Shown here: piece by piece, positions 1 to 64,000 of the stretch
How positions within the stretch are numbered: position 1 is the stretch's first letter
Layout: each line of letters starts with the position of its first letter
NCBI GenBank assembly: GCA_963737635.1
Contig: CAVTTL010000001.1
Location: 1,632,001 to 1,696,000 of the forward strand
DNA from: an uncultured Methanoregulaceae archaeon
GTDB taxonomy: Archaea > Halobacteriota > Methanomicrobia > Methanomicrobiales > Methanospirillaceae
Direction: 5' to 3'
DNA: 64,000 nt
The notes under the pieces: model-generated
What the model was told of the DNA's origin: nothing
The model's input: only the letters and a program-made list of their open reading frames with translations
Database searches by the model: none
Made by a program: the position numbers and the translations under genes

Positions 1-10
1 CTGGGTACAC

Positions 11-673
11 GTGACCAAACTCGATCCTGACAAACAACTCAGGCCCGGTGACATCGACGCCATTGCGACAAGCGGTACCGATGCCCTTATGCTCTCGGGT
101 ACCCTGAACGTGACCAAAGAGAACCTGCTGTGCCTCCAGAAGCAGATCGCCATGTATGATCTTCCGCTGGTGATGGAGCCTGCAGGCCCCGAGGCCGTGC
201 TCTTCGACGGTATAGAATATGTCTTTGTGCCAAGCGTGATGAACACCACCGACGTGCAGTGGATTGTCGGCAAACACCGGTTCTGGGTCCAGCAGCAGGA
301 CGGCAGCATACCGTGGGACGTCGTGGTCCCGGAGGCGTATATTGTCCTCAACCCCGACTCTTCGGTAGGCCGGGTGACAAAAGCCCTCTGCGATCTTACC
401 CCTGCCGAGGTTGCTGCGTATACCGCGGTCGCCGACCGGTACTTCCATTTCCCGATCGTGTATATCGAATATTCGGGGACGTATGGCGATCCCGCCGTGC
501 TAAAAGCTGCATCCGAGGCTGTCGACTGCTCGATCCTCTATTATGGCGGGGGGATCAATTCGGCAGAAAAGGCGGCTGAGATGGGGAAGTATGCCGATAC
601 GATCGTGGTAGGAAACGCGGTGTACGACCAGGGCGCTGCCGTTCTCAAAGCGACGGTGGACGCCGTCCAGTAA
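11..673 (+). CDS. geranylgeranylglyceryl phosphate synthase (PcrB/GGGPS family), 5' end may lie outside window
   Basis: TKLDPDK, SGT, YIEYSG, YGGGI and VVGN motifs typical of group I GGGPS. Confidence 0.9.
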
Positions 674-681
674 CGTTTTTT

Positions 682-1463
682 ATGCCCGAGATCGACATCG
701 TGCTCGTGGCCCCTCTCTACGAAGGAAACGTAGGGTTTGCCGCCCGGGTGATGAAGAATTTCGGGTTTACCCGGATGGTGCTTGTCGACCCCTGCACGCT
801 TGGGGAAGAGGCCAAAGGCAGGGCCTCCCATGCGCAGGACGTTTTAAAACATGCCGAGATCTGCACCATCGAGGATGTATTTTCCCGGAGCAGCATCGTG
901 GTCGCCACGACCGGGCAGGTGAGCAAATCGGTCTGTACGCCGATGCGGATGCCGTTTTATTCGCCTCGCGAGCTGCGCGAGCGCATCGGCACGCTGGAGG
1001 GAAGAGTGTCGATCCTTTTTGGCCGGGAGAACTGGGGGCTCAATAACGACGAAGTGAAACGCAGCGATATGATCTGTACCATCCCGACCGCGCCGGATTA
1101 CCCGATCATGAACCTCTCCCATGCAGTCGGCATTGTCTGCTACGAGCTGCAAACCTTCCCCCCGCCGAGTACCGGCTCGCTTCTCCCTCTGAATTGGGAC
1201 ACCTGTACCGGCACCTTGACCGGTTCCTGGACTCCGTGCACCACCCGCCGTTCAAGCGCGAGAACACGATGATCATGATCCGCCGTATTCTCGGGAGGGC
1301 CGGCCTGACGACCCGGGAGGCAAGCACGGTCCACGGCCTGCTGCGCCGGACCGAGTGGCATGTCGATCCCGATGCGCTTGACCGGGAAAAAGAGGCGCAG
1401 CGGAAGCACAAGAACCAGCACCACGAGCTGGATCACCCGGATTCTGATACCGGGGAACTATAG
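682..1463 (+). CDS. trmJ: tRNA 2'-O-methyltransferase TrmJ/SpoU family, frameshift near 1150
   Basis: GNVGFAARVMKNFG, FGRENWGL, MNLSHAV in ORF 682-1272; C-terminus (RRILGRAGLTTREASTVHG) continues in ORF 1194-1463. Confidence 0.85.
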
Positions 1464-1559
1464 GTAGGTTAAAACCGGTTTCTTGTTGTATTGCAAACGG
1501 TGAAACTCTTTTTGGAAAATTCCGGTGTTTATATAGCCATCCGCGAATATCTGGCATTC

Positions 1560-1946
1560 ATGCCAAACATTGCGTATTTCGAAATCCCTGCAAACGACGT
1601 TGAGCGCGCAAAACACTTCTACCATTCACTGCTTGGATGGAAGATCGAACCGACCAGGAACCCTATGGATCCGGCGATGAAAGAATCGATGCAGTACCAG
1701 GATATCGTCACCGGGAAAGAGGAGAAGGGCACGCTCACGATGGGCGGGTTGTACAAACGGCAGATGTCTGAGAATATCATCAATTACGTACTGGTCGACG
1801 ACGTAGACAAGGTACTTACCAAGGTAGAAAAACTCGGCGGTATGGTGATCGTTCCCAAAAAAGAGATCAAGACGGTCGGGGATGTTGCCATTATCCTGGA
1901 CACTGAGGGAAATGCTATCGGTCTCTGGAAAGCTGCAGCAATGTAA
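1560..1946 (+). CDS. VOC/glyoxalase family protein
   Basis: YFEIPANDVERAKHFY...LGW and DTEGNAIGLW; start moved to ATG 1560. Confidence 0.85.
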   Translation: MPNIAYFEIPANDVERAKHFYHSLLGWKIEPTRNPMDPAMKESMQYQDIVTGKEEKGTLTMGGLYKRQMSENIINYVLVDDVDKVLTKVEKLGGMVIVPKKEIKTVGDVAIILDTEGNAIGLWKAAAM

Positions 1947-2067
1947 CGTGAAAAAATTCAAAAAACCAATTAAAAATTCATTAAACCTGTTTAATTGCCA
2001 TTTTTTTAAAAGAGGAATGTTTATTTACTATAAGTAGAACCTATTAATCAGGAGTGGGGCGATAACC

Positions 2068-2949
2068 CTGGTAAATCAAGAACAGGTTGATAATATCCTT
2101 AATGGGACATCCGGTGACGATTCCGGGGCCAAGCTCAAGAGCCTGGAGCAGGAAGTCGACCTTATAAAAACATCCATCAAGCGGCTCCTGATGGATCTCC
2201 GGGAACGGATGAATGGTCTCGAAAATTCGTTTTCCCTGGCCGGTTCAGGCATGGCAGGGGACCCGGCATTCAACGCGGCGGATATCGAAGAAGCCCGAAG
2301 ATCTGCACTGGAAGCGAAGGAAGCGGCTCTTGATGCGAAGGAATCGCAGATGGAGGCAATGAATGCAAAAGCGGATGCGGAAACCCGGACTGACGCTCTC
2401 AACGATCAGCCCGAACCTGAAGCCCTTCCTGTCGACGAAAATAAGAAAGTCATTGACGAGCAGATGCTTGCACGGCTGAAATCCCAGATTGCCAGTGCAC
2501 AAGCGGCGGGATCCTTGTCAAACAGTCATGCAGCCGAGAAACTAAGGCTCCATAAGGTCTACCACCTCTACGGATGGACCCACGAATCGGTCAGGAAATT
2601 CGGTCACGACCGGCTGGAGATTATGCTCGAATCCTACCGGACGATGGGTTATATATCCCAATCATCTGTTGACGAAATACGGGTGATAGCGCGTCTGATG
2701 CCGGGGAACCTCGGTGAAGAAAACGAACTGGGTCCTGACGAATTCGTATCGGTACTGTATGCCCTCAACCGGATACTGGCGCCAAACGATGTTTCCCTTG
2801 ACCGCGATATGATCGAGGTCATGATGGAGCATCGCCAGAAGAAGACCGATCGTAACGATCTCCCCGATTTCTCTTTTGGCGAGATACAAAAGTCATCGCA
2901 GGGTAAATCGAAAGCCGATGAATGGATGAACCCCCTGGATAGGATATGA
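2068..2949 (+). CDS. archaellum accessory FlaD/E-like protein, start uncertain
   Basis: Coiled-coil EVDLIKTSIKRLLMDLRERMN..EN, C-terminal W...KFG..LE..LESY..MGYI domain; directly upstream of flaH; frame open back to the stop at 2035. Confidence 0.6.
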   Translation: MVNQEQVDNILNGTSGDDSGAKLKSLEQEVDLIKTSIKRLLMDLRERMNGLENSFSLAGSGMAGDPAFNAADIEEARRSALEAKEAALDAKESQMEAMNAKADAETRTDALNDQPEPEALPVDENKKVIDEQMLARLKSQIASAQAAGSLSNSHAAEKLRLHKVYHLYGWTHESVRKFGHDRLEIMLESYRTMGYISQSSVDEIRVIARLMPGNLGEENELGPDEFVSVLYALNRILAPNDVSLDRDMIEVMMEHRQKKTDRNDLPDFSFGEIQKSSQGKSKADEWMNPLDRI

Positions 2950-2988
2950 TCTATGGTTGCCGTGAGCTGTAACGTATAGATCCGGCAG

Positions 2989-3729
2989 GTGGTTCACATG
3001 GCAATGATGAGTGATCTGATGGGAGGCGAGGACAAGGATATCCTCTCCACCGGTAACAGCGAACTTGACAAGAAAATAGCAGACGGTCTTCCGCTGGGGT
3101 CGTTGACCCTTATCGAGGGGGAGAACGATACCGGCAAAAGCGTGCTCACCCAGCAGATCATCTGGGGGGCCATGAAACAGGGTATGTCTGTTGACCTGTT
3201 TACCACGGAAAACACCAGCAAGAGTTTTCTCAAGCAGATGGAGTCTATGAGCCTTGACATCTCGGATTATTTTGCCTGGGGCTATCTCAAGGTCTTCCCC
3301 CTTCATGTCGTCGGTTTTGAATGGAAAAAGGAGGAGATGGAAGGTATCCTGGCAAAGCTGATTCACCATATCCGGAACAGCAAATCCCAGGTTGCTATTA
3401 TCGACTCACTGACACTTTTTACGGAATATGCAGAGTCCGACTCCATTCTGACGTTCTTCACGAACTGCAAATCCCTTGTGGATAACGGTAAAACGGTCCT
3501 CGTTACCCTCCACACGTATGCCTTTGAGGAAGATACGCTTATCCGGATCCGGTCCATCTGCGATGCCCATCTCAACATGAAAAAATCCCTTGTCGGTGAC
3601 AAATATCTGATGGTCATGGAAGTGGTAAAAGTCCGTGGCGCCCGGAAGACGACCGGAAACCTCGTCAGCTTCGAAGTCCATCCGGGCTACGGTATGAAGA
3701 TCATTCCGATGAGTTTTGCGCGGATCTGA
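2989..3729 (+). CDS. flaH: archaellum ATPase FlaH (ArlH)
   Basis: Walker A GENDTGKS, IIDSLT, RIRSICDAHL, KVRGA, FEVHPGYG. Confidence 0.92.
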   Translation: MVHMAMMSDLMGGEDKDILSTGNSELDKKIADGLPLGSLTLIEGENDTGKSVLTQQIIWGAMKQGMSVDLFTTENTSKSFLKQMESMSLDISDYFAWGYLKVFPLHVVGFEWKKEEMEGILAKLIHHIRNSKSQVAIIDSLTLFTEYAESDSILTFFTNCKSLVDNGKTVLVTLHTYAFEEDTLIRIRSICDAHLNMKKSLVGDKYLMVMEVVKVRGARKTTGNLVSFEVHPGYGMKIIPMSFARI

Positions 3730-3818
3730 ACAGCTCTCCCTTCCTTTTTCCAGTAATCTTCTCAAAACCCGGGGCTGGTCAATCCCGACAAAACGGGCGG
3801 AAGCACGATGTGGTCCTC

Positions 3819-4649
3819 TTACTTGAGATCGTCTAAGATATTCTGATACGCATTAGCCTGGGCCATCGAGGCACTCATAATTTTAGCCGTAATGGGCACG
3901 GTGAGGGCAGGATTGATCAGCATCGCCCGGTCATAACACTGGATCGCTTCTTTGTAACTGTCCGTATCCTGGATTGAATTGCCTGACTGGTCAGAACCGG
4001 AAGAGGAATAGTTGCCAAGGTTCTGGGCCTGATCCTTAAGGTTCTGCAGCTGGGCCATGGAAGAGAGCATCAACGTGTCTCCTTTCATGACCAGCGTATT
4101 TGCATCATTGGGGTTTTGTGCCAATACCTGATCGTAGTATGTCACCGCGTCACTGTAGTCTCCCTGGCTGGTGAGGATTAGGCCCTTTCTCTGGAGGGCG
4201 ACAGTGTCGTTATTATTGGCGGCAAGAACCGTATCAAAAACCTGGTTAGCTGCGTCGGTCTGCCCGTTTCGGATATCGGTATCCCCTATTCTTTTCAGGA
4301 TATCCGGATCATTGGGGACATCTGCATTTGCCCGTTCATACCAGTACAGTGATAATCCGGACTGGTTCGATGAGGTAAGTACATCCCCGATTGCCACACT
4401 TGCTTTGGCGTCATACCGGCTGAAATTCGTGACCGGATCGGATGCACGGTCATACCAGGTACCGGTACCACGTCGGTTGACCGATGATGGGGAGCACATC
4501 GCTGATCGTCGCATCACCCTGAACATCACGAGGTACGGCATGAGCGATCGGATCATAGACGAAAGGAAGAATAAACCAGCCAATGAAAAGAACGAGAGCG
4601 ATAAGAACGAGAATCCACTTGATCTGCATATCCTAAAACGTCTCTTCAT
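3819..4649 (-). CDS. membrane-anchored TPR protein
   Basis: Hydrophobic N-terminus and TPR-like helices (KGLILTSQGDYSDAVTYYDQVLAQNP, EAIQCYDRA). Confidence 0.7.
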   Translation of the reverse strand: MKRRFRICRSSGFSFLSLSFFSLAGLFFLSSMIRSLMPYLVMFRVMRRSAMCSPSSVNRRGTGTWYDRASDPVTNFSRYDAKASVAIGDVLTSSNQSGLSLYWYERANADVPNDPDILKRIGDTDIRNGQTDAANQVFDTVLAANNNDTVALQRKGLILTSQGDYSDAVTYYDQVLAQNPNDANTLVMKGDTLMLSSMAQLQNLKDQAQNLGNYSSSGSDQSGNSIQDTDSYKEAIQCYDRAMLINPALTVPITAKIMSASMAQANAYQNILDDLK

Positions 4650-4764
4650 CCGGGCTAAAATATGCTTTGACTCATTGGTTTGTCAAACATATGTCAATTG
4701 TCTACAAGGTTATTTACTAAAACTTTTTTACTTATATTGTCCAATATGCAATGGGTGTTAACTT

Positions 4765-5286
4765 ATGGGTCTGAACAACATCGACACCAAACAGGTAGTG
4801 GATTATAAAAAGGAGATCCAGAAAAAGCCGGCTGATGCACAATTCACGGCAAAGATCGAGGGAGACTGGCTCTTTGAGGAAGGGGGACCTCAGTTCCGGT
4901 CTGTCGTCAAAGTCAAGGATGGCACCTACGCTATGGAAGCAAGCCACCCGAACTTCGCCGGCCCCGGTGTACGCCCCGGGCCGATGGCGTTTGGGCTCTT
5001 CTGGTTTGCTGCCTGTTACTCGAGCACCTTTGTTACTGAAGCCGCACTGCGCAACATCCGGCTCACTTCGGTCAAGACCCGGGTCGAGGCGGATCTCGAT
5101 TACACCGCCCAGTTTGATCTCGGTAAGACTCCCCTTGTCAACGAGTTCCGGGTCTTCCTCGACGTTCAAGGCGACCTGACCGATGCGCAGGCGCAAGACC
5201 TCAAGGAGTATTCCCTGGGGCATTGCATGGGCATGTTCACCATCCGGAATGCAGTCAGGCTCAAAGCAGAAGTCAGGAAAAGGTAA
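4765..5286 (+). CDS. OsmC/Ohr family protein
   Basis: G.G..PGPM...AACY and a second Cys (HCM), as in the OsmC fold. Confidence 0.8.
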   Translation: MGLNNIDTKQVVDYKKEIQKKPADAQFTAKIEGDWLFEEGGPQFRSVVKVKDGTYAMEASHPNFAGPGVRPGPMAFGLFWFAACYSSTFVTEAALRNIRLTSVKTRVEADLDYTAQFDLGKTPLVNEFRVFLDVQGDLTDAQAQDLKEYSLGHCMGMFTIRNAVRLKAEVRKR

Positions 5287-5314
5287 CGATAGTAGATAAG
5301 GTGGGTTTCAAATT

Positions 5315-6595
5315 ATGTCAGATTACACAACAATGTGGGAGTCACTGGGTCTTGATCTGAAGAACCATGACGCACTTCTCGCGGTTCTCGGAAAAACCTA
5401 TACGGACGTCTTCCTCTCACAAAAGAACCGCCCCGAGGGGATGAAGTACTTCGATTTTGTCATGAGCGAAGTCCATGGACTCCGTATCAAGGAGATTATG
5501 GATGCCAAAGAACAGGGACGCGTGGTGATCGGTTCGTACTGCGTTTTTGTCCCGGAAGAGCTGGTCCTTGCGGTTGACGGTGTAGCGGTCGGCTTATGCG
5601 CCGGCGCAGAGTTCAATTTCGAAGGCGCCGAAACGCTTCTACCAAGGAACACCTGCTCGCTTATCAAATCCGCTTTCGGGTTCAAGCTCGGGAAAGTATG
5701 CCCCTACCTGGAGTCCTGCAACGTTGTCGTGGGAGAGAATACCTGCGACGGTAAGAAAAAAGCCTATGAGATACTGGGTCCGCTCGTCAATGACCTGTAC
5801 ATCATGGATCTCCCCCAGACAAAATCCGGTATGGGGAAAGCCTTACTCAAGGAGGAATACCGCAAGTTCATCGCCAAACTGGAAGAAGTAAGCGGAAAGA
5901 AGATAACTGTTGCATCGCTGAAAAAGGCGGTTGAACTTGTCAATGCAAAACGAAAGGCAGTCAAGAGACTTGCTGCGCTTCGCGCTGCCGATCCGGCGCC
6001 GATATCGGGACTTGACTCCCTGCTGGTAAACCAGGTCTTTTTCCATGACGACCCGGTGCGGTTTACCGACTCGGTCAACAAACTCTGTGACGAGCTGGAG
6101 CTCCGGGTGAAAAACCACACCGGCGTGTTTCCTAAGGGCACAACCCGTGTCGTGGTTTCAGGATGCCCCATGGCCGTCCCGAACTGGAAACTGCCTCTGC
6201 TTATCGAAACAAGCAATGCGGTGATCGTCGGCGAGGAGTCATGCGTGGGAGAACGGGGCACCCGGTGGCTGACGGAAGTAAAGGGGAATACGGTGGAAGA
6301 ACTTCTTGATGCCATCACTGACCGGTATTTCAATATCGACTGCGCCGTATTTACGCCGAACCCGTCACGGGTCGACTACGTAAAAGAGATGACCAAAAAA
6401 CTCCACGCACAGGGGGTCATCCACTACAGCCTGCAGTTCTGCCAGCCCTATATCATGGAGAGCGGTCCGGTGGAAAAGGAGCTGGAAACGTCAGGGATAC
6501 CGACCCTGCGCCTGGAAACCGATTACAGCCAGGAAGATGCCGGGCAGCTCAAGACAAGGATTGAAGCATTCGTCGAGCGCCTGAAGAAAAAATGA
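5315..6595 (+). CDS. double-cubane cluster protein (2-hydroxyacyl-CoA dehydratase HgdB/FldC family)
   Basis: Cys motifs YCVF, GLCAG, NTCS, CPY, NTCDGKKK, GCP, ESCVG, DCAVF, QFCQ; ETDYS..D.GQLKTRIEAF. Confidence 0.85.
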   Translation: MSDYTTMWESLGLDLKNHDALLAVLGKTYTDVFLSQKNRPEGMKYFDFVMSEVHGLRIKEIMDAKEQGRVVIGSYCVFVPEELVLAVDGVAVGLCAGAEFNFEGAETLLPRNTCSLIKSAFGFKLGKVCPYLESCNVVVGENTCDGKKKAYEILGPLVNDLYIMDLPQTKSGMGKALLKEEYRKFIAKLEEVSGKKITVASLKKAVELVNAKRKAVKRLAALRAADPAPISGLDSLLVNQVFFHDDPVRFTDSVNKLCDELELRVKNHTGVFPKGTTRVVVSGCPMAVPNWKLPLLIETSNAVIVGEESCVGERGTRWLTEVKGNTVEELLDAITDRYFNIDCAVFTPNPSRVDYVKEMTKKLHAQGVIHYSLQFCQPYIMESGPVEKELETSGIPTLRLETDYSQEDAGQLKTRIEAFVERLKKK

Positions 6596-7344
6596 GATAC
6601 GCCGGTATTGACCTCGGATCGCGTACGATCAAGCTTGCCGTGCTGGAAAACGGCAACCTCGTTTTTTCCCGCAAGGTTGTTACCTCTCACGATCCCCTTC
6701 TGACGGCGCGGGACCTTATGGCAGGCGCGGCGTTTGACCGCATCACCGCGACCGGCTACGGGCGGCACCTGATCAAAGGGCATCTTACCTGTCCGGTGAT
6801 CAGCGAGATATCGGCCTTTGTCCTTGGCGCCCGTTTTTTTTCGACTGACTGCGATGCCATTCTCGATATCGGCGGCCAAGACACCAAGGCAATTTCCCTG
6901 GACGACCACGGCAATTTATGCAAATTCGAGATGAACGACCGGTGTGCCGCAGGGACCGGCCGGTTTCTTGAGGTCATGGCGACCGTGCTCGGTTTTACGC
7001 TGGAAGAATTCTCGGCGGCGGCTCTCTCTGCCAAACGAGCAGAAAAGATCAACAGTATGTGCACCGTGTTTGCGGAATCTGAGATTGTCTCTCTCATTTC
7101 CCAAGGGGCGGACCGGAATGACGTTGCGCTCGGTATCCACAAAGCCATTGTAAGCCGTTCAGCGGGGCTCCTCAAACGGGTTGCACCAACGGGAAAGATA
7201 TTTTTTGCCGGTGGTGTTGCGTTGAACGACTGCGTGAGATGTCTTCTCGAAAAAGAGATGGGTATGCCGGTTTTTGTACCGCCCGATCCGCAAATGGTCG
7301 GTGCGATTGGCGCCGCGTTGAGCGCATCAGAAGACAAACGGTAG
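6592..7344 (+). CDS. ASKHA-type ATP-dependent activase (HgdC/BadF family)
   Basis: GIDLGSRTIK, TGYGR, DIGGQDTK, MNDRCAAGTGRFLE, CTVFAESE; ATGA overlap with the upstream gene. Confidence 0.9.
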   Translation: MRYAGIDLGSRTIKLAVLENGNLVFSRKVVTSHDPLLTARDLMAGAAFDRITATGYGRHLIKGHLTCPVISEISAFVLGARFFSTDCDAILDIGGQDTKAISLDDHGNLCKFEMNDRCAAGTGRFLEVMATVLGFTLEEFSAAALSAKRAEKINSMCTVFAESEIVSLISQGADRNDVALGIHKAIVSRSAGLLKRVAPTGKIFFAGGVALNDCVRCLLEKEMGMPVFVPPDPQMVGAIGAALSASEDKR

Positions 7345-7388
7345 TTGAACAAATGAGAAACAAATAAAATTTTTTTTAGAAAACAGGC

Positions 7389-7679
7389 TCAATAATATCC
7401 GTATTTTTTATGAGCCTGTTCAATCGAAAGAATTTCTTGGACAATTACTCGTTTTTCTTCTTTATCGATATCATAGTACACCGTGTAACTTCGGGAAATG
7501 TGAAGACGGTAGATAACAACACCCCCCTTTAAAACCATTTTTTCCTTATCCCCACGTGTCCCCGGATAAGGCTCCTGTTCCAGTCTATCCAGTGCGGTTT
7601 TGATGATCCGACGTGTTTTGTCTGGCAGACGGTTTATATCGTCAGATAGTCCCTGCCAGAGGATCAGTTTAAAGGTCAA
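7389..7679 (-). CDS. RelE/ParE family toxin
   Basis: 96 aa, basic, YRLHISRSYTVYYDID; overlaps the antitoxin stop. Confidence 0.8.
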   Translation of the reverse strand: MTFKLILWQGLSDDINRLPDKTRRIIKTALDRLEQEPYPGTRGDKEKMVLKGGVVIYRLHISRSYTVYYDIDKEEKRVIVQEILSIEQAHKKYGYY

Positions 7680-7882
7680 TCCTTAATCTCCGAAAGAGGG
7701 ACATATTCGTCAGCCTTGCGGCTGTGCCACATCTTAACATCTTCTTCAAGTCGCCTCTTTTTACGCTCCTCGATCATATCTGCGAGGAGCTCCGCATAGG
7801 TCTGACCTGCCGATCGCATCTCTGAAAGCTCCTTCCACACCGGTTCAGTAACCGGTATCCGCTTTACCGCTTGCATGATCAT
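7676..7882 (-). CDS. antitoxin partner of RelE
   Basis: 68 aa, KRIPVTE.VW.EL..M...GQTY.ELL and C-terminal EYVPLSEI. Confidence 0.75.
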   Translation of the reverse strand: MIMQAVKRIPVTEPVWKELSEMRSAGQTYAELLADMIEERKKRRLEEDVKMWHSRKADEYVPLSEIKD

Positions 7883-7952
7883 ATTGTAAGTGCTGTAAAT
7901 ATGAATAATTAATGGTCTGTTTGTACCTGCGCCTGCTTAATAGCCTTCAGCC

Positions 7953-9194
7953 TTAAAAGAACAATACTCTCTGGTGGTTCGCAACAATACCTGTTGGTGG
8001 GTAGAAGAGAAGGTTTCCGAGATCTGCAATACCGATGGGGATGACACCGGTCAGTTTCGGATTTTTACGTATGTTCCTCGCGGCAAGGGATGGGGTGAAT
8101 GCGAAAAACTGGAGGTTTTCGCTGCCTGATGCAGCGTCTATGGCTGCCTGCAGGTTGAACCATTCCGGCGTGTTGTTGCCCGTCTGCACCCCGGAAAGGA
8201 CATACACGCCGTCTTCAATGAAGATAACGCGGGTCTGGATCTCCTTTGCTGCACACGCGATGGCAAATGCAAGGGCGCCGGACGTATATTCCGATCCATA
8301 CGGGTGCCGGGTGACAAGAATAGTCACCGGAGGGACACGCCACTTCTCATCAAAACCAAGCGTAGGCCGTATAGTCTCTTTTTTCACGGAGATAATGGCA
8401 CAATTCTCAGAAAGGATGATATGGTTGCTCCGGAACTGTGATGCAATATCCTTTAATTCCCGGATCTTCACCGGCCTGATAGTACACGCCGGAACAAGTC
8501 CCCCTTTCCCGTCGCTGGCGCAGTATCCCCGTTTTGCTGCGCACCGGGCACTGGCGGTAATCTGGCCGTGAAGGCCCCGTTTTCCTGCTTTGTCCTCAAG
8601 GTTTTTCAGTTCATCGCCGATATTTTCTGCATCCAGTGGGTTCTGGCCCTGGTGCCCGATATGGATCCCGTCAAGGTAACAGTAGAGATCCCACGAGGTG
8701 TGGGATTCAAGCGCTGCATCCAGGCAATGAAGCAGGATTTCAGATGAACGGTTCATATACGGGGAGGCCATATGGAGATACCCGATGGTGCTTGGGATCG
8801 GCTGTTCATGCTGGCGGGCATATTTCATGACGTCTTTCCAGAATGACGGCTTCCCGTTGAGTGCGAGACTGTTATGGGTGATCACCAGGTCGGGATTTTT
8901 CATCTTCAGGCGTTCGGCCGTAATGCCCCGGAGCGCGAGTTCTTCCTGATCGCAGACAATTTTTATCGAAGGCAGGGAAAGGAAATTTTCCCATATTTCG
9001 ATCATCTGCGGGTTCTGGAGACTATACAAGGCGTCACCAGTCAGAAAAAAGACAAATGCCGCGTCGCGTTCCTTGCTGGTATGGAGGAAACTCTGGGGGT
9101 TAAGGTTTAAAAAATAAAATTTCAGCAGTTCTTCTAGCCAGCCAAGCCGCTCCGGGGTAAGAGAGTCCCTCAAAAGAAAAAAATGTGCGGTCAT
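7953..9194 (-). CDS. multidomain DsrE/F/H-like sulfur relay protein
   Basis: FLTGDALYSL, SPY, YLDG, CAAKRG, HPYGSE, FIEDGVY motifs. Confidence 0.7.
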   Translation of the reverse strand: MTAHFFLLRDSLTPERLGWLEELLKFYFLNLNPQSFLHTSKERDAAFVFFLTGDALYSLQNPQMIEIWENFLSLPSIKIVCDQEELALRGITAERLKMKNPDLVITHNSLALNGKPSFWKDVMKYARQHEQPIPSTIGYLHMASPYMNRSSEILLHCLDAALESHTSWDLYCYLDGIHIGHQGQNPLDAENIGDELKNLEDKAGKRGLHGQITASARCAAKRGYCASDGKGGLVPACTIRPVKIRELKDIASQFRSNHIILSENCAIISVKKETIRPTLGFDEKWRVPPVTILVTRHPYGSEYTSGALAFAIACAAKEIQTRVIFIEDGVYVLSGVQTGNNTPEWFNLQAAIDAASGSENLQFFAFTPSLAARNIRKNPKLTGVIPIGIADLGNLLFYPPTGIVANHQRVLFF

Positions 9195-9544
9195 GCAGGG
9201 ATACTGATGATTTGACTATATCGGCATATATCTATTATGATATCCCGACCATTTTTATTGATCATTCTCAGTATTACTGGGTAATTTGGCCGAAATTTCT
9301 CTTACCTCCTTTCCCAACCTCCATAGTCACTGAGGTTCTGATATATTTGTGATTGAGGGGGGGATTTTTTTGGAGAAGAAAAATCAGAGAGTAACCGTCA
9401 ATGTACCAGCATCTGCCAATGTATCAGAACCCCTCTGCCGTACCAAAAACAGAATATTTATTTTCTCTGAACTGAACCATTACATCATCTGAACAGGCGG
9501 AATCTTTACGCGGACATCGTCCTGCGTGTCAATCCAGAACTCCC

Positions 9545-11221
9545 GTGTCCGGAATCAGGCGATCCATGCGGAAAAAACCTGCAACATCAGTGGAAAGGTC
9601 AAAAAAAAATCAATGTTCGCGGTCAGAAGCCGACAATCAGTTCAGGTTTGCGAATACCTACAACCGCAGTCTTCTGGAGGCGAGCCTTGACCCTCTTGTC
9701 ACCATCAGCCCGGAAGGAACAATAAACGATGTAAATGAAGCTGCTGTGAGAGCAACCGGTTTTTCCCGGAAGGAACTCATTGGCACCGATTTTTCGGATT
9801 ATTTCACCGAGCCTGAGAAAGCAAAAGTGGGGTACGAGACGGTATTCCGGGACGGGTCAGTAACCGATTACGAACTCCAGATCCGACACCGGAACGGTAC
9901 CCTTACCCACGTTCTCTACAATGCATCAGTCTTCAAAGACAATGCCGGAAACATTGCCGGTGTCTTTGCGGCTGCCCGTGATATTACCGAACGCAAGAAA
10001 GCAGAAGAAGAGATCAAGCGGGCGAGCACATACAACCGAAGCCTTCTCGAAGCAAGTCTTGACCCTCTCGTCACCATCAGCCCGAATGGAACGATCAGCG
10101 ATGTAAATGAAGCGGCTGTGAGAGCAACCGGTTTTTCCCGGAAGGAACTCATCGGCACCGATTTTTCGAATTATTTCACCGAGCCTGAGAAAGCAAAGGC
10201 AGGGTACGAGACGGTATTCCGAGATGGCTCCGTAACCGACTACAGCCTTGAGATCCGGCACCGGAACGGGAAGATAACCCCCGTTTTGTACAATGCCACC
10301 GTCTACCGGGATGCACAGGGAAAGGTCACCGGAGTCTTTGCCGCCGCACGGGACATCACTGAGCGGAAACGCGCTGAAGACGCCCTGCTGAAAGCCTATA
10401 ACGAGCTGGACGACCGTGTCAAAGAGCGGACCATCGAACTGCAGGAAGCCAATGCCAGCCTTGAAAAGGAGATCGCGGAACGCAAGGCAACCGCTGATGA
10501 ACTCAGAAAGAAGAGCAAGGAACTCGAACGGTCAAACCTCGAACTCCAGCAGTTTGCCTATATCGCCTCCCACGATTTGCAGGAACCCTTAAGGGCGATC
10601 TCAGGCTTCACCGAGTTGCTGGAGAAGCGATATAAAGGCCAGATCGATGAACGGGCCGACAAGTACATTAAATTCATCGTCGACGGGACCAGGCAGATGA
10701 ACCAGGTCATCCATGACCTGCTGGCGTACTCACGAGTACAGACCAAAGCTCATGAGTTTGAATTCATCGACGTGAACCAGTCCCTTAAACAGGCACTGCT
10801 CAACCTCCAGACATCGATACGGGATGAAAATGCAGTCATCAGGACAGATACCCTCCCGAGCGTTTACGCCGACGGTATCCAGATCACCCAGCTTTTCCAG
10901 AACCTGATCGGCAATGCCCTCAAATTCCAGAAGCCAGGCAATCAGCCGGAGATCAGCATATCCGTGCACAAGTCCGGCGATATGTGGAAATTCTCGGTGA
11001 CGGACAACGGAATCGGTATCGACCCCCAGTATTCCGAACGGATCTTCAAAATCTTCCAGCGCCTGCATGCAAAAGGTGAGTACGAGGGGACCGGCATCGG
11101 ACTTGCAATCTGCAAGAGAATCGTCGAACGACACGGGGGAGAGATCATGGTCCGGTCAAAACCGGGCGCAGGTTCGACCTTCTCCTTTACCCTGCCTTCC
11201 AGAAAGGAGGAAAAACCATGA
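9545..11221 (+). CDS. PAS-PAS sensor histidine kinase
   Basis: Two near-identical PAS repeats (372-bp period), [27 protein letters not shown]. Confidence 0.92.
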
Positions 11222-11685
11222 ATGGATCAAGCGTATCATCGAATTTACTCCGCCCGGTAGAGATTCTGCTGGTCGAAGACAGCCCTGCTGATGTCGCATT
11301 GACGCAGGAGGCCCTGATGGACAGCAAACTGAAAAACAACCTGCACGTGGTGAGCGACGGCGAAGCCGCAATGACGTTCCTCAGGCGCTCCGGCACCTAT
11401 GCATCGGCACCACGACCGGATCTCATCCTTCTTGATCTCAACCTCCCCAAAAAGAACGGCCGGGAGGTACTCGCAGAGCTCAAGTCGGATCCCTCCCTTC
11501 GGCTCATCCCGGTCGTTATTATGACCGTATCACAGGATGAGCAGGACATCTTAGAATCGTACAAACTCAATGCGAACTGCTACATACGGAAACCGGTGAA
11601 CTTCGAAGAATTTATCCAGATTGTGAAATCTATCGAGCATTTCTGGTTCTCTATCGTAACCCTTCCACCCGCTCCAGGTACTTGA
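11218..11685 (+). CDS. single-domain response regulator (Rcp1-like)
   Basis: [30 protein letters not shown]. Confidence 0.92.
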
Positions 11686-13466
11686 GAACGATGAAGATTC
11701 TGACCATCGAAGATAACCTTGCTGATGTTGAGATCCTCCGAGAGCTCCTGATCGACACTCATGTTTCATCGTGCGAACTGGTAAGCGCGCGAACCTTGGC
11801 TGAGGGCATGTCGCTTTTTGCCGGTGGAGATATTGACTTCGTTATTCTCGATCTTGGGTTGCCGGATAGCCAGGGAATCGATACCCTCCGTTCGGTCCGG
11901 ACCCGATTTCCCTTCCTGCCCATCGTAGTCCTCACCGGATTCGACGACGATGAGACCGGGATACTCGCTGTCCGTGAAGGAGCACAGGATTACCTCGTGA
12001 AGGGGCAGATTACCAGTCCCTCGCTCATGCGCTCCATCCGGTATGCACATGAGCGGAAGCGGACCGAGCAGGAACTCGTCCGGAAGAATAACGATCTCGA
12101 TATGATGAACGAGGAACTCCGGCAGAATCTCGACGAACTTACGAAAAAAGAACAGGAACTGCGGGAGAGCGAGGGCCAGTTGAAAAAAGGGAACGAAAAA
12201 CTTGCACTTCTTGCCGAATCTGCACAGGTTCTCCTCACAAGCGGAACGCCAGAACACATAGTCCAGACCATAAGCGAAAAGATCATGCAATACCTGGATT
12301 GCCAGGTGTTTTTCAACTACATCATCGAGGAAGGAAAAAAGAACATGCAGCTGAATGCCTATGCCGGAATCCCTGAGGCAACCGCACGGGAGATCCGGAG
12401 ACTCGATTTTGGCATCGCTGTATGCGGATGTGTGGCAAGGGACGAGGTACCTATCATCGCCGAAGATATCTCCCACACACCGGATGTACGTACCGATCTT
12501 GTCCATTCGTTTGGTATTACTGCCTATGCATGCCATCCGCTCATCTATCAGGGCCGCACTATCGGGACACTCTCCTTTGGTACATCCACCCGGCCGCGAT
12601 TTTCAGAAGAAGATATTGAGTTTATACGGGCAATCACCGATCTTGTTGCCACCGCCATGGCGCGAAAAAAAGTAGAACGGGAATTAATCCGGAAAAATGA
12701 AGATCTCAGCGCCGCCTATGAAAAAATCGCCTCAACGGGAGAGGAACTCCGGCAGAACGTTGAAGAACTCAGCCTCCGCGAGCGGGAACTGATCAAAAGC
12801 GAAGCTGATCTTAAGGAAGCCCTTTCAGAAAAAGAGGTTCTCCTATCCGAGATCCATCACCGGGTCAAGAACAACCTGACCGCGTTTATCTCGTTACTCA
12901 GCCTTGAAGGGTCCTATGAGGATTCTGAAGGAGGAAGGGCACTCCGGGAGGATCTCCAGAACCGGGCCCGGAGCATGGCTCTAATCCACGAGACCCTGTA
13001 CCGGACCGGGAAATTCTCTGAAGTGAATATGGAGGCCTACCTTACCCCCCTCGTCGGCCAGATTGCCGCCTCGTATACGAAAGATTCGAAAGTCCTGACG
13101 ATCGTTGATGCCCGAAGTATGGTTCTTGATCTCTCCCGGGCCACCACAGCAGGCCTGATCGTCAATGAACTGGTGACAAACTCGTTCAAATACGCATTCC
13201 CTCCGGAGTTCGATTGTATGGCGGTACGGGGTGGGCCTCCTACAATCCGGGTCTCATTTTCTCATAATGATGGGATTGACGTATTGTCTGTTGCTGATAA
13301 CGGACATGGATTACCTTTGGGATTCGATCCCTTTGCAACACAATCGCTCGGTCTCAAGCTGGTGAACTTCCTCGCCCGGCACCAGCTCCGGGCGGATATC
13401 GATATCCGGGAGGATAGAGGCACTGAGTTTATCTTCCGGCTGAAAAATGACGAAGGTAACGCGTGA
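11682..13466 (+). CDS. REC-GAF-HisKA_2 hybrid kinase
   Basis: N-terminal receiver (LDLGLPDS), GAF (CGCVARD), [21 protein letters not shown]. Confidence 0.9.
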
Positions 13467-13636
13467 CCGAGGAAATAATTCAGATTGGTTCTGATACGTT
13501 GGCGGTTGATTTGTCTTTTTTGCCGAGGTAAAAGATCAGCGATCAACTGCGAACGTATCGGGACCCCGCCGGTGAATAATCATCCCCTCTCAGGTATCGC
13601 TTCTCTTTAGGAGGATATTCCTGGTGTGGAGGGAGG

Positions 13637-14503
13637 TTAAGCATGCGTGTTTTTATCGACCAGTTCCCCAAAATCTATTGCCGTAGCACCTGATGTGCAC
13701 TCTTTCCCGTGGATCCGCACCACTTCGAGCATTTTCTTAAGCATAGCGGGATAGATAGCGCCCACAATCTCGAAGACTGGTTTTCCACCGCAAAAAATGT
13801 TGAATGTCGGTGTCTGCCTGATCCCGTAACGCTCGACAATCGGCATGTTTGTGAGCACATTGAGATGACCGAATAGTATCGTTTCATGAAAATCTCTGGC
13901 GTAGTTCACCACATAGGGCTCAATCTGTCGGCAGAAGGGACACGAGGGGGAATAGAACATAACTGCGACAGGCTTCGTTTGTTTTTCAACGATTTCCTCC
14001 CACGTGGCGTCCGTCAGTTCAACCAGAAGATCCTTCTCTTGCGGGATGTCCGGACTCTCCTGCTTTAACGGCTCTGTCATCATCGGTTCCGGGGCATTTC
14101 CGAATGTCGCATCGATCCACCGGGTGATCTCGTCCCTCACACGACGGAAACCGGCCCAGATTTCCTCATCTGTCCCGGTGAATGCAGCAGGATCTGAAAA
14201 ACCCTGGTGGATCTCTTCTTTTGCCCCCGGGAAAAAAGGGCATGCGGCCTTCGCGGAATCGCAGACCGTGACAACAATATCAATATCGGTGCCGTAGAAC
14301 TCATCGATGAGTTTCGATCGTTGCCCGGAGATATCGATCCCGATCTCTTTCATCACCGCAATTGCCTTCGGATGGACCTGACCTTTTTCTGTCCCACCAC
14401 TGAATACATCGTACCGGTCACCATACTTCGCCTTCATATACCCCTCCGCCATCTGGGAACGGATGGCATTATGGGTGCAGATAAACAGGATCTTCTTTTT
14501 CAT
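13637..14503 (-). CDS. arsC: arsenate reductase (LMW-PTP type) fused to thioredoxin-like domain
   Basis: FICTHNAIRSQMAEG, TVCD..CPFFP, DP; C-terminal CPFC thioredoxin fold. Confidence 0.88.
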   Translation of the reverse strand: MKKKILFICTHNAIRSQMAEGYMKAKYGDRYDVFSGGTEKGQVHPKAIAVMKEIGIDISGQRSKLIDEFYGTDIDIVVTVCDSAKAACPFFPGAKEEIHQGFSDPAAFTGTDEEIWAGFRRVRDEITRWIDATFGNAPEPMMTEPLKQESPDIPQEKDLLVELTDATWEEIVEKQTKPVAVMFYSPSCPFCRQIEPYVVNYARDFHETILFGHLNVLTNMPIVERYGIRQTPTFNIFCGGKPVFEIVGAIYPAMLKKMLEVVRIHGKECTSGATAIDFGELVDKNTHA

Positions 14504-14521
14504 AATGGGACAATCTCCTCC

Positions 14522-15600
14522 TCATCGCAGAGATGGGCTGCATGCATTATCACTGTTTCCACTATACCATTTCGTTTTCAGCCACAACGCAACGTTCACG
14601 AGCCCGATAAGCACTGGTACTTCCACGAGCGGCCCGATCACTGTCGCAAATGCTGCCGGGGATGCGATACCAAAGACCGCGATAGCAACTGCGATCGCGA
14701 GCTCGAAATTATTAGAAGCGGCTGTAAACGAAAGCGTAGCTGACTTCTGATAATCGACACCGAGACGGTGGGCCATCCAGAAACTTGCAAAGAACATAAT
14801 CACGAAGTAACAGAGAAGCGGGATCGCAACCCGCACAACGTCGAATGGTACGTTGATGATATACCCACCCTTGAGGGAGAACATCACAATGATCGTAAAG
14901 AGCAGGGCAATGAGCGTGATAGGGGAAATCTTCGGGATAAAAACCTGTTCGTACCACGCCTTTGATTTCAACCTGAGAAGGGCGTATCGGGTGATCATGC
15001 CGGCGAGGAACGGGAAGCCGAGGTAAACAAAGACGCTTTCGGCAATCTGGACTATTGTTATAGAAACTGCCGAACCAGCCCCGATGCCTAGAATTGGCGG
15101 CAGAAACGTGATGAAGAACCATGCGTAGACCGAGTAGAAGAAAACCTGAAAGATCGAGTTCAGGCCCACAATCGCGGCGCAGTATTCACAGTCTCCAAGT
15201 GCGAGATCGTTCCAGACAATTACCATCGCGATGCACCGGGCAATACCGACCATAATCAGGCCGTACATGAGAAATGGCTGATCGCGGAGGAAGATGACGG
15301 CAAGGATAAACATCAACACTGGCCCGACGACCCAGTTCTGGACGAGCGAGAGTCCAAGAACCTTTGTGTCCCGGAATACTGTGTGCAGTTCCTCGTACCG
15401 CACTTTTGCCAGTGGCGGGTACATCATCAGGATCAGGCCGATAGCGATCGGTATCGACGTGGTCCCAACCGAAAGGCCGGTGATAAGGACCGGTACCCGG
15501 GGGAGAAATAGCCGATGGCAATCCCCACTGCCATGGCAAGGAAGATCCACAGCGTTAAGTATCGGTCGATTACAGAAAGGCGTTTGACTGGTTTATCCAT
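14522..15600 (-). CDS. acr3: arsenite efflux transporter Acr3, frameshift near 15500
   Basis: [23 protein letters not shown] from ATG 15600; [38 protein letters not shown]. Confidence 0.92.
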
Positions 15601-15609
15601 CGGCACCAC

Positions 15610-16053
15610 TCAAAGGATTTTTTCCAGAATATCCGCGGCATCCCGTACAAGTTCCGGACATTTCGTTACAAACAATTTCTTAGCGCGTGCCTGTGCAAAT
15701 TCTTCCGGGTTACTCAAGTTATACCCAAGCAGCTCCGAACAGTTAATCGAGCCGTTCTTCCGGGTAAATTCCTGGATAAATTGCTGCACGAGCGCGTAGG
15801 TTTTATCCCGGGCAGCATTGTCTTTTGGTGTCACTTTGCCGTATTTGAGCCCGATGACCATAATCGCCCCGGAGACCGCACCGCAGATATTTCCTGATCG
15901 CGAGACCCCGGCACCAAATCCGCAGGATATCTTGTAGGCCGTAGTCTTGTCCAGACCCAGTTCTTCAGCGAAACTGCTCAGTACTGCCGACGAACAGGAA
16001 AACCCACTGATAAATGAGGCATATGCCGCATCTGCTTTTGAGATTGCAGTCAT
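15610..16053 (-). CDS. C-GCAxxG-C-C family putative redox protein
   Basis: GFSCSSAV, CGFGAG, ICGAVSG, NCSEL, KCPELV; ATGA-coupled to hgcB. Confidence 0.85.
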   Translation of the reverse strand: MTAISKADAAYASFISGFSCSSAVLSSFAEELGLDKTTAYKISCGFGAGVSRSGNICGAVSGAIMVIGLKYGKVTPKDNAARDKTYALVQQFIQEFTRKNGSINCSELLGYNLSNPEEFAQARAKKLFVTKCPELVRDAADILEKIL

Positions 16054-16409
16054 TTTCGATCGCACTCTTGGTTATCTGACCCGCACGAACACGGGTCTTC
16101 TTTGGTCTGACCGCAGCAGGAATGCTCCGGGCCCCCGCAGCTGCACTCGCCGCTGTCCATATCTTTTCCCCGGAGTGCCGCGTTTATCATGGCCCAGGCG
16201 CACCCCACACCGCTCTGGACTTCGATTGCCTGCACCGGGCAGTTGAGCGCACATGCACCGCACTCCATGCATCCTGATGACCGGGCGAGTTCGGCCCGGT
16301 GTTCCCCTTCGACAAATACACCGTGGGGGCAGACCTGCGTGCAGCGCCGGCAATTGATACACCGTTCCGGGAAATACCGGAGCGTGTTCCCGGTATAGGC
16401 GTCAAACAT
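16050..16409 (-). CDS. hgcB: mercury methylation ferredoxin HgcB
   Basis: Two CxxCxxCxxxC motifs incl. CMECGAC, GVGCA, Cys-rich tail; TGATG-coupled to hgcA. Confidence 0.93.
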   Translation of the reverse strand: MFDAYTGNTLRYFPERCINCRRCTQVCPHGVFVEGEHRAELARSSGCMECGACALNCPVQAIEVQSGVGCAWAMINAALRGKDMDSGECSCGGPEHSCCGQTKEDPCSCGSDNQECDRK

Positions 16410-17401
16410 CAGGCCACCCCCATAAGACGGAGGACACCCAGCATAATCCCAAGGACGGTCCCGGCCCCGGCCATCAGCACCATCACCGGCACGTACCGGA
16501 AGATCTCCTTTTTCACGCCAGTCCGGGAGGTGAACGTGGTCGAGCCCGTAAAGTTAAGGGCGAGGTATGCCGTTACGGCTGGCATAACGAGAAGCGGTAC
16601 AAGAACAGCGATGACCTGTCCGATGCCGGACACTCCGGGGGCGAGCGCAAAGAATGCTGCAAAGGGGATTGCGACGATTAAACCGAGGATGATGCCTTTT
16701 GTGGAAAAATCCCGGGTCGGGATACCAGGCAGCAGGGCCGGGAAGAGAACGGTCCCCGCGAGGACTGCGGTGATCGCAGCAAGCGCGGCCACCGGCCCGG
16801 CAAGGACGTACAGCGCCACTGCCGCTACCATCGTGGGCAGGAGAACATGAACCAGTTCCACGGGTGCAAGAACAAGCCGGTCGGTAAGCGCAAACCTGAC
16901 GGTCCGCATCTCCCGCGTTGCTGTGTGCGCAACAAGATAAGCCGGGAGGTCCCTGGCCCGGACCGGGCCGTACTCGACCGAGAACCCGGACCGGTGTAAT
17001 ACCTCGTGTGCAGCGACACCTGGCGCCCCGAGCTGGGGAAGGATGATCCTGCGGTGCGAGACAATGCCGGAGAGCCCGGTCACTTCAATCCGCCGGACCA
17101 GTTCATCGGTTCCGAAGGTACCTTTGCCCGCAGCGCACCAGACGTTGATTCCTTTGGTATCCAGCACGAGGATATACGCTTCGACGCTGGTAAGTGCTGA
17201 ACGGAGCGCATCAAAGCTCAGCGTGTAATTCGCTGACGCGAAGACCGGTGAATCTGCTGTCGGGTTACCAAGCCGGTACAAGCCCGGGGTGACGATATGG
17301 CCTGTACGGTTGATTCCCCACCGGGCAAGAAAATGATCCCACCGGTTTTCGAAGGTGATAACATCAGTGGTGGTACGGATGACTGATTCCTGTTCTGCCA
17401 T
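16409..17401 (-). CDS. hgcA: mercury methylation corrinoid protein HgcA
   Basis: Cap helix GINVWCAAGKGTFG, PGLY, ANYTLSFD, LPQLGA, C-terminal TM domain with FTGSTTFTS; start 17401 or 17416. Confidence 0.96.
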   Translation of the reverse strand: MAEQESVIRTTTDVITFENRWDHFLARWGINRTGHIVTPGLYRLGNPTADSPVFASANYTLSFDALRSALTSVEAYILVLDTKGINVWCAAGKGTFGTDELVRRIEVTGLSGIVSHRRIILPQLGAPGVAAHEVLHRSGFSVEYGPVRARDLPAYLVAHTATREMRTVRFALTDRLVLAPVELVHVLLPTMVAAVALYVLAGPVAALAAITAVLAGTVLFPALLPGIPTRDFSTKGIILGLIVAIPFAAFFALAPGVSGIGQVIAVLVPLLVMPAVTAYLALNFTGSTTFTSRTGVKKEIFRYVPVMVLMAGAGTVLGIMLGVLRLMGVA

Positions 17402-17414
17402 GGTATTTCCTATC

Positions 17415-17485
17415 ATTTCAAATTTTGTTGAAATATCTGGGCCGGTGAAACGTATATACGTTGGCATTTCATATTATTTTGAAAT
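17415..17485. promoter_or_regulatory. divergent hgcA/arsR promoter: two ATTTCA-N8-TGAAAT operators flanking a palindromic TATA
   Basis: Operators at 17415-17434 and 17466-17485; perfect palindrome AACGTATATACGTT at 17449-17462. Confidence 0.75.
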
Positions 17486-17869
17486 GAAACTATCTGATCG
17501 TTCCTGTTGCGGCTTGAAAAGTCCCGGAACCAAAAAAAAGCAGCCCCGAAACCCGATGTCGGCCTTGATGCCATCGATCGTCTGGGAGGTGTTGACGTTC
17601 TTTCCCGGCAGATTCCAGAAGAAAAGGATCTTGTTGAGCAGGCTAAAAGATACCATGCCCTTTCCGATCCCCTCCGGCTCACGATCCTTTATCTCCTCAA
17701 CGACCAGTCCCTCTGTGTCTGTGTCATCAACCGGTTCATGCGGATCGCCGATTCAAAACTTTCGTATCATCTTTCCGTTCTCAAGGAAGGCGGGCTTATC
17801 GAAGGGGAGTGCCGGGGGAACTGGATCTACTATTCACTGACAGATACGGGTCGGCAATATATCCGGTAG
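17484..17869 (+). CDS. arsR: ArsR/SmtB family regulator, possible N-terminal frameshift
   Basis: ALSDPLRLTIL, LCVCVI, SKLSYHLSVLKEGGLI, GNWIYYSLT; likely leaderless ATG 17484 (MKLSDRSCCG) in another frame. Confidence 0.88.
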
Positions 17870-17952
17870 GAATGACCTGAAAAACGCGGAAAGGTATTTT
17901 TCCGGAATATTTTCGATACGAGGATTAAGAATCGTTGTTACGCTGCCGCTTG

Positions 17953-18522
17953 TTACTCGGAACTGATACCCATCTGCTCGCGGACTTCATCGATGTGGAG
18001 AACCATGTCGAATGCAGGACCGGTCAGGCAGTATCCCTGGCGATCAATAGCATATACCGGGAATTTTACCAGTTCCGGGGGCACCGGCTGTGAGGTCAGT
18101 TTCTTGAAATTGATAAGATCCCGCATGTTGAGCCCGATTTTATCGCAGATCTCCTTGAGTTCTGCAATCCAGCGCTTGAGATCCCGTACATCGGCCCCAT
18201 CCCATTTGAAGATCTGGTAAATTTTCATATAGGCATCCCGCTCGAGGATGATATGGGTGGAGGTCTTATCGGATTTGAGATAAAAGTCAAGAAACGTACG
18301 TACGTCCTTTAAAATCTGTGCATTTTCGTACGCTACTGCTCTGCATTCCTTGATTGATTCACTGAGGTCGCCGGCGTCTTTGGTCTCTCCCAGTTTTGCA
18401 ATCTCAAGGGAAAGCTCTTTGAGATTTTCCTCAACGTCCTTGAGTTCATTTATCATATCTTCGAATTTCTGGTTAAGCTCCACGCCGAAAAAAGCCTCCA
18501 TGTATTCGGAATGCTTCACCAT
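17953..18522 (-). CDS. hypothetical coiled-coil protein
   Basis: Long ORF with natural composition; start chosen at MVKHSEY. Confidence 0.65.
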   Translation of the reverse strand: MVKHSEYMEAFFGVELNQKFEDMINELKDVEENLKELSLEIAKLGETKDAGDLSESIKECRAVAYENAQILKDVRTFLDFYLKSDKTSTHIILERDAYMKIYQIFKWDGADVRDLKRWIAELKEICDKIGLNMRDLINFKKLTSQPVPPELVKFPVYAIDRQGYCLTGPAFDMVLHIDEVREQMGISSE

Positions 18523-18624
18523 GGTACATACTTCGTCACGGAGTGTAATAATCATTTGTACTTTACCTGTTTTGGGCACAGTAGTAACCTCTATCCGTTG
18601 CTGCGTCGTAGCACTAGTTCAGTT

Positions 18625-19501
18625 ATGCCACAGAGAAGAGCTCAGATCGATCAGTCACTCTACACCAAGGGCGGGATTATCACGGAATGTGATCCTGACT
18701 TCTGTATCGTCCGGCTCCGCATGCCGGCCGGTATGATCACCCCTGCCCAGATGCAGGGGCTTGGGGAGATTGCCCATCGTTACGGGGTAAAAGATCTCCA
18801 TCTTACCACCCGGCAGACGGTGGAGTTACCTCACGTGGATCCGCGGATGCTCGAGGAGCTGGTAAAGGACCTGGAAAAGAATGGTACACCCTTGGGCGCT
18901 GAACGCGAGGAAGTCGTCAACGTAACCGCGTGCCTGGGGACGAGGCATTGCAAATTCGGCATCATCGACAGTGTGGGTCTGGCCCAGGAGATCGACAAAC
19001 GTTTTTTCGGCAGGGAACTGCCGGTAAAAGTGAGAATTGCCATTTCGTCCTGTCCTAACGGCTGCGAGAGCGAGCGCCTCAACGAGATCGGTATTACCGG
19101 CACGCGGCGCCCGGTCCGGGATCCCGGCCTCTGTACCGGCTGTGGAACCTGTACCCATTACTGCCGGGAGAAGGCAATCGAAGTCACCGATGGTATCGTT
19201 GTTCTCCACAAGGATCTCTGCATGGAATGCGGTTTCTGCATCCTTCCCTGCCCGTTCAAGTCTGATATCTGCCGAAGATCCGGAGTACCGGATAACCTTA
19301 GGCGGTCGCCGGGGCAGGCACCCGAAAGTTGGGCGTTATCTGATCACGGTTAAGACACAGGATGATGCGATCCGGGTCGTGGACAGGATTATCTATTGGA
19401 TCTACCGCCAGGCATCGAGTGGGGCGATGCTTCCCGAGCAGCTCGACGATCTTGAGTTTGACGAGTTCAAGAAGACCATTTCGAAAATGCTTGAAGGGTA
19501 A
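18625..19501 (+). CDS. sulfite/nitrite reductase-like 4Fe-4S/siroheme protein with ferredoxin domain, frameshift near 19262
   Basis: RLRMPAG, HLTTRQ, ACLGTRHCKFG, SSCPNGC, two CxxCxxC; GGRRGRHP continues in ORF 19037-19501. Confidence 0.82.
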
Positions 19502-19593
19502 ATACCGTCTCTCTTTTTGCAGATCCGGCATACCTTTATCTTCCTGTGGGCAAAACGGTCGGCAACCACAACTAACCCGGTTGTGCGTGGAGT

Positions 19594-19830
19594 TTGTGTG
19601 CAATGAGTATTGTCTGGGACAGATTTGTTTCGAACGGGATCCGGGAACTGGGGTACGATATCGAGAGTAAGCAGCTGATTGTGGTCTTACCGGGTGGGGT
19701 AAGAAGGTATTATGCGCCGGTACTCTATGAGGTATACAGTGCCATCCGGCATGCAACATTCCCTGAGCGGCTGTACCGGGAGACCATCGAAGGGAAGGTC
19801 CCCCGCATAGAAGTGGCAGGATACCAGTAA
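19594..19830 (+). CDS. KTSC domain protein
   Basis: VSNGIRELGYDIESKQL...RYYAPV..EVY pattern. Confidence 0.65.
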   Translation: MCAMSIVWDRFVSNGIRELGYDIESKQLIVVLPGGVRRYYAPVLYEVYSAIRHATFPERLYRETIEGKVPRIEVAGYQ

Positions 19831-19949
19831 GGCAGGAACGATAGCCCCTGGCACCGCCCGTATTAACTATAGCAATAGTGAACGAAGGCGGGTAACGGGA
19901 TCGAATGCACTTCAATCATGAGAAAAAAGGGATGCAGATAACTGCTACT

Positions 19950-20216
19950 TTAGTAGCTGATCGTCCGCATAGCGGTAAGGGTGTCGGGGACAACCTTCCG
20001 GTAGTATGACTTGGGGTACCCGCAGGTCGGGCATCTCCAGTCGGCCGGGAGGGCGGAGAAGTCCGTGCCGGCCTTGATCGGCTGGGCTGCCATGACCTTG
20101 CCCTCATACTCTTCCAGTCTGTCCGTGTTGACCAGAATCGTGTTGTTGAATGCCTTTGTCTCTCCGACTGCCGGGTCATAGATATGACCGCACATCATGC
20201 ACCTGTATTTGTCCAT
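19950..20216 (-). CDS. rubredoxin with insertion
   Basis: YRCMMCGHIYDP ... GTDFSALPADWRCPTCG. Confidence 0.88.
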   Translation of the reverse strand: MDKYRCMMCGHIYDPAVGETKAFNNTILVNTDRLEEYEGKVMAAQPIKAGTDFSALPADWRCPTCGYPKSYYRKVVPDTLTAMRTISY

Positions 20217-20470
20217 TGGAACAGCCTCGAAATGATATATTTCTATATAGGAATTTACGCCTTATTAGCATTATTGTATTTGATCCCTTTTTTAAATGGT
20301 ACCCGGGGAGAGTGGCGCAAGGCTCGGCTCGAAAAAAAAGGCGCAAACAAAGCCATTAAGGCACGCCGGTAAGAGGTATGTAGGCAGGCGGTTGCTGCAA
20401 TTTCGTGAGGTGGCTGATCGTGCGTATTCTTAAGTCGGTGCAATCGAAGGTCTGCGTGGATGGTTCGCTG

Positions 20471-20803
20471 ATGAAAGAGTACCAGCTTGACGAACCACTG
20501 ACATCAGACTTCCTTGTTTTTCTTGAAGGTTTTGGAACCGTGCGATCCTTTTCACACCTGCGGCGCCCGTACTTCTCGTTTGAGAAAGACCGGTTCATCT
20601 CGATTAAGGGTTTTGTGGGAGACGCAAACGTCGAAGTCAGGTACAGGAAAGAGTTTGCCGATCTCACTGCCGACTTTTTCCACCTTCTCCTGTATTATTA
20701 CCGGGAGGGTCCGGCAGGCCTCGCAACACTGTCAGGGATCGCAACATCTATCAGCGCGAAGATGGATGCCCGTCGGGGTGTATCAAAGGCTTCCTGTGAT
20801 TAA
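20471..20803 (+). CDS. hypothetical protein
   Basis: ORF from ATG 20471 (MKEYQLDEPLTSDFL). Confidence 0.55.
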   Translation: MKEYQLDEPLTSDFLVFLEGFGTVRSFSHLRRPYFSFEKDRFISIKGFVGDANVEVRYRKEFADLTADFFHLLLYYYREGPAGLATLSGIATSISAKMDARRGVSKASCD

Positions 20804-20942
20804 CGCGGGTTCTGTCACGTCGTCACCAGGCCCGGAGTACTTCCCCAAACATAACGTTTATATTACAAAATGTAATATATACTTTACATATTGTGCGGGA
20901 GCTTTTCCTGCACCAAAAACCTATCCACAGGAGATGATATCC

Positions 20943-21650
20943 ATGAAATTACCAAACATAAGTTTCCGATCAGCCGCATTCATTGTAATCGGCGTAATGA
21001 TGATCGGCCTCCTCTTGAGCCCGGTGAGCGCGGCTTCCGGGTTCTTCTCGTTCGGCAACACGACCAGCAATCCTTCCGTTGACCATCACCACGCGTTCAA
21101 CAGCACGCAGATGACGGCACAGGTCCAGGGATTCCTTACGAACCTTTCAGCGCAGGGAGTGGATGTAAGCACGGCACAGGCTGACCTCTCCTCAGGCAAT
21201 ATGACCGCCGTTTTCCAGTGGCTTATGGCCTATCACCAGGCCAACCCGGGCTCCGCGATGATTGGCGCCCACCAGCATGCGTTCAACAGTACCATGATGA
21301 CCACCCGGCTTCAGTCGGCAGTCACAAAACTTGGCCAGAATGGCGTTGACGTGAGCCAGGTACAGGCAGATCTTTCATCAGGGAACCTGACCGCAACAAT
21401 GCAGTGGATGGCAGCCTACCACAAGGCACATCCGTCCCAGAAAGGCAACACGACTGCCATGCAGGGCTTCAACAGCACCCAAAGGAACCAGAATGGTGGG
21501 ATGCGCCATGCGGGTTTCGGTAACACAACTGCTTGGCATGGTTTCAACGGTACCCAAAGGAACCAGAATGGTAGGATACACCAGGCAGGTTCCGGTAACC
21601 AGTCTGCATGGAACAAATGGTTCGTGGCCACCCCTACGCAGGGTTCCTGA
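20943..21650 (+). CDS. secreted repeat protein
   Basis: GGAG RBS, signal peptide ending PVSA, two ~60-aa and two to three ~25-aa internal repeats, many N-x-S/T sequons. Confidence 0.75.
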   Translation: MKLPNISFRSAAFIVIGVMMIGLLLSPVSAASGFFSFGNTTSNPSVDHHHAFNSTQMTAQVQGFLTNLSAQGVDVSTAQADLSSGNMTAVFQWLMAYHQANPGSAMIGAHQHAFNSTMMTTRLQSAVTKLGQNGVDVSQVQADLSSGNLTATMQWMAAYHKAHPSQKGNTTAMQGFNSTQRNQNGGMRHAGFGNTTAWHGFNGTQRNQNGRIHQAGSGNQSAWNKWFVATPTQGS

Positions 21651-21894
21651 ACACATATCGTTCGACGTTAAAGGCATAAGAGATCGGGTTTACCCACTAC
21701 AACGTGTGAATGTGGGGTCGGCAGGTTCCGGGTAAACTGCCGGCTCTGAACTATTTTTTAGACTGGATGGTTCCTGATGCATCTTTGAGACTCTCTACAT
21801 ATTAGAAATTTTTCCTGTCGGTCTAACAGAGAGAACAGGGATCAAACGAGGTGCTTATAGAGTTACATTGTTAATATTCACACAGGAAACGGAA

Positions 21895-22110
21895 ATGCAG
21901 CCTTTCACGATCATTGTTGAAAAACACCCCGACGGATTTGTCGCTTATCCTGTTGGGATGAAAGGAGTGGTCGTGGGTGAAGGAAACACGTACAATGAAG
22001 CGATAGCGGATGTAACTTCCGCAATCCGATTCCATATTGAAACATTCGGCAAGGATGCTTTTTCTGATGACGATGTCATCGAGACGCAACTTGCCGAGGT
22101 TGCATTGTAA
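21895..22110 (+). CDS. HicB-like antitoxin (UPF0150)
   Basis: IIVEKHPDGFVAY..G..GVVVGEGNTYNEAI. Confidence 0.8.
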   Translation: MQPFTIIVEKHPDGFVAYPVGMKGVVVGEGNTYNEAIADVTSAIRFHIETFGKDAFSDDDVIETQLAEVAL

Positions 22111-22347
22111 ATGAAGCTCTCCCATGATGCACCAAAACAAAGAGTAATCAAAACATTTCTGGCATTGGGATTCCGGTTGGTCCGGGTCGGGAACCATATA
22201 GCGATGGAACGGGACGATCCCGACGGCACAAAGACGCCGCTTACTATGCCGAACCATGAGACAATAAAAGGCTCAACTCTGCGGACTATCTGTATCCAGC
22301 CCGGTATTTCCCGCGATGCATTTCTGATCGAGTACGAAAAAAAGTAA
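22111..22347 (+). CDS. HicA-like toxin
   Basis: LGFRLVRVGNHIAM ... MPNHETIKGSTLRTI. Confidence 0.82.
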   Translation: MKLSHDAPKQRVIKTFLALGFRLVRVGNHIAMERDDPDGTKTPLTMPNHETIKGSTLRTICIQPGISRDAFLIEYEKK

Positions 22348-22390
22348 TGAAATACTGCCCCGTTTTGCAGACGGGTGATGGAAGATCAGA

Positions 22391-22468
22391 TGATCGCCGC
22401 TCTGGCGGGCTGCTCGTCCGGCGCTGGTGGATCCGCAAACAGAACCCGGCCTTGTTCCGGGAATACGA
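22391..22468. repeat. 78-bp direct repeat, copy 1
   Basis: tgatcgccgctctggcgggc...ccgggaatacga; matches 23271-23348 with 2 mismatches. Confidence 0.9.
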
Positions 22469-22629
22469 TTAATTCTTTTTTTCGGTTTGTCACCCGGCCG
22501 CATTCGGGAGCCGGATCCAGGTGAATTGCAGGAACTTCTAAAAAAATAAGAGGATGCGGTCCGGCAAACAAAAACCATATACATCCCGGGATCCCATCAT
22601 TCTTCAACTCAAAAGAGCGGGATATCAGG

Positions 22630-22920
22630 ATGAAACGATCGGAACTGGTGCAGCAAAAACGGGGGGAGATCGCGGAGATTGCACGCCGCCATGGTGTGAC
22701 CAGTATCCGCCTTTTCGGTTCCGCTGCACGCGGAGATGACAGGCCGGACAGCGATATCGATTTTCTCATCGAGGCCGGACCTGTTCATTCCCCCTGGTTC
22801 CCGGGAGGTCTCGTTTCCGATCTGGAGGAACTCTTAGGCTGCCGGGTGGATGTTGTGGAGACCACAAGTATTTCCATGAACCTTCGCCAGCGGATCCTCC
22901 AGGAGTCAATTCCGTTATGA
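22630..22920 (+). CDS. MNT nucleotidyltransferase antitoxin
   Basis: LFGSAARGDDRPDSDIDFL. Confidence 0.92.
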   Translation: MKRSELVQQKRGEIAEIARRHGVTSIRLFGSAARGDDRPDSDIDFLIEAGPVHSPWFPGGLVSDLEELLGCRVDVVETTSISMNLRQRILQESIPL

Positions 22921-23258
22921 AGGATGACCGGGTCTACTTGGAGTTTATTCTGGAATCGCTTGGCGAGATCCGTGAATATACCCGGCAGGGTTCAGTTGCA
23001 TTTCTCGATGACCGGAGAACACAGCTTGCCGTACTCCGGCTGCTTCAGGTTATGGCAGAATCAACCCAGCGCCTCTCTCCGGAAATCTGCGAATCCTGTC
23101 CGGAAATCCCGTGGAAAAATATTGCCGGCCTCCGGAATGTTCTTGTCCATGCGTACATGAATATCGATCCGCACCGTATCTGGGAGATCGTTGAACACGA
23201 TATCCCTCCCTTTGAGGAACAGATCCGGCTACTGGCCGCCCGGAAAAAGAAAGAGTAG
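22917..23258 (+). CDS. HEPN (DUF86) toxin
   Basis: IPWKNIAGLRNVLVHAY, an R-x4-H HEPN motif. Confidence 0.92.
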   Translation: MKDDRVYLEFILESLGEIREYTRQGSVAFLDDRRTQLAVLRLLQVMAESTQRLSPEICESCPEIPWKNIAGLRNVLVHAYMNIDPHRIWEIVEHDIPPFEEQIRLLAARKKKE

Positions 23259-23270
23259 TGAAGATCGCCC

Positions 23271-23348
23271 TGATCGCCGCTCTGGCGGGCTGCTCGTCCG
23301 GCGCTGGTGGATCTGCAAACAGAACCCGGCCTCGTTCCGGGAATACGA
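23271..23348. repeat. 78-bp direct repeat, copy 2
   Basis: Second copy, 12 nt after the HEPN stop. Confidence 0.9.
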
Positions 23349-23405
23349 CTGAGAGAATAACCCGTCAGAACGTACTATCAAAAATTCTCAAATTAAAAAA
23401 AAAGA

Positions 23406-24209
23406 TTATTTTTTCATGAAAAGCTTGCCGTATACAGTCTCGCCCTTCTTCTTGGGGTGGCGCTCGCCGAGGTCCCCGATATATTCGTCAAACTTTGCCT
23501 TGGTGCCGTCGACGTCGAGGTCGACCTCGCCGACCTTCTTGTAGCCGGGCATCATGACATTGATCGAGCCGAATACATAGATCTCGCCTTTCACGAGCTG
23601 CCCACCGACGCGGCGGTTTGCGTTGCCCTTGAGGATGATCTTGCCCCCTTCCATGTGGGTACCGAGGTGGATATCGACATTGCCTTCGATGATCATCGGT
23701 ACCGCCGGTCATGAAGCTTAGCGACATCAGAACCAGCGTTTCCTTTCACACGGAGGACGCCACCTGACATCCCTCGCCAGTCGCCACGGTATGCGGCGCC
23801 GAGATAGTTGCCGGCGTTGCCTTCAATAGTAAATTCCCCGCCTTTCAGGGCAAGACCGCAGAACGAGTGGACGTTTCCCTTGACGAGGAGCTTGCCTCCG
23901 CTCATCCAGCTGCCGGTGTACATATCGCAGTCGGAGTTGACTACCATCTCACCGGCGGTCATTTTGGCGCCGATGTACTTCATCTTGGAGCAGTCGCCGT
24001 TCACGACGATCTTTGTATCGGCTGCCGTTGCCCCGGCGTCGCCTGCAATCGTAAAGTAATCCCCCAGGGTGGACATCTCCTTGCCCTGGTATGCCGGGAG
24101 TTTTGCGATCTGGTCAGCAGTCTTGCCCGGCTAAGGTGTCGGGATTCAGGCTCTCGCATTCAAGATAGAGCTCCGGCACTTTCTTTACAGTCAGTGTAAT
24201 CGTGTCCAT
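23406..24209 (-). CDS. fwdC: formylmethanofuran dehydrogenase subunit C, frameshifted
   Basis: GXGXG beta-helix repeats, GAAYRGDWRGMSGG, split over several ORFs. Confidence 0.88.
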
Positions 24210-24220
24210 TCCTTTTCACC

Positions 24221-25927
24221 TCACTGAACCGCATCCACGGTAAGAATATGCTGGTGCGGTGCATAACTTTCGGGAACGGGGTAGTTGTTCTCGTTGAGAC
24301 TGTAGTATTTGAGGAACTTTTCCCGTATATCGTGCATGACCTGCTTGTTCTCATTGACCTTGGCATCCACCCAGAAGGTGTGCTTGTTGCCCATGTCAAC
24401 GATCTTGCCTTCTTCAACACAGATCTTCCCGTCCTTGAAGAGATACGCCACGTTTGCAAACGCTTTCTCAATTTCAGGGCCGGTAGAGGGGAACGCGTCC
24501 GGGTCGATGTTGTAGATCGCAATATCTGCATTCATTCCGGGTGCAAGGCCACCGTAGTCCTTGGAAAGGCCGAGTGCTCGTGCCGGGCCGGCGCGGGTCA
24601 TCTGGGACAGCTCGTAGAGCGTGATTTCACGGTCGATGTTTGCGAGGTTTGTTGCACTGATGACCTTATCGGCTTTTTTGAACGAGTTGAGCAGATCGTC
24701 ACGGACCTTCTTGGACATCAGCCAAGAGTAGACACGCGGGTAGCGGGTGAACGGTCCTGCGTTCGGGTGATCTGTGGTGATGAAGCAGCGCATCGGGTCT
24801 TTTGCATAGAGTGGAATTTCAAGCCCGACTGCCCACTGGGAGCAGAATACCGGGTTGCTAGGATCGTAGATGAATGGCACAACGCCCGCCCCGGTCTCCA
24901 GTTCAACATCAACATTGAACCACTTGAGGTGGTTGATGCTATGGAGGTGGTGCTCAAACGGACCATCCGCAGTCATCGTGGTGGTCTCGTCAAGCGTCAC
25001 GTTACCGGTATCTATGGTGAGGTTCTTCTGCTTGTTGACGTAGTCCATGACTTCCTTTGCACCGGACTCGAAGTCACCCCAGTTCGTTCCTTTATATGAG
25101 TGGAACTGGAGGTGGGTGGAGTGCAGAACCTGCTCGCGCCCGAACTTGTTCGTGGTCTTCATCCCTTCTGCGAGAGCCAATGATTCGATCGTGGTCTTAT
25201 AGTTGCCAGGGTTACCGAGGTCGTTCTGGTGGAGGTGCATCGAATGGGGCAGGCCAAGATACTCGTTAGCCGCTATCAGGCCCTTGATGATCTCCGCCGG
25301 GGTGATATCGAAGTACGGGACCGGGTCGTGGATGGTGAGACAGTTGAGTCCCCATGCCCAGGCTTCTGTGCCGCCGGGGTTAACCACCTTGACACCATAC
25401 CCTTTGGTCTGGCGCAGAATCCATGCAATATATGCCGCCGTGTTCTCGATCTCCTGGTTCTTCAGGTATTCGAGGATAAACCAGTTGTTCCCGAAGACGG
25501 GAAGGGCTGCTTCATCGATGATCGGCGTGTCGTGGATCTCCTCGTGCACGTGGCGGGCGTACATGGGGGGCATCGCTGCTTCCATGACAAAGGTGAACCC
25601 CATCCGTGCGTATGCGTAACCGGTCTTGAAGACCGTCGGAATAGACTTGCCGCCTTCAATACGAGTAATCCCGGGAACCTTGTGGGAGTCGAAATGCTTG
25701 TCTTCAGGGCGGTACCAGCGTCCGGCATTAACCTTTGGGCCTGCCACGTGAGAGTGGATATCGAGAGCCCCGGCCATGACCGTCTTGCCTTTGGCATCGA
25801 TTACCTTTGCTGAAGACCCGACTTTATCAACGATCTTCCCGTCCTTGACGGAGATATCCTTCTTGTCTCCTTTGATGCCCTGCACCGCGTCAAAGACGTG
25901 TCCGTTCTTGATAATATATTCTGACAT
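24221..25927 (-). CDS. fwdA: formylmethanofuran dehydrogenase subunit A
   Basis: DIHSHVAG, VKVVNPGG, TTDHPNAGPF amidohydrolase motifs. Confidence 0.96.
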   Translation of the reverse strand: MSEYIIKNGHVFDAVQGIKGDKKDISVKDGKIVDKVGSSAKVIDAKGKTVMAGALDIHSHVAGPKVNAGRWYRPEDKHFDSHKVPGITRIEGGKSIPTVFKTGYAYARMGFTFVMEAAMPPMYARHVHEEIHDTPIIDEAALPVFGNNWFILEYLKNQEIENTAAYIAWILRQTKGYGVKVVNPGGTEAWAWGLNCLTIHDPVPYFDITPAEIIKGLIAANEYLGLPHSMHLHQNDLGNPGNYKTTIESLALAEGMKTTNKFGREQVLHSTHLQFHSYKGTNWGDFESGAKEVMDYVNKQKNLTIDTGNVTLDETTTMTADGPFEHHLHSINHLKWFNVDVELETGAGVVPFIYDPSNPVFCSQWAVGLEIPLYAKDPMRCFITTDHPNAGPFTRYPRVYSWLMSKKVRDDLLNSFKKADKVISATNLANIDREITLYELSQMTRAGPARALGLSKDYGGLAPGMNADIAIYNIDPDAFPSTGPEIEKAFANVAYLFKDGKICVEEGKIVDMGNKHTFWVDAKVNENKQVMHDIREKFLKYYSLNENNYPVPESYAPHQHILTVDAVQ

Positions 25928-27253
25928 TTACGCTCCTCCTTGGGCAAGGAGTTCATCAACACGGTGGTTGATCTTGGTCAGGAGTTCCTCGTCGGTCAAC
26001 ACGCCTTCCGGTGGGTCCACTACTTTGCGTGTCTCGATAGGGACGTTGTCCATACGATAGGCACAACCTCCTGTCTCCACGCCCACCATAGCGACCGGGA
26101 TGTGGATATCGGAGATCTCGGTCGTGCAGTTAATGTGCGGGTCTACGGTGACAGTCGGCTTCTTGGAACTGCTGATCATCGCATCGACCGGGAAGTGTGC
26201 ACCGGGGTCAGTCGCGATGTAGAAACAGGCTTCGACCTCGTTCCGGTTGAGGAGATCGACCGAGGTCGTCTCTCCGGTCTGGTGCCGGGCCTGATCCCTC
26301 CGTGAGAGGTCCACCGCGTAGGGGAACCCGTACTGCCAGCCGAGAACCTGGCCGGAACCAGTAACGTTCCAGTGACCCCTCATGGCCATGATCGCGCATT
26401 TCGTGAAGTCGTTCAGGTCACGGGTCAGGTTGATCGCGATATCGATATTGTGGTTCCTGCCCATCGTGTGGGTAAGGCCCATACCAAAGAAGATGATCAC
26501 GAACCGGCCCTGTTTGAGATCTTCTGCGATCTCGTAGATCTTTTCTTTTGGGACGCCGCCGACCGTGTCGGGGAGCGTTTCACCGCGGGCTGCGGTCCTG
26601 AGCGCATTGAGCAGTTCATAGTCATAGCCCTGCTGGATCTGGATGAACTCGTCGGCAACCTTTGCAGTATCGGTGTACCGGCAATCAACGCAATAGATCT
26701 TCCGGCCCTTGTGCCCCTTGACGGTAAAAAAACCACGTGGGAAGATCGAGTACCGTGACATATGACGGGGGTGGGCGTGTGCCGGGTTGCATCCCCAGAA
26801 GATAACACGATCCGCACGGTTCTTGACCTCACCAAGGGTACACGTCGGGACACCGACATCCTCGATAGCGATCAGGGAAGAGCCGTGGCAGACCGTTGCA
26901 CAGTTATCGACAATAGCGCCGACTTTTTCTGCAATTTCGTGGCCGATGCTCATGGCCTGGCAGCTGGTGGATGCCCAGCCGTACATGAGCGTCTTTCGAG
27001 ACTTCACCAGCATATGTGCAGTCCAGTCGATCGCCTCATCGTAGGTGATCTCCTTATAGGTTCCGTCAGCCTGGCGCATCCGCGGGCGCTTGACCCGGCC
27101 CGGGAGCCGCTGGTGGTTGAACTTCTCGGCGCCGATAGCACACGCGTTCTTGACCCCGAGGATCGTCTTGTTGTCATCGGATACCGTAATGCGGACATCG
27201 TCGCACAGCGTCCCGCAGAACGGACAGATAACATCAGTTACTTCTTTTGGCAT
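25928..27253 (-). CDS. fwdB: formylmethanofuran dehydrogenase subunit B
   Basis: CPFCGTLCDD, ATVCHG (Cys, not Sec), NPAHAHPRHMSRY, MRGHWNV. Confidence 0.96.
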   Translation of the reverse strand: MPKEVTDVICPFCGTLCDDVRITVSDDNKTILGVKNACAIGAEKFNHQRLPGRVKRPRMRQADGTYKEITYDEAIDWTAHMLVKSRKTLMYGWASTSCQAMSIGHEIAEKVGAIVDNCATVCHGSSLIAIEDVGVPTCTLGEVKNRADRVIFWGCNPAHAHPRHMSRYSIFPRGFFTVKGHKGRKIYCVDCRYTDTAKVADEFIQIQQGYDYELLNALRTAARGETLPDTVGGVPKEKIYEIAEDLKQGRFVIIFFGMGLTHTMGRNHNIDIAINLTRDLNDFTKCAIMAMRGHWNVTGSGQVLGWQYGFPYAVDLSRRDQARHQTGETTSVDLLNRNEVEACFYIATDPGAHFPVDAMISSSKKPTVTVDPHINCTTEISDIHIPVAMVGVETGGCAYRMDNVPIETRKVVDPPEGVLTDEELLTKINHRVDELLAQGGA

Positions 27254-27259
27254 CCGTCA

Positions 27260-27670
27260 TCACTTCCTGATAAGTCCGCAGGCATCCTGCAGAATTTCTA
27301 TTGCTCCCATGATACGTTCGCTTGCGGCAATCTCTATATCGGCCGGGAATCCCTTGAAACAGGGCTCGCCCGTAGAGAATGTATATGCCGGTACAATACG
27401 GTTAGCCCATGGTCCCATCGGGATGTGGGCAAGGCCCGGGACCAGATCCTCGCGGGTCTCGACTGCCTTTAAAATGACGCTTCCAACCGAACTGGTGACC
27501 CGTACATTGGTGTTCTTCCACACCCCGAGTCTTTTGAAATCATCCGGGTGCAACTGGATAATGGTGCAGGCATCAAAGTACTTCTGGGAAGTCTTGCCCG
27601 CTTCCATGCCGACGCCCTGCTGGATCGTGCGGCAGGTGATAATATTAAGGGTAATCTTTTTCTCAACCAT
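27260..27670 (-). CDS. fwdD: formylmethanofuran dehydrogenase subunit D
   Basis: TCRTIQQG, IPMGPWAN. Confidence 0.93.
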   Translation of the reverse strand: MVEKKITLNIITCRTIQQGVGMEAGKTSQKYFDACTIIQLHPDDFKRLGVWKNTNVRVTSSVGSVILKAVETREDLVPGLAHIPMGPWANRIVPAYTFSTGEPCFKGFPADIEIAASERIMGAIEILQDACGLIRK

Positions 27671-27690
27671 AATATCTCTCACACGTACGG

Positions 27691-27954
27691 TCAGACGTTG
27701 ACCATCGACTCTCTCGTACCTTTGCCAGAGAGCTGTATCACATCATACGGGCATGCTTCCACGCATACGCCGCATCCTGCACACAATTCTTTCTTGAAAT
27801 CGATACTTACTGATATACCGTCTTGGACCTGGTAGATCTTCTCATTAGTTACCGGATCAAGGGTGTACAGTTCCAGTGCATCTACCGGGCATGCAGCGAC
27901 ACAATTTCCGCAGCCCGTACACCGGTTCACATTGACATGTACTGAAAATGCCAT
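27691..27954 (-). CDS. fwdG: ferredoxin subunit FwdG
   Basis: CTGCGNCVAACP and CAGCGVCVEACP, first gene of the operon. Confidence 0.88.
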   Translation of the reverse strand: MAFSVHVNVNRCTGCGNCVAACPVDALELYTLDPVTNEKIYQVQDGISVSIDFKKELCAGCGVCVEACPYDVIQLSGKGTRESMVNV

Positions 27955-28330
27955 GCTTAATCACACACACAAAACAATTACGGGAATCAAATTCCTTAAT
28001 TCAAGAGTTATCTAGAAAGAGTAATTAAACATTGTTATGTCTGCAAACGGTCAAGCAGAACATTTTAACGATACATTAAAATTTTTTAGAGTGCTTAACT
28101 CACGACATATTTTCTCTCTCGATGTTGACCTACGATGTGAATGAATTTTGCATTTTCTGGCATTTTTTGACTTACTCCAGAATATTGTTTTCATTAAATA
28201 ATTATCATTTTTCCTTCTTGCAAACAAACAGACAAAAAAAGGGTCAACGCGCGAAAAAGCCTCTCTATGACAGCAAAGATCTCAATAGCTTCTGCACCCG
28301 GTGATCTGATGCAAAAAAGAGGAGAGAAGT

Positions 28331-29269
28331 TCACAGCCTGTACGTTGTTCCAACCGTATTGAGGATGCAGGTCCCCGGCATTGCCGAAATGAACCGGTTG
28401 ATCGCATCCCAGCCGGTACAATGCATAGGCACGATATAGGCCGGATCAATCTGTCTCATCGCCTCGATCGTCGGCGCGATGACCGGCGCAAAGAGTGGCC
28501 CGGTCAGGTGGAATCCGCCAAGAACCGCAAACACGCGATCGACACCGGTGATCTTCTGGGCATACCGGACGGTATTGATGATTCCGGCGTGAGCACAACC
28601 GCTGACAACCACCAGGCCCTTGTCTTTGATATTGATGACCAGCGCCTGATCGTCGAGGATTTTATCCGGGGTCCACTGGTTATCTATCCAGGCCTCCATA
28701 CCGGGGAACCCTTTCTCAAACGGCACGGTCCGTTCGATCTCACCGGTGACGAGTACGTGGCCGGATGCAAGAAGCGATGGCCCGGCATGCTCGCGGATGT
28801 CGGCCTTGTCCTGTTTTAAAGAGACCGCATCGAGCTTGGGGAGATTGACCGGCTCTTTACCCCGGCTGGTAAGTCTGCGGCTCAGGAATGCATCCGGGTG
28901 GACGATGAGCGGGACCTGGTGGCTGGCCACCTGGAGCAGCGATGGGAGTCCCCCGGTATGATCGAAATGACCATGACTCAAGACAACCGCCTCTGCTCGA
29001 CCGGGTTCAATACCCAGCTGCCGGGCGTTGTGGAGCATGCACCCGCACGAGAGACCTGTATCCAAAAGGATGTCATGTTCCTTCCCGTTTGAAAATAGTT
29101 TGAGGTAACAGGAAAAGCCATGTTCGGCCAGAAGGGGACGGTCCAGCGCGAACGGCGGTCGCAGGTCAACGGAGGTTTGTGGGGGAACGAAGATGTCGAT
29201 GTAATTGTCCACCAGTACCGTTATCTCAGCCCGGTCAGCTTCGTGAAGCTGGGGGGAATCGGTTTTCAT
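28331..29269 (-). CDS. MBL-fold metallohydrolase
   Basis: AEHGFS, LSHGHFDHTGG, GCAHAG, GGFHL, PMHCTG. Confidence 0.9.
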   Translation of the reverse strand: MKTDSPQLHEADRAEITVLVDNYIDIFVPPQTSVDLRPPFALDRPLLAEHGFSCYLKLFSNGKEHDILLDTGLSCGCMLHNARQLGIEPGRAEAVVLSHGHFDHTGGLPSLLQVASHQVPLIVHPDAFLSRRLTSRGKEPVNLPKLDAVSLKQDKADIREHAGPSLLASGHVLVTGEIERTVPFEKGFPGMEAWIDNQWTPDKILDDQALVINIKDKGLVVVSGCAHAGIINTVRYAQKITGVDRVFAVLGGFHLTGPLFAPVIAPTIEAMRQIDPAYIVPMHCTGWDAINRFISAMPGTCILNTVGTTYRL

Positions 29270-29315
29270 AGCAGCTAATCTTGTCTGGAACTGATTGAAT
29301 AGGTTTTCATCCGGC

Positions 29316-30536
29316 TTAGAAAAACAGAATCCGCGTTGGGCGACATCTGCCAGATTCATCCGGTGGATCAAACAGGAGTGTACTAAATGCCAGAAGATCA
29401 ATCTCCTTTATTGCGGCAAGCGTTCCGTGTTTCGATATCCCCCGCCGATGGAAGGGATCGGTCAGGGCATAAAAATGCAGGTTATCATTACCGGAAAGGT
29501 GAGAGATCAATTTGGGTAGTGTACCTGTTTCTGAATCTTGGGGAACCCTGTGTTCCCCGGTAAGGGCAAAGATCCCATCTTCAAGGAAAACGACCGTGGT
29601 CTGGATGCCCTGGTGGGCACAAGCGACAGCAAAAGCGACCCCGCCATAGGCATACTCAGTAGTGTAAGGGGTGTGAGTTATCAGGATGACAACCGAAGGG
29701 GTTTGAGGGGAAATCTGTTCCTTTTGTTCTGAAGGAGGACAGTGTATATAACCCGCATTCTCCGAAAGCAGAACCGGGGTATCTTTGCTATGGCGGATTA
29801 TAACGTCCAGGTCTTTGATATGCGCAGGTCTGACCACAAATAACGAACCGATAGTCCCAAGGCCGTCGTCCCATGATTCATATCCCCGTTTGCTGGCACA
29901 GTACCTGTTGACCATAACGGTACAGGGGAGGTTTTTCCCTGCCGCAGATTTCCCGAGCGTCTCGATGGCTGTTCCTCTATTTTCGGTCTCTCCGGGATTC
30001 TGGCCGATATGACTGATATGGCTGCCATCCAGATATGCGTACAAACTAACCCCGCAATCGAGATCCAGTGCGGCTGAAAGGAACCGGACCGCGTATCCCG
30101 CCGAAGGGAACATGTAGGGCGATGAGATCTGGAGCCAACCGATCCGCGGAGGAACCGGCCCGGGACCTTCGCGGATTTGGGAGATAACGGCTGCCCAGAA
30201 TGACGGGCTTTGACTGGATTCGCTTACCTGATCCGGAAAACTCTCCCGCAGGGGATCAAGGGAAATACCCCGGATATCCAATGCATCACGGTCGCAGATG
30301 AGCCTTACCTGAGGCAACGACAGCATTGACGACCATATATGCCGGGATTCGGCTTCGTTGAGGCTGTACAGGGCGTCCCCGGTAAGGAAAACCACAAAAT
30401 CCATAGATGTGGCGGATCCCTGATTACCGGAACCTTCGGCATGTGGTTTTTGGTAATGAAATTTGAGTACCTCTTCAATCCACGACAACCGTTCCTGCGT
30501 TACGACAGTACTTAAGAAAAGAACGTTCGCGGTCAT
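29316..30536 (-). CDS. multidomain DsrE/F/H-like protein, paralog of 7953-9194
   Basis: Same motif order: FLTGDALYSL, SPY, YLDG, CASKRG, TPY, FLEDG, RILFF end. Confidence 0.7.
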   Translation of the reverse strand: MTANVLFLSTVVTQERLSWIEEVLKFHYQKPHAEGSGNQGSATSMDFVVFLTGDALYSLNEAESRHIWSSMLSLPQVRLICDRDALDIRGISLDPLRESFPDQVSESSQSPSFWAAVISQIREGPGPVPPRIGWLQISSPYMFPSAGYAVRFLSAALDLDCGVSLYAYLDGSHISHIGQNPGETENRGTAIETLGKSAAGKNLPCTVMVNRYCASKRGYESWDDGLGTIGSLFVVRPAHIKDLDVIIRHSKDTPVLLSENAGYIHCPPSEQKEQISPQTPSVVILITHTPYTTEYAYGGVAFAVACAHQGIQTTVVFLEDGIFALTGEHRVPQDSETGTLPKLISHLSGNDNLHFYALTDPFHRRGISKHGTLAAIKEIDLLAFSTLLFDPPDESGRCRPTRILFF

Positions 30537-30838
30537 CTGCGGTCTGTCCTAGGTAATGTATGTAGATCAGGGATATTATCAATGTGACTTACGAATCCGG
30601 GCCGGTATTTACGGAAAAACGCCAAAAAAGAACTGAAGGTTTTGATAAGTTAACGATTGGTTGACATTGTTGCCGGTTGGTAAATTTACCCCTAACAAAT
30701 ATTTTTATTTTAAAAGCGTTCTTTATAGCATCAAAAAGAACGCACTAAAAGAGGATTGAGATTATGTGGCACTTGTCACATCAACGATCAATCTTATTGT
30801 AAGTCTTATATCTTTGATTATACATTTACCAAATTCAA

Positions 30839-31795
30839 TCAATTTGACTCTAACGAACAGCTCCCTGTTGCGGGTTCTTTGGATTTTATTGTAAAGTATA
30901 TACGATATTTATATCCAATTTTTGGCCGATAAATAACCCACTCCATCAGATTATCCTTCCAAATGGGCATAACCTTCTGGTTCTTATACATCATCTCGCT
31001 ACTCCACATTCTTTCATCGGAAAAATCTCTTACTTCAATATCAAGAATGTCACCCGTTGCATCTGGTCTAATTGGTGAGGTGATTATGTGCGTTTTTTTC
31101 AGTTCTCCTTCGAGTTTTGCACGGATTCTGAGCTTTTCTGTGACGGCATTTATCGTGACTTGCACCCAATCAATATCTCCTCTTAATGCAAATTCGAAAG
31201 CTTTTGCATGATATTTAATTCGGATGTCACGTGTTTCTTGCGGTGGCGCATGAACTGGAAATTTAACTTCGAATTGGTTATCTAACTTATCCTGATAATC
31301 TGGGGAAGTTCCGGCGTGATATTTAACATCCTCTATAGTGTAATTCATTTTTTTCCCATCTTTACAAAATTCTATACTTTCAAAAGTTGGGTTAGGTGTG
31401 ATTGGATCAAATGAATTGTTAAATTGATAGAGATTGTAGTTATGTTGCATATTATTCCGGATTACCCGAACTTCTTCCATAAGAGTTCCATTTTCTTGGG
31501 AATGCTCATCAAAATACAAATTTTTTTCAAAATTTAAGATTGTAATATCATGTGCTACACAATCATCAATTCTTAATTCGTCGAGCTCCTTAACAAATGT
31601 TCTAACATAGAGCAAGAACGTTAAAATCATAAAACCCAAAAGAAATGCAACAATATAGAGAATTTTTGTAGATAGATCAAGAGAATAAACACAACTTGTA
31701 AGTAATGATATTAGGGCAACTATAATGAGAACTAGTATGAAGATAAGATTCGTTTTGATGGTGGAATATAACCATTTCAATCTATGGGGGTACAA
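30839..31795 (-). CDS. AT-rich hypothetical protein, 2 TM helices plus beta-rich soluble domain
   Basis: 318-aa ORF; true start may be ATG 31840 with an indel. Confidence 0.7.
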   Translation of the reverse strand: MYPHRLKWLYSTIKTNLIFILVLIIVALISLLTSCVYSLDLSTKILYIVAFLLGFMILTFLLYVRTFVKELDELRIDDCVAHDITILNFEKNLYFDEHSQENGTLMEEVRVIRNNMQHNYNLYQFNNSFDPITPNPTFESIEFCKDGKKMNYTIEDVKYHAGTSPDYQDKLDNQFEVKFPVHAPPQETRDIRIKYHAKAFEFALRGDIDWVQVTINAVTEKLRIRAKLEGELKKTHIITSPIRPDATGDILDIEVRDFSDERMWSSEMMYKNQKVMPIWKDNLMEWVIYRPKIGYKYRIYFTIKSKEPATGSCSLESN

Positions 31796-32084
31796 AAAAG
31801 CACCTTACTTTGGAATCTAATTTTTACCCTTCTCTGGCATTGTAACATATCTCCACATACAGTATAGATATCTGCTAGAGATATAAAAAGTTGGTTAACG
31901 GGCGTATTTTTTACTTCTCCGCTCTTACCGTGCCCAAAATAGGGTCACAATGCCTTTTTACTCCGCGCTTTCTCATAATTTTACTTATGATACAACATAT
32001 GATCTCATTCGTAAAATGTGTAGGGATAGTAAATAAAACAGTAATTACAGTAACATTTATATCAGTAAAAGTCGTACAAAATGA

Positions 32085-32852
32085 GTGGTAGAAAGGAGTG
32101 CTAAAATGAAAGTTGGTACGTATGAAATACCTGATTACAGATTAATCCCGACAATGATTGAATCAACAAAAATAATTTATGACAAGTTTAAGGGAGAAAA
32201 CGCTCCTGATAACTTAACTGTGGCAAACTTACTAGGTCACAAATCAGTGAGTGGCTCTCTTCTCACAAAACTTGGCAACCTTAGAAGTTATGGGTTAATT
32301 GAGAAACGTGGAATTAAAGTCACGGAACTAGGAAAAAACATTACATATCCTATAAATGAAGAGGCAAGAGATGAGGCTATAAGACAAGCTATTTTGAATA
32401 TCCCGTTATGGGCGGAATTATATAGAAAGTTTGGAGTAAACTTACCGAGAGAAAACTTTTGGGTGGATTTAAAACAAATTACGGGTTTAGAAGCCCCAGA
32501 ATCGCAAAAACTCGCCGATATGGTTCGGAATTATTATATAGACGACACAAAATATCTTAATATTGTCGAGAAATCCGTCCCGCCCGCAGATTCAAAATCA
32601 CAACAAGCGCGCGCAGAGGATACGAACGATAGAAAAGATGTTATGGACACATTGCAAGTCAATCTAAAATCTGGGACGATCCCCTTCACACAGTTCCAGT
32701 TTGGAGAATCTAAAGTTGTAATTGCAGACAGAGCGCACTTGGACATTATCAGTGGTTTCCTTTCAAATTTGAAGGACACCTTAGACAAACAAAACATCCC
32801 ATTGGGAAAACCAGAGTGCAAACCAGAAGGAACGAAAGAAAACAAAATCTAA
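32085..32852 (+). CDS. AT-rich hypothetical protein with winged-helix-like N-terminus
   Basis: VANLLGH...KLGNLRSYGLIE..GIKVTELG pattern; TTTATA box at 32056-32061. Confidence 0.7.
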   Translation: MVERSAKMKVGTYEIPDYRLIPTMIESTKIIYDKFKGENAPDNLTVANLLGHKSVSGSLLTKLGNLRSYGLIEKRGIKVTELGKNITYPINEEARDEAIRQAILNIPLWAELYRKFGVNLPRENFWVDLKQITGLEAPESQKLADMVRNYYIDDTKYLNIVEKSVPPADSKSQQARAEDTNDRKDVMDTLQVNLKSGTIPFTQFQFGESKVVIADRAHLDIISGFLSNLKDTLDKQNIPLGKPECKPEGTKENKI

Positions 32853-32868
32853 TTTATTAAAAACAAGT

Positions 32869-32956
32869 GCCGGGATCGCCAAGTTTGGCATGGCGGCTGA
32901 CTTATAATCAGCTAATCCCCCCAAGGATTTCGTGGGTTCGAATCCCACCCCCGGCG
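32869..32956 (+). tRNA. class II tRNA with Ser-type body and UAU (Ile) anticodon
   Basis: Acceptor GCCGGGA/CCCCGGC plus G73, D-stem GCC/GGC, anticodon stem GCTGA/TCAGC with loop CTTATAA, variable stem AATCC/GGATT, T-arm GTGGG-TTCGAAT-CCCAC. Confidence 0.9.
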
Positions 32957-33759
32957 TTAATAGATTATAGTTCTCAGCTAAGAAAAATCTTTCTGTGTTA
33001 TCCTGTTTCTTTTGGTCGTGTTACTTTCTCCATATCCCGCGGAATATCCTACCGGTAAAAAGTCTGTTGAAGTAACAAATTCTGATAAGGTAGAACTCGA
33101 CAATGCGTTTGAATTGAAATAATAATTTGTTTCGATCCAAATATTATTTTCGTTCTTTTAGTAGTCATTAGTAGTTGCGTGATACTGCTCTGAAATTCGT
33201 GTAAAATCGTTCAATTCCTTCAAATAGTGTTTTAAAGCTGTTCGTTTATCTGAGCGTCCGCCGGCTCTTTTTTGTATTTCCCGCCGGGGATTGTGGGAAG
33301 AACATGTGTACCCCTGTCAGACGACACAATGACTGCCGATATTCTCGGCCTGTTTTTCGGGCAGTATAACACCGCCCCGGGACCCTCAATCCGCAGCAAA
33401 TCCTTGAGCTCTGCAACCGCCATGTCCCTCCGAAACATCCCACGGTGACGGCGATAGTCAGGCTTCACCTGTACAGGCATCAGACTTCGCCGACCTCTGC
33501 CCTCGATCAACGAGAAAAGGTCGGGTACTATGTTGTAGCGTAAAATGGCATCGTGTCCTTTGAGGTGCGCATGGATGTGGTCCCCCGTCCTTTTATATAA
33601 GGAGATACACGTTTTTTGATCTGTGACGCGAGGATCGGAACCCCGCACGCGTTCTTCTTTCAACGAGCGAGCCCGATGTCCCACTGTATCCAACATATTT
33701 TATTTTCCGCATCGTTGAACCATCCATAGCCTCTATATTATCGAATTTCACAATGTAAT

Positions 33760-34164
33760 TTGATAAGCATGGTATGGATCCAGATATATGATGAGATTGG
33801 GGTAATAAACGATGAAATGATAGAGAAGATCTGTCCTGATACCCCTAAACAATATAAGGAATGGTTTAAGTTTTACGCGTATATTAATGGAGAACCGTAT
33901 TTAATTCATTCTGAGGATTTGCCTCGCAGAATTAATGAAACTATTCAAATAACGGCAGAAATTGTTCCGAATTGTAAAACGGATTTTAATGAAAAACAAG
34001 AAGCATATGAAGAAGCCTTCAAAAACGCTTACTCAGAAATTTATGACGAGGAAAGGAAGATCTTCTCGAAAATAATGTCTGTACTTTTCGAGGCAAAGAA
34101 AACAGACAACAACCAGATCATTAATTTCAGAGATGAGCTTCTCCAAGCGAAAAGTCACGAATGA
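33760..34164 (+). CDS. AT-rich hypothetical protein
   Basis: 134-aa ORF in AT-rich DNA. Confidence 0.55.
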   Translation: MISMVWIQIYDEIGVINDEMIEKICPDTPKQYKEWFKFYAYINGEPYLIHSEDLPRRINETIQITAEIVPNCKTDFNEKQEAYEEAFKNAYSEIYDEERKIFSKIMSVLFEAKKTDNNQIINFRDELLQAKSHE

Positions 34165-34340
34165 TTGACATTTTTTTGACCGGTCAATCCGGCACCATGC
34201 CCCGGCACTCCGGGGAGTACCGCCACAGGATCATGCTCCATGCCTGCTCCTCTTTCTTTGTTTAACACGATGCTTTACACCACACTATCTCTCCCGCCCG
34301 GGGAGAAGTTATCACCGATCAACGCCAACAGGATAATCCC

Positions 34341-34893
34341 ATGATTCTGGTGGACTGGCAGCTCCGGGATCGCATCTCCCGCGGCCATATCAGGATCGAT
34401 CCTTACGATCCACATCTGGTACAGCCCAATTCGATCGATATCCGGCTTGGTAACCACTTTGTCTGGTACACTCCGGGTAACCAGGTCATCGATCCGTACG
34501 ACAAAGCAAGCGTGACTGCCGATGTTGGCGAGACACACGCAGATTCTTTCGTTCTCATGCCGGGTCAATTCGTCCTTGCCGAGACTCTCGAATGCATCGG
34601 CCTACCCGACAACATCGTCGCTACCATCGAAGGAAAATCAAGCATCGCCCGGCTCGGCGTCACGCTCCACCAGACCGGCGGCTGGATAGATGCCGGCTTC
34701 CGGGGCACTATTACCCTCGAGATGGCAAACGTGAACGCACGGCCGGTCAAGGTCTACGCGGGCATGCCGGTTGGCCAGGCTCGTTTTCTACACGACTGAG
34801 CGGGCAGAGAATCCGTACGACAAAAAGACCGATGCCAAGTATCTCGATCAGCAACAGGCTACGCTCTCCCGGTACCATGAGAATAAGAAATAA
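34341..34893 (+). CDS. dcd: dCTP deaminase, frameshift near 34775
   Basis: [34 protein letters not shown]-terminal AKY..Q in another frame. Confidence 0.92.
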
Positions 34894-35006
34894 GGGCATA
34901 TTGTACCCATATCCCCCAAACCACTGGATAACCGGTGGGCAATGAGGGTATATACCTTAAGAACCCATTTTATACGAATAAATCGTTCCGGAGTGGAGAT
35001 GAAGCA

Positions 35007-36852
35007 ATGCGACTTCTTCTGATACATTCAGATTACATCGAATACGAAGCAAAAAAGAAGACGAAGATGGCAGAGGAGGGAGCCGTTCTCGCAGACCGCG
35101 AGGAAGACGCGCTTACCGTCTTTGCCGCAGTTGAGTCCGTCGATGAAGAAGACCTTGAGGGCGTCATCCTCCAGGCTGTTGAGGAAGTAAAAAAGACCGC
35201 TGCACAGGTGAAAACGGACAAGATCGTCATTTACCCGTACGCTCATTTGTCAAACGATCTTGCCCGGCCAGAAGTGGCAGTACCCGTTTTGAATGCCCTT
35301 AAAGAAGGACTTGCCGCAGAAGGATTCGCCGTGAAACGTGCACCGTTTGGCTGGTACAAATCCTTCAAGATCTCCTGTAAAGGCCACCCGCTTTCCGAGC
35401 TTTCAAAGACGATTCTTCCCGGTGAAGAAGGAGAGGCAGTTTCAAAGAAGCTCGGCAAGAAAGAGGTCACCCATGACTGGTTTGTCATAACCCCGGACGG
35501 CACAACCCACGATTATCACCAGTATCTCGATACTACGCCGTTTGGCTGTCTGGTAAAAAAGGAACTGGGTGTCGCTGAACCGACCGGCGGCGAGCCGGCC
35601 CATGTGGATCTGATGCGGGCTAAAGAGGCTCGTCGATTACGAGCCGGCCAGCGACGTCGGATGCCTGCGCTGGATGCCCAAAGGCAAACTCATCCGCGAT
35701 CTTCTGGCCGATTATGTTCTTGCCATTGTCCTCCCCTACGGCGCGACCCCGGTCGAGACGCCGGTCATGTACGACCTTGGCGACAAAGCTATCTACGAAC
35801 ACGCGGACAAGTTTGGCGAACGGCAGTACCGGTTCAAAAGCAACAACCGGAATATGATGCTCCGGTTTGCTGCATGCTTTGGCATGTTCTCGATTATGCG
35901 GGACATGCATATCTCGAAAAATACCCTTCCTTTAAAGATGTACGAACTCTCCACGTACTCTTTCCGGCACGAACAGAAAGGTGAAGTGATCGGCTTAAAA
36001 CGCCTGCGTGCGTTTACCATGCCCGATATGCACTCGCTCTGTACCGATATGCCAGAGGCAATGAAGTGCTTCGAAGAGCAGCTTGCCATTGGCTGGCAGA
36101 CCGGCCGGGACTTCGAGACCCAGCTCGTCGCTGCATTCCGGTGCACAAAAAAGTTCTATGACGAGAACGAAGCATGGGTTAAGAAGATCGTAAAAGACTC
36201 CGGCTGCCCGATGCTTATCGAGATCCTTTCCGAGCGCGTCCATTACTGGGAAGCAAAGATCGACCTCGCAGTTATCGACGGCCAGAACCGCCCGATCGAG
36301 AACCCGACCGTTCAGATCGATGTCGAGAGCTCGACACGGTTCAATATCAAATACTTCAAGGACGATGGTACCCCGGTATACCCGCCTATCCTCCACTGCT
36401 CCCCGACCGGCAGCGTAGAGCGTGTGATCTGTGCGATTCTCGAAAACATCTCGACCCAGAAGGTCCCGGCACTGCCGACATGGCTCTCTCCGGTCCAGGC
36501 CCGTATCGTACCGGTTGCCGAGCGCCACACCCTATATGCGCAGGATATTTGCACGAGCCTCAATTCACAGAACATCCGGTGCGATGTTGATGACCGGGAT
36601 GAGAGCGTGGGCAAGAAAATCCGGGAAGCCGGTATGGACTGGGTACCCTACGTGATCGTTATCGGTGATGAGGAAATGGGCAGTAAGAATCTCACCGTTA
36701 CCATTCGCAGGAAATCCGAGCCGAATAAGCCTTACAAGGAGCAGATGACGGAAGAGACCCTCGCGGCCGCTATAAAGAAAGAGATCGCAGGCAAACCCTT
36801 CCGACCGCTCTATACACCGCGCAAACTCTCCCTGAAAGCACGGTATATCTGA
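35007..36852 (+). CDS. thrS: threonyl-tRNA synthetase (archaeal), frameshift near 35627
   Basis: [34 protein letters not shown] editing domain; [26 protein letters not shown]. Confidence 0.95.
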
Positions 36853-36915
36853 TTTTCTTTCTTTTTTCCATCAGGATAATCTATTGATTCGAGTTCGATT
36901 TCGAAAGGACTATAA

Positions 36916-37497
36916 TTACCGGACCCGGGGCATGGTCACGATTTCCCGTACCTGGAGATCGAAGAAGCTTGCCGTGTGGGCCGGGCGGATCACACAGACC
37001 GAGTCCGCACCACTTCTCGTTCCGCCGATAGCGACGACTTCATTCTCGATACCGATCACGCCTTGGTCGGCAGCAATCAGCACGCACTCGACAGCAACCT
37101 TGAGGCCGCTTCCGACAATCTGGCGCAGAGCTTCCGCGATCGCTTCGGTCCGGGATCCGCCGCCAACCATGGGGGAGCGCGAGAGCGCTCGTTCAAGGCC
37201 GGAGAGGGCGAGGGTACCGGTCACGATTCTCACGCCCTGTTTCCGGAGCTCTTGTGCGGTTGCCTCCGAGAACTCCCACTCACCGGACTGTGAAAAGTGG
37301 GTGACGACCACGAGGGAGAGACCGGTGCCTTTCATCGCGCCAAAAAAAACCTGCGCTGTCTTCCCGGAGCTACTTGCGACTACGATGGTCGAAATCCCGA
37401 GTTCCTGTGCACGCCCGATGGCAAACCGAGCTGCGTCTGCGGTGTTTTCCGGGCCAGGTTTCTCAAAATAGTAGCAGGGTTTTGCAATAAATCCCAT
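36916..37497 (-). CDS. pyruvate-kinase C-terminal-like domain protein
   Basis: YFEKPGPENT, VVASSSGKTA, GLKVAVECVLIAADQG. Confidence 0.85.
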   Translation of the reverse strand: MGFIAKPCYYFEKPGPENTADAARFAIGRAQELGISTIVVASSSGKTAQVFFGAMKGTGLSLVVVTHFSQSGEWEFSEATAQELRKQGVRIVTGTLALSGLERALSRSPMVGGGSRTEAIAEALRQIVGSGLKVAVECVLIAADQGVIGIENEVVAIGGTRSGADSVCVIRPAHTASFFDLQVREIVTMPRVR

Positions 37498-37550
37498 AAG
37501 TCCTTTTTAATGAGCAGCCATGAAAAACTTTGTCAGATTATTGACCAGCT

Positions 37551-37630
37551 GGTTCTGTCAAGTCTGCGGGAGTTACAGAAATTCGATACGCCTGCTCGAA
37601 AGGGCAAACTGCTAAAGACTTGACAGAACC
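37551..37630. repeat. 80-bp element with perfect 15-bp terminal inverted repeats
   Basis: GGTTCTGTCAAGTCT at 37551-37565 and AGACTTGACAGAACC at 37616-37630. Confidence 0.8.
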
Positions 37631-37634
37631 GTCG

Positions 37635-40600
37635 CTAATCAGCCGGCCCGTTTCTCCACTTCCCCTGAGGGATGGACATCTCGAACCGTGAGCCTGCCCC
37701 GGGTACACCGGTTTCTTTTATCCTGATACCGGTTATGGCGAGGATATCCCGGACAAGAAACAGTCCGAGGCCCGACGTTTTCCCGGGACCGACAGAGGTG
37801 GTATAACCGCGTTCGAAGATCAGCTCTTTTTTGTCCTGCGAAATCCCCACGCCGTCATCCTCATACGTGAGTATACACCCGGTCTCGGACGGTGCAGGGT
37901 AAATCCGGATACGGCGGACGTGTACGCCGTGACGTAGGGAATTGTCGACGAGATTGTAGAGGACTTTGCAAAACATGGGGTCTGCAAAGACCGAAAAACC
38001 CGGTGACGGTTCCTCGAACACAATCGTTCCCAGATCGAAATGCGACCTGATTTCGGCAAGGACCGGTGAGATCGCCTGCCAGACCGGAGCCGTTCCACCA
38101 AGGGATTCATAATCCTTGGTAAATTCAATATGGTGCCGGATGGCTTCGGCAGCGGTTTCTGCTTTGTCTAAATACTCAATCAGGTGAGGGTCGCGCAGCG
38201 ATCCCCTCATGAGATCGAGATACCCCATGACCCCGGTAAGTTTATTCTGGATGTCGTGCCGGGTGATGCTGGTCAGGATCCCCAGTTTGTGGTTGGCATA
38301 GGCAAACGCTTCCATCGCCTGAACCCTGTCGGTAATGTCATACGCATAGATTCGTATGAGATCATACTCCGGGGAAGCACATATGGCCTCCTGGAACGAC
38401 CGCTCATTGAGATGTACTACCCGGGCAGCCACGATCGGTTTTTTCGTATCAGATGCTGTCACGATCTCATCGAAATCAGCCGGGAGAAAGGCAGCAGGAT
38501 CCTCCGCAAGACCAAGACCTGAAAGCACTGTGGTAGTTGCCGGGTTGGCATAGGTTATGGTGCGGTCGGGTTTGGCTTCTACGACCGGGTTGGGATTCAT
38601 ATCCGGGTAGGAGGCTAATTTCCGGATCTCGCGTTCCGCTCTGTTTTGATCCGTCAGATTCGTGATAACGGCAAGAACGTACTGCTCACCACGACTGTCC
38701 AGACGTGTCAGGGATATCCTTGTCTCAAGTGCCGCACCATCACACCTCGTGCCGATCCAGGGGAATACCTGTGTCGTTCCATTGCGGGCGGTCTCAAGAT
38801 ATTTCTGTGCGATCTCAGGAGATGGCTGCCCATCCGGTTGGTCCTTGGGTGCATAATCCGGCAGCACATGCCCGATAAGATCTTCACAGGAACAGGCAAA
38901 CAGCCGGGTCGCTGCGGTGTTGCAGTCGAGGATCCGGTCGCTTATGAGAAGGGCTGCGTCGGTCATGTTCTCAAAGACGGCCCTGTACCGCGCCCGTTCC
39001 TCCTCACATGCAGCCTCAGCCTGTCTGGACGCCTGGATATCGTAACAGGAACAGGTAAAGCAGGCTCCTGTCGAATCGGGAACACAGACCTCGCGGATCC
39101 ACCGGTATTCCCCGGAAGAGTGCCTGAGACGATACGCCGATTCCCACGTCTCCCCGTTTTCAGCATGTTTTCTCACTGATGTCTGGTAATGGTCGCGGTC
39201 ATCCGGATGAATGCCTTCCAGCCAGCCATTCCCCTCTTCCTGCTCAGGAGATCTCCCGGTGAACGCAAGCCACGCCTTATTGAAAAACCGGCTTTCACCG
39301 CCCGCACCGGATTGCCGAACAGGGTGGGAAAGGCCGTCAAGGATAGAGCTATCGTTAAATCCTGCTTCTGCACCCGTGTACCTGCGAGCTGTTTGGCTTC
39401 GGTAATGTCCCGGAGAATCAGGCAGAGCGCCTGCCTGCCTTCCTGATCCTGGAACCGGGCGCCCTCAACACCGGCATCAAACGACGTCCCATCCCCTTTT
39501 ATGAGTCGCAATTCCCCTTTGGCGCATCCCTTCTCTTCACACGTCCTTACGAGTTCGACAAACCGGGGATCTCCGGCACCGGCGAGCCCCGAGCCCCCGG
39601 TCGAACGGAGTGCCTCTTCTGTCCGGCCAAACAACTGGCATGCGGCCGGGTTTGCCGCAAGAATATCGCCTGCCGGTACCGTAATTATGACCGCTGTGCT
39701 CATTTTTTCGAAGAATGTGCGGTACTTTTGCCGGTCTGTTTCAAGAGAATCTGTCAACCGCTTCCGTTCGGTACCATCGGTGATGAAGACACCGATGCAC
39801 GTCCGGCCGTCTGTCTCATCCGGCATTTCCTGGAGGAATAGTTCTACCGGTATGCAGGTACCGTCTTTTTTCCGGATTGTTGTCTCGTAATGCTCGGGTT
39901 TTTTGCACGCAAGAACCTGCAGGAACCGATTCGTATCATCCGATGATGGACCGAGGAGCTGCGACAGCGCAAGCGCAAGCAATTCATCTTCGGTATAGCC
40001 AAGCAGGGTACAGAGAGCTGCGTTTACCGCCCCGGTGCTCCCGTCGGCATGGACCGCGGCAAACGGAAGGGCAGCAGACTCGATCCCGCCTGCAAGGAAC
40101 CGGGTACGTTCCCAACTCCCGTGACCTCCTCTGCCGGCGCGGCGCTGGAGTGTTTTTTTGTCGAGAAGATCGAGTGCGAAAGATACGGTGGTGCCAAGGT
40201 ATGCGAGCACATCTGCATCTTCCGTTGAAAATGCGTACGGTTCACCGGAACAAAGGGTAATGATACCTACGATCTCGCCTTTAAGCCGGAATGGCACGGC
40301 GGCTAACGACCGGTACCCTTCGCTGAGAGCCGCTTCACCCCACGGTTGTGCGGCGGAATCAGTTTTAACATCGCTGCAGACTGCAGGTGCTCCCGTGCGG
40401 AGGATGTCAGCTGCCAGACTGTACTCCTGATCAGCGTTGATCTCCGGGGAACCCTCGTTCGTTAACCCCTCCCCTGTTCGTGCATGTGCCACCGGCCGGA
40501 GGGTGCCGGCTGCGTGATCGAAGAGCCCGATCCATGCCATACGGATGGTATCGCCATCTACCGCGACCCGGCAGGTTTCAGAAAGCAGCGTTTCCAGGTC

Positions 40601-42552
40601 ACGGACCGTGGGGGCTCTCGCACCGACATGAGCACTAAGTGTGTAGATGCGGTTTGCTGCTTTTATTCTTAAGAGGGTCTTTGTGCGGGAGGTAATCTCC
40701 TGGACTACCCCGATTATCCCGATAACCTTCCCGGTACTGTCACGGAGGGGAGAGAAGATCGATCGGGTCCACCCCCCTTTACCTGAGCCCGGATACTCAT
40801 ACCGGGTATCCGGGGTTGCGACGATCTCTCCGGTAACGGCACGTGCTGCCGGTGAATCCGCACCCGTCTCCTGGAGAAAAGGCAGCATTCCGGCCAGGTG
40901 CTTTCCAAGCGCATCCCGGTCTGCGATGCCGGTAATATCTTCCATCGCCGGGTTCCAGCCCGTAATGGTCTGATCCGGAGTGCAGACGAAGATACCGTCG
41001 CGGGCGCCGGCAATGACCCCGCCCATGGTCAGGGCTGCCGTCTCAAGATCTGCCGTTTTCTTCACCTGTTCGGTGATGTCGGTGAGTGTAACGACCATCT
41101 GGTGAATGTTTCCCTCAGGTGCCTGGAGAGTTGAGCCGCCCATTGATATTGTTCTGTTCCCCTCGGGACCGAGGGAAAAGGGAGCGGCATGGATCCTGCC
41201 GGTTCTCACCAGTTCGTCGAGCGCCTGAGTGAACCGGGCCCGATCGTTGGTACTGATAAAATCAGCAAGAGACTTCCCGGTTATCTCATCTGCGGCACAT
41301 CTGAGGAGCTCAGCGCCTGCCCGGTTGATCCTGATCACCGTTCCCTCAGGAGCGAGGATAAGCTCGGCAAGTGGCGCCTGTTCGAAAAGATCTTCGGATA
41401 CCGTTAGCCTGTCCTTCCAGGATCCCCTTCTGCTCGTGTTCTTTGGTTACATCGTGGATGACGAGCCCGATCTTTTGTGAGGTGCCATCATCGATGACCC
41501 GCGCGGTCACTACCGCTTCCCGGATCCTGCCGTCTTTGGTCCGGTACGTGGTCCCAAAGGTTTTCTTACCTTCCTGCAGGATCTCAGGGATCGTTTCCCG
41601 GATCGTATGCGGCTCATCCGGAACTTCCCAGTCCTGCAGGCCAAGACCCGGGAACTCTTCACAGGTGTAGCCTACCTGGCGGCAGGCTTCGTCATTACAT
41701 TCGACAGGCTTGCCGGTCCCGGGGTCTATAATGAGCATCCCGTCGAAAGAGAGATCCAAAAGGAGCTGGTGCTGAACCGTGAGCCTGCGTACCTGATCGC
41801 TCTCTTTTTTTTCTTCGCTTCTATCCGCCAGCAATCCCTGCCCGCCAAGGAATCGTCCGTTTTCCACCCGGGGACTATACGATGCACGTACAATGTGCAA
41901 TTGCCCGTGGGCATCTGGCATCCTGAACTCAAACGATGCAGGCATGCCCTGTTTCATAGCGGCAAAATGGCGTGCAACTGACGGAATATCTTCGGCACAG
42001 ACCAGGATAGCAAAATCCTTGCCAGTCAGCTCTTTTGGATCGTAACCGAACCCGGTTATGGCGGGGCTTATGTAGGTGATTATTCCCTCTTCATCAAGGG
42101 TAAAGATAACCTCAGTGAGGTGCTCAACTAAGGTCCGGAGTTCCCGTTCTGCTGTATGGAGTGCCCGATCGCTCTGGCGCCGTGCGACAGCCGATCGTAT
42201 CTTTGTCTCCAGTTCCGCAACCTGGGTCCGGGGCGAACCTTTTTTCTGGACATAGAAATCAGCGCCGGAGTTGAGCGCTTCAATCGCTACCTCTTCCCCG
42301 CCATTACCAGTGAAAAGGATAAAGGGCATCCCGTTGCAGCGTGGCCGGAGGTATTTGAGAAGCTCAAGACCATCCATTTCCGGCATCAGGTAGTCGGCGA
42401 CTGAAGGCATGGTACTGTTCTGCCTTGAGTTTTTCGATCGCTTCGCGTGCCGAAATGGCAGTGTCGACGGTAAATTCGCCTCCCCGTTCCATGAAATTTT
42501 TGGTAGCTTCCAGGAGTGCCGATTCATCGTCAACGTATAAGACCGATATCAT
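37635..42552 (-). CDS. giant REC-multi-PAS-GAF histidine kinase broken by about 3 frameshifts
   Basis: ORFs 42364-42552, 41346-42533, 39173-41338, 37635-39176 form one domain series ending in TRHDIQNKL and GLGLFL. Confidence 0.8.
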
Positions 42553-42725
42553 GACTGCCTCCGGCAGCGCCGGATCAAAACCTTCACACTAGTTCCATCG
42601 TTTTTTAATCTACATAATGGTGTATGTCAGCCCTGCACCCCTTCCCGGACTGCAGCTTTCGGACCGGATCTCACAAAAAGGGAGGGAGAGAAACCAGGCC
42701 GATTGCCCATTCCTGCACGGGAAAG

Positions 42726-43091
42726 CTATCCGAGAACCTGTGAAAGTTTCGTTCTGAGTTCATCGAACGTGACTGGTTTCTGGAGAAATCCCAGGTTTGG
42801 ATCATTGAGTTTTTTCATCTCTTCCGGAACCGTCGGTGAAGCGGTAAAGAGTATCACCGGGATCTCCCGCATGTTGCATTCTGTCCGGAGACGTTTGAGA
42901 AAATCCCAGCCTGTGACCGGATACATCATGACATCGAGGAGGATTAACGCCGGGGGATCCGCCCGTACTGAGGTAAGGGCGTCCAGCCCGTTTGAGATGA
43001 GAACCGGCTTGTATCCGAGTTTCTTTAACAGGATACCCATCAGATCGAGGATAGGCTGTTCATCTTCAACTACGACAATTTTATAGGTCAT
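42726..43091 (-). CDS. response regulator receiver
   Basis: VVVEDE, ILLDVMM, LFTA, QKP. Confidence 0.9.
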   Translation of the reverse strand: MTYKIVVVEDEQPILDLMGILLKKLGYKPVLISNGLDALTSVRADPPALILLDVMMYPVTGWDFLKRLRTECNMREIPVILFTASPTVPEEMKKLNDPNLGFLQKPVTFDELRTKLSQVLG

Positions 43092-44875
43092 GGCAATTGG
43101 CCCTTGTCCGGTCGTTTTTTCGGGATATGGATAATAAACGTGCTCCCGATGTTCGCGATACTGTCGACACTGATATATCCTCCATGGAGCTGGACATATT
43201 TCTTGGCAATGGCAAGCGATACGCCGGGCCCCCCCGATGTTTGCCGGGCGGCACCCTCATCGCCGGGTTTGAAGATCGCATCGAGCTGGGCCTCAGTGAT
43301 ACCTACCCCGTTATCCTGGATCGCAAGCCGGTGGAAGGGATGAGACGGCGAATCGCGGTACGTGATCCAGACCTTTTTTGGGGGTTTGGAATAACTCACG
43401 CCGTTTGCCACAAGCACGTCGAGAACATACGACAGTTTCTGGCGATCTGCTTCAAAGAGGAGGTCTTTAGGAATATCGATTGCAATCTCTGCTTTAAGGG
43501 CGTATCCCCCATTTGCAATGACTGAATCGATCATGCCTGACGCAGGAAAAACGGCATAGTCAAGGACGGTATCCTCTTCTTCAAGTATCGACAGTTCGAG
43601 CATCTGATTGATGATCTGGCGTTCCCGGTCCACGCTTTTTGCACACCGGTCGAGGATCTGCCATGTTTCGTCAGTCACGCCGAAAGAATGAGGGTCCTGG
43701 AGAAGCAGGTTGAGATATCCGAGCACCGGCTGGAGGGGAGTCCTGAGATCGTGGGCGACCGTGCGGATCATTTCGCGCCGCCGTTCCCTGGTCTGTTCTA
43801 CCCGTTCCCGGTATTCTTCCCATTCGGTATTATCCACGATATTAACGAGCCCGGCAGGCCGGTTGTTCCGGGTAATGGGGGTGAAATAAAGGACCGCCCG
43901 CCGGATCTCTCCCTTTTTGGTAATAAACCGGAACTCAGCGCGGTCCGGGACCGGTACCGGTGATTCCCACCGGCTGGTAAACACCTTGAACGGTTCCTTG
44001 TCTTCGTCGAGGACGCTGTCTGCAATATCCCTGCCTACGCATTCTTCCATGCTGTAACCGGAGAATGCGGAAAAGGCCGGGTTGGCAAAAAGGATTTTCG
44101 TGCGATCCGTGATCACGATGCCGGTGGGGGAACTCTCGGTCACCTGGCGGTTCTGGGCCGAACTGTCTGCTGCCAGTTCCCGGGCGAGCTTCTCAGCGTT
44201 GATATCGGTAATCGAACAGCTTACGATGGTATCATCGATCCGGTTCCAGGAAAGGTTGACCCAGTGCGGTTCTCCTGTCTTTGTGGCAAAACAGGTCTCG
44301 AAATTCTTGATATCCTCACCGGATCCCAGGTGCTCGAAAAAACGGCGCTGCAGATCGCGCGAAGAGAACAGGTCGGAAAATGCCATGTGACTGAGTTCTT
44401 CCACGTCATAGCCGAGCATCGTTGCCACCTGCTGGTTGGCAAGACGTATGGTGAACGTGTTTTTGTCAAAAAGGATTATGCCAAGCAGGGAGTTTTCAAA
44501 AATACCGCGGTACCGGGCCTCGGAGACCCGGATCAGGTTCGTAAAGTAGCCGACGGCAAGCGCGACGCAGATAAAAAGGATCGCCTGGCCGGTAGATGAC
44601 CAGAGCGCAAGTGCATCCGGATAAAGCGAGAAATACACCAGGCATTCATAAATAACCCCGCAAATGCCGGAAAGAATGATCCCGCGTTTGGGATAGAAAT
44701 AGGTCGCGTAGAGAATAGGGAAATAGAAAAGCTGGGGATAGATAGCCCCGGCATTCTTGGCAAGACCGATCGCGGTGATCAGGATGGAAGAAAGGGTCAG
44801 TGAGGCAATGACCGTTGAGCGCACAAAATCTGTGTGAGAGATCTGGTATCCCCGGATAGTAATGTACCTCTCCAT
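43088..44875 (-). CDS. membrane PAS histidine kinase
   Basis: TM region, two PAS domains, VAHDLRTPL, QDNGVG. Confidence 0.88.
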   Translation of the reverse strand: MERYITIRGYQISHTDFVRSTVIASLTLSSILITAIGLAKNAGAIYPQLFYFPILYATYFYPKRGIILSGICGVIYECLVYFSLYPDALALWSSTGQAILFICVALAVGYFTNLIRVSEARYRGIFENSLLGIILFDKNTFTIRLANQQVATMLGYDVEELSHMAFSDLFSSRDLQRRFFEHLGSGEDIKNFETCFATKTGEPHWVNLSWNRIDDTIVSCSITDINAEKLARELAADSSAQNRQVTESSPTGIVITDRTKILFANPAFSAFSGYSMEECVGRDIADSVLDEDKEPFKVFTSRWESPVPVPDRAEFRFITKKGEIRRAVLYFTPITRNNRPAGLVNIVDNTEWEEYRERVEQTRERRREMIRTVAHDLRTPLQPVLGYLNLLLQDPHSFGVTDETWQILDRCAKSVDRERQIINQMLELSILEEEDTVLDYAVFPASGMIDSVIANGGYALKAEIAIDIPKDLLFEADRQKLSYVLDVLVANGVSYSKPPKKVWITYRDSPSHPFHRLAIQDNGVGITEAQLDAIFKPGDEGAARQTSGGPGVSLAIAKKYVQLHGGYISVDSIANIGSTFIIHIPKKRPDKGQLP

Positions 44876-44970
44876 GATTACTTTGAATTTAACGTGCTCG
44901 TACCCTATAAACCTGTCATTCATGGTTTCGGAGGAAAAATGGGCAGGGATCCGGGTCGTACTAAATGAGA

Positions 44971-46311
44971 TTACTTCAGGAGGGGTGAGAGTTTCCCGAT
45001 TACCCTGTTGACCTGAGCCACCGAGGTGCCGATATACGCATCGGGAGCGAGGAGAGCACCGAGATCGCTCCGGGAACAGTACCGGACAACCTCCGGATCT
45101 TCCCCAGGTACATCCGCAAGCGGCCGGCTTTCAGCGAGTGCCTGCATACTTGCCATCCTCACCCGTTCATGGGCGTCCTGCCGGTTCATGCCGCGCTTCG
45201 TGAGTTCGATCATCACCGATTCAGCCATATTGATACCGTGGAGAAACCCGAGATTGCGGCGGATTGCCGCACGGTTGATCTCCAGTTTGTCAAGTACCGT
45301 TGTCATAAGGCGGAGGCAGTGATCGGTAAGAATGGACGCTTCCGGAAAGAGTATCCGCTCACAGGAGGAGTTCGTGAGATCCCGCTCATCCCAGAGCGTA
45401 TTGTTGAGAAGCGCGGGTTCGACCGATGCCCTCACGATCCGGGCAAGACCGCATACCTGCTCTGATTTTATGGGATTACGTTTATGCGGCATCGTGGAGG
45501 AACCCACCTGGTGGGCACCAAATGCCTCCTCTACCTCACCAATCTCGGTGCGCTGGAGAGAACGGATCTCGATCCCGATCTTATCGAGCGTCGTTGCGAC
45601 GCCGGCAAGGAACATGAAATACTCTGCATACCGGTCCCGCGAGATCACCTGGTTTGAGACATCCACTGAGGAGAGGTGCAGCATCTGCATCATCGCCGCC
45701 TGGACCTCCATCCCCTGAGGGCCAAGCGCCGCCTGTGTTCCCACCGCGCCGGTCATCTGCCCGACCGCGACCCGGGGGCGCAGCTGTTCCAGGCGTTCAA
45801 TATGCCGGCCCACTTCGCTTGCCCAGATGGCAAACCGGAGGCCGTACGTGATCGGGACACCCTGTTGCCCGTGAGTACGACCCACGGCGACCAGCGTAAT
45901 CGTCTCCCCGGCCCGGCGTACCAGCACCCCAAGAAGGTTCCTGAGTTTTGCGTCGATAAGATCGAGCGTCTGGGCCAGCTGGAGACCGGTTGCCGTATCG
46001 AGAATATCGTTTGAGGTAGCGCCATAATGCACCCACCGGCCCGATTCCCCGCAGACTTCAGAGATCGCCTTTACGATCGCCATCATGTCGTGGCTGATCT
46101 CCATCTCGATCTCCTTTGCGCGGACAAGGGATGCCACAGACGCATTTCGCGCGATCTCCTCTGCAGCTGCCGCGGGGATCATGCCCTGTGCCGCCTCTGC
46201 CTGCGCCAGTGCTGCTTCGACAGAAACGACGCAGGCAAACCGGTTCTCCTCGCTCCAGACGGCTCGCATCTCCGGTGTCCCGTACCGGTACTCGATGGGG
46301 TGGACTGCCAT
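44971..46311 (-). CDS. purB: adenylosuccinate lyase
   Basis: HYGATSNDI, GRTHGQ, GSSTMPHKRNP. Confidence 0.96.
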   Translation of the reverse strand: MAVHPIEYRYGTPEMRAVWSEENRFACVVSVEAALAQAEAAQGMIPAAAAEEIARNASVASLVRAKEIEMEISHDMMAIVKAISEVCGESGRWVHYGATSNDILDTATGLQLAQTLDLIDAKLRNLLGVLVRRAGETITLVAVGRTHGQQGVPITYGLRFAIWASEVGRHIERLEQLRPRVAVGQMTGAVGTQAALGPQGMEVQAAMMQMLHLSSVDVSNQVISRDRYAEYFMFLAGVATTLDKIGIEIRSLQRTEIGEVEEAFGAHQVGSSTMPHKRNPIKSEQVCGLARIVRASVEPALLNNTLWDERDLTNSSCERILFPEASILTDHCLRLMTTVLDKLEINRAAIRRNLGFLHGINMAESVMIELTKRGMNRQDAHERVRMASMQALAESRPLADVPGEDPEVVRYCSRSDLGALLAPDAYIGTSVAQVNRVIGKLSPLLK

Positions 46312-46415
46312 GAGAACAGATGGGTTGTCCGGGAATATTAGATTTGAGCATTGCCGGGCAACTCACGTACCCTTCCGACGCTCATAATACCTCCCAGCAC
46401 ACACAGTACCCTGAA

Positions 46416-48422
46416 ATGGACTCCCTTGATGGGTTCTTCCCGTACGATGAGTACCGCCCGAACCAGCGCCAGATGCTGGAGTTTGCCGCAACGGTCGCCC
46501 GCGACGGCGGGATCGGTATGATCGATGCACCGACCGGCAGCGGGAAGTCGAGCGTGGTCGCCTCCCTGTTAGCCGAACGAAAGGGGCGGAAGATCGTGAT
46601 CGCCGTCCGCACGATCAGCCAGCTCTCCACCTTTGTCCGGGAACTCGAACTCATAAAAAAGAAACAGCCGGGACTCAAAACCGTCTACCTTGTCGGGAAG
46701 AAAAGCATCTGCCCCCTGGGTGGCGAGGGAGACGTGTACCGGCGCTGCGAAGGGGTCAAGACGTTCTCGTCTGCCCTCATGCGCGAGCGGGCCGAACGCG
46801 GCGCTCTTACTCCCATAAAAGATCCCTTTATTATCCAGCAGATCCGCAGGATGGACCGCGAGCACCCCCTCATCTGCCCTTATTTTATCGCAAGCAAGCA
46901 GTTTGTCACCGGTGACACCGGGGGCGTCAAGATGGTCCCGTCTGCCGCCGTGCGTTCGAAAGCCGACCGGGTGCTCGCCGAGCCGGTCCGGCCCCAGGAA
47001 CTGGGAGGTTTTTCCGGTGATATCTGCCCGTATGAGCTGGTCATGCATGCCGCAAAAAATGCTGATGTGATAATACTGAATTATCACCACCTCTTCGACC
47101 GCGAGATCCGCGACCAGCTGTATGCGAACCTCAACGTCGAGGATAAGGACGTGATGCTCCTCATTGACGAGGCTCACAACTGTGGCGACGTTATCCAGTC
47201 GGTCGAGAGCGTCGCACTCGCCCAGAAGGATCTCGAACAGGCGACCCGGGAACTCTCGGGGATGAAACGGCTCCATAAGGGGGCAGAGGCGGTGCAGCAT
47301 GTCCTTCCCCGGCTTACGGAGTTTATGGGGGGGCTCGCCAATTCGATCGAGCCTGAAGACTGGTTCGATCCCGGGATATTCGACCGGGCCATCGTCAAGG
47401 GCTCGCTGTGGAAGGATATGGGGGAGATCGTGGACGAACTCATGGGCCTTGCCGAAACGGTCCGGGATAGGAACCAGAAAGCCGGTGAGTTCCGCGAAAC
47501 CGCGATCGAACGGCTGACCGTATTTATGTACCGGCTCACAGAGTCTTCCCACAACCCGGCGTATCTTACCATCTACAAAAAAACCGAGGAAGGCATCATC
47601 CTCGAAGTAAGAAATATCGACCCTTCCGCCCCGCTCTCCGAGATCTGTTCGATTCATGCCTGCTGCATCATGATCTCGGGAACGCTCTCGCCGGTCGACA
47701 GTTTCCGGCGGCTGTATTTTAATGATGCAAAGGTTGCGACCCTTGCCCTGCCCAATTCCTTCCCCAAAGAGAACCGCCTCATCTGCTGTGCGACCGACAT
47801 AACCACGGCATACTCTCTCCGGCAAAACCGGGAGAACACGGAACGGATCGTGGACTATATCACCGCATTTGCCGCGCTGAAGAAAAACCGTGCCATCTAC
47901 TTCCCGAGTTACCAGATCCTTGAATCCTATGCAGCGCTTGCCTCGCCCCATATAAGCAGGCGCAAAGTCTACATCGAACCCCGGGATGCCGCAGGTGCCG
48001 GTGCCGCACTCAACGAATTCCTCTCGCTTCCCGCGCAGGGTGAGTCCGGGATCATGTTTGCCGTCTGCGGCGGGAAGTGGAGCGAGGGCCTTGATTACCG
48101 GGGAGAGATGCTCTCCGGGGCGATGGTAGTGGGCCTTCCCCTGGCGCCGTTTACCCGGGTCAGGAAGATGATCATCGAATATTTCCGGCACAAGTACGGT
48201 GAAGAAGGCGAGTTTCTCTGTTATACGCTCCCGGCGATCAACAGGGCTCTCCAGGCGCTGGGACGCGTGCTGCGTACTCCAGAGGATCGCGGCGTTCTTG
48301 TGATGGCAGAACGCAGGTTCCTTGAAAAGAGGGTGCGTCTGGCGCTCCCGGCATGGATCCAGGATGAGATGATCGAATGCGACGCCCAGAAGTTCCGCGA
48401 GGTCCTGAAACAATGGAAATAA
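46416..48422 (+). CDS. XPD/Rad3/DinG family Fe-S helicase
   Basis: APTGSGKS, Cys cluster (CP, C, CPY, CPY), DEAHN, SGTL, QALGRVLR. Confidence 0.9.
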   Translation: MDSLDGFFPYDEYRPNQRQMLEFAATVARDGGIGMIDAPTGSGKSSVVASLLAERKGRKIVIAVRTISQLSTFVRELELIKKKQPGLKTVYLVGKKSICPLGGEGDVYRRCEGVKTFSSALMRERAERGALTPIKDPFIIQQIRRMDREHPLICPYFIASKQFVTGDTGGVKMVPSAAVRSKADRVLAEPVRPQELGGFSGDICPYELVMHAAKNADVIILNYHHLFDREIRDQLYANLNVEDKDVMLLIDEAHNCGDVIQSVESVALAQKDLEQATRELSGMKRLHKGAEAVQHVLPRLTEFMGGLANSIEPEDWFDPGIFDRAIVKGSLWKDMGEIVDELMGLAETVRDRNQKAGEFRETAIERLTVFMYRLTESSHNPAYLTIYKKTEEGIILEVRNIDPSAPLSEICSIHACCIMISGTLSPVDSFRRLYFNDAKVATLALPNSFPKENRLICCATDITTAYSLRQNRENTERIVDYITAFAALKKNRAIYFPSYQILESYAALASPHISRRKVYIEPRDAAGAGAALNEFLSLPAQGESGIMFAVCGGKWSEGLDYRGEMLSGAMVVGLPLAPFTRVRKMIIEYFRHKYGEEGEFLCYTLPAINRALQALGRVLRTPEDRGVLVMAERRFLEKRVRLALPAWIQDEMIECDAQKFREVLKQWK

Positions 48423-48862
48423 CCGGCGGTTCGTGCAGGCTCGGGCTCTGGTATGTGCATGTGTGGTGGAGCGGTGACAAGGTCCACCGCGTCCGGTTTG
48501 CGCCGACCGGCATTCCCGGCCCTGTACCAGAACCGATCCTGCAATACTGCGCCGGCCGTCCGGTTGATTTATCGGCATTATCGACCGTTGCCTGCGAAGG
48601 AGACTCAGTTTCCTGCCGTATCTACGAGGCAGTCCGGGGAATACCCTACGGCAGCACCATGACCTATGGGGAGATTGCAGCGCTCGTAGGTACCTCTCCC
48701 CGTGCGGTGGGGCGTGCGATGGCGCGGAACCCGACGCCGCTTGTGGTTCCCTGCCACCGGGTGGTAGCAGCACACGGGATCGGCGGTTTCACGCCGGAAA
48801 TCGAGATCAAGGAGCATCTTCTTTCGATGGAAAAGAAAGGGAAAAAGAACGCGGGCCGGTGA
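48413..48862 (+). CDS. ogt: O6-methylguanine-DNA methyltransferase
   Basis: IPYGSTMTYGEIA, RAVG, PCHRVV. Confidence 0.9.
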   Translation: MEITGGSCRLGLWYVHVWWSGDKVHRVRFAPTGIPGPVPEPILQYCAGRPVDLSALSTVACEGDSVSCRIYEAVRGIPYGSTMTYGEIAALVGTSPRAVGRAMARNPTPLVVPCHRVVAAHGIGGFTPEIEIKEHLLSMEKKGKKNAGR

Positions 48863-48923
48863 GCGCCCTTTTTCGCAATCTCTAATTGCCATCCGGGAAA
48901 ACATAGGTTGGAGGAAAATCGCC

Positions 48924-49853
48924 ATGAAGATACTGGTGCTCGGGGCAGGTGCAGTTGGTTTATCCGTTGCTGCACAACTCTCCCGTGTCTGCGAGGTACA
49001 CGCGGTCAGCCGGAAGAAAAACGCTGACGCCATCAGTGCGAACGGCCTGCAGTTGACCGGTATCTGGGGAAACGAGACCTTCAGGTTCAGCGTTTCAGAG
49101 AGTGTACCGGCCGGCGCCCGGTACGATTACGTTTTCATAACCTCAAAATCCCGGGACACGGAGAACCTCTGTCGTGAATTCGCCCCCTTCATTGCGGGTA
49201 CCGAAACGATCAGCCTCCAGAACGGCATAGGAAACGAGGAGATCATCAGCCGGTATACCGACCGGGTCATCGGGGGCATGATCATTACCGGTTTTGAGTG
49301 GCGGGGAGAGGATAAGGTTCACGTATCGGTCGAAGCCGGACCGGCAAAACTCGGCCGTTTCCCGGCAGGACTCGACGAACCGGTGCAGAGGCTCCTGAAG
49401 ATCATGGCGGCAGCGGGGATCCCGGCGGAGGGGACCACGGACGTCCGGGCAGAGCTGTGGGGAAAGACCCTCTATAACTGCGCCCTCAACCCGCTTGGCG
49501 CCGTGATGGGAGTGCCGTATGGGGAGCTCGACCAGCCTGCGGCATGGCGGATCATTACCCCCATCGTCCGCGAGGGCTTTTCCGTCATCCACGCTGAAGG
49601 CATCCGTCTTTCGTGGGAATCAGCCGACCAGTATCTTACATTCCTCCATGATGTCCAGCTCCCGGCCACCGCCCGGCACCACTCTTCCATGCTCCAGGAC
49701 CTTGCCCGGGGCCGGCCTACCGAGATTGATGTTCTCAACGGCGCTATTGTGGCAAAAGGCGCCCAGCACGGTATCCCGACACCGGTGAATGCCTGTATCA
49801 CCGATCTGGTGAAATTCCGTGAAGCACTCATGGAGAAACGAGGCCCGCAATGA
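48924..49853 (+). CDS. panE: 2-dehydropantoate 2-reductase
   Basis: GAGAVG, LQNGIG, SSMLQDL...RPTEID.LNG. Confidence 0.9.
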   Translation: MKILVLGAGAVGLSVAAQLSRVCEVHAVSRKKNADAISANGLQLTGIWGNETFRFSVSESVPAGARYDYVFITSKSRDTENLCREFAPFIAGTETISLQNGIGNEEIISRYTDRVIGGMIITGFEWRGEDKVHVSVEAGPAKLGRFPAGLDEPVQRLLKIMAAAGIPAEGTTDVRAELWGKTLYNCALNPLGAVMGVPYGELDQPAAWRIITPIVREGFSVIHAEGIRLSWESADQYLTFLHDVQLPATARHHSSMLQDLARGRPTEIDVLNGAIVAKGAQHGIPTPVNACITDLVKFREALMEKRGPQ

Positions 49854-50467
49854 GATCCGCAATAGTGCTTGCAGGGGGGGAAGCCCGGCGGGCACAGGGC
49901 CAGGAAAAATACTTCTTCACGTATGAAGGGAAAACCTTCATCGAGCGACTCGTCGGCTCGCTCTCGGGAGTCGTTGACGAGATCGTCATTGTTGCCCGCA
50001 ACCAGACACAGTGCACCCGGTTCCGGACGATCAGCAACGTCACCTGTATCTGTGATATCCGCCAGGGAATGGGCCCCATAGGCGGCCTTCATGCCGGGTC
50101 CCTTGCAGCACACGGGGACCTCGTATTCGTATCTGCCTGCGATATGCCCTGTATCGATCCGGGGGTCGTCTCGTATCTCTTCGAGTCAATCGGTTCGTAC
50201 GACGCAGCAATCCCCCGGTGGAACGAGCGGATGGTTGAACCCCTGCATGCCGTTTACCGGAAGACTGCCCTTCTCGCGTATCTTGAAAGCCATACCTCCC
50301 TCTCGCTGCGGACCATGATCCAGACCCTGAATGCCCGCTATATACCGGTGGACGACCTCAGGGCATTGGACCCCGGCCTCAGGACGTTTACGAACATCAA
50401 CAAGCTTGAGGAACTCGAACACATCAAGCTCTTTTCCCAGAACGAACCCGGGGAACCCGTTCCCTGA
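49850..50467 (+). CDS. mobA: molybdenum cofactor guanylyltransferase
   Basis: VLAGGEARR, GPIGG, ACDMP, EPLHAVY, NIN. Confidence 0.9.
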   Translation: MRSAIVLAGGEARRAQGQEKYFFTYEGKTFIERLVGSLSGVVDEIVIVARNQTQCTRFRTISNVTCICDIRQGMGPIGGLHAGSLAAHGDLVFVSACDMPCIDPGVVSYLFESIGSYDAAIPRWNERMVEPLHAVYRKTALLAYLESHTSLSLRTMIQTLNARYIPVDDLRALDPGLRTFTNINKLEELEHIKLFSQNEPGEPVP

Positions 50468-50597
50468 AGCGATCTCACGTACCTGTTCTCCCCGCTGCTT
50501 TCCTGATGGAGCCCTCTAACATTATATGTATCAAAATCAACGATAGAATAATGAGTACCCCGTGACAGGTGCGGGTCATTGAGGAGAATGCGCATAT

Positions 50598-51455
50598 ATG
50601 GGACCAAAGTCACTTGACTGGGAGGCATGTCTTCGTCTCTTTATTGTGATCGCTGCAACGATCGGCGCGGTCCTTGGTACCATCTTCTCTCTCACACATG
50701 GCATCACTACCGTCTTTCAGTTTCTGTATATCCTTCCTATCATCTGTGTTGTCTATTTCTATCCCCGGCGTGCTGTCCTTTTTACCCTTTCCATCAGCGT
50801 CATCTATATCGGCCTTGTTTACCTTTTGGGATCCAGTAATCCGTTCCTTATTGCCGTTTCGACCGCATGGTTTGCCATCTTTATTACCCTCGCCGTTGTA
50901 GCGTCTTCCTTTGCAAACGGGCTTCTCGAAGAAAAAATACGGATCCGCAATATCATGGAGAATACGATAGAAGGTATCCTCTGTTTTGATCCGAGCATCT
51001 GGCGGATACGGGACGTCAACCAGAAATGCAGCCAATGGCTCTTATATTCCCGGAACGAATTGAAAGGAATTCCGGTGAGCACCATCTGGAACGACAAGAG
51101 TGCATACCAGCAGTTCCTGGCTGAGATAAAAGCAAAAAAAACCGGCGTGATATTCGAGTCCCTCTTCCGGCAGAAAACCGGCGGGGTCATCAGGGTCGTC
51201 ATCTCCCCTCTCTATATCACAAAAGAGATGGTTCTCTGCTCTGTTGTCAATGTAACCGATGCACGCATAGCCGATGAAGAGATACGACAGACCCTCGAGG
51301 ATCTTGAACGCCAGGTACGGGAACGGACCGCGCATCTCGAACAGATCAATGACGATCTGCGCAACGAGATCCTTGAGCGCCGCAAGCTTGAACGCACGCT
51401 TCTCTCCGGAGAACACAAAGACGAATCCGGCAAAGACAAGGAGAGACAACCATGA
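50598..51455 (+). CDS. membrane PAS-domain protein
   Basis: TM sensor, PAS, LERQVRERT coiled coil; no kinase core. Confidence 0.78.
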   Translation: MGPKSLDWEACLRLFIVIAATIGAVLGTIFSLTHGITTVFQFLYILPIICVVYFYPRRAVLFTLSISVIYIGLVYLLGSSNPFLIAVSTAWFAIFITLAVVASSFANGLLEEKIRIRNIMENTIEGILCFDPSIWRIRDVNQKCSQWLLYSRNELKGIPVSTIWNDKSAYQQFLAEIKAKKTGVIFESLFRQKTGGVIRVVISPLYITKEMVLCSVVNVTDARIADEEIRQTLEDLERQVRERTAHLEQINDDLRNEILERRKLERTLLSGEHKDESGKDKERQP

Positions 51456-52912
51456 CCGGCCAGATCTCCCCGGATAAAAGGAACCAGATTGTCTGGACCG
51501 CGATAATCATACTGACCGTTCTCGTCACCCTGTCTTCTACGCTCTATGCCCTCTCCCGTGGCATTTACGACGTTTTTCCGTTCGTCTATTTCCTCCCCAT
51601 CATCCTCTTTGTCTACCTGTACCCGAACAAGGGCGTCTATTTCTCTCTTGCCCTGAGTTCGGTCTATATCCTTCTCGTCTACGTGTACAGCGGCTTTAAT
51701 CCGCAGGACGTAGCGCTCTCCACCGCGTGGTTTGTGATTTTTGTTACTATCGGCGTCGTTACCTCATCGTTTGCGGAAGGGCTGCGCGAAGAAGAGCGCA
51801 AATACCGGGGGATGTTTGAGAACTCCCAGGCCGGCATATTCACCTTCGACCTGAATACCCTGCAGATCACCGAGTTAAACGCGAAATGTGCGCAGATGCT
51901 CAGGTACGATCGTTCAGAGCTTACCGGTGCGGCACTCTCGCGTATTATAACCGATGAAGGCAGCCGCGAGCGGTTTATCCGGCAGACCATGATGTCTGCG
52001 GAGACCGGGGATCTTGAACTGTTTTTCACGGCACGTGACGGTACAACCCGGCAGGTCCTGGTCTCTGCTTCAGTGACGCCGGGAAATATCATCACCTGCT
52101 CTGCGGTTGATATCACCGCCCGCAGACTGGCAGAACAGGTGATCGAGCGGGCCCGGGACGATCTGGAGCGAAGGGTCACGGAACGTACCGAGGAACTCCT
52201 CGGCGTCAACAAGGTACTCTCGGCAGAGATCGAGGAACGTAAACGGTTCGAGACGGCGATCCGTCTTGCCAACCACAAAATCACCACCCTCTCCGGTATC
52301 ACCCGCCACGATATCCTCAACCAGATAACGGCGATCGTGATGTATCTTGCGCTCATACGGGAGATGGAGACCGATCCCATGATCTCCGGGTACCTTGAAA
52401 AAATCGGGGGTATCACGAGCCTTATCCAGAAACAGATCCAGTTTACGCAGGACTACCAGCACATCGGTTCCGGGGAGCCCAAGTGGCACGAGATCGATGC
52501 AGTGATCGGCAAAATTGCCGCCGGGGTCAAACAAAAAGATGTGGTGATCGATCGAAAGGTCGGCAATCTGGCCATTTTCGCCGATGCAGGTCTGCCAAAG
52601 GTCTTTGTCAACCTGATCGAGAATGCACTGACGCATGGCAAACACGTCACCCTCATCCGGTTCTCGTATTACGAGACGGAGAACGATCTGGTACTCTGCT
52701 GCGAGGATAACGGGGTTGGTGTCCCCGAAGATTCAAAAAAGCTGATATTCAAGCGGGAATATTTCCGGAATACCGGATACGGGCTGTTCCTGATCGTCGA
52801 GATTTTGAGTATTACCGGTCTTTCTATTACCGAGACTGGCACGCCCGGGGAGGGTGCCCGGTTCGAGATCCACGTCCCCAAAGGGAGCTACCGGTTCGGT
52901 AGCGATCATTGA
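51452..52912 (+). CDS. membrane PAS histidine kinase
   Basis: TRHDILNQI, NLIENA, DNGVG, TGYGLFL. Confidence 0.9.
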   Translation: MTGQISPDKRNQIVWTAIIILTVLVTLSSTLYALSRGIYDVFPFVYFLPIILFVYLYPNKGVYFSLALSSVYILLVYVYSGFNPQDVALSTAWFVIFVTIGVVTSSFAEGLREEERKYRGMFENSQAGIFTFDLNTLQITELNAKCAQMLRYDRSELTGAALSRIITDEGSRERFIRQTMMSAETGDLELFFTARDGTTRQVLVSASVTPGNIITCSAVDITARRLAEQVIERARDDLERRVTERTEELLGVNKVLSAEIEERKRFETAIRLANHKITTLSGITRHDILNQITAIVMYLALIREMETDPMISGYLEKIGGITSLIQKQIQFTQDYQHIGSGEPKWHEIDAVIGKIAAGVKQKDVVIDRKVGNLAIFADAGLPKVFVNLIENALTHGKHVTLIRFSYYETENDLVLCCEDNGVGVPEDSKKLIFKREYFRNTGYGLFLIVEILSITGLSITETGTPGEGARFEIHVPKGSYRFGSDH

Positions 52913-52959
52913 AGTGATATACAATCAGGGTCTGCGGATGAGCCCTTCCCGCCGGTTTA

Positions 52960-53724
52960 TCAGATATTCTTTTTCCTGCCGCTTGCGTCCCGGGAGTAGT
53001 GCCCGAACTCGCTCTTCTTGAGCAGCTCCCCGGAAAAGACCGGGCCGTCCCGGCAGACCCTCAACCCCTCCGGGTCGATACAGCAGGAGCCGCAGATCCC
53101 GACCCCGCATTTCATGTACCGGTGGAGCGAGAACTCCGTTTTCGCCGCTAACCCGGGACCGTCGATCTTGGCGAGGACTGCCCTCATCATCGGCTCCGGC
53201 CCGCAGACGGCTATCCGGTCATACGCGGCAATGCCGATGTCTTTGAGGAGGTCGGTGACAAATCCGTGCTGGCCCAGCGACCCGTCATCTGTTGCAATGA
53301 TGACGTCGGTGCTTTCATCGAGTTGATCGACAAAGAGCAGTTCTTTCTCTGTCCGTGCGCCCAGAAGCATCGTCATGATGCAGTCCGACCGGGCGAGCGG
53401 CAGAAGAGGGGCTGCCCCGACTCCGCCAGCGATGGCGAGCATCTTTTCGCCGCGGGTAAAACCATTCCCGTAAGGTCCCCTGATACCCAGGGATGCACCG
53501 GGTACGAGGTCGAACATGGCACCGGTCGCATCGCCGGCGTTCTGGACGGTGATGCTGTTGGCTGAAGAAAGTGCCATGGGAATCTCGTCCACGCCGGGCA
53601 CCCATACCATGACAAACTGCCCGGGTTCAAAGGTGAACTCGTGGTCAACGTAGAACGTTTTTATCGAGGGCGTCTCTTTCTTGATCTCGGTGATGGAGAC
53701 CGGTACAGCCAGCTGGTCATTCAT
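52960..53724 (-). CDS. pyrK: dihydroorotate dehydrogenase electron transfer subunit
   Basis: PGQFVM, RGPYGNGF, CGPEPMM, MKCGVGICGSC. Confidence 0.93.
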   Translation of the reverse strand: MNDQLAVPVSITEIKKETPSIKTFYVDHEFTFEPGQFVMVWVPGVDEIPMALSSANSITVQNAGDATGAMFDLVPGASLGIRGPYGNGFTRGEKMLAIAGGVGAAPLLPLARSDCIMTMLLGARTEKELLFVDQLDESTDVIIATDDGSLGQHGFVTDLLKDIGIAAYDRIAVCGPEPMMRAVLAKIDGPGLAAKTEFSLHRYMKCGVGICGSCCIDPEGLRVCRDGPVFSGELLKKSEFGHYSRDASGRKKNI

Positions 53725-54604
53725 GTGCGCACCCCACGATCTCTTCGGGATCAATGCCTTTTTTCCCGTACAGGTCTTTCTTTATGGTCTCGAATATCCC
53801 GATATCCCGCTGCACCGCGCTGCCGATCTCGACGGCACGTGCCCCGGCCATCATCATCTCGACCACGTTGTCGGCTGTCGATATCCCGCCGCACCCTATA
53901 ATAGGGATTTTGCATGCTTCGTAGAGCTCGTAGACGCAACGGATGGCAATGGGAAAGATTGCATCCCCGGAGAGCCCGCCGTAACCGTTGCCGAGGACCG
54001 GGCGCTCGAGTCCTGTCGATATGCGCATGGCTTTTACCGTATTGATCGCGACAATTGCTGTTGCCCCTCCCCGTTCTGCGGCCTTTCCTATTGCCGTGAT
54101 ATCGGTAACATTAGGGGTGAGCTTTACCCACGTTGGCATCCCGAGTACGCTCACTGCACGAGTACATTCCTCGACGAGAACAGGATCGACGCCGATTGCC
54201 GCTCCGTAGCCTTCTGCATGGGGGCAGGAGAGATTAAGTTCGACGCCTGCAGCCATTCCTTTGAACCATCCGGCAACTTCTGCAAACTCAGCGGGATTTC
54301 CGCCAAATATGCTGACGATCACCGGTTTATTCTCGAGCGCCGGGAGCTCTTCGGTGAACTCACGCGAGGGGTTCGGGAGCCCCATGGCATTCAGGATGCC
54401 ATTATCGAGGAGGGCAACACAAGGACCGGGATGCCCGTCTTTTGGCTGCGGGCCAATGGACTTGGTCACGACACCGCCTGCTCCCCGGGCAAGCATCCGT
54501 GACAGGGATGCACCGGTTGTCCCGAGAACCCCGGCAGCCAGAAGGAGGTGGTTGTCGAGAGTCACTCCACCGACCGTCACCGGGCCCGTCCTGAGTACGA
54601 CCAT
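53717..54604 (-). CDS. pyrD: dihydroorotate dehydrogenase catalytic subunit
   Basis: VVTKS, NAMGLPN, LNLSCPH, KLTPN, INT, GGLSG. Confidence 0.95.
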   Translation of the reverse strand: MVVLRTGPVTVGGVTLDNHLLLAAGVLGTTGASLSRMLARGAGGVVTKSIGPQPKDGHPGPCVALLDNGILNAMGLPNPSREFTEELPALENKPVIVSIFGGNPAEFAEVAGWFKGMAAGVELNLSCPHAEGYGAAIGVDPVLVEECTRAVSVLGMPTWVKLTPNVTDITAIGKAAERGGATAIVAINTVKAMRISTGLERPVLGNGYGGLSGDAIFPIAIRCVYELYEACKIPIIGCGGISTADNVVEMMMAGARAVEIGSAVQRDIGIFETIKKDLYGKKGIDPEEIVGCAHE

Positions 54605-54856
54605 CCATCACAAAGTGGACGTAATGTATTATAAAGGACATCTTTTTTAGTGGATTTACGGGTTCTGGTTCTTATGGAAGTGCTGGAATCTTGAAGACCA
54701 AATGTCATCCCATCATTCCTGATATCACCGTTCTAAAATGGGTTGAGGGTGGCGTGTGTAAGAGCACCTAGTCGGGTGGATTAATGGGTTATTTTGTATC
54801 TCATGCCCCACTGAGGGGAGTGGTCAGCCTCTTTTTCCTGTTGTTTGTATCACCCG

Positions 54857-56518
54857 GTTTCAATCCTTGTTCTCTTGGATGTTTTCCTCGAAGTCGGCGG
54901 TTTTTGTCCACGAGATTTCCTCCTGGCAGTTTCAATCCTTGTTCTCTTGGATGTTTTCCTCGAAGCCGGGTAAGGATCGTTGTCTTTCCGTGCGTTTTGG
55001 TTTCAATCCTTGTTCTCTTGGATGTTTTCCTCGAAGCCATCAAGCCAGTCCACAGTCATGGTTTTAGTCGGTTTCAATCCTTGTTCTCTTGGATGTTTTC
55101 CTCGAAGCATGTCGTTAGGTGTGACGGCATTAGGTGCCCTTGTAGTTTCAATCCTTGTTCTCTTGGATGTTTTCCTCGAAGATTGACGCACAGGGTGAAG
55201 GAGTTGGAAGAGGCAAAAAGTTTCAATCCTTGTTCTCTTGGATGTTTTCCTCGAAGTTTACGGGGCCTTCTATGGCCGTGTGTCGCATCAGTTTCAATCC
55301 TTGTTCTCTTGGATGTTTTCCTCGAAGGATACACAGTCATTAGAGTCGCAGGCCAATGCGGGTTTCAATCCTTGTTCTCTTGGATGTTTTCCTCGAAGAT
55401 AGATATCCATGAGACTCACGCAATCGATCCGGGTTTCAATCCTTGTTCTCTTGGATGTTTTCCTCGAAGAACCATCTGTTCCTTATCATCACCGCGTCAA
55501 TCACTGTTTCAATCCTTGTTCTCTTGGATGTTTTCCTCGAAGGTCGATCATTCGACGGTCAATCCTTGTTCTCTTGGATGTTTCCTCGAAGTCCGACGGT
55601 CGACAATGTGTTTCAATCCTTGTTCTCTTGGATGTTTTCCTCGAAGATGCTGTGGACGGGTGGATGTGTCGCTGACCCGTGTTTCAATCCTTGTTCTCTT
55701 GGATGTTTTCCTCGAAGTTTTGCGCAGGCATTATGAGTCCTGTGATTGGCAGTTTCAATCCTTGTTCTCTTGGATGTTTTCCTCGAAGACTTTATTACAT
55801 GCAAGAATACAGAGGGTGTTTTATGTTTCAATCCTTGTTCTCTTGGATGTTTTCCTCGAAGCCGTAGACAAGAAAGCATTTGTGGTATTAGATTCAGGTT
55901 TCAATCCTTGTTCTCTTGGATGTTTTCCTCGAAGTGACACCCATGATCCGTTGGGCCGCCTCGATCATGGTTTCAATCCTTGTTCTCTTGGATGTTTTCC
56001 TCGAAGATCAGCGATCCGGTCAGCATGGTGATCACAGCTAGTTTCAATCCTTGTTCTCTTGGATGTTTTCCTCGAAGTGCATAGTCCGTCGATTGCAGTC
56101 GTCGATGCATGTTTCAATCCTTGTTCTCTTGGATGTTTTCCTCGAAGCAGTCATGCCATCGATTGCCAGCTGCATCGAGTGATAGTTTCAATCCTTGTTC
56201 TCTTGGATGTTTTCCTCGAAGACTGTGCATTGATCAGTGCACTGGCGATCATGACCATGTTTCAATCCTTGTTCTCTTGGATGTTTTCCTCGAAGATCGT
56301 CATGTCGATGATGACTGCATGACTGATCAGATGTTTCAATCCTTGTTCTCTTGGATGTTTTCCTCGAAGATCGTAGCTCAGATCTGTCATACATCGATCG
56401 ACATGGGTTTCAATCCTTGTTCTCTTGGATGTTTTCCTCGAAGTCAGTAGCTGCTGCATCGATGGCACGACCAGATCGCAGGTTTCAATCCTTGTTCTCT
56501 TGGATGTTTTCCTCGAAG
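54857..56518 (-). CRISPR. CRISPR array, 24 repeats and 23 spacers
   Basis: 37-bp repeat GTTTCAATCCTTGTTCTCTTGGATGTTTTCCTCGAAG (ends ATTGAAAC on the minus strand); spacers 33-38 bp except two of 15 and 18 bp. Confidence 0.98.
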
Positions 56519-56623
56519 GCCGCCTAATTTTGGCCCTTTTCGGCTATATCTCAGTTAAAATGCTCAGATTTCCCGCATGAAATTCTTCATGCAAAAGTAT
56601 TGATTCCTATTTAAGGATAAGAA
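56519..56623 (-). promoter_or_regulatory. CRISPR leader
   Basis: AT-rich non-coding stretch between cas4 and the first repeat; IR GCATGAA-N4-TTCATGC at 56575-56592. Confidence 0.7.
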
Positions 56624-57214
56624 TCAGGTGCAAATCGTGCCGTAACAGCAGTCAATACACTTGTTTTTGTATTTGCTCTTTGTCGGATAAAATCCTTTGT
56701 CGATAATTTCTAGAATCTCGTTGACTATCTCAACGCCCCGGTCGAAATCGTTTCGGTTAAACTCAAGCGTTTCGATATGGTTGTTACTCCGGGTAAAGCA
56801 GATGAAACCCCGTTTCACATCAAGATTATAATTTTCTTTGATCATGATCGCATGGAGCACCAGCTGGTACTTATAGGTCGGGAAGATTGTATCCTTGAAC
56901 TCCGCGTACTTGTACTCGAACGGAGCGGCTGTACCGTCATCAAGAATGAGAACTTCGTCAATAATCCCCTTGATATGGTGCTGCTTTGACGCAACAAAGA
57001 CATTCATCTCCTTCTTTACGACACCAAGCTTTTTTCGCAGGTACTCGGGGTTCGTGACCAGTTTCTTCTCATGCACTTCCCGCCCTTTCATCACCTTGAA
57101 TCGCAATTCCTGATGCTGAGGAATATCAAGGCAGTGCATGTAGTAGATGAATCGCGGACAGAACAGGTACTCAAGCACATCGGAGATCGTGATGATCGTT
57201 TCGCTGTCTGTCAT
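56624..57214 (-). CDS. cas4: Cas4 nuclease
   Basis: FCPR, GIIDE, FEYK, Q...H, CIDCCYGTIC. Confidence 0.95.
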   Translation of the reverse strand: MTDSETIITISDVLEYLFCPRFIYYMHCLDIPQHQELRFKVMKGREVHEKKLVTNPEYLRKKLGVVKKEMNVFVASKQHHIKGIIDEVLILDDGTAAPFEYKYAEFKDTIFPTYKYQLVLHAIMIKENYNLDVKRGFICFTRSNNHIETLEFNRNDFDRGVEIVNEILEIIDKGFYPTKSKYKNKCIDCCYGTICT

Positions 57215-57220
57215 GGAAAT

Positions 57221-57514
57221 TTAGAAAAATTTTGTGAGCAGTTCGTCGCTCACCAGTTTCCGGTCGAATGCCTGCCCGAGCAGTTTTACTTTCCTGAAGG
57301 ATTCGTCATCCATCGGGAACACATAGACCGAATCGACCTTTGGATCGATCTCCTGCTCGCACTCCAGCGCAAGGGAATCCCGCTCGTTTGCATTCAGGTT
57401 CCCCAGAAACACGCTCTTCTGCACACGGTACAACCCTTTATTCTGGCAGATCTGCGATACATGACTCCTCGCCCGGTTCTTTGCGATATCGTACACTACC
57501 CAGACCATTGTCAT
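57221..57514 (-). CDS. cas2: Cas2
   Basis: WVVYDI, RVQKSVF, DSVYVFP. Confidence 0.95.
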   Translation of the reverse strand: MTMVWVVYDIAKNRARSHVSQICQNKGLYRVQKSVFLGNLNANERDSLALECEQEIDPKVDSVYVFPMDDESFRKVKLLGQAFDRKLVSDELLTKFF

Positions 57515-57526
57515 TCATTCACTCCC

Positions 57527-58501
57527 TTACCCGGATTTGATCAGTCCGTTTGCGATACGGTGGCATTCCATCTGGATCGTATTCCTGATCTTCACGTTGC
57601 GGCCATGGTACTCGATTTCGCGGTCGAGCATCTCGTTGAGCGCCGCAATGAGGAGCGTTTTTCCCTCCTTGTTCATGTACAGCCCGCCTGGCACCGGATC
57701 AAAGAGTGCCGGCGTCACCTGTTTTTTTGAGAAGAGGTTCACCACAGTCCGGTCAGCATGCACCCGGAACAGTTCGATAAGATCGAATACGAACGAACGC
57801 TTGTTGTAATTGTCGGTGTGCAGGAACCCCACGTATGGGTCGAGCCCCGCGATGATGCACGCGCGTTCGACCTGCGAGTAGAGCACGCCATACCCGTAGT
57901 TGAGCAGGCAGTTGAATCCGTCCTTTGCCGGATCCCGGCTCCGTCCTTTGAACTTCCACTGCTCGGGCATAATGTTGGCAATCGCATCGAAATACGCCGC
58001 AGATGCCATGCCCTCCACCCCCATGATCGAGCCGCGCCGCGAGTCAAGCGATCCTTTCAGGGCAAGAAGAGTTTTTTGCAATTCTTCGATCTTTGCTATG
58101 GAGAGGTCAAGCTGGTCTTTCTGATCGGGCCGGTTCTTCTTGAGGTCTTTTAAGAGATCGATCTGGTTCTGGATCTTCTCCGCGATCCAGCCCCGGGCCA
58201 GATAAAAACCGGTGTCGGCAGATTCGGCTTCGAGCTGGCGGCGGCGGATCAGAGTAGTGCTGCCGAGTTTTGAGTGCCACACGCGCCCGAACGGGTTGCC
58301 GTGATAATCAAGGAAGATGATGTCGATGTTGTTCTCGACCGCAAATTCGATCGCGTCGGTTGTAATGGTCGCGGATGTCGTGATGAGGATGCTGTCAATC
58401 TTGTCCGCGGAGACTTCAACGATTTTTTCATCGTTCTTGACCAGAAAACAGTTCTTTTCCTTCTTGAGAAACGCACCCCGGGTATTGATGACCAGCTGCA
58501 T
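57527..58501 (-). CDS. cas1: Cas1
   Basis: GVEG...YF, NCLLNYGYGVLY, GLDPYVGFLH, FDLIELFR. Confidence 0.96.
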   Translation of the reverse strand: MQLVINTRGAFLKKEKNCFLVKNDEKIVEVSADKIDSILITTSATITTDAIEFAVENNIDIIFLDYHGNPFGRVWHSKLGSTTLIRRRQLEAESADTGFYLARGWIAEKIQNQIDLLKDLKKNRPDQKDQLDLSIAKIEELQKTLLALKGSLDSRRGSIMGVEGMASAAYFDAIANIMPEQWKFKGRSRDPAKDGFNCLLNYGYGVLYSQVERACIIAGLDPYVGFLHTDNYNKRSFVFDLIELFRVHADRTVVNLFSKKQVTPALFDPVPGGLYMNKEGKTLLIAALNEMLDREIEYHGRNVKIRNTIQMECHRIANGLIKSG

Positions 58502-58504
58502 GAT

Positions 58505-59180
58505 TCAGTCCTTTTCATTCTTTAATGTGAGTTGTTTTACCGCCCCAAACCCGCGCGAGACGGATTTGCCGATGCCAAGGTAATCGGGGATCAGGAAATT
58601 TGCATGGAATTTCCCGGTGAAGGTCATGACGCTGACATCCTTGAGCCGGTCTTTCTGGAAATGGAGATTCGTGTCGCATTTGATCATACCAGGAACCTCG
58701 TATCCTAGCGATTTTGACATGGAGATGATGTTCCCGATCAGGATCTTCCGGACGAATTCGTCCCGCTCCTCTTTTCCCTTGAGCGTATAGAACCTCTTGT
58801 AATTCTCCTGGTTGAGCGCAAGCCACGGAGTCACAAACTCGTACGACCGGATCGTGTCCGAGATCCCGAACTCCTCGTCTTTGAGTGCGATACCCCGCTC
58901 GACAATCTGGTAGGTGTTCGCACCCAGCCGGATTTCCTCGGTACTCGTCGTAGATCTTTTTGAGGACTTCCGCACCTTCATTGATGCCGATGACGGTAGG
59001 GATTTCTTTAATCATCTTGTACTGGACGACCGGGTACCGGTAGATGAACTTGTCAGCGTTGTGCTGGTGGAGTTCGGTGTACTCGGCAAACTTCGTGGCA
59101 AAGAATCCGCGCAGTTCGGGAGCAGTACCGTGGATCGGACGTGTCGAGCCAAGGGTCAAGGTGAAGGTGTGGAGGATCAT
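58505..59180 (-). CDS. cas6: Cas6 endoribonuclease, frameshift near 58945
   Basis: LRGFFA, HQH, YRYPVVQYK; TPWLALNQENY and GIGKSVSRGFG G-loop. Confidence 0.9.
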
Positions 59181-59184
59181 ATGA

Positions 59185-61641
59185 TCAACAGAGAATTGTA
59201 CTACTTTTTGAACTCGTTAAATCAATATCAAATCCGACGCCGTCTTTATCGTATAACCGCTCATCCAAAATACGGAATGGTTCGCTCGTATTATTTATCT
59301 GTAAATCTTCCGGCCGTATTTTCATCCATGGTCCAAATCTAATATTAACTGAGCAATTTGCGATACGTTTACCAAGTCGTTTCATTTCATATCTCCGCAT
59401 CCATCTGTCTTTAATGGTTAATGCGTTTCGGATATCCGAAGGTAATGTATCATCCAAAGATGAAACTATAAATTGTTCCTGATGTTCGTCATCTCTTAAT
59501 AACTTTTTAATATTAACAATTTGTTCATTCTTGGTATCCCGGTTAATGCAATGTGTGTAATTGGCATATGCGGATACCACTTTCATTGATTGATTTAATT
59601 TCTGCTGAACTAATGAGAAGTAGAGAGTCCCGAGTTTGTAAAAATCCTTCTCGGGAATTTCTGGTTGTGAGGTCAGACTCCGATTCGTCTGTTCAAGGAG
59701 AATATTATCATAAATCATTGGAGAGAATTCCCGTCCTTTTTCATTAATCAGGGAGACTATTTCGATAACACTCTCTTTCTTTTCACCGTTGCGGTTACAA
59801 CGACCACAAACCTGAAAAATGGAATCTAATGGTGCATGATCACGAATGATAAAATCTGCATCAATATCCACACCGGCTTCTATACATTGTGTAGTAACAA
59901 TAACGGGATTTTGATGTTTTTCAATACATTTCTTTATCTTACAAACCCGCTTGCATCTTTCAGAGGGTGTAACATAAGATGAGAGATATATCAACGGCCG
60001 TAACTCAATGATGCCCTCTTTTATTAGGCCCTGTATTTTTTTGTGAATTAATTTACTTGAATCCCTCGTATTCATTACCAACATGACTGAGTTATCTGAG
60101 TATTTCTTGAGTAATTCTGGAAGGTTATCACAAAACAAATCAAGTGCTATTTTTTCAGGTTTTATCTGAAGTTTAACTCTCTTGCGATTTTCAAAATAAC
60201 TTGTATGGTAAGGAACTCGTTCTACAATTCCCGGGAAAAAACCGGGTTGGGTTGCAGACATCAGAACAAGATGGGTTTCACCTACTTCAGAGAGCGTCCT
60301 GAAAAAAAATTCAAATGGCTTCCAGAGTTCAGAAGGTAACGCTTGGATTTCATCGAATACTATAATTGCATTAAAAAGATTATGAAATCTCATAAGGGGT
60401 TTAGATTTTAATGAAAATATTGAGTAGAGCACTTGATCAAAGGTGGATACGATAATTTCAGAGTTCCATATGTTCAAGAAAAAGTCAATCGAATTATTGC
60501 TACGTTCATTATCATCAATACCGTTTTTGTATTCGAAATCTGCAATGGAATACCGGGGCATGTACAACCGGTCTTTATGAATTTCGTAAAGTCCGGATAA
60601 GAACTTCTTATATTCCGTATCCGTTTGTTCAATGATCGAAAGAAATGGCAGGGCAACAATAATTTTTGGAGTGAATTTTTTTTCCAGTTGAATTCTCTCT
60701 CGCAGCTTCAACGCCCACGATGCAGAGAGTAATGTTTTCCCGAGGCCGGTCGGTAACGTAATAGAATGAAGGTGTTCATTCAATGGAAAAAGACTAATAT
60801 TGCTAATCGTTTGTTGGTATGCCCGTATTCTCTCTTCGTTGATTACACCGGTTTTATTGAAATTTTTCAGATAATTGTCAACAAGATCAGCGGGAATGTC
60901 TATTGCATTCCGTTCATATTGATCTGGATTATCAGAGGCCAGATAAGCTTTGTCTGCTTCCAGAAGAATGGAATACAGCAGCAATGCTAAAATTCTCTGC
61001 TCAACATATTTTGATAATTCGGAAGGGTTATGATCATCGAAATTTGGGTATTTTCCATGTAGTTTTCGAATTTTACTTTGGATTGAATTAATAGACTCTT
61101 CATTGAATCCTTTTCCCTGCTGAAGATTTACTCCGGATATGGTATAATTAAAAAATTCCGGGTTAATATTCTGGAGTTGCAAAATCAACAACTCGGATTT
61201 TATATCACATTCTTTCCGGATCTCCTCAATGCTCTTGTACCTGCCGTGATGGCCTTCTATTGCCAGAAATACTGCAAGAGGCAAAAAGGATCTCCAGCGA
61301 GGTTCAATATGAGCGTTTTTCTCTTCAGATAGCCAGAGTTCCACCATATGCCAACCAAAAAAAGCGGACAGAAATGCATGTGATTTTTCGTCATCGCTTC
61401 CTTCGTAACGAGTATTATTCACCTTGCTCATAATGTATTTTTGAAAAAACAAGGAACTTTTTGCAAAATCATGACACACACCTGTGATTTCACATAATTC
61501 GCAAATTTCTATTTTGGAAAGTCCATTAAAATTCAGGTGTTTCTGGCTGATAAGATAATGAGAGACCGTACTTACCTGTGAAAGATGCTCAAAGAGTTTT
61601 AAGGGGGGATCAAGTGGATGAGAAATTAGTGAATATTCCAC
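59185..61641 (-). CDS. cas3: Cas3 HD-nuclease/helicase
   Basis: EHL, CHDFAK, GHHG, LPTGLGKT, DEIQ, MSAT, EAGVDID, QVCGRCNR; GGTGA RBS before GTG 61641. Confidence 0.93.
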   Translation of the reverse strand: MEYSLISHPLDPPLKLFEHLSQVSTVSHYLISQKHLNFNGLSKIEICELCEITGVCHDFAKSSLFFQKYIMSKVNNTRYEGSDDEKSHAFLSAFFGWHMVELWLSEEKNAHIEPRWRSFLPLAVFLAIEGHHGRYKSIEEIRKECDIKSELLILQLQNINPEFFNYTISGVNLQQGKGFNEESINSIQSKIRKLHGKYPNFDDHNPSELSKYVEQRILALLLYSILLEADKAYLASDNPDQYERNAIDIPADLVDNYLKNFNKTGVINEERIRAYQQTISNISLFPLNEHLHSITLPTGLGKTLLSASWALKLRERIQLEKKFTPKIIVALPFLSIIEQTDTEYKKFLSGLYEIHKDRLYMPRYSIADFEYKNGIDDNERSNNSIDFFLNIWNSEIIVSTFDQVLYSIFSLKSKPLMRFHNLFNAIIVFDEIQALPSELWKPFEFFFRTLSEVGETHLVLMSATQPGFFPGIVERVPYHTSYFENRKRVKLQIKPEKIALDLFCDNLPELLKKYSDNSVMLVMNTRDSSKLIHKKIQGLIKEGIIELRPLIYLSSYVTPSERCKRVCKIKKCIEKHQNPVIVTTQCIEAGVDIDADFIIRDHAPLDSIFQVCGRCNRNGEKKESVIEIVSLINEKGREFSPMIYDNILLEQTNRSLTSQPEIPEKDFYKLGTLYFSLVQQKLNQSMKVVSAYANYTHCINRDTKNEQIVNIKKLLRDDEHQEQFIVSSLDDTLPSDIRNALTIKDRWMRRYEMKRLGKRIANCSVNIRFGPWMKIRPEDLQINNTSEPFRILDERLYDKDGVGFDIDLTSSKSSTILC

Positions 61642-61652
61642 ACGGATCACCG

Positions 61653-62418
61653 TTACAGGAATGTAATGTTCTTTTTTTCGAACTGATATGAATTCCCACG
61701 CATATTTGCCGGAATTGGAGATACAGCCATATTGAGGACATAAGCTTTTGTATGAAAATTTCCGCTCTTTATCGCCAATATGAGGTACTTTCAACTCCTG
61801 AATATTATACCTTTTATTAGAGGTAATTTTTTTGAACACTAATGAGCACTCGTCTTTCGCTATGACAGTTGAGATTTCCCTTTCTCCGGGACCCAGAAAT
61901 GACGCTACATCATCGGAGAGATATTCTAACGTTGCAAGGAACTCAGATAGTCCCATACAAGGGGTGTAGACCGATCTTTCATTTTTTAGTCGGGATTTTA
62001 ATTCGTCCATCCTATCAGTCAAATTTACGTAGAGGATAAAACTGGGATCTCGCAATAGTTCCATCGGAATCTGAGTTGCAGTATTCGAAGCCGGAATTCT
62101 TTTCAATGGTTTGAGGAGTTTTTCTTTTTTTGATATTTTGATCGAATAATTAATGTCGCCGGAACTATCCTGCCTGAAATTGGTTACATGGGTGATTGTT
62201 TTAATCTCTTTTTCAATTTCAACGCCCACTTTCATATTTTTATCTCGGGAAAATTCAGAAATGTTATCTTTTTGTATTCCAAGAATTGCTCCCAGCAACC
62301 CTGCAATTGCCGGTCTTGGCGGAAAGGGGTACGTTAAGGAGGACACATTGCTGTACGGTTTCCTGAAGTGTCCGTATTTTGCCTGATACCTGATCGCAAT
62401 TACTGGAATGGATTCCAT
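61653..62418 (-). CDS. cas5: Cas5 (type I-B), frameshift near 61746
   Basis: GHFRKPYSNVSSLTYPFPPRPAIAGLLGAILG, PCMGLSEF; corrected frame ends KNITFL-TAA at 61653. Confidence 0.9.
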
Positions 62419-62425
62419 ACAATTC

Positions 62426-63499
62426 TCACTGTGCAGAGATTCTGTCGATATTCAAATCTATGACTTGTTTTTCTCCATCAGGCAAACTGGCTTTTAGTTC
62501 CGTGATGAGGGCTTTACCGTAATAATCGTGGAACTCCGGAGACTGACAGTATTCTATCCTTTCAATTTTGTCGTTGACCCTTTCGAGGGCGGCGATTAAT
62601 TTGGTGAAATCAAGAGAATAATCGCCGATCTTCCGAATGTTAATCTCTTCAGCCACATCTTTATTGGGTGTCAATTTTATTTTTTCTTCAAGGGAGCCGA
62701 TATGATATTCTGTGGGGACTTCTTCGTCTTTCCCATTTTCTTTAATTTTTATTCTTTCTTTGTAGACAATATTTATGAGCAAACGGGGCTGTTGTTCCCG
62801 CTTTGTACGAGTGTTAGCCGAAGATGTTTCCCGGACTCCTTTCCACAACGCTGCTTTAAACTTTGTGAGATCAGCTTCCGACAGATCGGTTGTTTTTGCG
62901 GCATTTTCGTTTGCCACACCATGAAAGGCAATTAATCCATAAGGGATTCCATAATATGTCGTAAACGTGCCCTGTTTCTGTTCGGAATCCTCGGCTTCTC
63001 CTTTTGAACGGAATATGCTTGTACCATGGAAGGTTATTTCTTCAACTTTGTTGAGGGTCTCACCGAAATTAATCTGGATCGGCCCGGTTATCTTGCTTGT
63101 TTCGCCCCATTCCTCGGGAGCTCCTTTGAAAGCAAGAGGACTTCCAAAGAGTCTAAGATCGATAAATAACTCCTTCAGCGTTTTCATCAGCTCTTCGCCA
63201 TCAATTTTCTTTTTATCGATTTCTTCAAGACGTGATTTTACCCTATCCGTGAGGTTTACTGTTTTTGTGCCAAGCTTTGTGACTAAAATATTCTTTTCGC
63301 CATCAGTTTGGATAAGGTAGTCCCTCACAAATCGTTTCAACCGGACATCTGTAACATAACAGTGTTTTGTGACTTCATCGATTCGGGGTCGGTTCTCATC
63401 GGGATCGCCATTGGGATTCCCGTTTTTGATATCATACACAAACAGGAATTCATTCCTGTTTTTTATGCTATTCGTTTTTTTTTCAGGAACTGGTGTCAT
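62426..63499 (-). CDS. cas7: Cas7/Csh2 (type I-B)
   Basis: NGNPNGDPDENRPRID, TDVRLKRFVRDY, DLRLFG, TGPIQ. Confidence 0.94.
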   Translation of the reverse strand: MTPVPEKKTNSIKNRNEFLFVYDIKNGNPNGDPDENRPRIDEVTKHCYVTDVRLKRFVRDYLIQTDGEKNILVTKLGTKTVNLTDRVKSRLEEIDKKKIDGEELMKTLKELFIDLRLFGSPLAFKGAPEEWGETSKITGPIQINFGETLNKVEEITFHGTSIFRSKGEAEDSEQKQGTFTTYYGIPYGLIAFHGVANENAAKTTDLSEADLTKFKAALWKGVRETSSANTRTKREQQPRLLINIVYKERIKIKENGKDEEVPTEYHIGSLEEKIKLTPNKDVAEEINIRKIGDYSLDFTKLIAALERVNDKIERIEYCQSPEFHDYYGKALITELKASLPDGEKQVIDLNIDRISAQ

Positions 63500-64000
63500 T
63501 TTTTATCCCCTCCTTTATCCTTCAGGGCATTTCCGGAACTCTTCGATGGCAGATAGTAATCTGAAAGGCTTTGACCCAAACAGAGATAATAAGGAATTTC
63601 TTTTCTGCTAATCTCCCAATTTGTAATATTTGTACCAAGTGCAGCAACCGCTTCCGCAACACCACGCATTTCATCAGACCATGCACTTTTTGGAGTGGAA
63701 TAATCATCCAGTTTACTCCGTGTTTTTTGAAAAATTTCTTTTAATTCATCCGGGCTGAGCTGGAGTCCTTTCAGCCATTTTAGTGCATTTGTCGAAACTC
63801 CTCGAGCCAGCTGGATGCGAACCAGTTTTCCAAAGAGGAGTCCCACGAGAAAAGCATACTGTTTTTCCTTGGTATCGAGTCCCTTTGCTTCACTGTTGAG
63901 AAACTCATTCAAAGACTTCAAACCCTCATGTTGTTCAAGGTATTTATCAACATAATTTTGTCCAGGATTCATTTTGATAACCTCTAATTCATGTAAGAAT
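63496..64000 (-). CDS. cas8b: Cas8b/Csh1 C-terminal part, runs off the window
   Basis: AFLVGLL...VRIQ and YYLCLG motifs; frame open to the window edge; position upstream of cas7. Confidence 0.75.
   Translation of the reverse strand, partial: FLHELEVIKMNPGQNYVDKYLEQHEGLKSLNEFLNSEAKGLDTKEKQYAFLVGLLFGKLVRIQLARGVSTNALKWLKGLQLSPDELKEIFQKTRSKLDDYSTPKSAWSDEMRGVAEAVAALGTNITNWEISRKEIPYYLCLGQSLSDYYLPSKSSGNALKDKGGDKK

Follow-up and report, generated by a model that had tools for sequence, protein, structure and literature searches.

The locus described here raises the question why an archaeal genome should carry, a few nucleotides behind the gene for a putative DNA-binding protein, a tRNA gene that combines a serine-type body with an isoleucine anticodon, and which of the neighbouring genes belong to it. 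The stretch of DNA that was analysed (64,000 nucleotides, hereafter the window) stems from a methane-producing archaeon and contains an AT-rich island between the genes for a DsrE paralogue and dcd (Table 1). A first-pass annotation had taken this island for a horizontally acquired module of regulator, tRNA and membrane effector, possibly a system for defence or translation interference, or else what is left of a provirus. The GC profile confirms the island: measured in 400-nt windows, the GC content is 0.30–0.42 at 30600–33199 and 0.36–0.38 at 33600–34199 compared to 0.49–0.58 in the flanks and 0.516 in the genome, while 33200–33799 within the island is not AT-rich (0.48–0.51). The claim of horizontal acquisition is supported, as regards insertion, by a comparison with G020, one complete genome of the same genus. 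Since the flank matches (28341–30580 and 34298–35098) lie about 0.8 kb apart in G020 and 3.7 kb apart in the window, we count the island as an insertion.

Table 1. Features of the island and their positions in the window.
Feature	Position	Strand	Basis or remark
AT-rich, inserted island	30580..34298		GC profile and flank alignment to G020
2TM ORF, orphan, divergent from wHTH gene	30839..31795	-	two N-terminal hydrophobic helices
TATA-like string 5' of 2TM gene	31882..31889	-	sequence
TATA-like box, about 45 nt 5' of wHTH ATG	32056..32063	+	read from sequence
wHTH-family gene	32106..32852	+	248 aa from ATG; upstream GTG at 32085 gives 255 aa
Spacer between wHTH stop and tRNA, 15 nt	32853..32867	+	contains TTTATTAA
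Class II tRNA, anticodon UAU, 88 nt	32869..32956	+	Infernal, ARAGORN
Motif AAAAATCTTTCT, about 25 nt past tRNA	32983..32994	+	sequence
orf154, doubtful gene, GC-normal stretch	33232..33696	-	no family match
orf134, orphan ORF	33760..34164	+	no family match

Profile searches agree with the first-pass annotation that no integrase is visible among the island ORFs, and the four island proteins gave no significant match in Pfam, PHROGs, NCBIfam or PADLOC. The island contains neither a transposase nor a protein toxin gene and is not flanked by att-like repeats, the only direct repeats being short (≤17 nt) and at chance level. Within 29001–36000 the sole copy of GGTTCTG, with which the terminal inverted repeats of sister elements start, lies inside the DsrE gene; four IS240 transposase genes are present elsewhere in the genome. 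That wHTH gene, tRNA and 2TM gene together form a three-part system for defence or translation interference, or the remnant of an integrated virus, appears very unlikely to us. The 2TM and wHTH genes are indeed divergent neighbours, as their ORF positions confirm, the TATA-like strings noted between them at 31882–31889 (minus) and 32056–32061 (plus) are both present in the sequence, and the sister loci described below lie amid defence-type genes (Panacea-domain, NYN, VapBC-like and MNT/HEPN). However, the 2TM protein has two relatives among 5.8 billion protein clusters (68% and 57% identical), and its gene is present in no other wHTH locus examined, which argues against a membrane effector as part of the module. 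Neither the 2TM nor the wHTH protein has relatives on viral contigs, and this, together with the missing PHROG, PADLOC and integrase matches and att-like repeats, speaks against a provirus. The 2TM protein was modelled by AF2 with a pLDDT of 39.5. The product of orf154 is poorly recognized in the protein atlas, and a search of 100 further genomes of the genus did not find the ORF; orf134 has one non-self relative (53% identical, annotated as hypothetical). Like the 2TM gene, these two ORFs are not linked to the wHTH gene in any sister locus. Under the reading that we favour below, all three ORFs would be cargo or debris unrelated to the cassette.

For the wHTH gene, the alignment of homologues favours the ATG at 32106, which is preceded by a GGAG at a distance of 8–11 nt, over the start of the original ORF call (32085–32852). 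In the AF2 model (pLDDT 82), the N-terminal 150 residues adopt a confident, helical, double-winged-helix-like domain, which is followed by a disordered linker and a small C-terminal β-hairpin plus helix. The family comprises 1525 clusters at E≤1e-3. The protein matches the Csa3 wHTH weakly (E 0.005), and its residues 2–157 match BrxA (PDB 7zge; Z 7.1, 141 residues aligned) and the FokI recognition domain (Z 6.9, 152 residues aligned), both scores lying below the trust level of VIA-align.

Directly behind this gene, ARAGORN reports a tRNA with the anticodon UAU at 32868–32957, and the Infernal hit scores 50.9 bits (gathering score 29, E 7.8e-9) and displays a long variable arm of 19 nt. The tRNA possesses the discriminator G73, the pair G30:C40 and a 7/5 acceptor/T configuration with one A7.C66 mismatch. 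As the wHTH stop codon occupies 32850–32852, the gap to the tRNA amounts to 15–16 nt, in line with the 16 nt counted originally. An archaeal TATA box is normally centred about 26 nt upstream of the start, and TTTATTAA lies 6–13 nt ahead of the tRNA 5' end. A promoter placed as is usual in archaea does not fit into the 15-nt gap and, judged by this, co-transcription of the wHTH gene and the tRNA is likely. The motif AAAAATCTTTCT or a similar one is equally spaced from the tRNA in sister loci, 5 of 12 being matched by a regular expression and three more recognized by eye; it may represent a terminator or the boundary of the cassette.

The pairing of both genes extends beyond the window to related archaea. 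Among 36 loci with a wHTH relative, 15 harbor a same-strand tRNA 1–137 nt past the stop codon, whereas in the window's genome a same-strand tRNA lies within 140 nt of the end of only 15 of 3157 ORFs (≥150 aa). The first set consisted of 32 loci whose family ORF reached an hmmsearch E≤1e-20, of which 12 showed a same-strand ARAGORN tRNA 2–137 nt past the stop; the tRNA of L050 was added by Infernal, that of L052, cut by the contig end, was read by eye, and a phylum search contributed four further loci, one of them with a tRNA. The conserved unit is hence wHTH plus tRNA and not a three-part module. Of the three members originally proposed, regulator and tRNA stand and the membrane effector does not, and the suggested search for co-occurrence of the wHTH gene with serine-body UAU tRNAs was successful, since a long-arm UAU tRNA is linked in eight loci (the window, L015, L017, L046, L029, L028, L050 and L052). 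All linked tRNAs are aberrant, consisting either of serine-type bodies with UAU, CCA or UAA anticodons or of class I bodies with anticodon loops of 6 or 8 nt. L016 and L076 carry long-arm tRNAs with G73 and the anticodons CCA and UAA, respectively, Gly(CCC)-like tRNAs possess an 8-nt anticodon loop in L017 and a 6-nt loop in L028, and L031, L047, L037/L040 and L053 show other odd loops or mismatches between body and anticodon.

Which amino acid would such a tRNA carry? A tRNA-Ile(UAU) would be expected to have a class I body, a short variable loop and A73, and the window tRNA has none of these; it shares 50 of 88 positions with the host tRNA-Ile(GAU), compared to 52–60 of 88 with any class II tRNA-Ser or tRNA-Leu of the host. 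When the host tRNAs were scored with R1, a covariance model of the odd tRNAs, the tRNA-Ser genes reached 82.5, 79.0, 76.9 and 68.1 bits and the five tRNA-Leu genes 50.4–57.5 bits, a ranking that upholds the serine body proposed in the first-pass annotation. G73 is present in all four host tRNA-Ser and A73 in all five tRNA-Leu. Among nine aligned long-arm members, the long arm, G1:C72 and G73 are found in 9/9 and G30:C40 in 8/9, and according to the Infernal alignment and the RNAalifold consensus the acceptor has 7 bp and the T stem 5 bp in the window tRNA as well as in all nine members. Because compensatory changes occur in 19 of the 27 pairs, the tRNA structure has been kept, which shows at the level of sequence that the odd tRNAs were retained as tRNAs. 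G73 in every aligned member and the serine-like profile thus predict charging with serine and rejection by LeuRS, and support the view that the window tRNA is of the serine type. The SerRS of the host is of the bacterial type (510 bits); a methanogen-type SerRS was not found in the host.

Could the tRNAs be relics instead? They might be dying pseudogenes, or hybrids left by integration at tRNA genes, that by chance lie beside a gene common in islands. Damaged-looking members do exist, namely those of L050 (irregular T region, 33.5 bits) and L053 (irregular anticodon stem) and the window tRNA with its mismatch, and an allo-tRNA(UAU) pseudogene is reported in Mukai 2017 (PMC5389517). We nevertheless regard decay as highly improbable in view of the compensatory changes, the acceptor stems, which are fully paired in most members, and Infernal scores of 47–57 bits. 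The abnormalities are moreover concentrated in the anticodon or its loop, and orientation and distance to the wHTH gene are constant. Integration at tRNA genes usually takes place at the tRNA 3' end, whereas the wHTH gene is found on the 5' side.

A more benign role is conceivable, in which mobile AT-rich DNA brings along an AUA decoder that is independent of agmatidine (a UUA decoder in L076) for its own A/U-rich genes, as many phages do, with charging that is correct or harmless and a wHTH protein that only regulates the element. Codon usage is consistent with such a helper: the comparison of AUA use inside and outside the island, proposed in the initial annotation, yielded, per 1000 codons, 9.7 ATA for 937 long ORFs of the host and 20–45 (two to four times as many) for the island ORFs, and TTA rises from 4.7 to 7.5–40, up to eight times the host value. 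Where wHTH genes adjoin UAU tRNAs, 57% of the residues aligned to their ATA codons are I/L/V/M/F and 7% are S/T, nearly the same split as for ATC codons (57% and 5%), and 57 loci on viral contigs encode UAU tRNAs whose variable region is long, most of them with A73. The predicted serine charging and a body without resemblance to tRNA-Ile argue against this role, however, as do the occurrence of the same scaffold with CCA (Trp), which is not a rare-codon helper, and the partners with 6- or 8-nt anticodon loops, which are impossible as ordinary decoders. The transposases of the UAU elements are themselves poor in ATA (3/29, 4/28 and 1/24 Ile codons). Finally, the host possesses a tRNA-Ile2(CAU)-like gene and TiaS (138.7 bits), so that the tRNA(UAU) is redundant for it. 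Hence, we consider a helper tRNA unlikely.

The cassette appears to be mobile in other genomes, where several sister cassettes reside inside IS6-family transposons. Transposase-related ORFs are found in 8 of the 30 loci clustered, the IS240/IS6 DDE transposase of L015 scoring 52.4 bits, and terminal inverted repeats starting with GGTTCTG enclose the wHTH gene, the tRNA and the transposase gene in L015 (986/5830) and L028 (2724/6277). Transposase and terminal repeats thus occur together in these two loci and are not found in the window.

The place of the tRNA can also be taken by a protein toxin gene. In L020 and L051, a ParE toxin gene (PF05016; 35.0 and 36.1 bits, cut-off 23) lies directly 3' of the wHTH gene with gaps of 75 and 22 nt, respectively, and L014 contains a truncated ParE copy (60% identical over 45 residues). 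In the wHTH tree, the protein of L014 is the nearest relative of that in the window (support 83/86). On this tree the partner types are interleaved, the starred branches forcing at least four changes of the UAU label, and the C-terminal domain of the protein is common to ParE-linked and tRNA-linked family members.

Based on these findings, we tentatively favor the reading of the island's core as a mobile cassette that resembles a toxin-antitoxin pair, with a tRNA that mis-decodes and a wHTH protein that holds it in check. The wHTH DNA-binding protein would hold the position of regulator or antitoxin and the serine-type tRNA with the isoleucine anticodon UAU that of the toxin; both would be made as a single transcript, from which RNase P would free the tRNA, and the bacterial-type SerRS of the host would charge it with serine regardless of its anticodon. 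If the restraint were lost, the tRNA would insert serine at AUA codons and corrupt the proteome, and sister tRNAs would insert serine at UGG or UUA or cause frameshifts at GGG. The outcome might be a stabilized mobile element or an aborted infection by AT-rich invaders, in whose genes AUA and UUA would be two to eight times as frequent as in those of the host. A bolder version, which we consider doubtful, is that the tRNA itself is the toxin and that mobile elements of archaea, and by extension of bacteria, carry wHTH-silenced 'poison tRNAs', either serine-charged (AUA/UUA/UGG) or frameshifting (6-/8-nt loops). Once released, these would corrupt translation and hit A/U-codon-rich genes, as in AT-rich viruses and plasmids, hardest.

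Alternatively, the tRNA-like RNA might not decode at all but act in cis or as a regulator, its anticodon serving recognition by a protein instead of codon reading. It could provide the wHTH mRNA with a signal for RNase P/Z processing and 3'-end stabilization, keep the wHTH message apart from that of the transposase, or be a ligand of the wHTH protein. In this regard, the tRNA of L015, L028 and L046 has the wHTH gene on one side and the transposase gene on the other, a different structured RNA of about 95 nt replaces it in L033, L035 and L036 (z -3.5 to -4.6), and a conserved hairpin and mini-ORF are found just 5' of the tRNA in seven loci. In Mukai 2017, six allo-tRNA(UAU) variants changed to CUA all failed to decode in E. 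coli, and the authors concluded that translation may make no use of most allo-tRNA(UAU) (PMC5389517). A pure processing signal, however, could do without G73, G30:C40 and a canonical T loop and would not call for UAU to be kept time and again in eight linked loci of divergent sequence, and the ParE gene in the same slot would be left unexplained. We therefore judge a non-decoding role to be rather unlikely.

With respect to the favored toxin-antitoxin-like cassette, several considerations call for caution. An orphan, intact-looking tRNA(UAU) (54.3 bits) in G028 has a transposon end 276 nt upstream and neither a wHTH gene nor a remnant alongside, so that strict toxin-antitoxin logic fits badly. 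Since the C-terminal domain is common to both partner types, a general regulator fits better than a tailored antitoxin, and as AUA makes up about 1% of host codons, the host would not be spared by the poison.

Some further observations also speak against a toxin. The wHTH genes adjoining UAU tRNAs show no purging of ATA codons (50 of 170 Ile codons, compared to 132 of 362 in the other 20 wHTH genes), and ParE-linked loci are few (two intact and one broken among 36). The A7.C66 mismatch of the window tRNA belongs here as well, as do the allo-tRNA variants of Mukai 2017 that failed to decode, and the long-arm UAU tRNAs common in phages may simply be isoleucine decoders, albeit mostly with A73.

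Among published systems, the bacterial allo-tRNA(UAU) near toxin-antitoxin genes comes closest. Mukai 2017 (Nucleic Acids Res, PMC5389517) describes, from Acidobacteria and soil metagenomes, serine-type tRNAs with non-serine anticodons, UAU being the commonest, and 'irregular tRNA polycistrons', which lie close to transposons and toxin-antitoxin systems; two of six tested variants killed E. coli. The tRNAs described here (UAU, CCA, UAA) share the serine marks of allo-tRNAs, i.e. the long arm, G73 and a non-serine anticodon. The neighborhood is likewise similar in the sister loci (ParE, IS240 transposase, inverted repeats), whereas the window itself has neither a protein toxin gene nor a transposase gene, and other irregular tRNAs (GGU, GCU anticodons) occur alongside, as in L031 and L053. 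Compared to the allo-tRNAs as presented there, which have a 12-bp acceptor branch (8/4 or 9/3), ours differ in their archaeal host and canonical 7/5 cloverleaf, in the one wHTH family encoded immediately upstream on the same strand and alternating with ParE in the partner slot, and in their IS6-family carrier. The 2017 report left the bacterial genes unexplained (PMC5389517); archaeal occurrence with canonical cloverleaves, the tie to one protein family and the ParE alternative together turn this curiosity into a testable two-gene hypothesis. If poison tRNAs exist, they would form a new class of toxin-antitoxin or abortive-infection systems and give allo-tRNA(UAU)-like genes a first function; a regulated mis-decoder would be natural, deliberate mistranslation used as weapon or addiction device, and the tRNAs would be a ready source of orthogonal, anticodon-blind scaffolds.

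Other known systems resemble the cassette in parts. The nematode nev-tRNA-Ile(UAU) and nev-tRNA-Gly(CCC) (PMC3333845, PMC4300185) likewise comprise class II UAU bodies, a CCC-anticodon companion and a transgression of the code, but are eukaryotic, charged with leucine in vitro and described there without a link to protein genes or mobile elements, and the CCC-type tRNAs found here belong to class I and have anticodon loops of 6 or 8 nt. Yeast tRNA-Ser with Ile or Phe anticodons is lethal upon accumulation: a tRNA-Ser body with an isoleucine anticodon is still serylated and toxicity is set by the tRNA level, although that system is artificial and controlled by RNA decay instead of a neighboring regulator gene (PMC6125640). 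Haloarchaeal CreT (type VIII toxin-antitoxin; PMC8501985) is an archaeal RNA toxin that acts on rare-codon decoding including AUA/tRNA-Ile(CAU)/agmatidine and is silenced by transcriptional repression. It is, however, a mini-ORF RNA, acts by sequestering a tRNA of the host and has Cascade-CreA as its repressor, while in our cassette a tRNA itself would be the toxin and a wHTH protein its repressor; the 15-nt spacer in the window has no mini-ORF, and tandem rare codons are absent from the mini-ORFs of sister loci (MGA, MGS, MDK and others). The N-terminal part of the wHTH protein has its best fold matches, at scores below the trust level, in BrxA of BREX and FokI-type DNA-recognition domains, but the family falls outside BrxA by sequence (the BrxA Pfam model matches 0 of 64 members) and the neighbors in the window are orphans, the DsrE paralogue and dcd, with no BREX genes nearby. 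Compared to type II systems such as ParDE and RelBE, the wHTH protein of about 240 aa with its double-winged-helix-like domain is unlike the small ParD and RelB antitoxins, and its partner in the window is an RNA; the gene order, however, is the same in L020, L051 and the broken L014, with a DNA-binding protein gene followed by the toxin, and ParE in the toxin slot is known from these sister loci.

The winged-helix-like (wHTH) protein of the island belongs to a large family, with 1525 of 1.84 billion representative clusters matching at E ≤ 1e-3 and 90 at E ≤ 1e-30; its named members are all annotated as 'hypothetical', save one with the JGI label 'PadR family'. Of 400 other genomes from the order, 17 encode a relative and represent three genera; relatives also occur in 5 of 400 other genomes of a phylum-wide sample, in two Candidatus Methanoperedens genomes and on 18 metagenome contigs; none was found on viral contigs. 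Counting each place once, even where it was present under several locus identifiers, we obtained a main set of 32 loci with a family ORF at hmmsearch E ≤ 1e-20, which includes the near-duplicate pairs L026/L027, L034/L036 and L037/L040 as well as three loci whose downstream sequence is shorter than 150 nt. At 12 of these 32 loci a same-strand tRNA called by ARAGORN starts 2–137 nt after the wHTH stop, and the count rises to 14 with L050, whose tRNA was found by Infernal only (anticodon UAU, G73, 33.5 bits), and L052, where a UAU anticodon arm and a long arm are present and the contig end cuts the tRNA off. Five weaker family matches (E 9e-10 to 8.5e-8) have no linked tRNA, whereas one of four loci contributed by the phylum search does. 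Overall, 15 of 36 wHTH-family loci thus carry a same-strand downstream tRNA, compared with 15 of 3157 ORF ends of the host genome having one within 140 nt. The coupling of regulator and tRNA proposed by the first-pass annotation therefore holds, including the co-occurrence of the wHTH gene with serine-body UAU tRNAs (eight loci, the window among them). A reciprocal search of 108 genomes of the genus yielded four covariance matches above the 82.5-bit plateau of canonical tRNA-Ser, of which three adjoin a wHTH gene (G000, G319 and G004) and one, in G028, is an orphan. These data demonstrate that the linkage of wHTH gene and tRNA is conserved. The cassette of G004, i.e. the wHTH gene plus its partner, lacks a transposase, as in the window.

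In 13 of the 15 loci with a linked tRNA, 1–57 nt separate it from the wHTH stop, and in the window TTTATTAA lies only 6–13 nt before the tRNA 5' end. Because of these short gaps and the closeness of TTTATTAA to the tRNA, both genes are probably co-transcribed. A sequence check confirmed the coordinates, the TATA-like strings and the gap of 15–16 nt previously noted for the window.

Structure prediction was informative for the wHTH protein (AF2 pLDDT 82) and uninformative for the divergent protein with two hydrophobic helices (2TM, pLDDT 39.5). The wHTH model comprises a helical domain predicted with very high confidence (residues 1–150), a disordered linker (162–191) and a small β-hairpin plus helix (195–229). 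By sequence profile the sole PDB match was the Csa3 wHTH (E 0.005), and Foldseek of the model against the PDB returned nothing at E ≤ 0.001. All-against-all structural alignment placed BrxA first (7zge, Z 7.1, 141 residues), followed by the BrxA relative 3bhw and then by the recognition domains of FokI and N.BspD6I, with MarR/MntR-type regulators ranking lower and covering only about 65 residues. Since a Z below 8 can, by the tool's own warning, reflect a common arrangement, we rejected an identity with BrxA, the Pfam models of which also matched none of 64 family members, and call the protein a double-winged-helix-like predicted DNA binder.

The host genome (2.46 Mb, archaeal, with tRNA introns) has a GC content of 0.516, and the DNA between the DsrE-family paralogue and dcd has 0.30–0.42, except for a GC-normal stretch at 33200–33799. 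The same flanks are 0.8 kb apart, with non-coding DNA between them, in the complete genome G020 of the same genus, whereas 3.7 kb (about 30580–34298) separate them in the window; this AT-rich DNA is therefore an insertion. Neither copies nor paralogues of the island were found elsewhere in the host genome, and searching its borders for att or inverted repeats gave nothing beyond short chance-level repeats. None of the four island proteins matched Pfam, PHROGs, NCBIfam or PADLOC significantly; orf154 has neither a protein-atlas match nor a relative in 100 genomes of the genus. The first-pass annotation had proposed a three-part system of regulator, tRNA and membrane effector, or else a provirus remnant. 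Its regulator–tRNA part is retained here, the 2TM protein does not hold as a membrane effector of the module, and a provirus remnant is not borne out, as no viral relatives of the wHTH and 2TM proteins, no PHROGs match and no flanking repeats above chance were found. Hence, we consider this proposal very unlikely.

Features of the window, the host genome and the sister loci with wHTH relatives (L-numbers; G-numbers denote genomes)
Locus	Feature	Position (nt)	Strand	Details
Window	Second short AT-rich dip	27800–28400		GC about 0.375; upstream of DsrE paralogue
Window	DsrE-family paralogue	29316–30536	minus	Pfam DsrE, 48.6 bits
Window	2TM ORF	30839–31795	minus	318 aa; two N-terminal hydrophobic helices
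Window	wHTH gene	ATG at 32106, stop 32850–32852		248 aa; divergent from 2TM ORF
Window	tRNA	32869–32956		UAU on long-arm body
Window	orf154, orf134			Two further ORFs of the island
Window	dcd	34341–34799		Pfam DCD, 157 bits
Host genome	tRNA-SeC(UCA), ARAGORN call	C1:623973–624068		96 nt; unusual for lineage, may be a false call
Host genome	tRNA-His, anticodon AUG, ARAGORN call	C1:1924866–1924940		Unusual for lineage, may be a false call
L015	Inverted repeats	986 and 5830		23/26 positions alike (manual count)
L015	Enclosed content			wHTH, tRNA-UAU, transposase, Panacea-domain protein, two more ORFs
L028	Inverted repeats	2724 and 6277		24-nt arms 88% complementary; inner 17-nt pair 100%
L028	Enclosed content			wHTH, two tRNAs, transposase, NYN-domain protein
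L015, L017, L046, L029, L028, L050, L052	Linked tRNA			UAU on long-arm body (eight loci with the window)
L016	Linked tRNA			CCA (Trp) on long-arm, G73 body
L076	Linked tRNA			UAA (Leu) with G73 in place of A73
L017	Second linked tRNA			Gly(CCC)-like, 8-nt loop (CUCCCCAA)
L028	Second linked tRNA			Gly(CCC)-like, 6-nt loop
L031, L047	Linked tRNA			6-nt loops (8 nt if closing pair opens)
L037/L040	Linked tRNA			ACU with C33
L053	Linked tRNAs			GCU on class I body; irregular UGU tRNA
L047 (G192)	Extra tRNA-like stretch	about 2290–2390		Between hairpin element and ARAGORN tRNA
L018 (G028)	Region with orphan long-arm tRNA(UAU)	9141–9531		85% identical to window tRNA over positions 27–90
L033	Long-stemmed RNA	3700–3830		z -4.6
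L035	Long-stemmed RNA	2870–3000		z -3.5
L036	Long-stemmed RNA	2300–2420		z -4.6
L051 (G327)	Region with wHTH–ParE pair	1215–3696		Pair directly 3' of rRNA operon end
L016 (G001)	Region with wHTH + tRNA-CCA cassette	6294–9812		Cassette adjoins duplicated thiC 3' end

No ordinary tRNA occurs among the linked tRNAs. That of the window is a well-formed cloverleaf (Infernal 50.9 bits). Its acceptor stem has 7 bp with one A7.C66 mismatch and its T stem 5 bp; the anticodon loop reads CU-UAU-AA, the variable arm spans 19 nt and the discriminator is G73. Decay, or an integration scar, would fit such a mismatch and is nonetheless scarcely credible, since the nine aligned long-arm members keep the cloverleaf with compensatory changes in 19 of 27 pairs and are thus under selection as RNAs rather than in decay. 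All nine have G1:C72 and G73, and eight have G30:C40.

Directly 5' of the tRNA, the loci L017, L016, L047, L053, L052, L050 and L028 share a conserved element that is absent from the window. It consists of a purine-rich, Shine-Dalgarno-like GGAGG(T) and a short hairpin with covarying stems (GCCC/GGGC, UCCC/GGGA, GUCC/GGAC), the AUG of which opens a three-codon mini-ORF (MGA, MGS, MGK, MDK, MGS, MGF, MSK) followed by UAAUUAA or UAGUUAA immediately 5' of the tRNA. The role of this element may lie in linking ribosome occupancy with the processing of the tRNA, or it may be a small RNA element in its own right. In the extra stretch of L047, which ARAGORN does not call, 7 bp pair in the manner of an acceptor stem (GCGTACG.../...CGTACGC), and the T arm is well formed. 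A UAU anticodon arm, a 17–30-nt gap and a T arm were also matched by 57 viral contigs (L083–L139); nearly all of the matches listed are ARAGORN tRNA(UAU) of 87–95 nt with a long variable region and often the loop UAGAU, and most have A73 and an encoded CCA. This kind of tRNA is common among phages and differs from the G73 set of the archaea.

Plain identity did not separate the two candidate types for the body of the window tRNA (52–58 of 88 positions to host tRNA-Ser, 56–60 of 88 to host tRNA-Leu). A covariance model built from the nine odd long-arm tRNAs did so: it scored the four host tRNA-Ser genes at 82.5, 79.0, 76.9 and 68.1 bits and the five host tRNA-Leu genes at only 50.4–57.5 bits, under some class I tRNAs. 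All four host tRNA-Ser carry G73 and all five tRNA-Leu A73. By these sequence comparisons, the body of the odd tRNAs is of the serine type. The host SerRS is bacterial-type (510 bits), and no methanogen-type SerRS was found in the genome. [quoted passage not shown] For ordinary AUA decoding, the host possesses a tRNA-Ile2(CAU)-like gene, closely resembling tRNA-Ile(GAU), and TiaS (138.7 bits). Given these identity rules and this decoder, the island tRNA should be redundant and is predicted to insert serine at AUA.

Could the tRNA instead help the element to decode its own AUA or UUA codons? Both are enriched in the four island ORFs relative to 937 long host ORFs (ATA 20–45 versus 9.7 and TTA 7.5–40 versus 4.7 per 1000 codons), as the first-pass annotation had led one to examine for AUA. 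In the eight UAU-linked wHTH genes, ATA aligns with I/L/V/M/F at 57% of residues and with S/T at 7%, just as ATC does (57% and 5%), so that the cassette's own gene reads AUA as isoleucine. A helper decoder is unlikely with the host's own AUA decoder at hand. A private code with AUA as serine in the element's own genes was excluded by the same alignment, as ATA aligns with I/L/V and not with S/T. ATA is not clearly avoided in UAU-linked wHTH genes (50 of 170 Ile codons, versus 132 of 362 in the other 20). Its share is low in the transposases of the UAU elements L015, L028 and L046 (3/29, 4/28 and 1/24; 4–14%) compared with those of L053, L040, L076 and L030, which have no UAU tRNA (7/15, 7/17, 5/16 and 9/27; 31–47%), which is only a hint because the three are close kin with higher GC3. 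A conserved ATA column shared by the three was not seen.

The position after the wHTH gene is not reserved for tRNAs. ParE-family toxin genes (PF05016, 35.0 and 36.1 bits, cut-off 23) follow the wHTH stop after 75 nt in L020 (Methanoperedens) and after 22 nt in L051, and L014 (G019) has a truncated ParE copy, 60% identical over the first 45 residues. A maximum-likelihood tree with 27 members places the L014 protein as the nearest relative of the window wHTH (support 83/86) and shows the partner types interleaved, with starred branches forcing at least four changes for UAU and at least two for ParE. In L033, L035 and L036, three related metagenome loci, a structured, long-stemmed RNA of about 95 nt takes this place (z-scores -3.5 to -4.6); the L036 wHTH protein is sister to that of L037, whose partner is a tRNA(ACU). 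The wHTH gene is thus the constant first gene, followed by an exchangeable slot in which either an aberrant tRNA or a classical translation toxin can sit. The rRNA operon end next to the L051 pair reads 23S, tRNA-Cys, 5S and a more divergent second 5S (62 versus 87 bits). In L016, the full thiC and a thiC fragment flank an MNT/HEPN-like gene pair, an arrangement suggestive of a past insertion into the thiC end.

In several sister loci, the cassette is carried by transposons. Eight of 30 clustered loci have a related 395-aa ORF, which in L015 is an IS240/IS6-family DDE transposase (52.4 bits), and inverted repeats starting with GGTTCTG enclose the cassette unit in L015 and L028; in L046 and L052 such an end lies just upstream of the wHTH gene. 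The window island has neither a GGTTCTG-type end nor a transposase, and four IS240 transposase genes are located elsewhere in the host genome. For the orphan tRNA of G028, such an IS6-type end (GGTTCTGGTGCG...) is found 276 nt upstream and an rve-type transposase gene downstream, with no wHTH gene or remnant.

Linkage, selection on the tRNA, the serine-type body, the ParE alternative and transposon carriage form the basis on which a mobile two-gene cassette with toxin–antitoxin logic is, tentatively, the best-supported reading. The wHTH protein would act as regulator or antitoxin and the mis-wired tRNA, made on one transcript with it, as effector. We infer that the host SerRS would serylate the tRNA, which would then mistranslate AUA (in sister loci UGG or UUA, or cause frameshifting at GGG) unless kept under control by the wHTH protein. 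Published parallels lend plausibility to each step: yeast tRNA-Ser with Ile or Phe anticodons is still serylated and kills on accumulation (PMC6125640), and haloarchaeal CreT RNA toxins hit the decoding systems of the rare codons AUA and AGA and are held down through transcriptional repression (PMC8501985). Against this reading count the G028 orphan, the few ParE examples, the single C-terminal domain common to ParE-linked and tRNA-linked wHTH proteins and the failure of bacterial allo-tRNA(UAU) variants to decode in E. coli (PMC5389517). The last point would suit a tRNA-like processing or regulatory RNA without decoding function, which we regard as rather unlikely.

The nearest published case is the bacterial allo-tRNAs of Mukai et al. 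2017, described there as tRNAs of the serine type whose branches are 8/4 or 9/3 and whose anticodons, most commonly UAU, are not those of serine, with irregular-tRNA polycistrons (GGU, GCU) close to them; two of six tested variants were lethal in E. coli, none of the six decoded, and their function was left open (PMC5389517). No description of the present protein–tRNA pairing was found in literature on mistranslating tRNAs in defence or toxin–antitoxin settings or on phage UAU tRNAs with variable arms. New here are the archaeal form with a canonical cloverleaf, the fixed upstream protein partner and the alternation of this partner with ParE. The wHTH–tRNA cassette offers a concrete, testable function for tRNAs of a known yet unexplained kind. 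The archaeal odd tRNAs are 7/5 and so fail the defining 8/4 or 9/3 test, whereas all other features are common to them and the allo-tRNAs.

Follow-up and report, generated by a model that had tools for sequence, protein, structure and literature searches.

A serine-type tRNA with a UAU anticodon lies directly behind an uncharacterised gene in a low-GC islet of a methanogen chromosome

The window analysed here, a 64,000-nucleotide stretch from an uncultured Methanoregulaceae archaeon, carries a single tRNA predicted by ARAGORN (32868-32957, plus strand, anticodon tat), which lies in a low-GC islet flanked by a DsrE-like gene and dcd (Table 1). The islet includes one patch of host-like GC content (33200-33650), and synteny with relatives begins only at about 34300. 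Independent contigs bridge both islet junctions (X3 records 7 and 12; X5 records 15 and 20), and the low GC content at a break in synteny shows that the islet and its tRNA are of foreign origin. Part of the islet is uncovered in run X12, from which a single contig joins position 30590 to position 34937; with sides of 35-45 nt and 2 other letters this join is too weak for use, and the contig may come from an islet-free relative. Copies of p318, p154 and p134, three islet genes of no matching family, were absent from all related cassette loci examined.

Table 1. Coordinates of the islet, its genes and the parts of its tRNA within the window
Feature	Position	Strand	Remarks
Low-GC islet, ~3.7 kb	30550..34300		30-42% GC; genome 51.6%
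p318	30839..31795	-	N-terminal hydrophobic segments predicted; no family match
Possible archaeal TATA box, TTTATAT	32056..32062	+	~45 nt upstream of p255 ATG; picked by eye
AGGAG	32094-32098	+	upstream of p255 ATG; picked by eye
p255 gene, 248 aa	32106..32852	+	ATG at 32106; mechanical ORF from GTG at 32085 gives 255 aa
tRNA gene, type II, 88 nt	32869..32956	+	ARAGORN, Rfam RF00005, RNAfold, covariance model R1
Anticodon loop CUUAUAA, 7 nt	32901-32907	+	
Anticodon TAT (UAU)	32903..32905	+	ARAGORN, Rfam; contigs of runs X3 and X5 identical
Variable arm	32914..32929	+	5-bp stem AAUCC/GGAUU, 6-nt loop CCCCAA; U before, UC after
p154	33232..33696	-	52-54% GC; no family match
p134	33760..34164	+	34-36% GC; 6 AUA codons in 134; no family match

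The tRNA gene follows the stop codon of p255 after a gap of 16 nt. We found no match for p255 in Pfam, PADLOC, PHROGs or NCBIfam and nothing below E 0.89 among PDB sequences; its homologues comprise 1835 representatives, the closest being P0002 to P0005. An AlphaFold2 model reached a pLDDT of 85.9 (96-98 over residues 1-150), but Foldseek returned 0 PDB matches at E ≤ 0.001 with either p255 model and only weak matches to wHTH regulators. Matches in the ESM Atlas were to 'hypothetical protein' clusters only, Pfam yielded no more than scattered weak HTH matches across 77 members of the family, and longer, fused forms of p255 were not found (weak evidence). The protein is a member of an archaeal family that is so far uncharacterised and whose N-terminal domain is winged-helix-like, and it is the likely DNA-binding regulator of the cassette. 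From the TTTATAT motif ahead of p255 we infer a candidate promoter of a joint p255-tRNA transcript. No comparably placed TATA box precedes the tRNA; TTTATTAA at 32853-32860 is too close, just 9-16 nt ahead of where the mature tRNA begins.

The tRNA gene itself is intact. Rfam RF00005 matched 32869-32956 on the plus strand at 50.9 bits (gathering score 29; E 5.5e-08), covering model positions 1-71 of 71 with all conserved tRNA positions intact, as expected of a member of the tRNA family; R1, a covariance model built in this analysis, scored it at 92.3 bits. The minimum-energy fold from RNAfold is a five-arm cloverleaf (-38.2 kcal/mol, z -3.62), and none of 200 shuffled sequences folded equally well. 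The acceptor halves, GCCGGGA and CCCCGGC, pair from G1:C72 onward with one non-standard pair, A7-C66, at the acceptor/T junction. The acceptor branch is 7/5, with seven positions in the acceptor stem (A7-C66 and 6 pairs) and five base pairs in the T stem (T arm GUGGG-UUCGAAU-CCCAC). The D stem has 3-4 bp, the anticodon stem GCUGA/UCAGC provides G30:C40, the variable region is 19 nt long, the discriminator is G73 and CCA is not encoded. Features used in translation are all present: U33, the 7-nt anticodon loop, A37/A38, the D-loop GG, the UUCGAAU T loop and G73. The 7/5 cloverleaf with G1:C72, G30:C40, G73, a long arm, an A7-C66 mismatch and the loop CT-TAT-AA, which the first-pass annotation had drawn from the letters alone, was found in every part and at every position given for it.

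That annotation had also named confirmation of the TAT anticodon as a check. ARAGORN and Rfam both place it, and Logan contigs from run X5 (study P3, record 17, 32025-32982) and run X3 (study P2, record 10, 32226-32951) cover the anticodon without a gap or a differing letter; these are assembled contigs, not raw reads, and their agreement argues that the anticodon is no assembly slip. We also considered whether the variable arm might be an archaeal intron and rejected this, as the arm is a plain 5-bp hairpin without a bulge-helix-bulge and a serine-type arm is kept in sister tRNAs.

The host is a methanogen (mcrA is present) with four tRNA-Ser genes, a tRNA-Ile(GAU), three CAU tRNAs of which one is Ile2-like, TiaS and a SerRS gene of bacterial type with a Seryl_tRNA_N domain. 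Elsewhere in its genome ARAGORN also predicts a tRNA-SeC, a tRNA-His(atg) and a tRNA-Gln (677379) that Rfam did not confirm. The window tRNA has the long stem-loop variable arm, G73 and G30:C40 of archaeal tRNA-Ser. Its variable-arm layout (U44, 5-bp stem, loop, UC) is common to all four host tRNA-Ser genes, and its acceptor stem is that of host tRNA-Ser(UGA) save for a change of G7 to A. The size of the variable arm is the main serine element, and G73 and then G30-C40 are strong elements for both bacterial-type and archaeal SerRS in Methanosarcina barkeri (PMC9976931). The proposal that the body bears serine identity elements thus agrees both with this published set and with the arms of the host's own tRNA-Ser genes.

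What departs from tRNA-Ser is the anticodon, UAU in place of NGA or GCU. UAU pairs with AUA as expected of a tRNA-Ile, but the body has G73 and a 19-nt variable region where a tRNA-Ile has A73 and a short variable loop, and the 15 nearest host tRNAs predicted by ARAGORN include neither tRNA-Ile(GAU) nor the Ile2-like CAU tRNA. Leucine identity is opposed by G73, which is a LeuRS antideterminant in Haloferax volcanii (PMC9976931); all five host tRNA-Leu genes have A73, with variable stems of 3-4 bp. The gene also differs from tRNA-Sec (UAU rather than UCA, 7/5 rather than 9/4, and a D stem of only 3-4 bp). Serine would therefore be the expected amino acid under identity rules that come from other archaea rather than from this host. 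Because IleRS determinants in studied systems include the anticodon and position 37 (here UAU and A37; PMC9976931), isoleucine or mixed charging is possible. A recent duplicate of a host tRNA was rejected, the best global match among the host tRNAs predicted by ARAGORN having just 62 of 90 identical positions, and BLAST found no full-length match of the gene in 40 relatives.

Homologues of p255 have irregular tRNAs directly downstream in other genomes as well, an arrangement that, long-arm UAU tRNAs included, appears to be new. An HMM of the p255 family matched in 11 of the 228 genomes of the taxonomic family, and 7 of these 11 loci have one or two irregular tRNAs on the same strand, at distances of 16-137 nt downstream. 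We define the p255-linked cassette as a low-GC islet in which a p255-family gene is followed, on its own strand and within ~140 nt, by a tRNA. The window locus has this layout, and so do 6 further genomes of the family and G441, which belongs to a different family and was among 401 genomes sampled from the phylum. Four of the seven loci carry a long-arm UAU tRNA (G000, the window's genome; G004; G311; G016), so that homologues with a conserved UAU, for which the first-pass annotation had allowed, do lie behind p255 homologues, with intact and covarying stems. The G016 tRNA is cut by the contig end before its discriminator and looks Sec- or allo-like (D stem 6 bp, T stem 4 bp).

The remaining cassette tRNAs are more varied. 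Type II G73 tRNAs have the anticodon CCA behind the p255 homologue of G001, UAA ~60 nt behind that of G441, and UUA adjoining a p255 homologue at metagenome locus L210; the variable-arm stem letters of the window tRNA recur in the UAA tRNA of G441. In G004 the UAU type II tRNA stands in tandem with a Gly-like tRNA with the loop CUCCCCAA, other cassette loci have tRNAs with 8-nt anticodon loops, and the cassette tRNA of L211 has C33. Random anticodons among homologues had been named beforehand as the mark of a decaying pseudogene. The anticodons do vary (UAU, UAA, UUA, CCA), but the genes are structurally intact, which points to a diversity of anticodons like that of allo-tRNAs rather than to decay. 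A tRNA is absent at 4 of the 11 p255 loci of the family and, within ~300 nt, at 57 of 61 metagenome or viral loci, suggesting that the p255 protein does not need one.

Despite considerable divergence, the UAU tRNAs have kept their decoding end. Among G000, G004 and G311 pairwise identity is 72-73% for the tRNAs and 30-32% for the p255 proteins, and the anticodon loop is CUUAUAA in G000 and G004 and CUUAUGA in G311. Across 8 such cassette tRNAs, in an alignment made by fitting to the model, paired cells amount to 93.2% and compensatory changes are seen at 16 of the 22 pairs; none of 500 shuffles reached this. Comparison of these sequences shows the p255-tRNA linkage, the UAU anticodon and the stem covariation to be conserved.

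G73 and a long arm of serine geometry are present in all three complete UAU cassette tRNAs and also in UAU tRNAs of three other phyla. The earlier statement that Ser-type UAU tRNAs have only 8/4 or 9/3 folds proved too narrow, as 7/5 serine-type UAU tRNAs occur in three other archaeal MAGs and several relatives. Around the UAU tRNAs of Thermoplasmata, Nitrosopumilus and Asgard archaea no p255 homologue was present within loci of 8 kb (6.4 kb for L147). The scan that found these UAU tRNAs also recovered a genuine tRNA-Ile(UAU) at locus L134, with A73, an Ile-like body and an intron. The order-wide scan used the exact pattern CTTATAA plus GTTCRAATC, to which the scan of genome contigs added GGCG; such exact patterns miss variants like those of G311 and G016, and scan counts are therefore lower bounds.

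The surroundings of related loci suggest a small mobile cassette or transposon, and not a virus, as the context of the tRNA. Of 72 loci, 19 have a transposase with SWIM and DDE_Tnp_IS240 domains next to the p255 homologue, and 7 have a gene with a SocA/Panacea antitoxin domain there. The type II UAU tRNA of a Thermoplasmata MAG is followed by a transposase homologous to this SWIM-DDE type (E 3e-59, with 32% identity over 372 aa). In the window's own islet, searches of Pfam, PADLOC, PHROGs and NCBIfam found neither a transposase nor a toxin-antitoxin gene. A virus-borne tRNA, as the first-pass annotation had suggested, is not supported: no virus genes were found in the islet, and a p255 homologue was found on just one predicted viral contig; neither the specific anticodon-arm pattern nor the archaeal-type pattern had any match in viral contigs. 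A provirus is likewise unsupported (no PHROG match better than E 0.004). We rejected a defence system (no PADLOC match) and an integration-site remnant, there being no direct repeat of any part of the tRNA within 28000-37000 and four intact host tRNA-Ser genes elsewhere.

AUA is used more heavily in the islet than in the host. Islet ORFs have 19.5-44.8 AUA per 1000 codons, compared with 9.75 in 937 long host ORFs, and the frequency of AUA in cassette genes is 2-4.6 times that in host genes. The AUA codons of G000 p255 fall at conserved hydrophobic columns (position 15, 59/62; position 99, 49/62; position 152, 39/62). Because AUA codons occupy conserved I/V/L columns, we rejected a reassignment of AUA to Ser in the islet. 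As the cassette genes read AUA as ordinary Ile, serine insertion at this codon would amount to missense suppression or mistranslation rather than to a change of code, and if the tRNA did insert Ser there, the protein of the cassette itself would suffer.

Few natural tRNAs have an amino-acid identity at odds with their anticodon, and bacterial allo-tRNA(UAU) genes are abundant but unexplained in function. The window tRNA is best read, by analogy, as an archaeal 7/5 counterpart of the latter. Like allo-tRNAs it combines serine identity with a non-serine anticodon, of which UAU is the commonest among them, and the parallel extends to the range of anticodons in the group (Leu and ochre included), to co-occurring irregular tRNAs, to soil and peat habitats and, at related p255 loci though not in the window's islet, to an association with transposon-related and toxin-antitoxin genes (PMC5389517). 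In contrast, allo-tRNAs have a 12-bp acceptor branch of 8/4 or 9/3 type and come from bacteria and phages, whereas the window tRNA is a 7/5 archaeal type II tRNA on a methanogen chromosome, and the available text of PMC5389517 does not describe for them a conserved protein partner such as p255. According to a review (PMC7609411), the groups that have allo-tRNA genes are all bacterial, and we found no archaeal allo-tRNA(UAU) counterpart in the literature searched, although the supplementary sequences of Mukai et al. may hold archaeal or 7/5 members.

Three other systems bear comparison. The nematode nev-tRNA-Ile(UAU) also has a class II body with a UAU matching neither Ser nor Leu, and its pairing with nev-tRNA-Gly(CCC) is echoed by the G004 tandem, but nev-tRNAs are eukaryotic, nematode-specific and leucine-charged in vitro (PMC3333845, PMC4300185), whereas the G73 of the window tRNA favours Ser over Leu. 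The genuine tRNA-Ile(UAU) known from Nanoarchaeum, Korarchaeum, Mycoplasma mobile and others shares the prokaryotic use of UAU for AUA; it has an Ile body and replaces tRNA-Ile2(CAU) where TiaS or TilS is absent (PMC8450103, PMC3575796), unlike the present case of a Ser body in a host with TiaS and an Ile2-like CAU tRNA. Finally, because SerRS ignores the anticodon, a tRNA-Ser given a foreign anticodon inserts Ser at the corresponding codons, as in the yeast CUG clade (PMC6041473) and in engineered variants (PMC6125640, PMC6827378), the variants often being harmful when abundant (PMC6125640, PMC6827378). What happened in the yeasts was a chromosomal change of code that became fixed in a lineage (PMC6041473), whereas here AUA is still Ile and the gene is patchy in distribution and apparently borne by a mobile element.

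We favour, with slightly better than even confidence, the reading that this is a horizontally acquired serine-body UAU tRNA, carried as cargo of the p255 mobile cassette and acting as a missense suppressor that puts Ser at AUA. With similar mismatched tRNAs behind homologues of p255 in related archaea, it looks like a code-bending tRNA deliberately kept by a mobile element. The tRNA would be transcribed jointly with p255 from the promoter upstream of that gene, because the 16-nt spacing leaves no room for a promoter of its own; it would then be processed and receive CCA, and the host's bacterial-type SerRS, blind to the anticodon, would charge it with serine. At AUA, ~1% of host codons, it would compete with agmatidine-modified tRNA-Ile2(CAU), and some Ile positions would receive Ser. 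Sister serine-type tRNAs with UAU, CCA, UAA and UUA, together with the 8-nt loops, suggest that translation-perturbing tRNAs are the common theme of the cassettes. Most likely these tRNAs would benefit the element, whether as a harmful or 'addictive' product under regulation or by modulating translation in the host or in competitors. There is a bacterial precedent: in E. coli, allo-tRNAs of Ser identity place Ser at Leu codons, and inducing them stops growth (PMC5389517). Weighing against the favoured reading are the A7-C66 mismatch, the possibility of Ile charging, the inactivity of bacterial allo-tRNA(UAU) species converted to CUA, the AUA-rich cassette genes that Ser insertion would harm, the many p255 loci with no tRNA, and an islet devoid of transposase and toxin-antitoxin genes. 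The interpretation given in the first-pass annotation, of Ser insertion at AUA by a toxic effector, a proteome diversifier or a viral tRNA, is thus supported in part.

A bolder and rather unlikely version would make the cassette a selfish or defensive module in which the tRNA corrupts decoding, p255 is its repressor or antidote, and SWIM-DDE transposases spread the unit among archaeal phyla. Its tRNAs would place Ser at AUA, UGG or UUA, suppress ochre codons or cause +1 frameshifting through 8-nt loops. If this is true, the unexplained bacterial allo-tRNA(UAU) loci would have a counterpart in archaea that comes with a protein partner, and would themselves gain a function that can be tested. 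A mismatch of identity and anticodon bears on the rigidity of the genetic code and on purposeful mistranslation, and to this the locus adds a canonical 7/5 archaeal example on a methanogen chromosome with a conserved protein partner, along with sister cassettes bearing mismatched, nonsense-type and frameshift-type tRNAs, and a link to one transposase family across phyla. The p255-tRNA cassette turns an oddity into a defined genetic unit open to cloning and expression, and a 7/5 serine-type scaffold accepting many anticodons may aid the engineering of archaeal genetic codes.

The tRNA might instead serve its element outside translation, for example by providing a structure for recognition or priming in transposition, by acting as a regulatory RNA or by luring away nucleases that target anticodons. 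SWIM-DDE transposases beside related cassettes and the Thermoplasmata UAU tRNA fit such a role, as do some cassette tRNAs whose C33 (in L211) or 8-nt anticodon loops would make decoding difficult. Amber suppressors derived from bacterial allo-tRNAs point the same way: when Mukai et al. changed the anticodon of six allo-tRNA(UAU) species to CUA, none was active in E. coli translation, and they suggested a role outside translation with a proposed link to transposons and toxin-antitoxin systems (PMC5389517). Nevertheless, we think this improbable, given that the window tRNA retains every feature needed for translation, that serine identity elements, beyond mere shape, are retained across cassettes, and that the window's islet has no transposase.

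Less probable still is that the tRNA is charged with Ile through UAU and A37 and supplements the reading of AUA in AT-rich islet genes. This would suit the high AUA content of the islet ORFs, the conserved hydrophobic columns at which p255-family AUA codons stand, the IleRS determinants reported elsewhere (PMC9976931) and the existence of true tRNA-Ile(UAU) in some archaea (PMC8450103; locus L134). It leaves unexplained why CCA, UAA and UUA occur on the same body type and why some loops have 8 nt; the host is already equipped with TiaS and an Ile2-like CAU tRNA; and G73 with a serine-geometry arm recurs in the complete UAU cassette tRNAs and in other phyla, whereas L134 has A73. We regard as very improbable a neutral relic, that is, a duplicated or imported tRNA-Ser gene with a drifted anticodon, silent or decaying. 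Such a relic would be in keeping with the one A7-C66 mismatch, with the presence of the gene in one species only among the 40 relatives compared by BLAST and with the variation of anticodons between cassette tRNAs, but not with intact conserved positions, UAU kept in four cassettes through the divergence of tRNA and protein noted above, compensatory changes in most stem pairs, and a tight position behind p255 that is repeated at 7 of 11 loci.

The only tRNA gene that ARAGORN calls in the 64-kb window (anticodon tat) matches the Rfam tRNA model from end to end with 50.9 bits (gathering score 29), and the minimum-energy fold of its 88 nt is a five-arm cloverleaf of −38.2 kcal/mol (z −3.62) that none of 200 shuffled sequences equals. 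Its acceptor stem, GCCGGGA/CCCCGGC with one mismatch (A7-C66), is followed by U8, a D arm with a GG pair, G26, an anticodon stem GCUGA/UCAGC that includes G30:C40, and the anticodon loop CUUAUAA. The variable region reads U, AAUCC, CCCCAA, GGAUU and UC, the T arm is GUGGG-UUCGAAU-CCCAC, the discriminator is G73 and CCA is not encoded. All items of the structural description in the first-pass annotation agree with the sequence, ARAGORN, Rfam and the fold. The TAT anticodon is real, since contigs from two public metagenome runs, X5 and X3, span it with no differing letter and no gap (these are assembled contigs, in which rare variants are invisible); together with ARAGORN and Rfam, they confirm the observation of a serine-type body with a UAU anticodon. 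The surrounding islet is present in 12 public soil-metagenome runs from five studies, four of which were compared over the region, and both of its edges are spanned by contigs of X3 and X5. One base inside the neighboring dcd gene is absent from every covering contig of X3, X5 and a third run, X7; the dcd frame is 152 aa long in the window vs. about 185-260 aa in relatives, and the extra base is probably an assembly indel cutting dcd short, a warning of indel errors in this assembly. The threonyl-tRNA synthetase gene is split into two overlapping ORFs in different frames, which may reflect a frameshift or another assembly indel.

Coordinates and descriptions of the tRNA genes and other features discussed in the text
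Feature	Sequence	Position (strand)	Description
UAU tRNA, Rfam match	window	32869-32956 (+)	type II, UAU, behind p255
UAU tRNA, ARAGORN call	window	32868-32957 (+)	
Contig across anticodon	X5 record 17	32025-32982	
Contig across anticodon	X3 record 10	32226-32951	
Islet	window	about 30550-34300	30-42% GC
p255 gene (probable)	window	32106-32852	248 aa
dcd	window	34341-34799	base absent from contigs at 34778
Threonyl-tRNA synthetase ORF	window	34935-35984	editing domain
Threonyl-tRNA synthetase ORF	window	35674-36852	catalytic and anticodon-binding domains
Cassette tRNAs	G004		type II, UAU, plus 8-nt-loop tRNA, behind p255 homologue
Second G004 tRNA	L224 (G004:C8)	1183-1254 (-)	Gly-like, A73
Cassette tRNA	G311		type II, G73, UAU, loop CUUAUGA, behind p255 homologue
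Cassette tRNA	G016		long-arm, UAU, 6-bp D stem, 4-bp T stem, cut by contig end, behind p255 homologue
Cassette tRNA	G001		type II, G73, anticodon CCA, behind p255 homologue
Cassette tRNA	G181		aberrant anticodon region, behind p255 homologue
Cassette tRNA	G343 (L232)	970-1042 (-)	type I, G73, anticodon GCU, plus weaker second match, behind p255 homologue
Metagenome tRNA	L210		type II, G73, anticodon UUA, near p255 homologue
Metagenome tRNA	L211		anticodon loop CCACUAA, near p255 homologue
Metagenome tRNA	L183	4748-4819 (-)	Thr-like, U73, 8-nt loop UUUGGUAA
Metagenome tRNA	L184	2647-2718 (-)	Thr-like, U73, 8-nt loop UUUGGUAA
Intron-bearing UAU tRNA	L134	2614-2705	A73, Ile-like acceptor stem and body
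tRNA-Ser(GCU) with D-loop insert	L192	2354-2479	
rRNA operon end	G321 (L230)	2518-3663	23S, tRNA-Cys, 5S
Extra tRNA-Cys-like genes	G000:C1 (L233)	536175-539137	outside window
CRISPR array	G000:C1	678483-681498	outside window

We infer a seryl body from the identity rules in the available text of PMC9976931, in which variable-arm size is the main serine element, both SerRS enzymes of Methanosarcina barkeri (bacterial-type and methanogen-type) rely strongly on G73 and then on G30-C40 as identity elements, and the LeuRS of Haloferax volcanii has G73 as an antideterminant. The layout of the variable region (U44, 5-bp stem, loop, UC) is common to the window's tRNA and all four host tRNA-Ser genes, the acceptor stem is that of host tRNA-Ser(UGA) except for a G7 to A change, and the D arm is similar to the one in tRNA-Ser(GCU). 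The host's five tRNA-Leu genes are all unlike the window's tRNA, with A73 and shorter variable stems. A recent copy of a host tRNA is ruled out, as even the closest host tRNA agrees with it in a global alignment at only 62 of 90 positions. Partial recognition by IleRS is nevertheless conceivable, because isoleucine determinants include the anticodon, position 37 and A73 (PMC9976931, available text).

The host genome (2.46 Mb, 51.6% GC) encodes mcrA and is therefore that of a methanogen. It carries a full tRNA-Ser set (GCU, CGA, GGA and UGA) and tRNA-Ile(GAU), and its SerRS has a Seryl_tRNA_N domain. One of its three CAU tRNAs is probably tRNA-Ile2, because its body is common to tRNA-Ile(GAU), and a TiaS homologue is also encoded. 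Given this Ile2-like tRNA and TiaS, AUA (9.75 per 1000 codons in 937 long host ORFs) is decoded by the usual archaeal route, and the UAU tRNA comes on top of it.

The low-GC islet that holds the tRNA is flanked by a DsrE-like gene on one side and by dcd and threonyl-tRNA synthetase on the other; five relatives are syntenic with the window only from about 34300 onward, and each has a different upstream side. The islet itself has no transposase, no repeated tRNA sequence marks an integration site near the window's tRNA, and the four islet ORFs have no matches in Pfam, PADLOC, PHROGs or NCBIfam. One of these ORFs, p255, ends 16 nt before the tRNA. Its start was placed at the eighth codon of the called ORF because homologues start there, and a TTTATAT motif and AGGAG are visible by eye upstream of this start. 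The sole TATA-like motif before the tRNA lies too near its 5' end to serve it, so the simplest reading is that p255 and the tRNA would be co-transcribed. Of 1.84 billion representatives, 1835 fall into the p255 family at E ≤ 0.001, and the best 150 of the 1835 are 112-291 aa long, with no longer fused form among them. AlphaFold2 (77-sequence alignment) models p255 with a pLDDT of 85.9, and of 96-98 at residues 1-150. Foldseek returned no PDB structure at E ≤ 0.001; its weak top matches are winged-helix regulators, among them MtsR, MarR/RovA and DtxR/MntR, and a few family members have weak HTH-family matches. We treat a possible winged-helix-like, DNA-binding nature of p255 as a lead rather than a finding.

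Of the 228 genomes in the taxonomic family, 11 have p255 homologues according to a family HMM, and tRNAs lie 16-137 nt downstream on the same strand in seven of these 11 loci. This linkage is far beyond chance by our own rough estimate (no formal test), because a tRNA gene is expected in only about one 400-nt window per hundred (about 50 genes in 2.5 Mb). The p255 loci of the remaining genomes (G019, G252, G367 and G321) have no adjoining irregular tRNA. In G004, a congeneric species, a type II G73 UAU tRNA of diverged sequence (Rfam 57.5 bits) lies 56 nt 3' of a 287-aa ORF that is a distant p255 homologue (tblastn 30% identity over 104 aa, E 6e-9; family HMM 261 bits), within a 38-47% GC islet at a chromosomal site other than the window's. 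Another tRNA follows 12 nt behind it (Rfam 55.4 bits), and its 8-nt anticodon loop CUCCCCAA has the architecture of a +1 frameshift suppressor. The classical Salmonella +1 frameshift suppressors are derivatives of tRNA-Gly(CCC) and tRNA-Thr(GGU) with an extra anticodon-loop base, and we read the 8-nt-loop cassette tRNAs as frameshift-type for this reason. The G016 tRNA best matches the tRNA-Sec model (38.2 bits, below its gathering score), and its host is uncertain because the contig is only 2.4 kb long and belongs to a MAG with about 6% contamination. The type I tRNA of G343 (63.3 bits, without a long arm) carries a serine anticodon on a non-serine body, which is the reverse mismatch.

A phylum sample of 401 genomes added p255 homologues in four further genomes. 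One of these, G441, belongs to a different taxonomic family; its homologue is followed after about 60 nt by a type II G73 tRNA with anticodon UAA, and the letters of the variable-arm stem are identical to those in the window's tRNA. Of 60 metagenome loci and one viral contig with p255 homologues, four have irregular tRNAs no more than about 300 nt away; the Thr-like tRNA is conserved on two different metagenome contigs, with a SWIM-DDE transposase to one side and the p255 homologue to the other. When neighboring genes were clustered over 72 p255 loci, 19 had a SWIM zinc-finger and DDE_Tnp_IS240 transposase, usually some 100 nt upstream of the p255 homologue and in divergent orientation, and seven had a SocA/Panacea antitoxin-domain protein together with a small ORF as its partner. 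A DDE_Tnp_1 transposase lies beside the UUA tRNA of L210.

In searches for relatives of the tRNA itself, BLAST with the 88-nt sequence recovered nothing from 40 relatives beyond 23-33-nt stretches of T arms or anticodon arms, and an order-wide pattern scan of 401 genomes gave real matches only in the host and G004. The archaeal-type long-arm UAU pattern had no matches in IMG/VR and 17 in one-genome-per-species contigs, of which three, from MAGs labelled Thermoplasmata, Nitrosopumilus and Asbonarchaeaceae, are type II G73 UAU tRNAs according to ARAGORN and Rfam. The Thermoplasmata locus has no p255 nearby; the transposase behind its tRNA belongs to the SWIM-DDE family of p255 loci (32% identity over 372 aa, E 3e-59). 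Another of the 17, from a Parvarchaeota MAG (L134), is, to judge from its intron, A73 and Ile-like body, probably a true DPANN tRNA-Ile(UAU). A looser pattern matched at least 120 IMG/VR viral contigs (L013-L132) with 93 ARAGORN tat tRNAs, mostly 85-94 nt and with a long variable arm; many of them have the motif CCAGAUUAG in the loop of that arm and look like bacterial and phage allo-tRNAs. One such contig (L083) carries a bacterial Ser-like 7/5 tRNA with UAU. The tRNA-Ser(GCU) of L192 has a D-loop insert of roughly 40 nt (a non-canonical intron position), and its first 12 nt are identical to those of the window's tRNA.

Bacterial allo-tRNAs, in the available text of Mukai et al. (PMC5389517), combine Ser identity with non-Ser anticodons (UAU among the predominant), have 8/4 or 9/3 branches, lie near toxin-antitoxin and transposon genes and, in forest and peat soil, share polycistrons with other irregular tRNAs. 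In E. coli, two put Ser at Leu codons and arrested growth when induced, and six UAU species were inactive when converted to CUA (PMC5389517). Their genes are assigned only to bacterial groups (Clostridia, Proteobacteria and Acidobacteria) in the available text of PMC7609411. The window's tRNA appears to be like allo-tRNAs on every other count that could be tested but is 7/5 and so lacks their defining structural feature, which is why we do not file it among them. Neither an archaeal Ser-body UAU tRNA nor p255 linkage was found in the openly accessible papers searched.

The best-supported reading is that the window's tRNA would be a functional, element-borne seryl-type tRNA reading AUA. It would belong to an archaeal family of cassettes, not described before, in which a p255 gene appears to be paired with tRNAs of anticodon-mismatched, nonsense or frameshift type. 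Streptomyces offers another natural precedent in tRNA-Pro variants whose anticodons are mismatched. The interpretation offered by the first-pass annotation, insertion of Ser at AUA and possibly AUG codons by a toxic or abortive effector, a proteome diversifier or a virus-borne tRNA, is partly supported, although its virus-borne option is not. Three rivals carry less weight than this reading: in descending order, a role outside translation, charging with Ile and a neutral relic. The UAU tRNAs of the host, G004 and G311 are pairwise 72-73% identical and their p255 partners 30-32%, and UAU is conserved among them, along with U33, A31:U39 and G30:C40. In an alignment of eight such tRNAs, 93.2% of cells form standard pairs and both sides have changed in 16 of 22 pairs; none of 500 shuffles reaches either value, and slid controls are 39-51% paired. 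Because this alignment was fitted to a model built from six of the eight and the sequences are not independent, the covariation is support for selection rather than proof. The decay of a pseudogene does not fit an anticodon and paired stems kept across diverged cassettes.

AUA is used 2 to 4.6 times as much in islet ORFs as in host ORFs. When 63 members of the p255 family are aligned, most AUA codons of the genes that come from cassettes with a tRNA occupy conserved hydrophobic columns (positions 15, 99 and 152 of the host p255, hydrophobic in 59, 49 and 39 of 62, and position 80 of the G004 homologue, 62 of 62), with some others in variable columns. AUA therefore means Ile in cassette genes, which rules out the UAU tRNA as the agent of a new code and counts somewhat against high constitutive activity of the tRNA. 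This placement of AUA codons also speaks somewhat for the rival in which the tRNA, charged with Ile, would serve codon supply. A seryl-type tRNA reading AUA, if charged with Ser, would instead act as a missense suppressor.

Several further RNA loci were noted. An intron-containing tRNA-Phe called by ARAGORN in the host is a miscall, the locus being a CRISPR array with a 30-nt repeat and spacers of about 36 nt. The p255 islet of G321 adjoins the end of an rRNA operon with a second, weaker 5S copy (62.4 vs. 87.4 bits). One gene of the tRNA-Cys-like cluster in the host is degenerate (31.4 bits), and a G73 tRNA with a GCA anticodon overlaps the 5' end, as called mechanically, of an ORF resembling cysteinyl-tRNA synthetase by eye; nearby ORFs resemble, again by eye, cysteine-synthesis genes.
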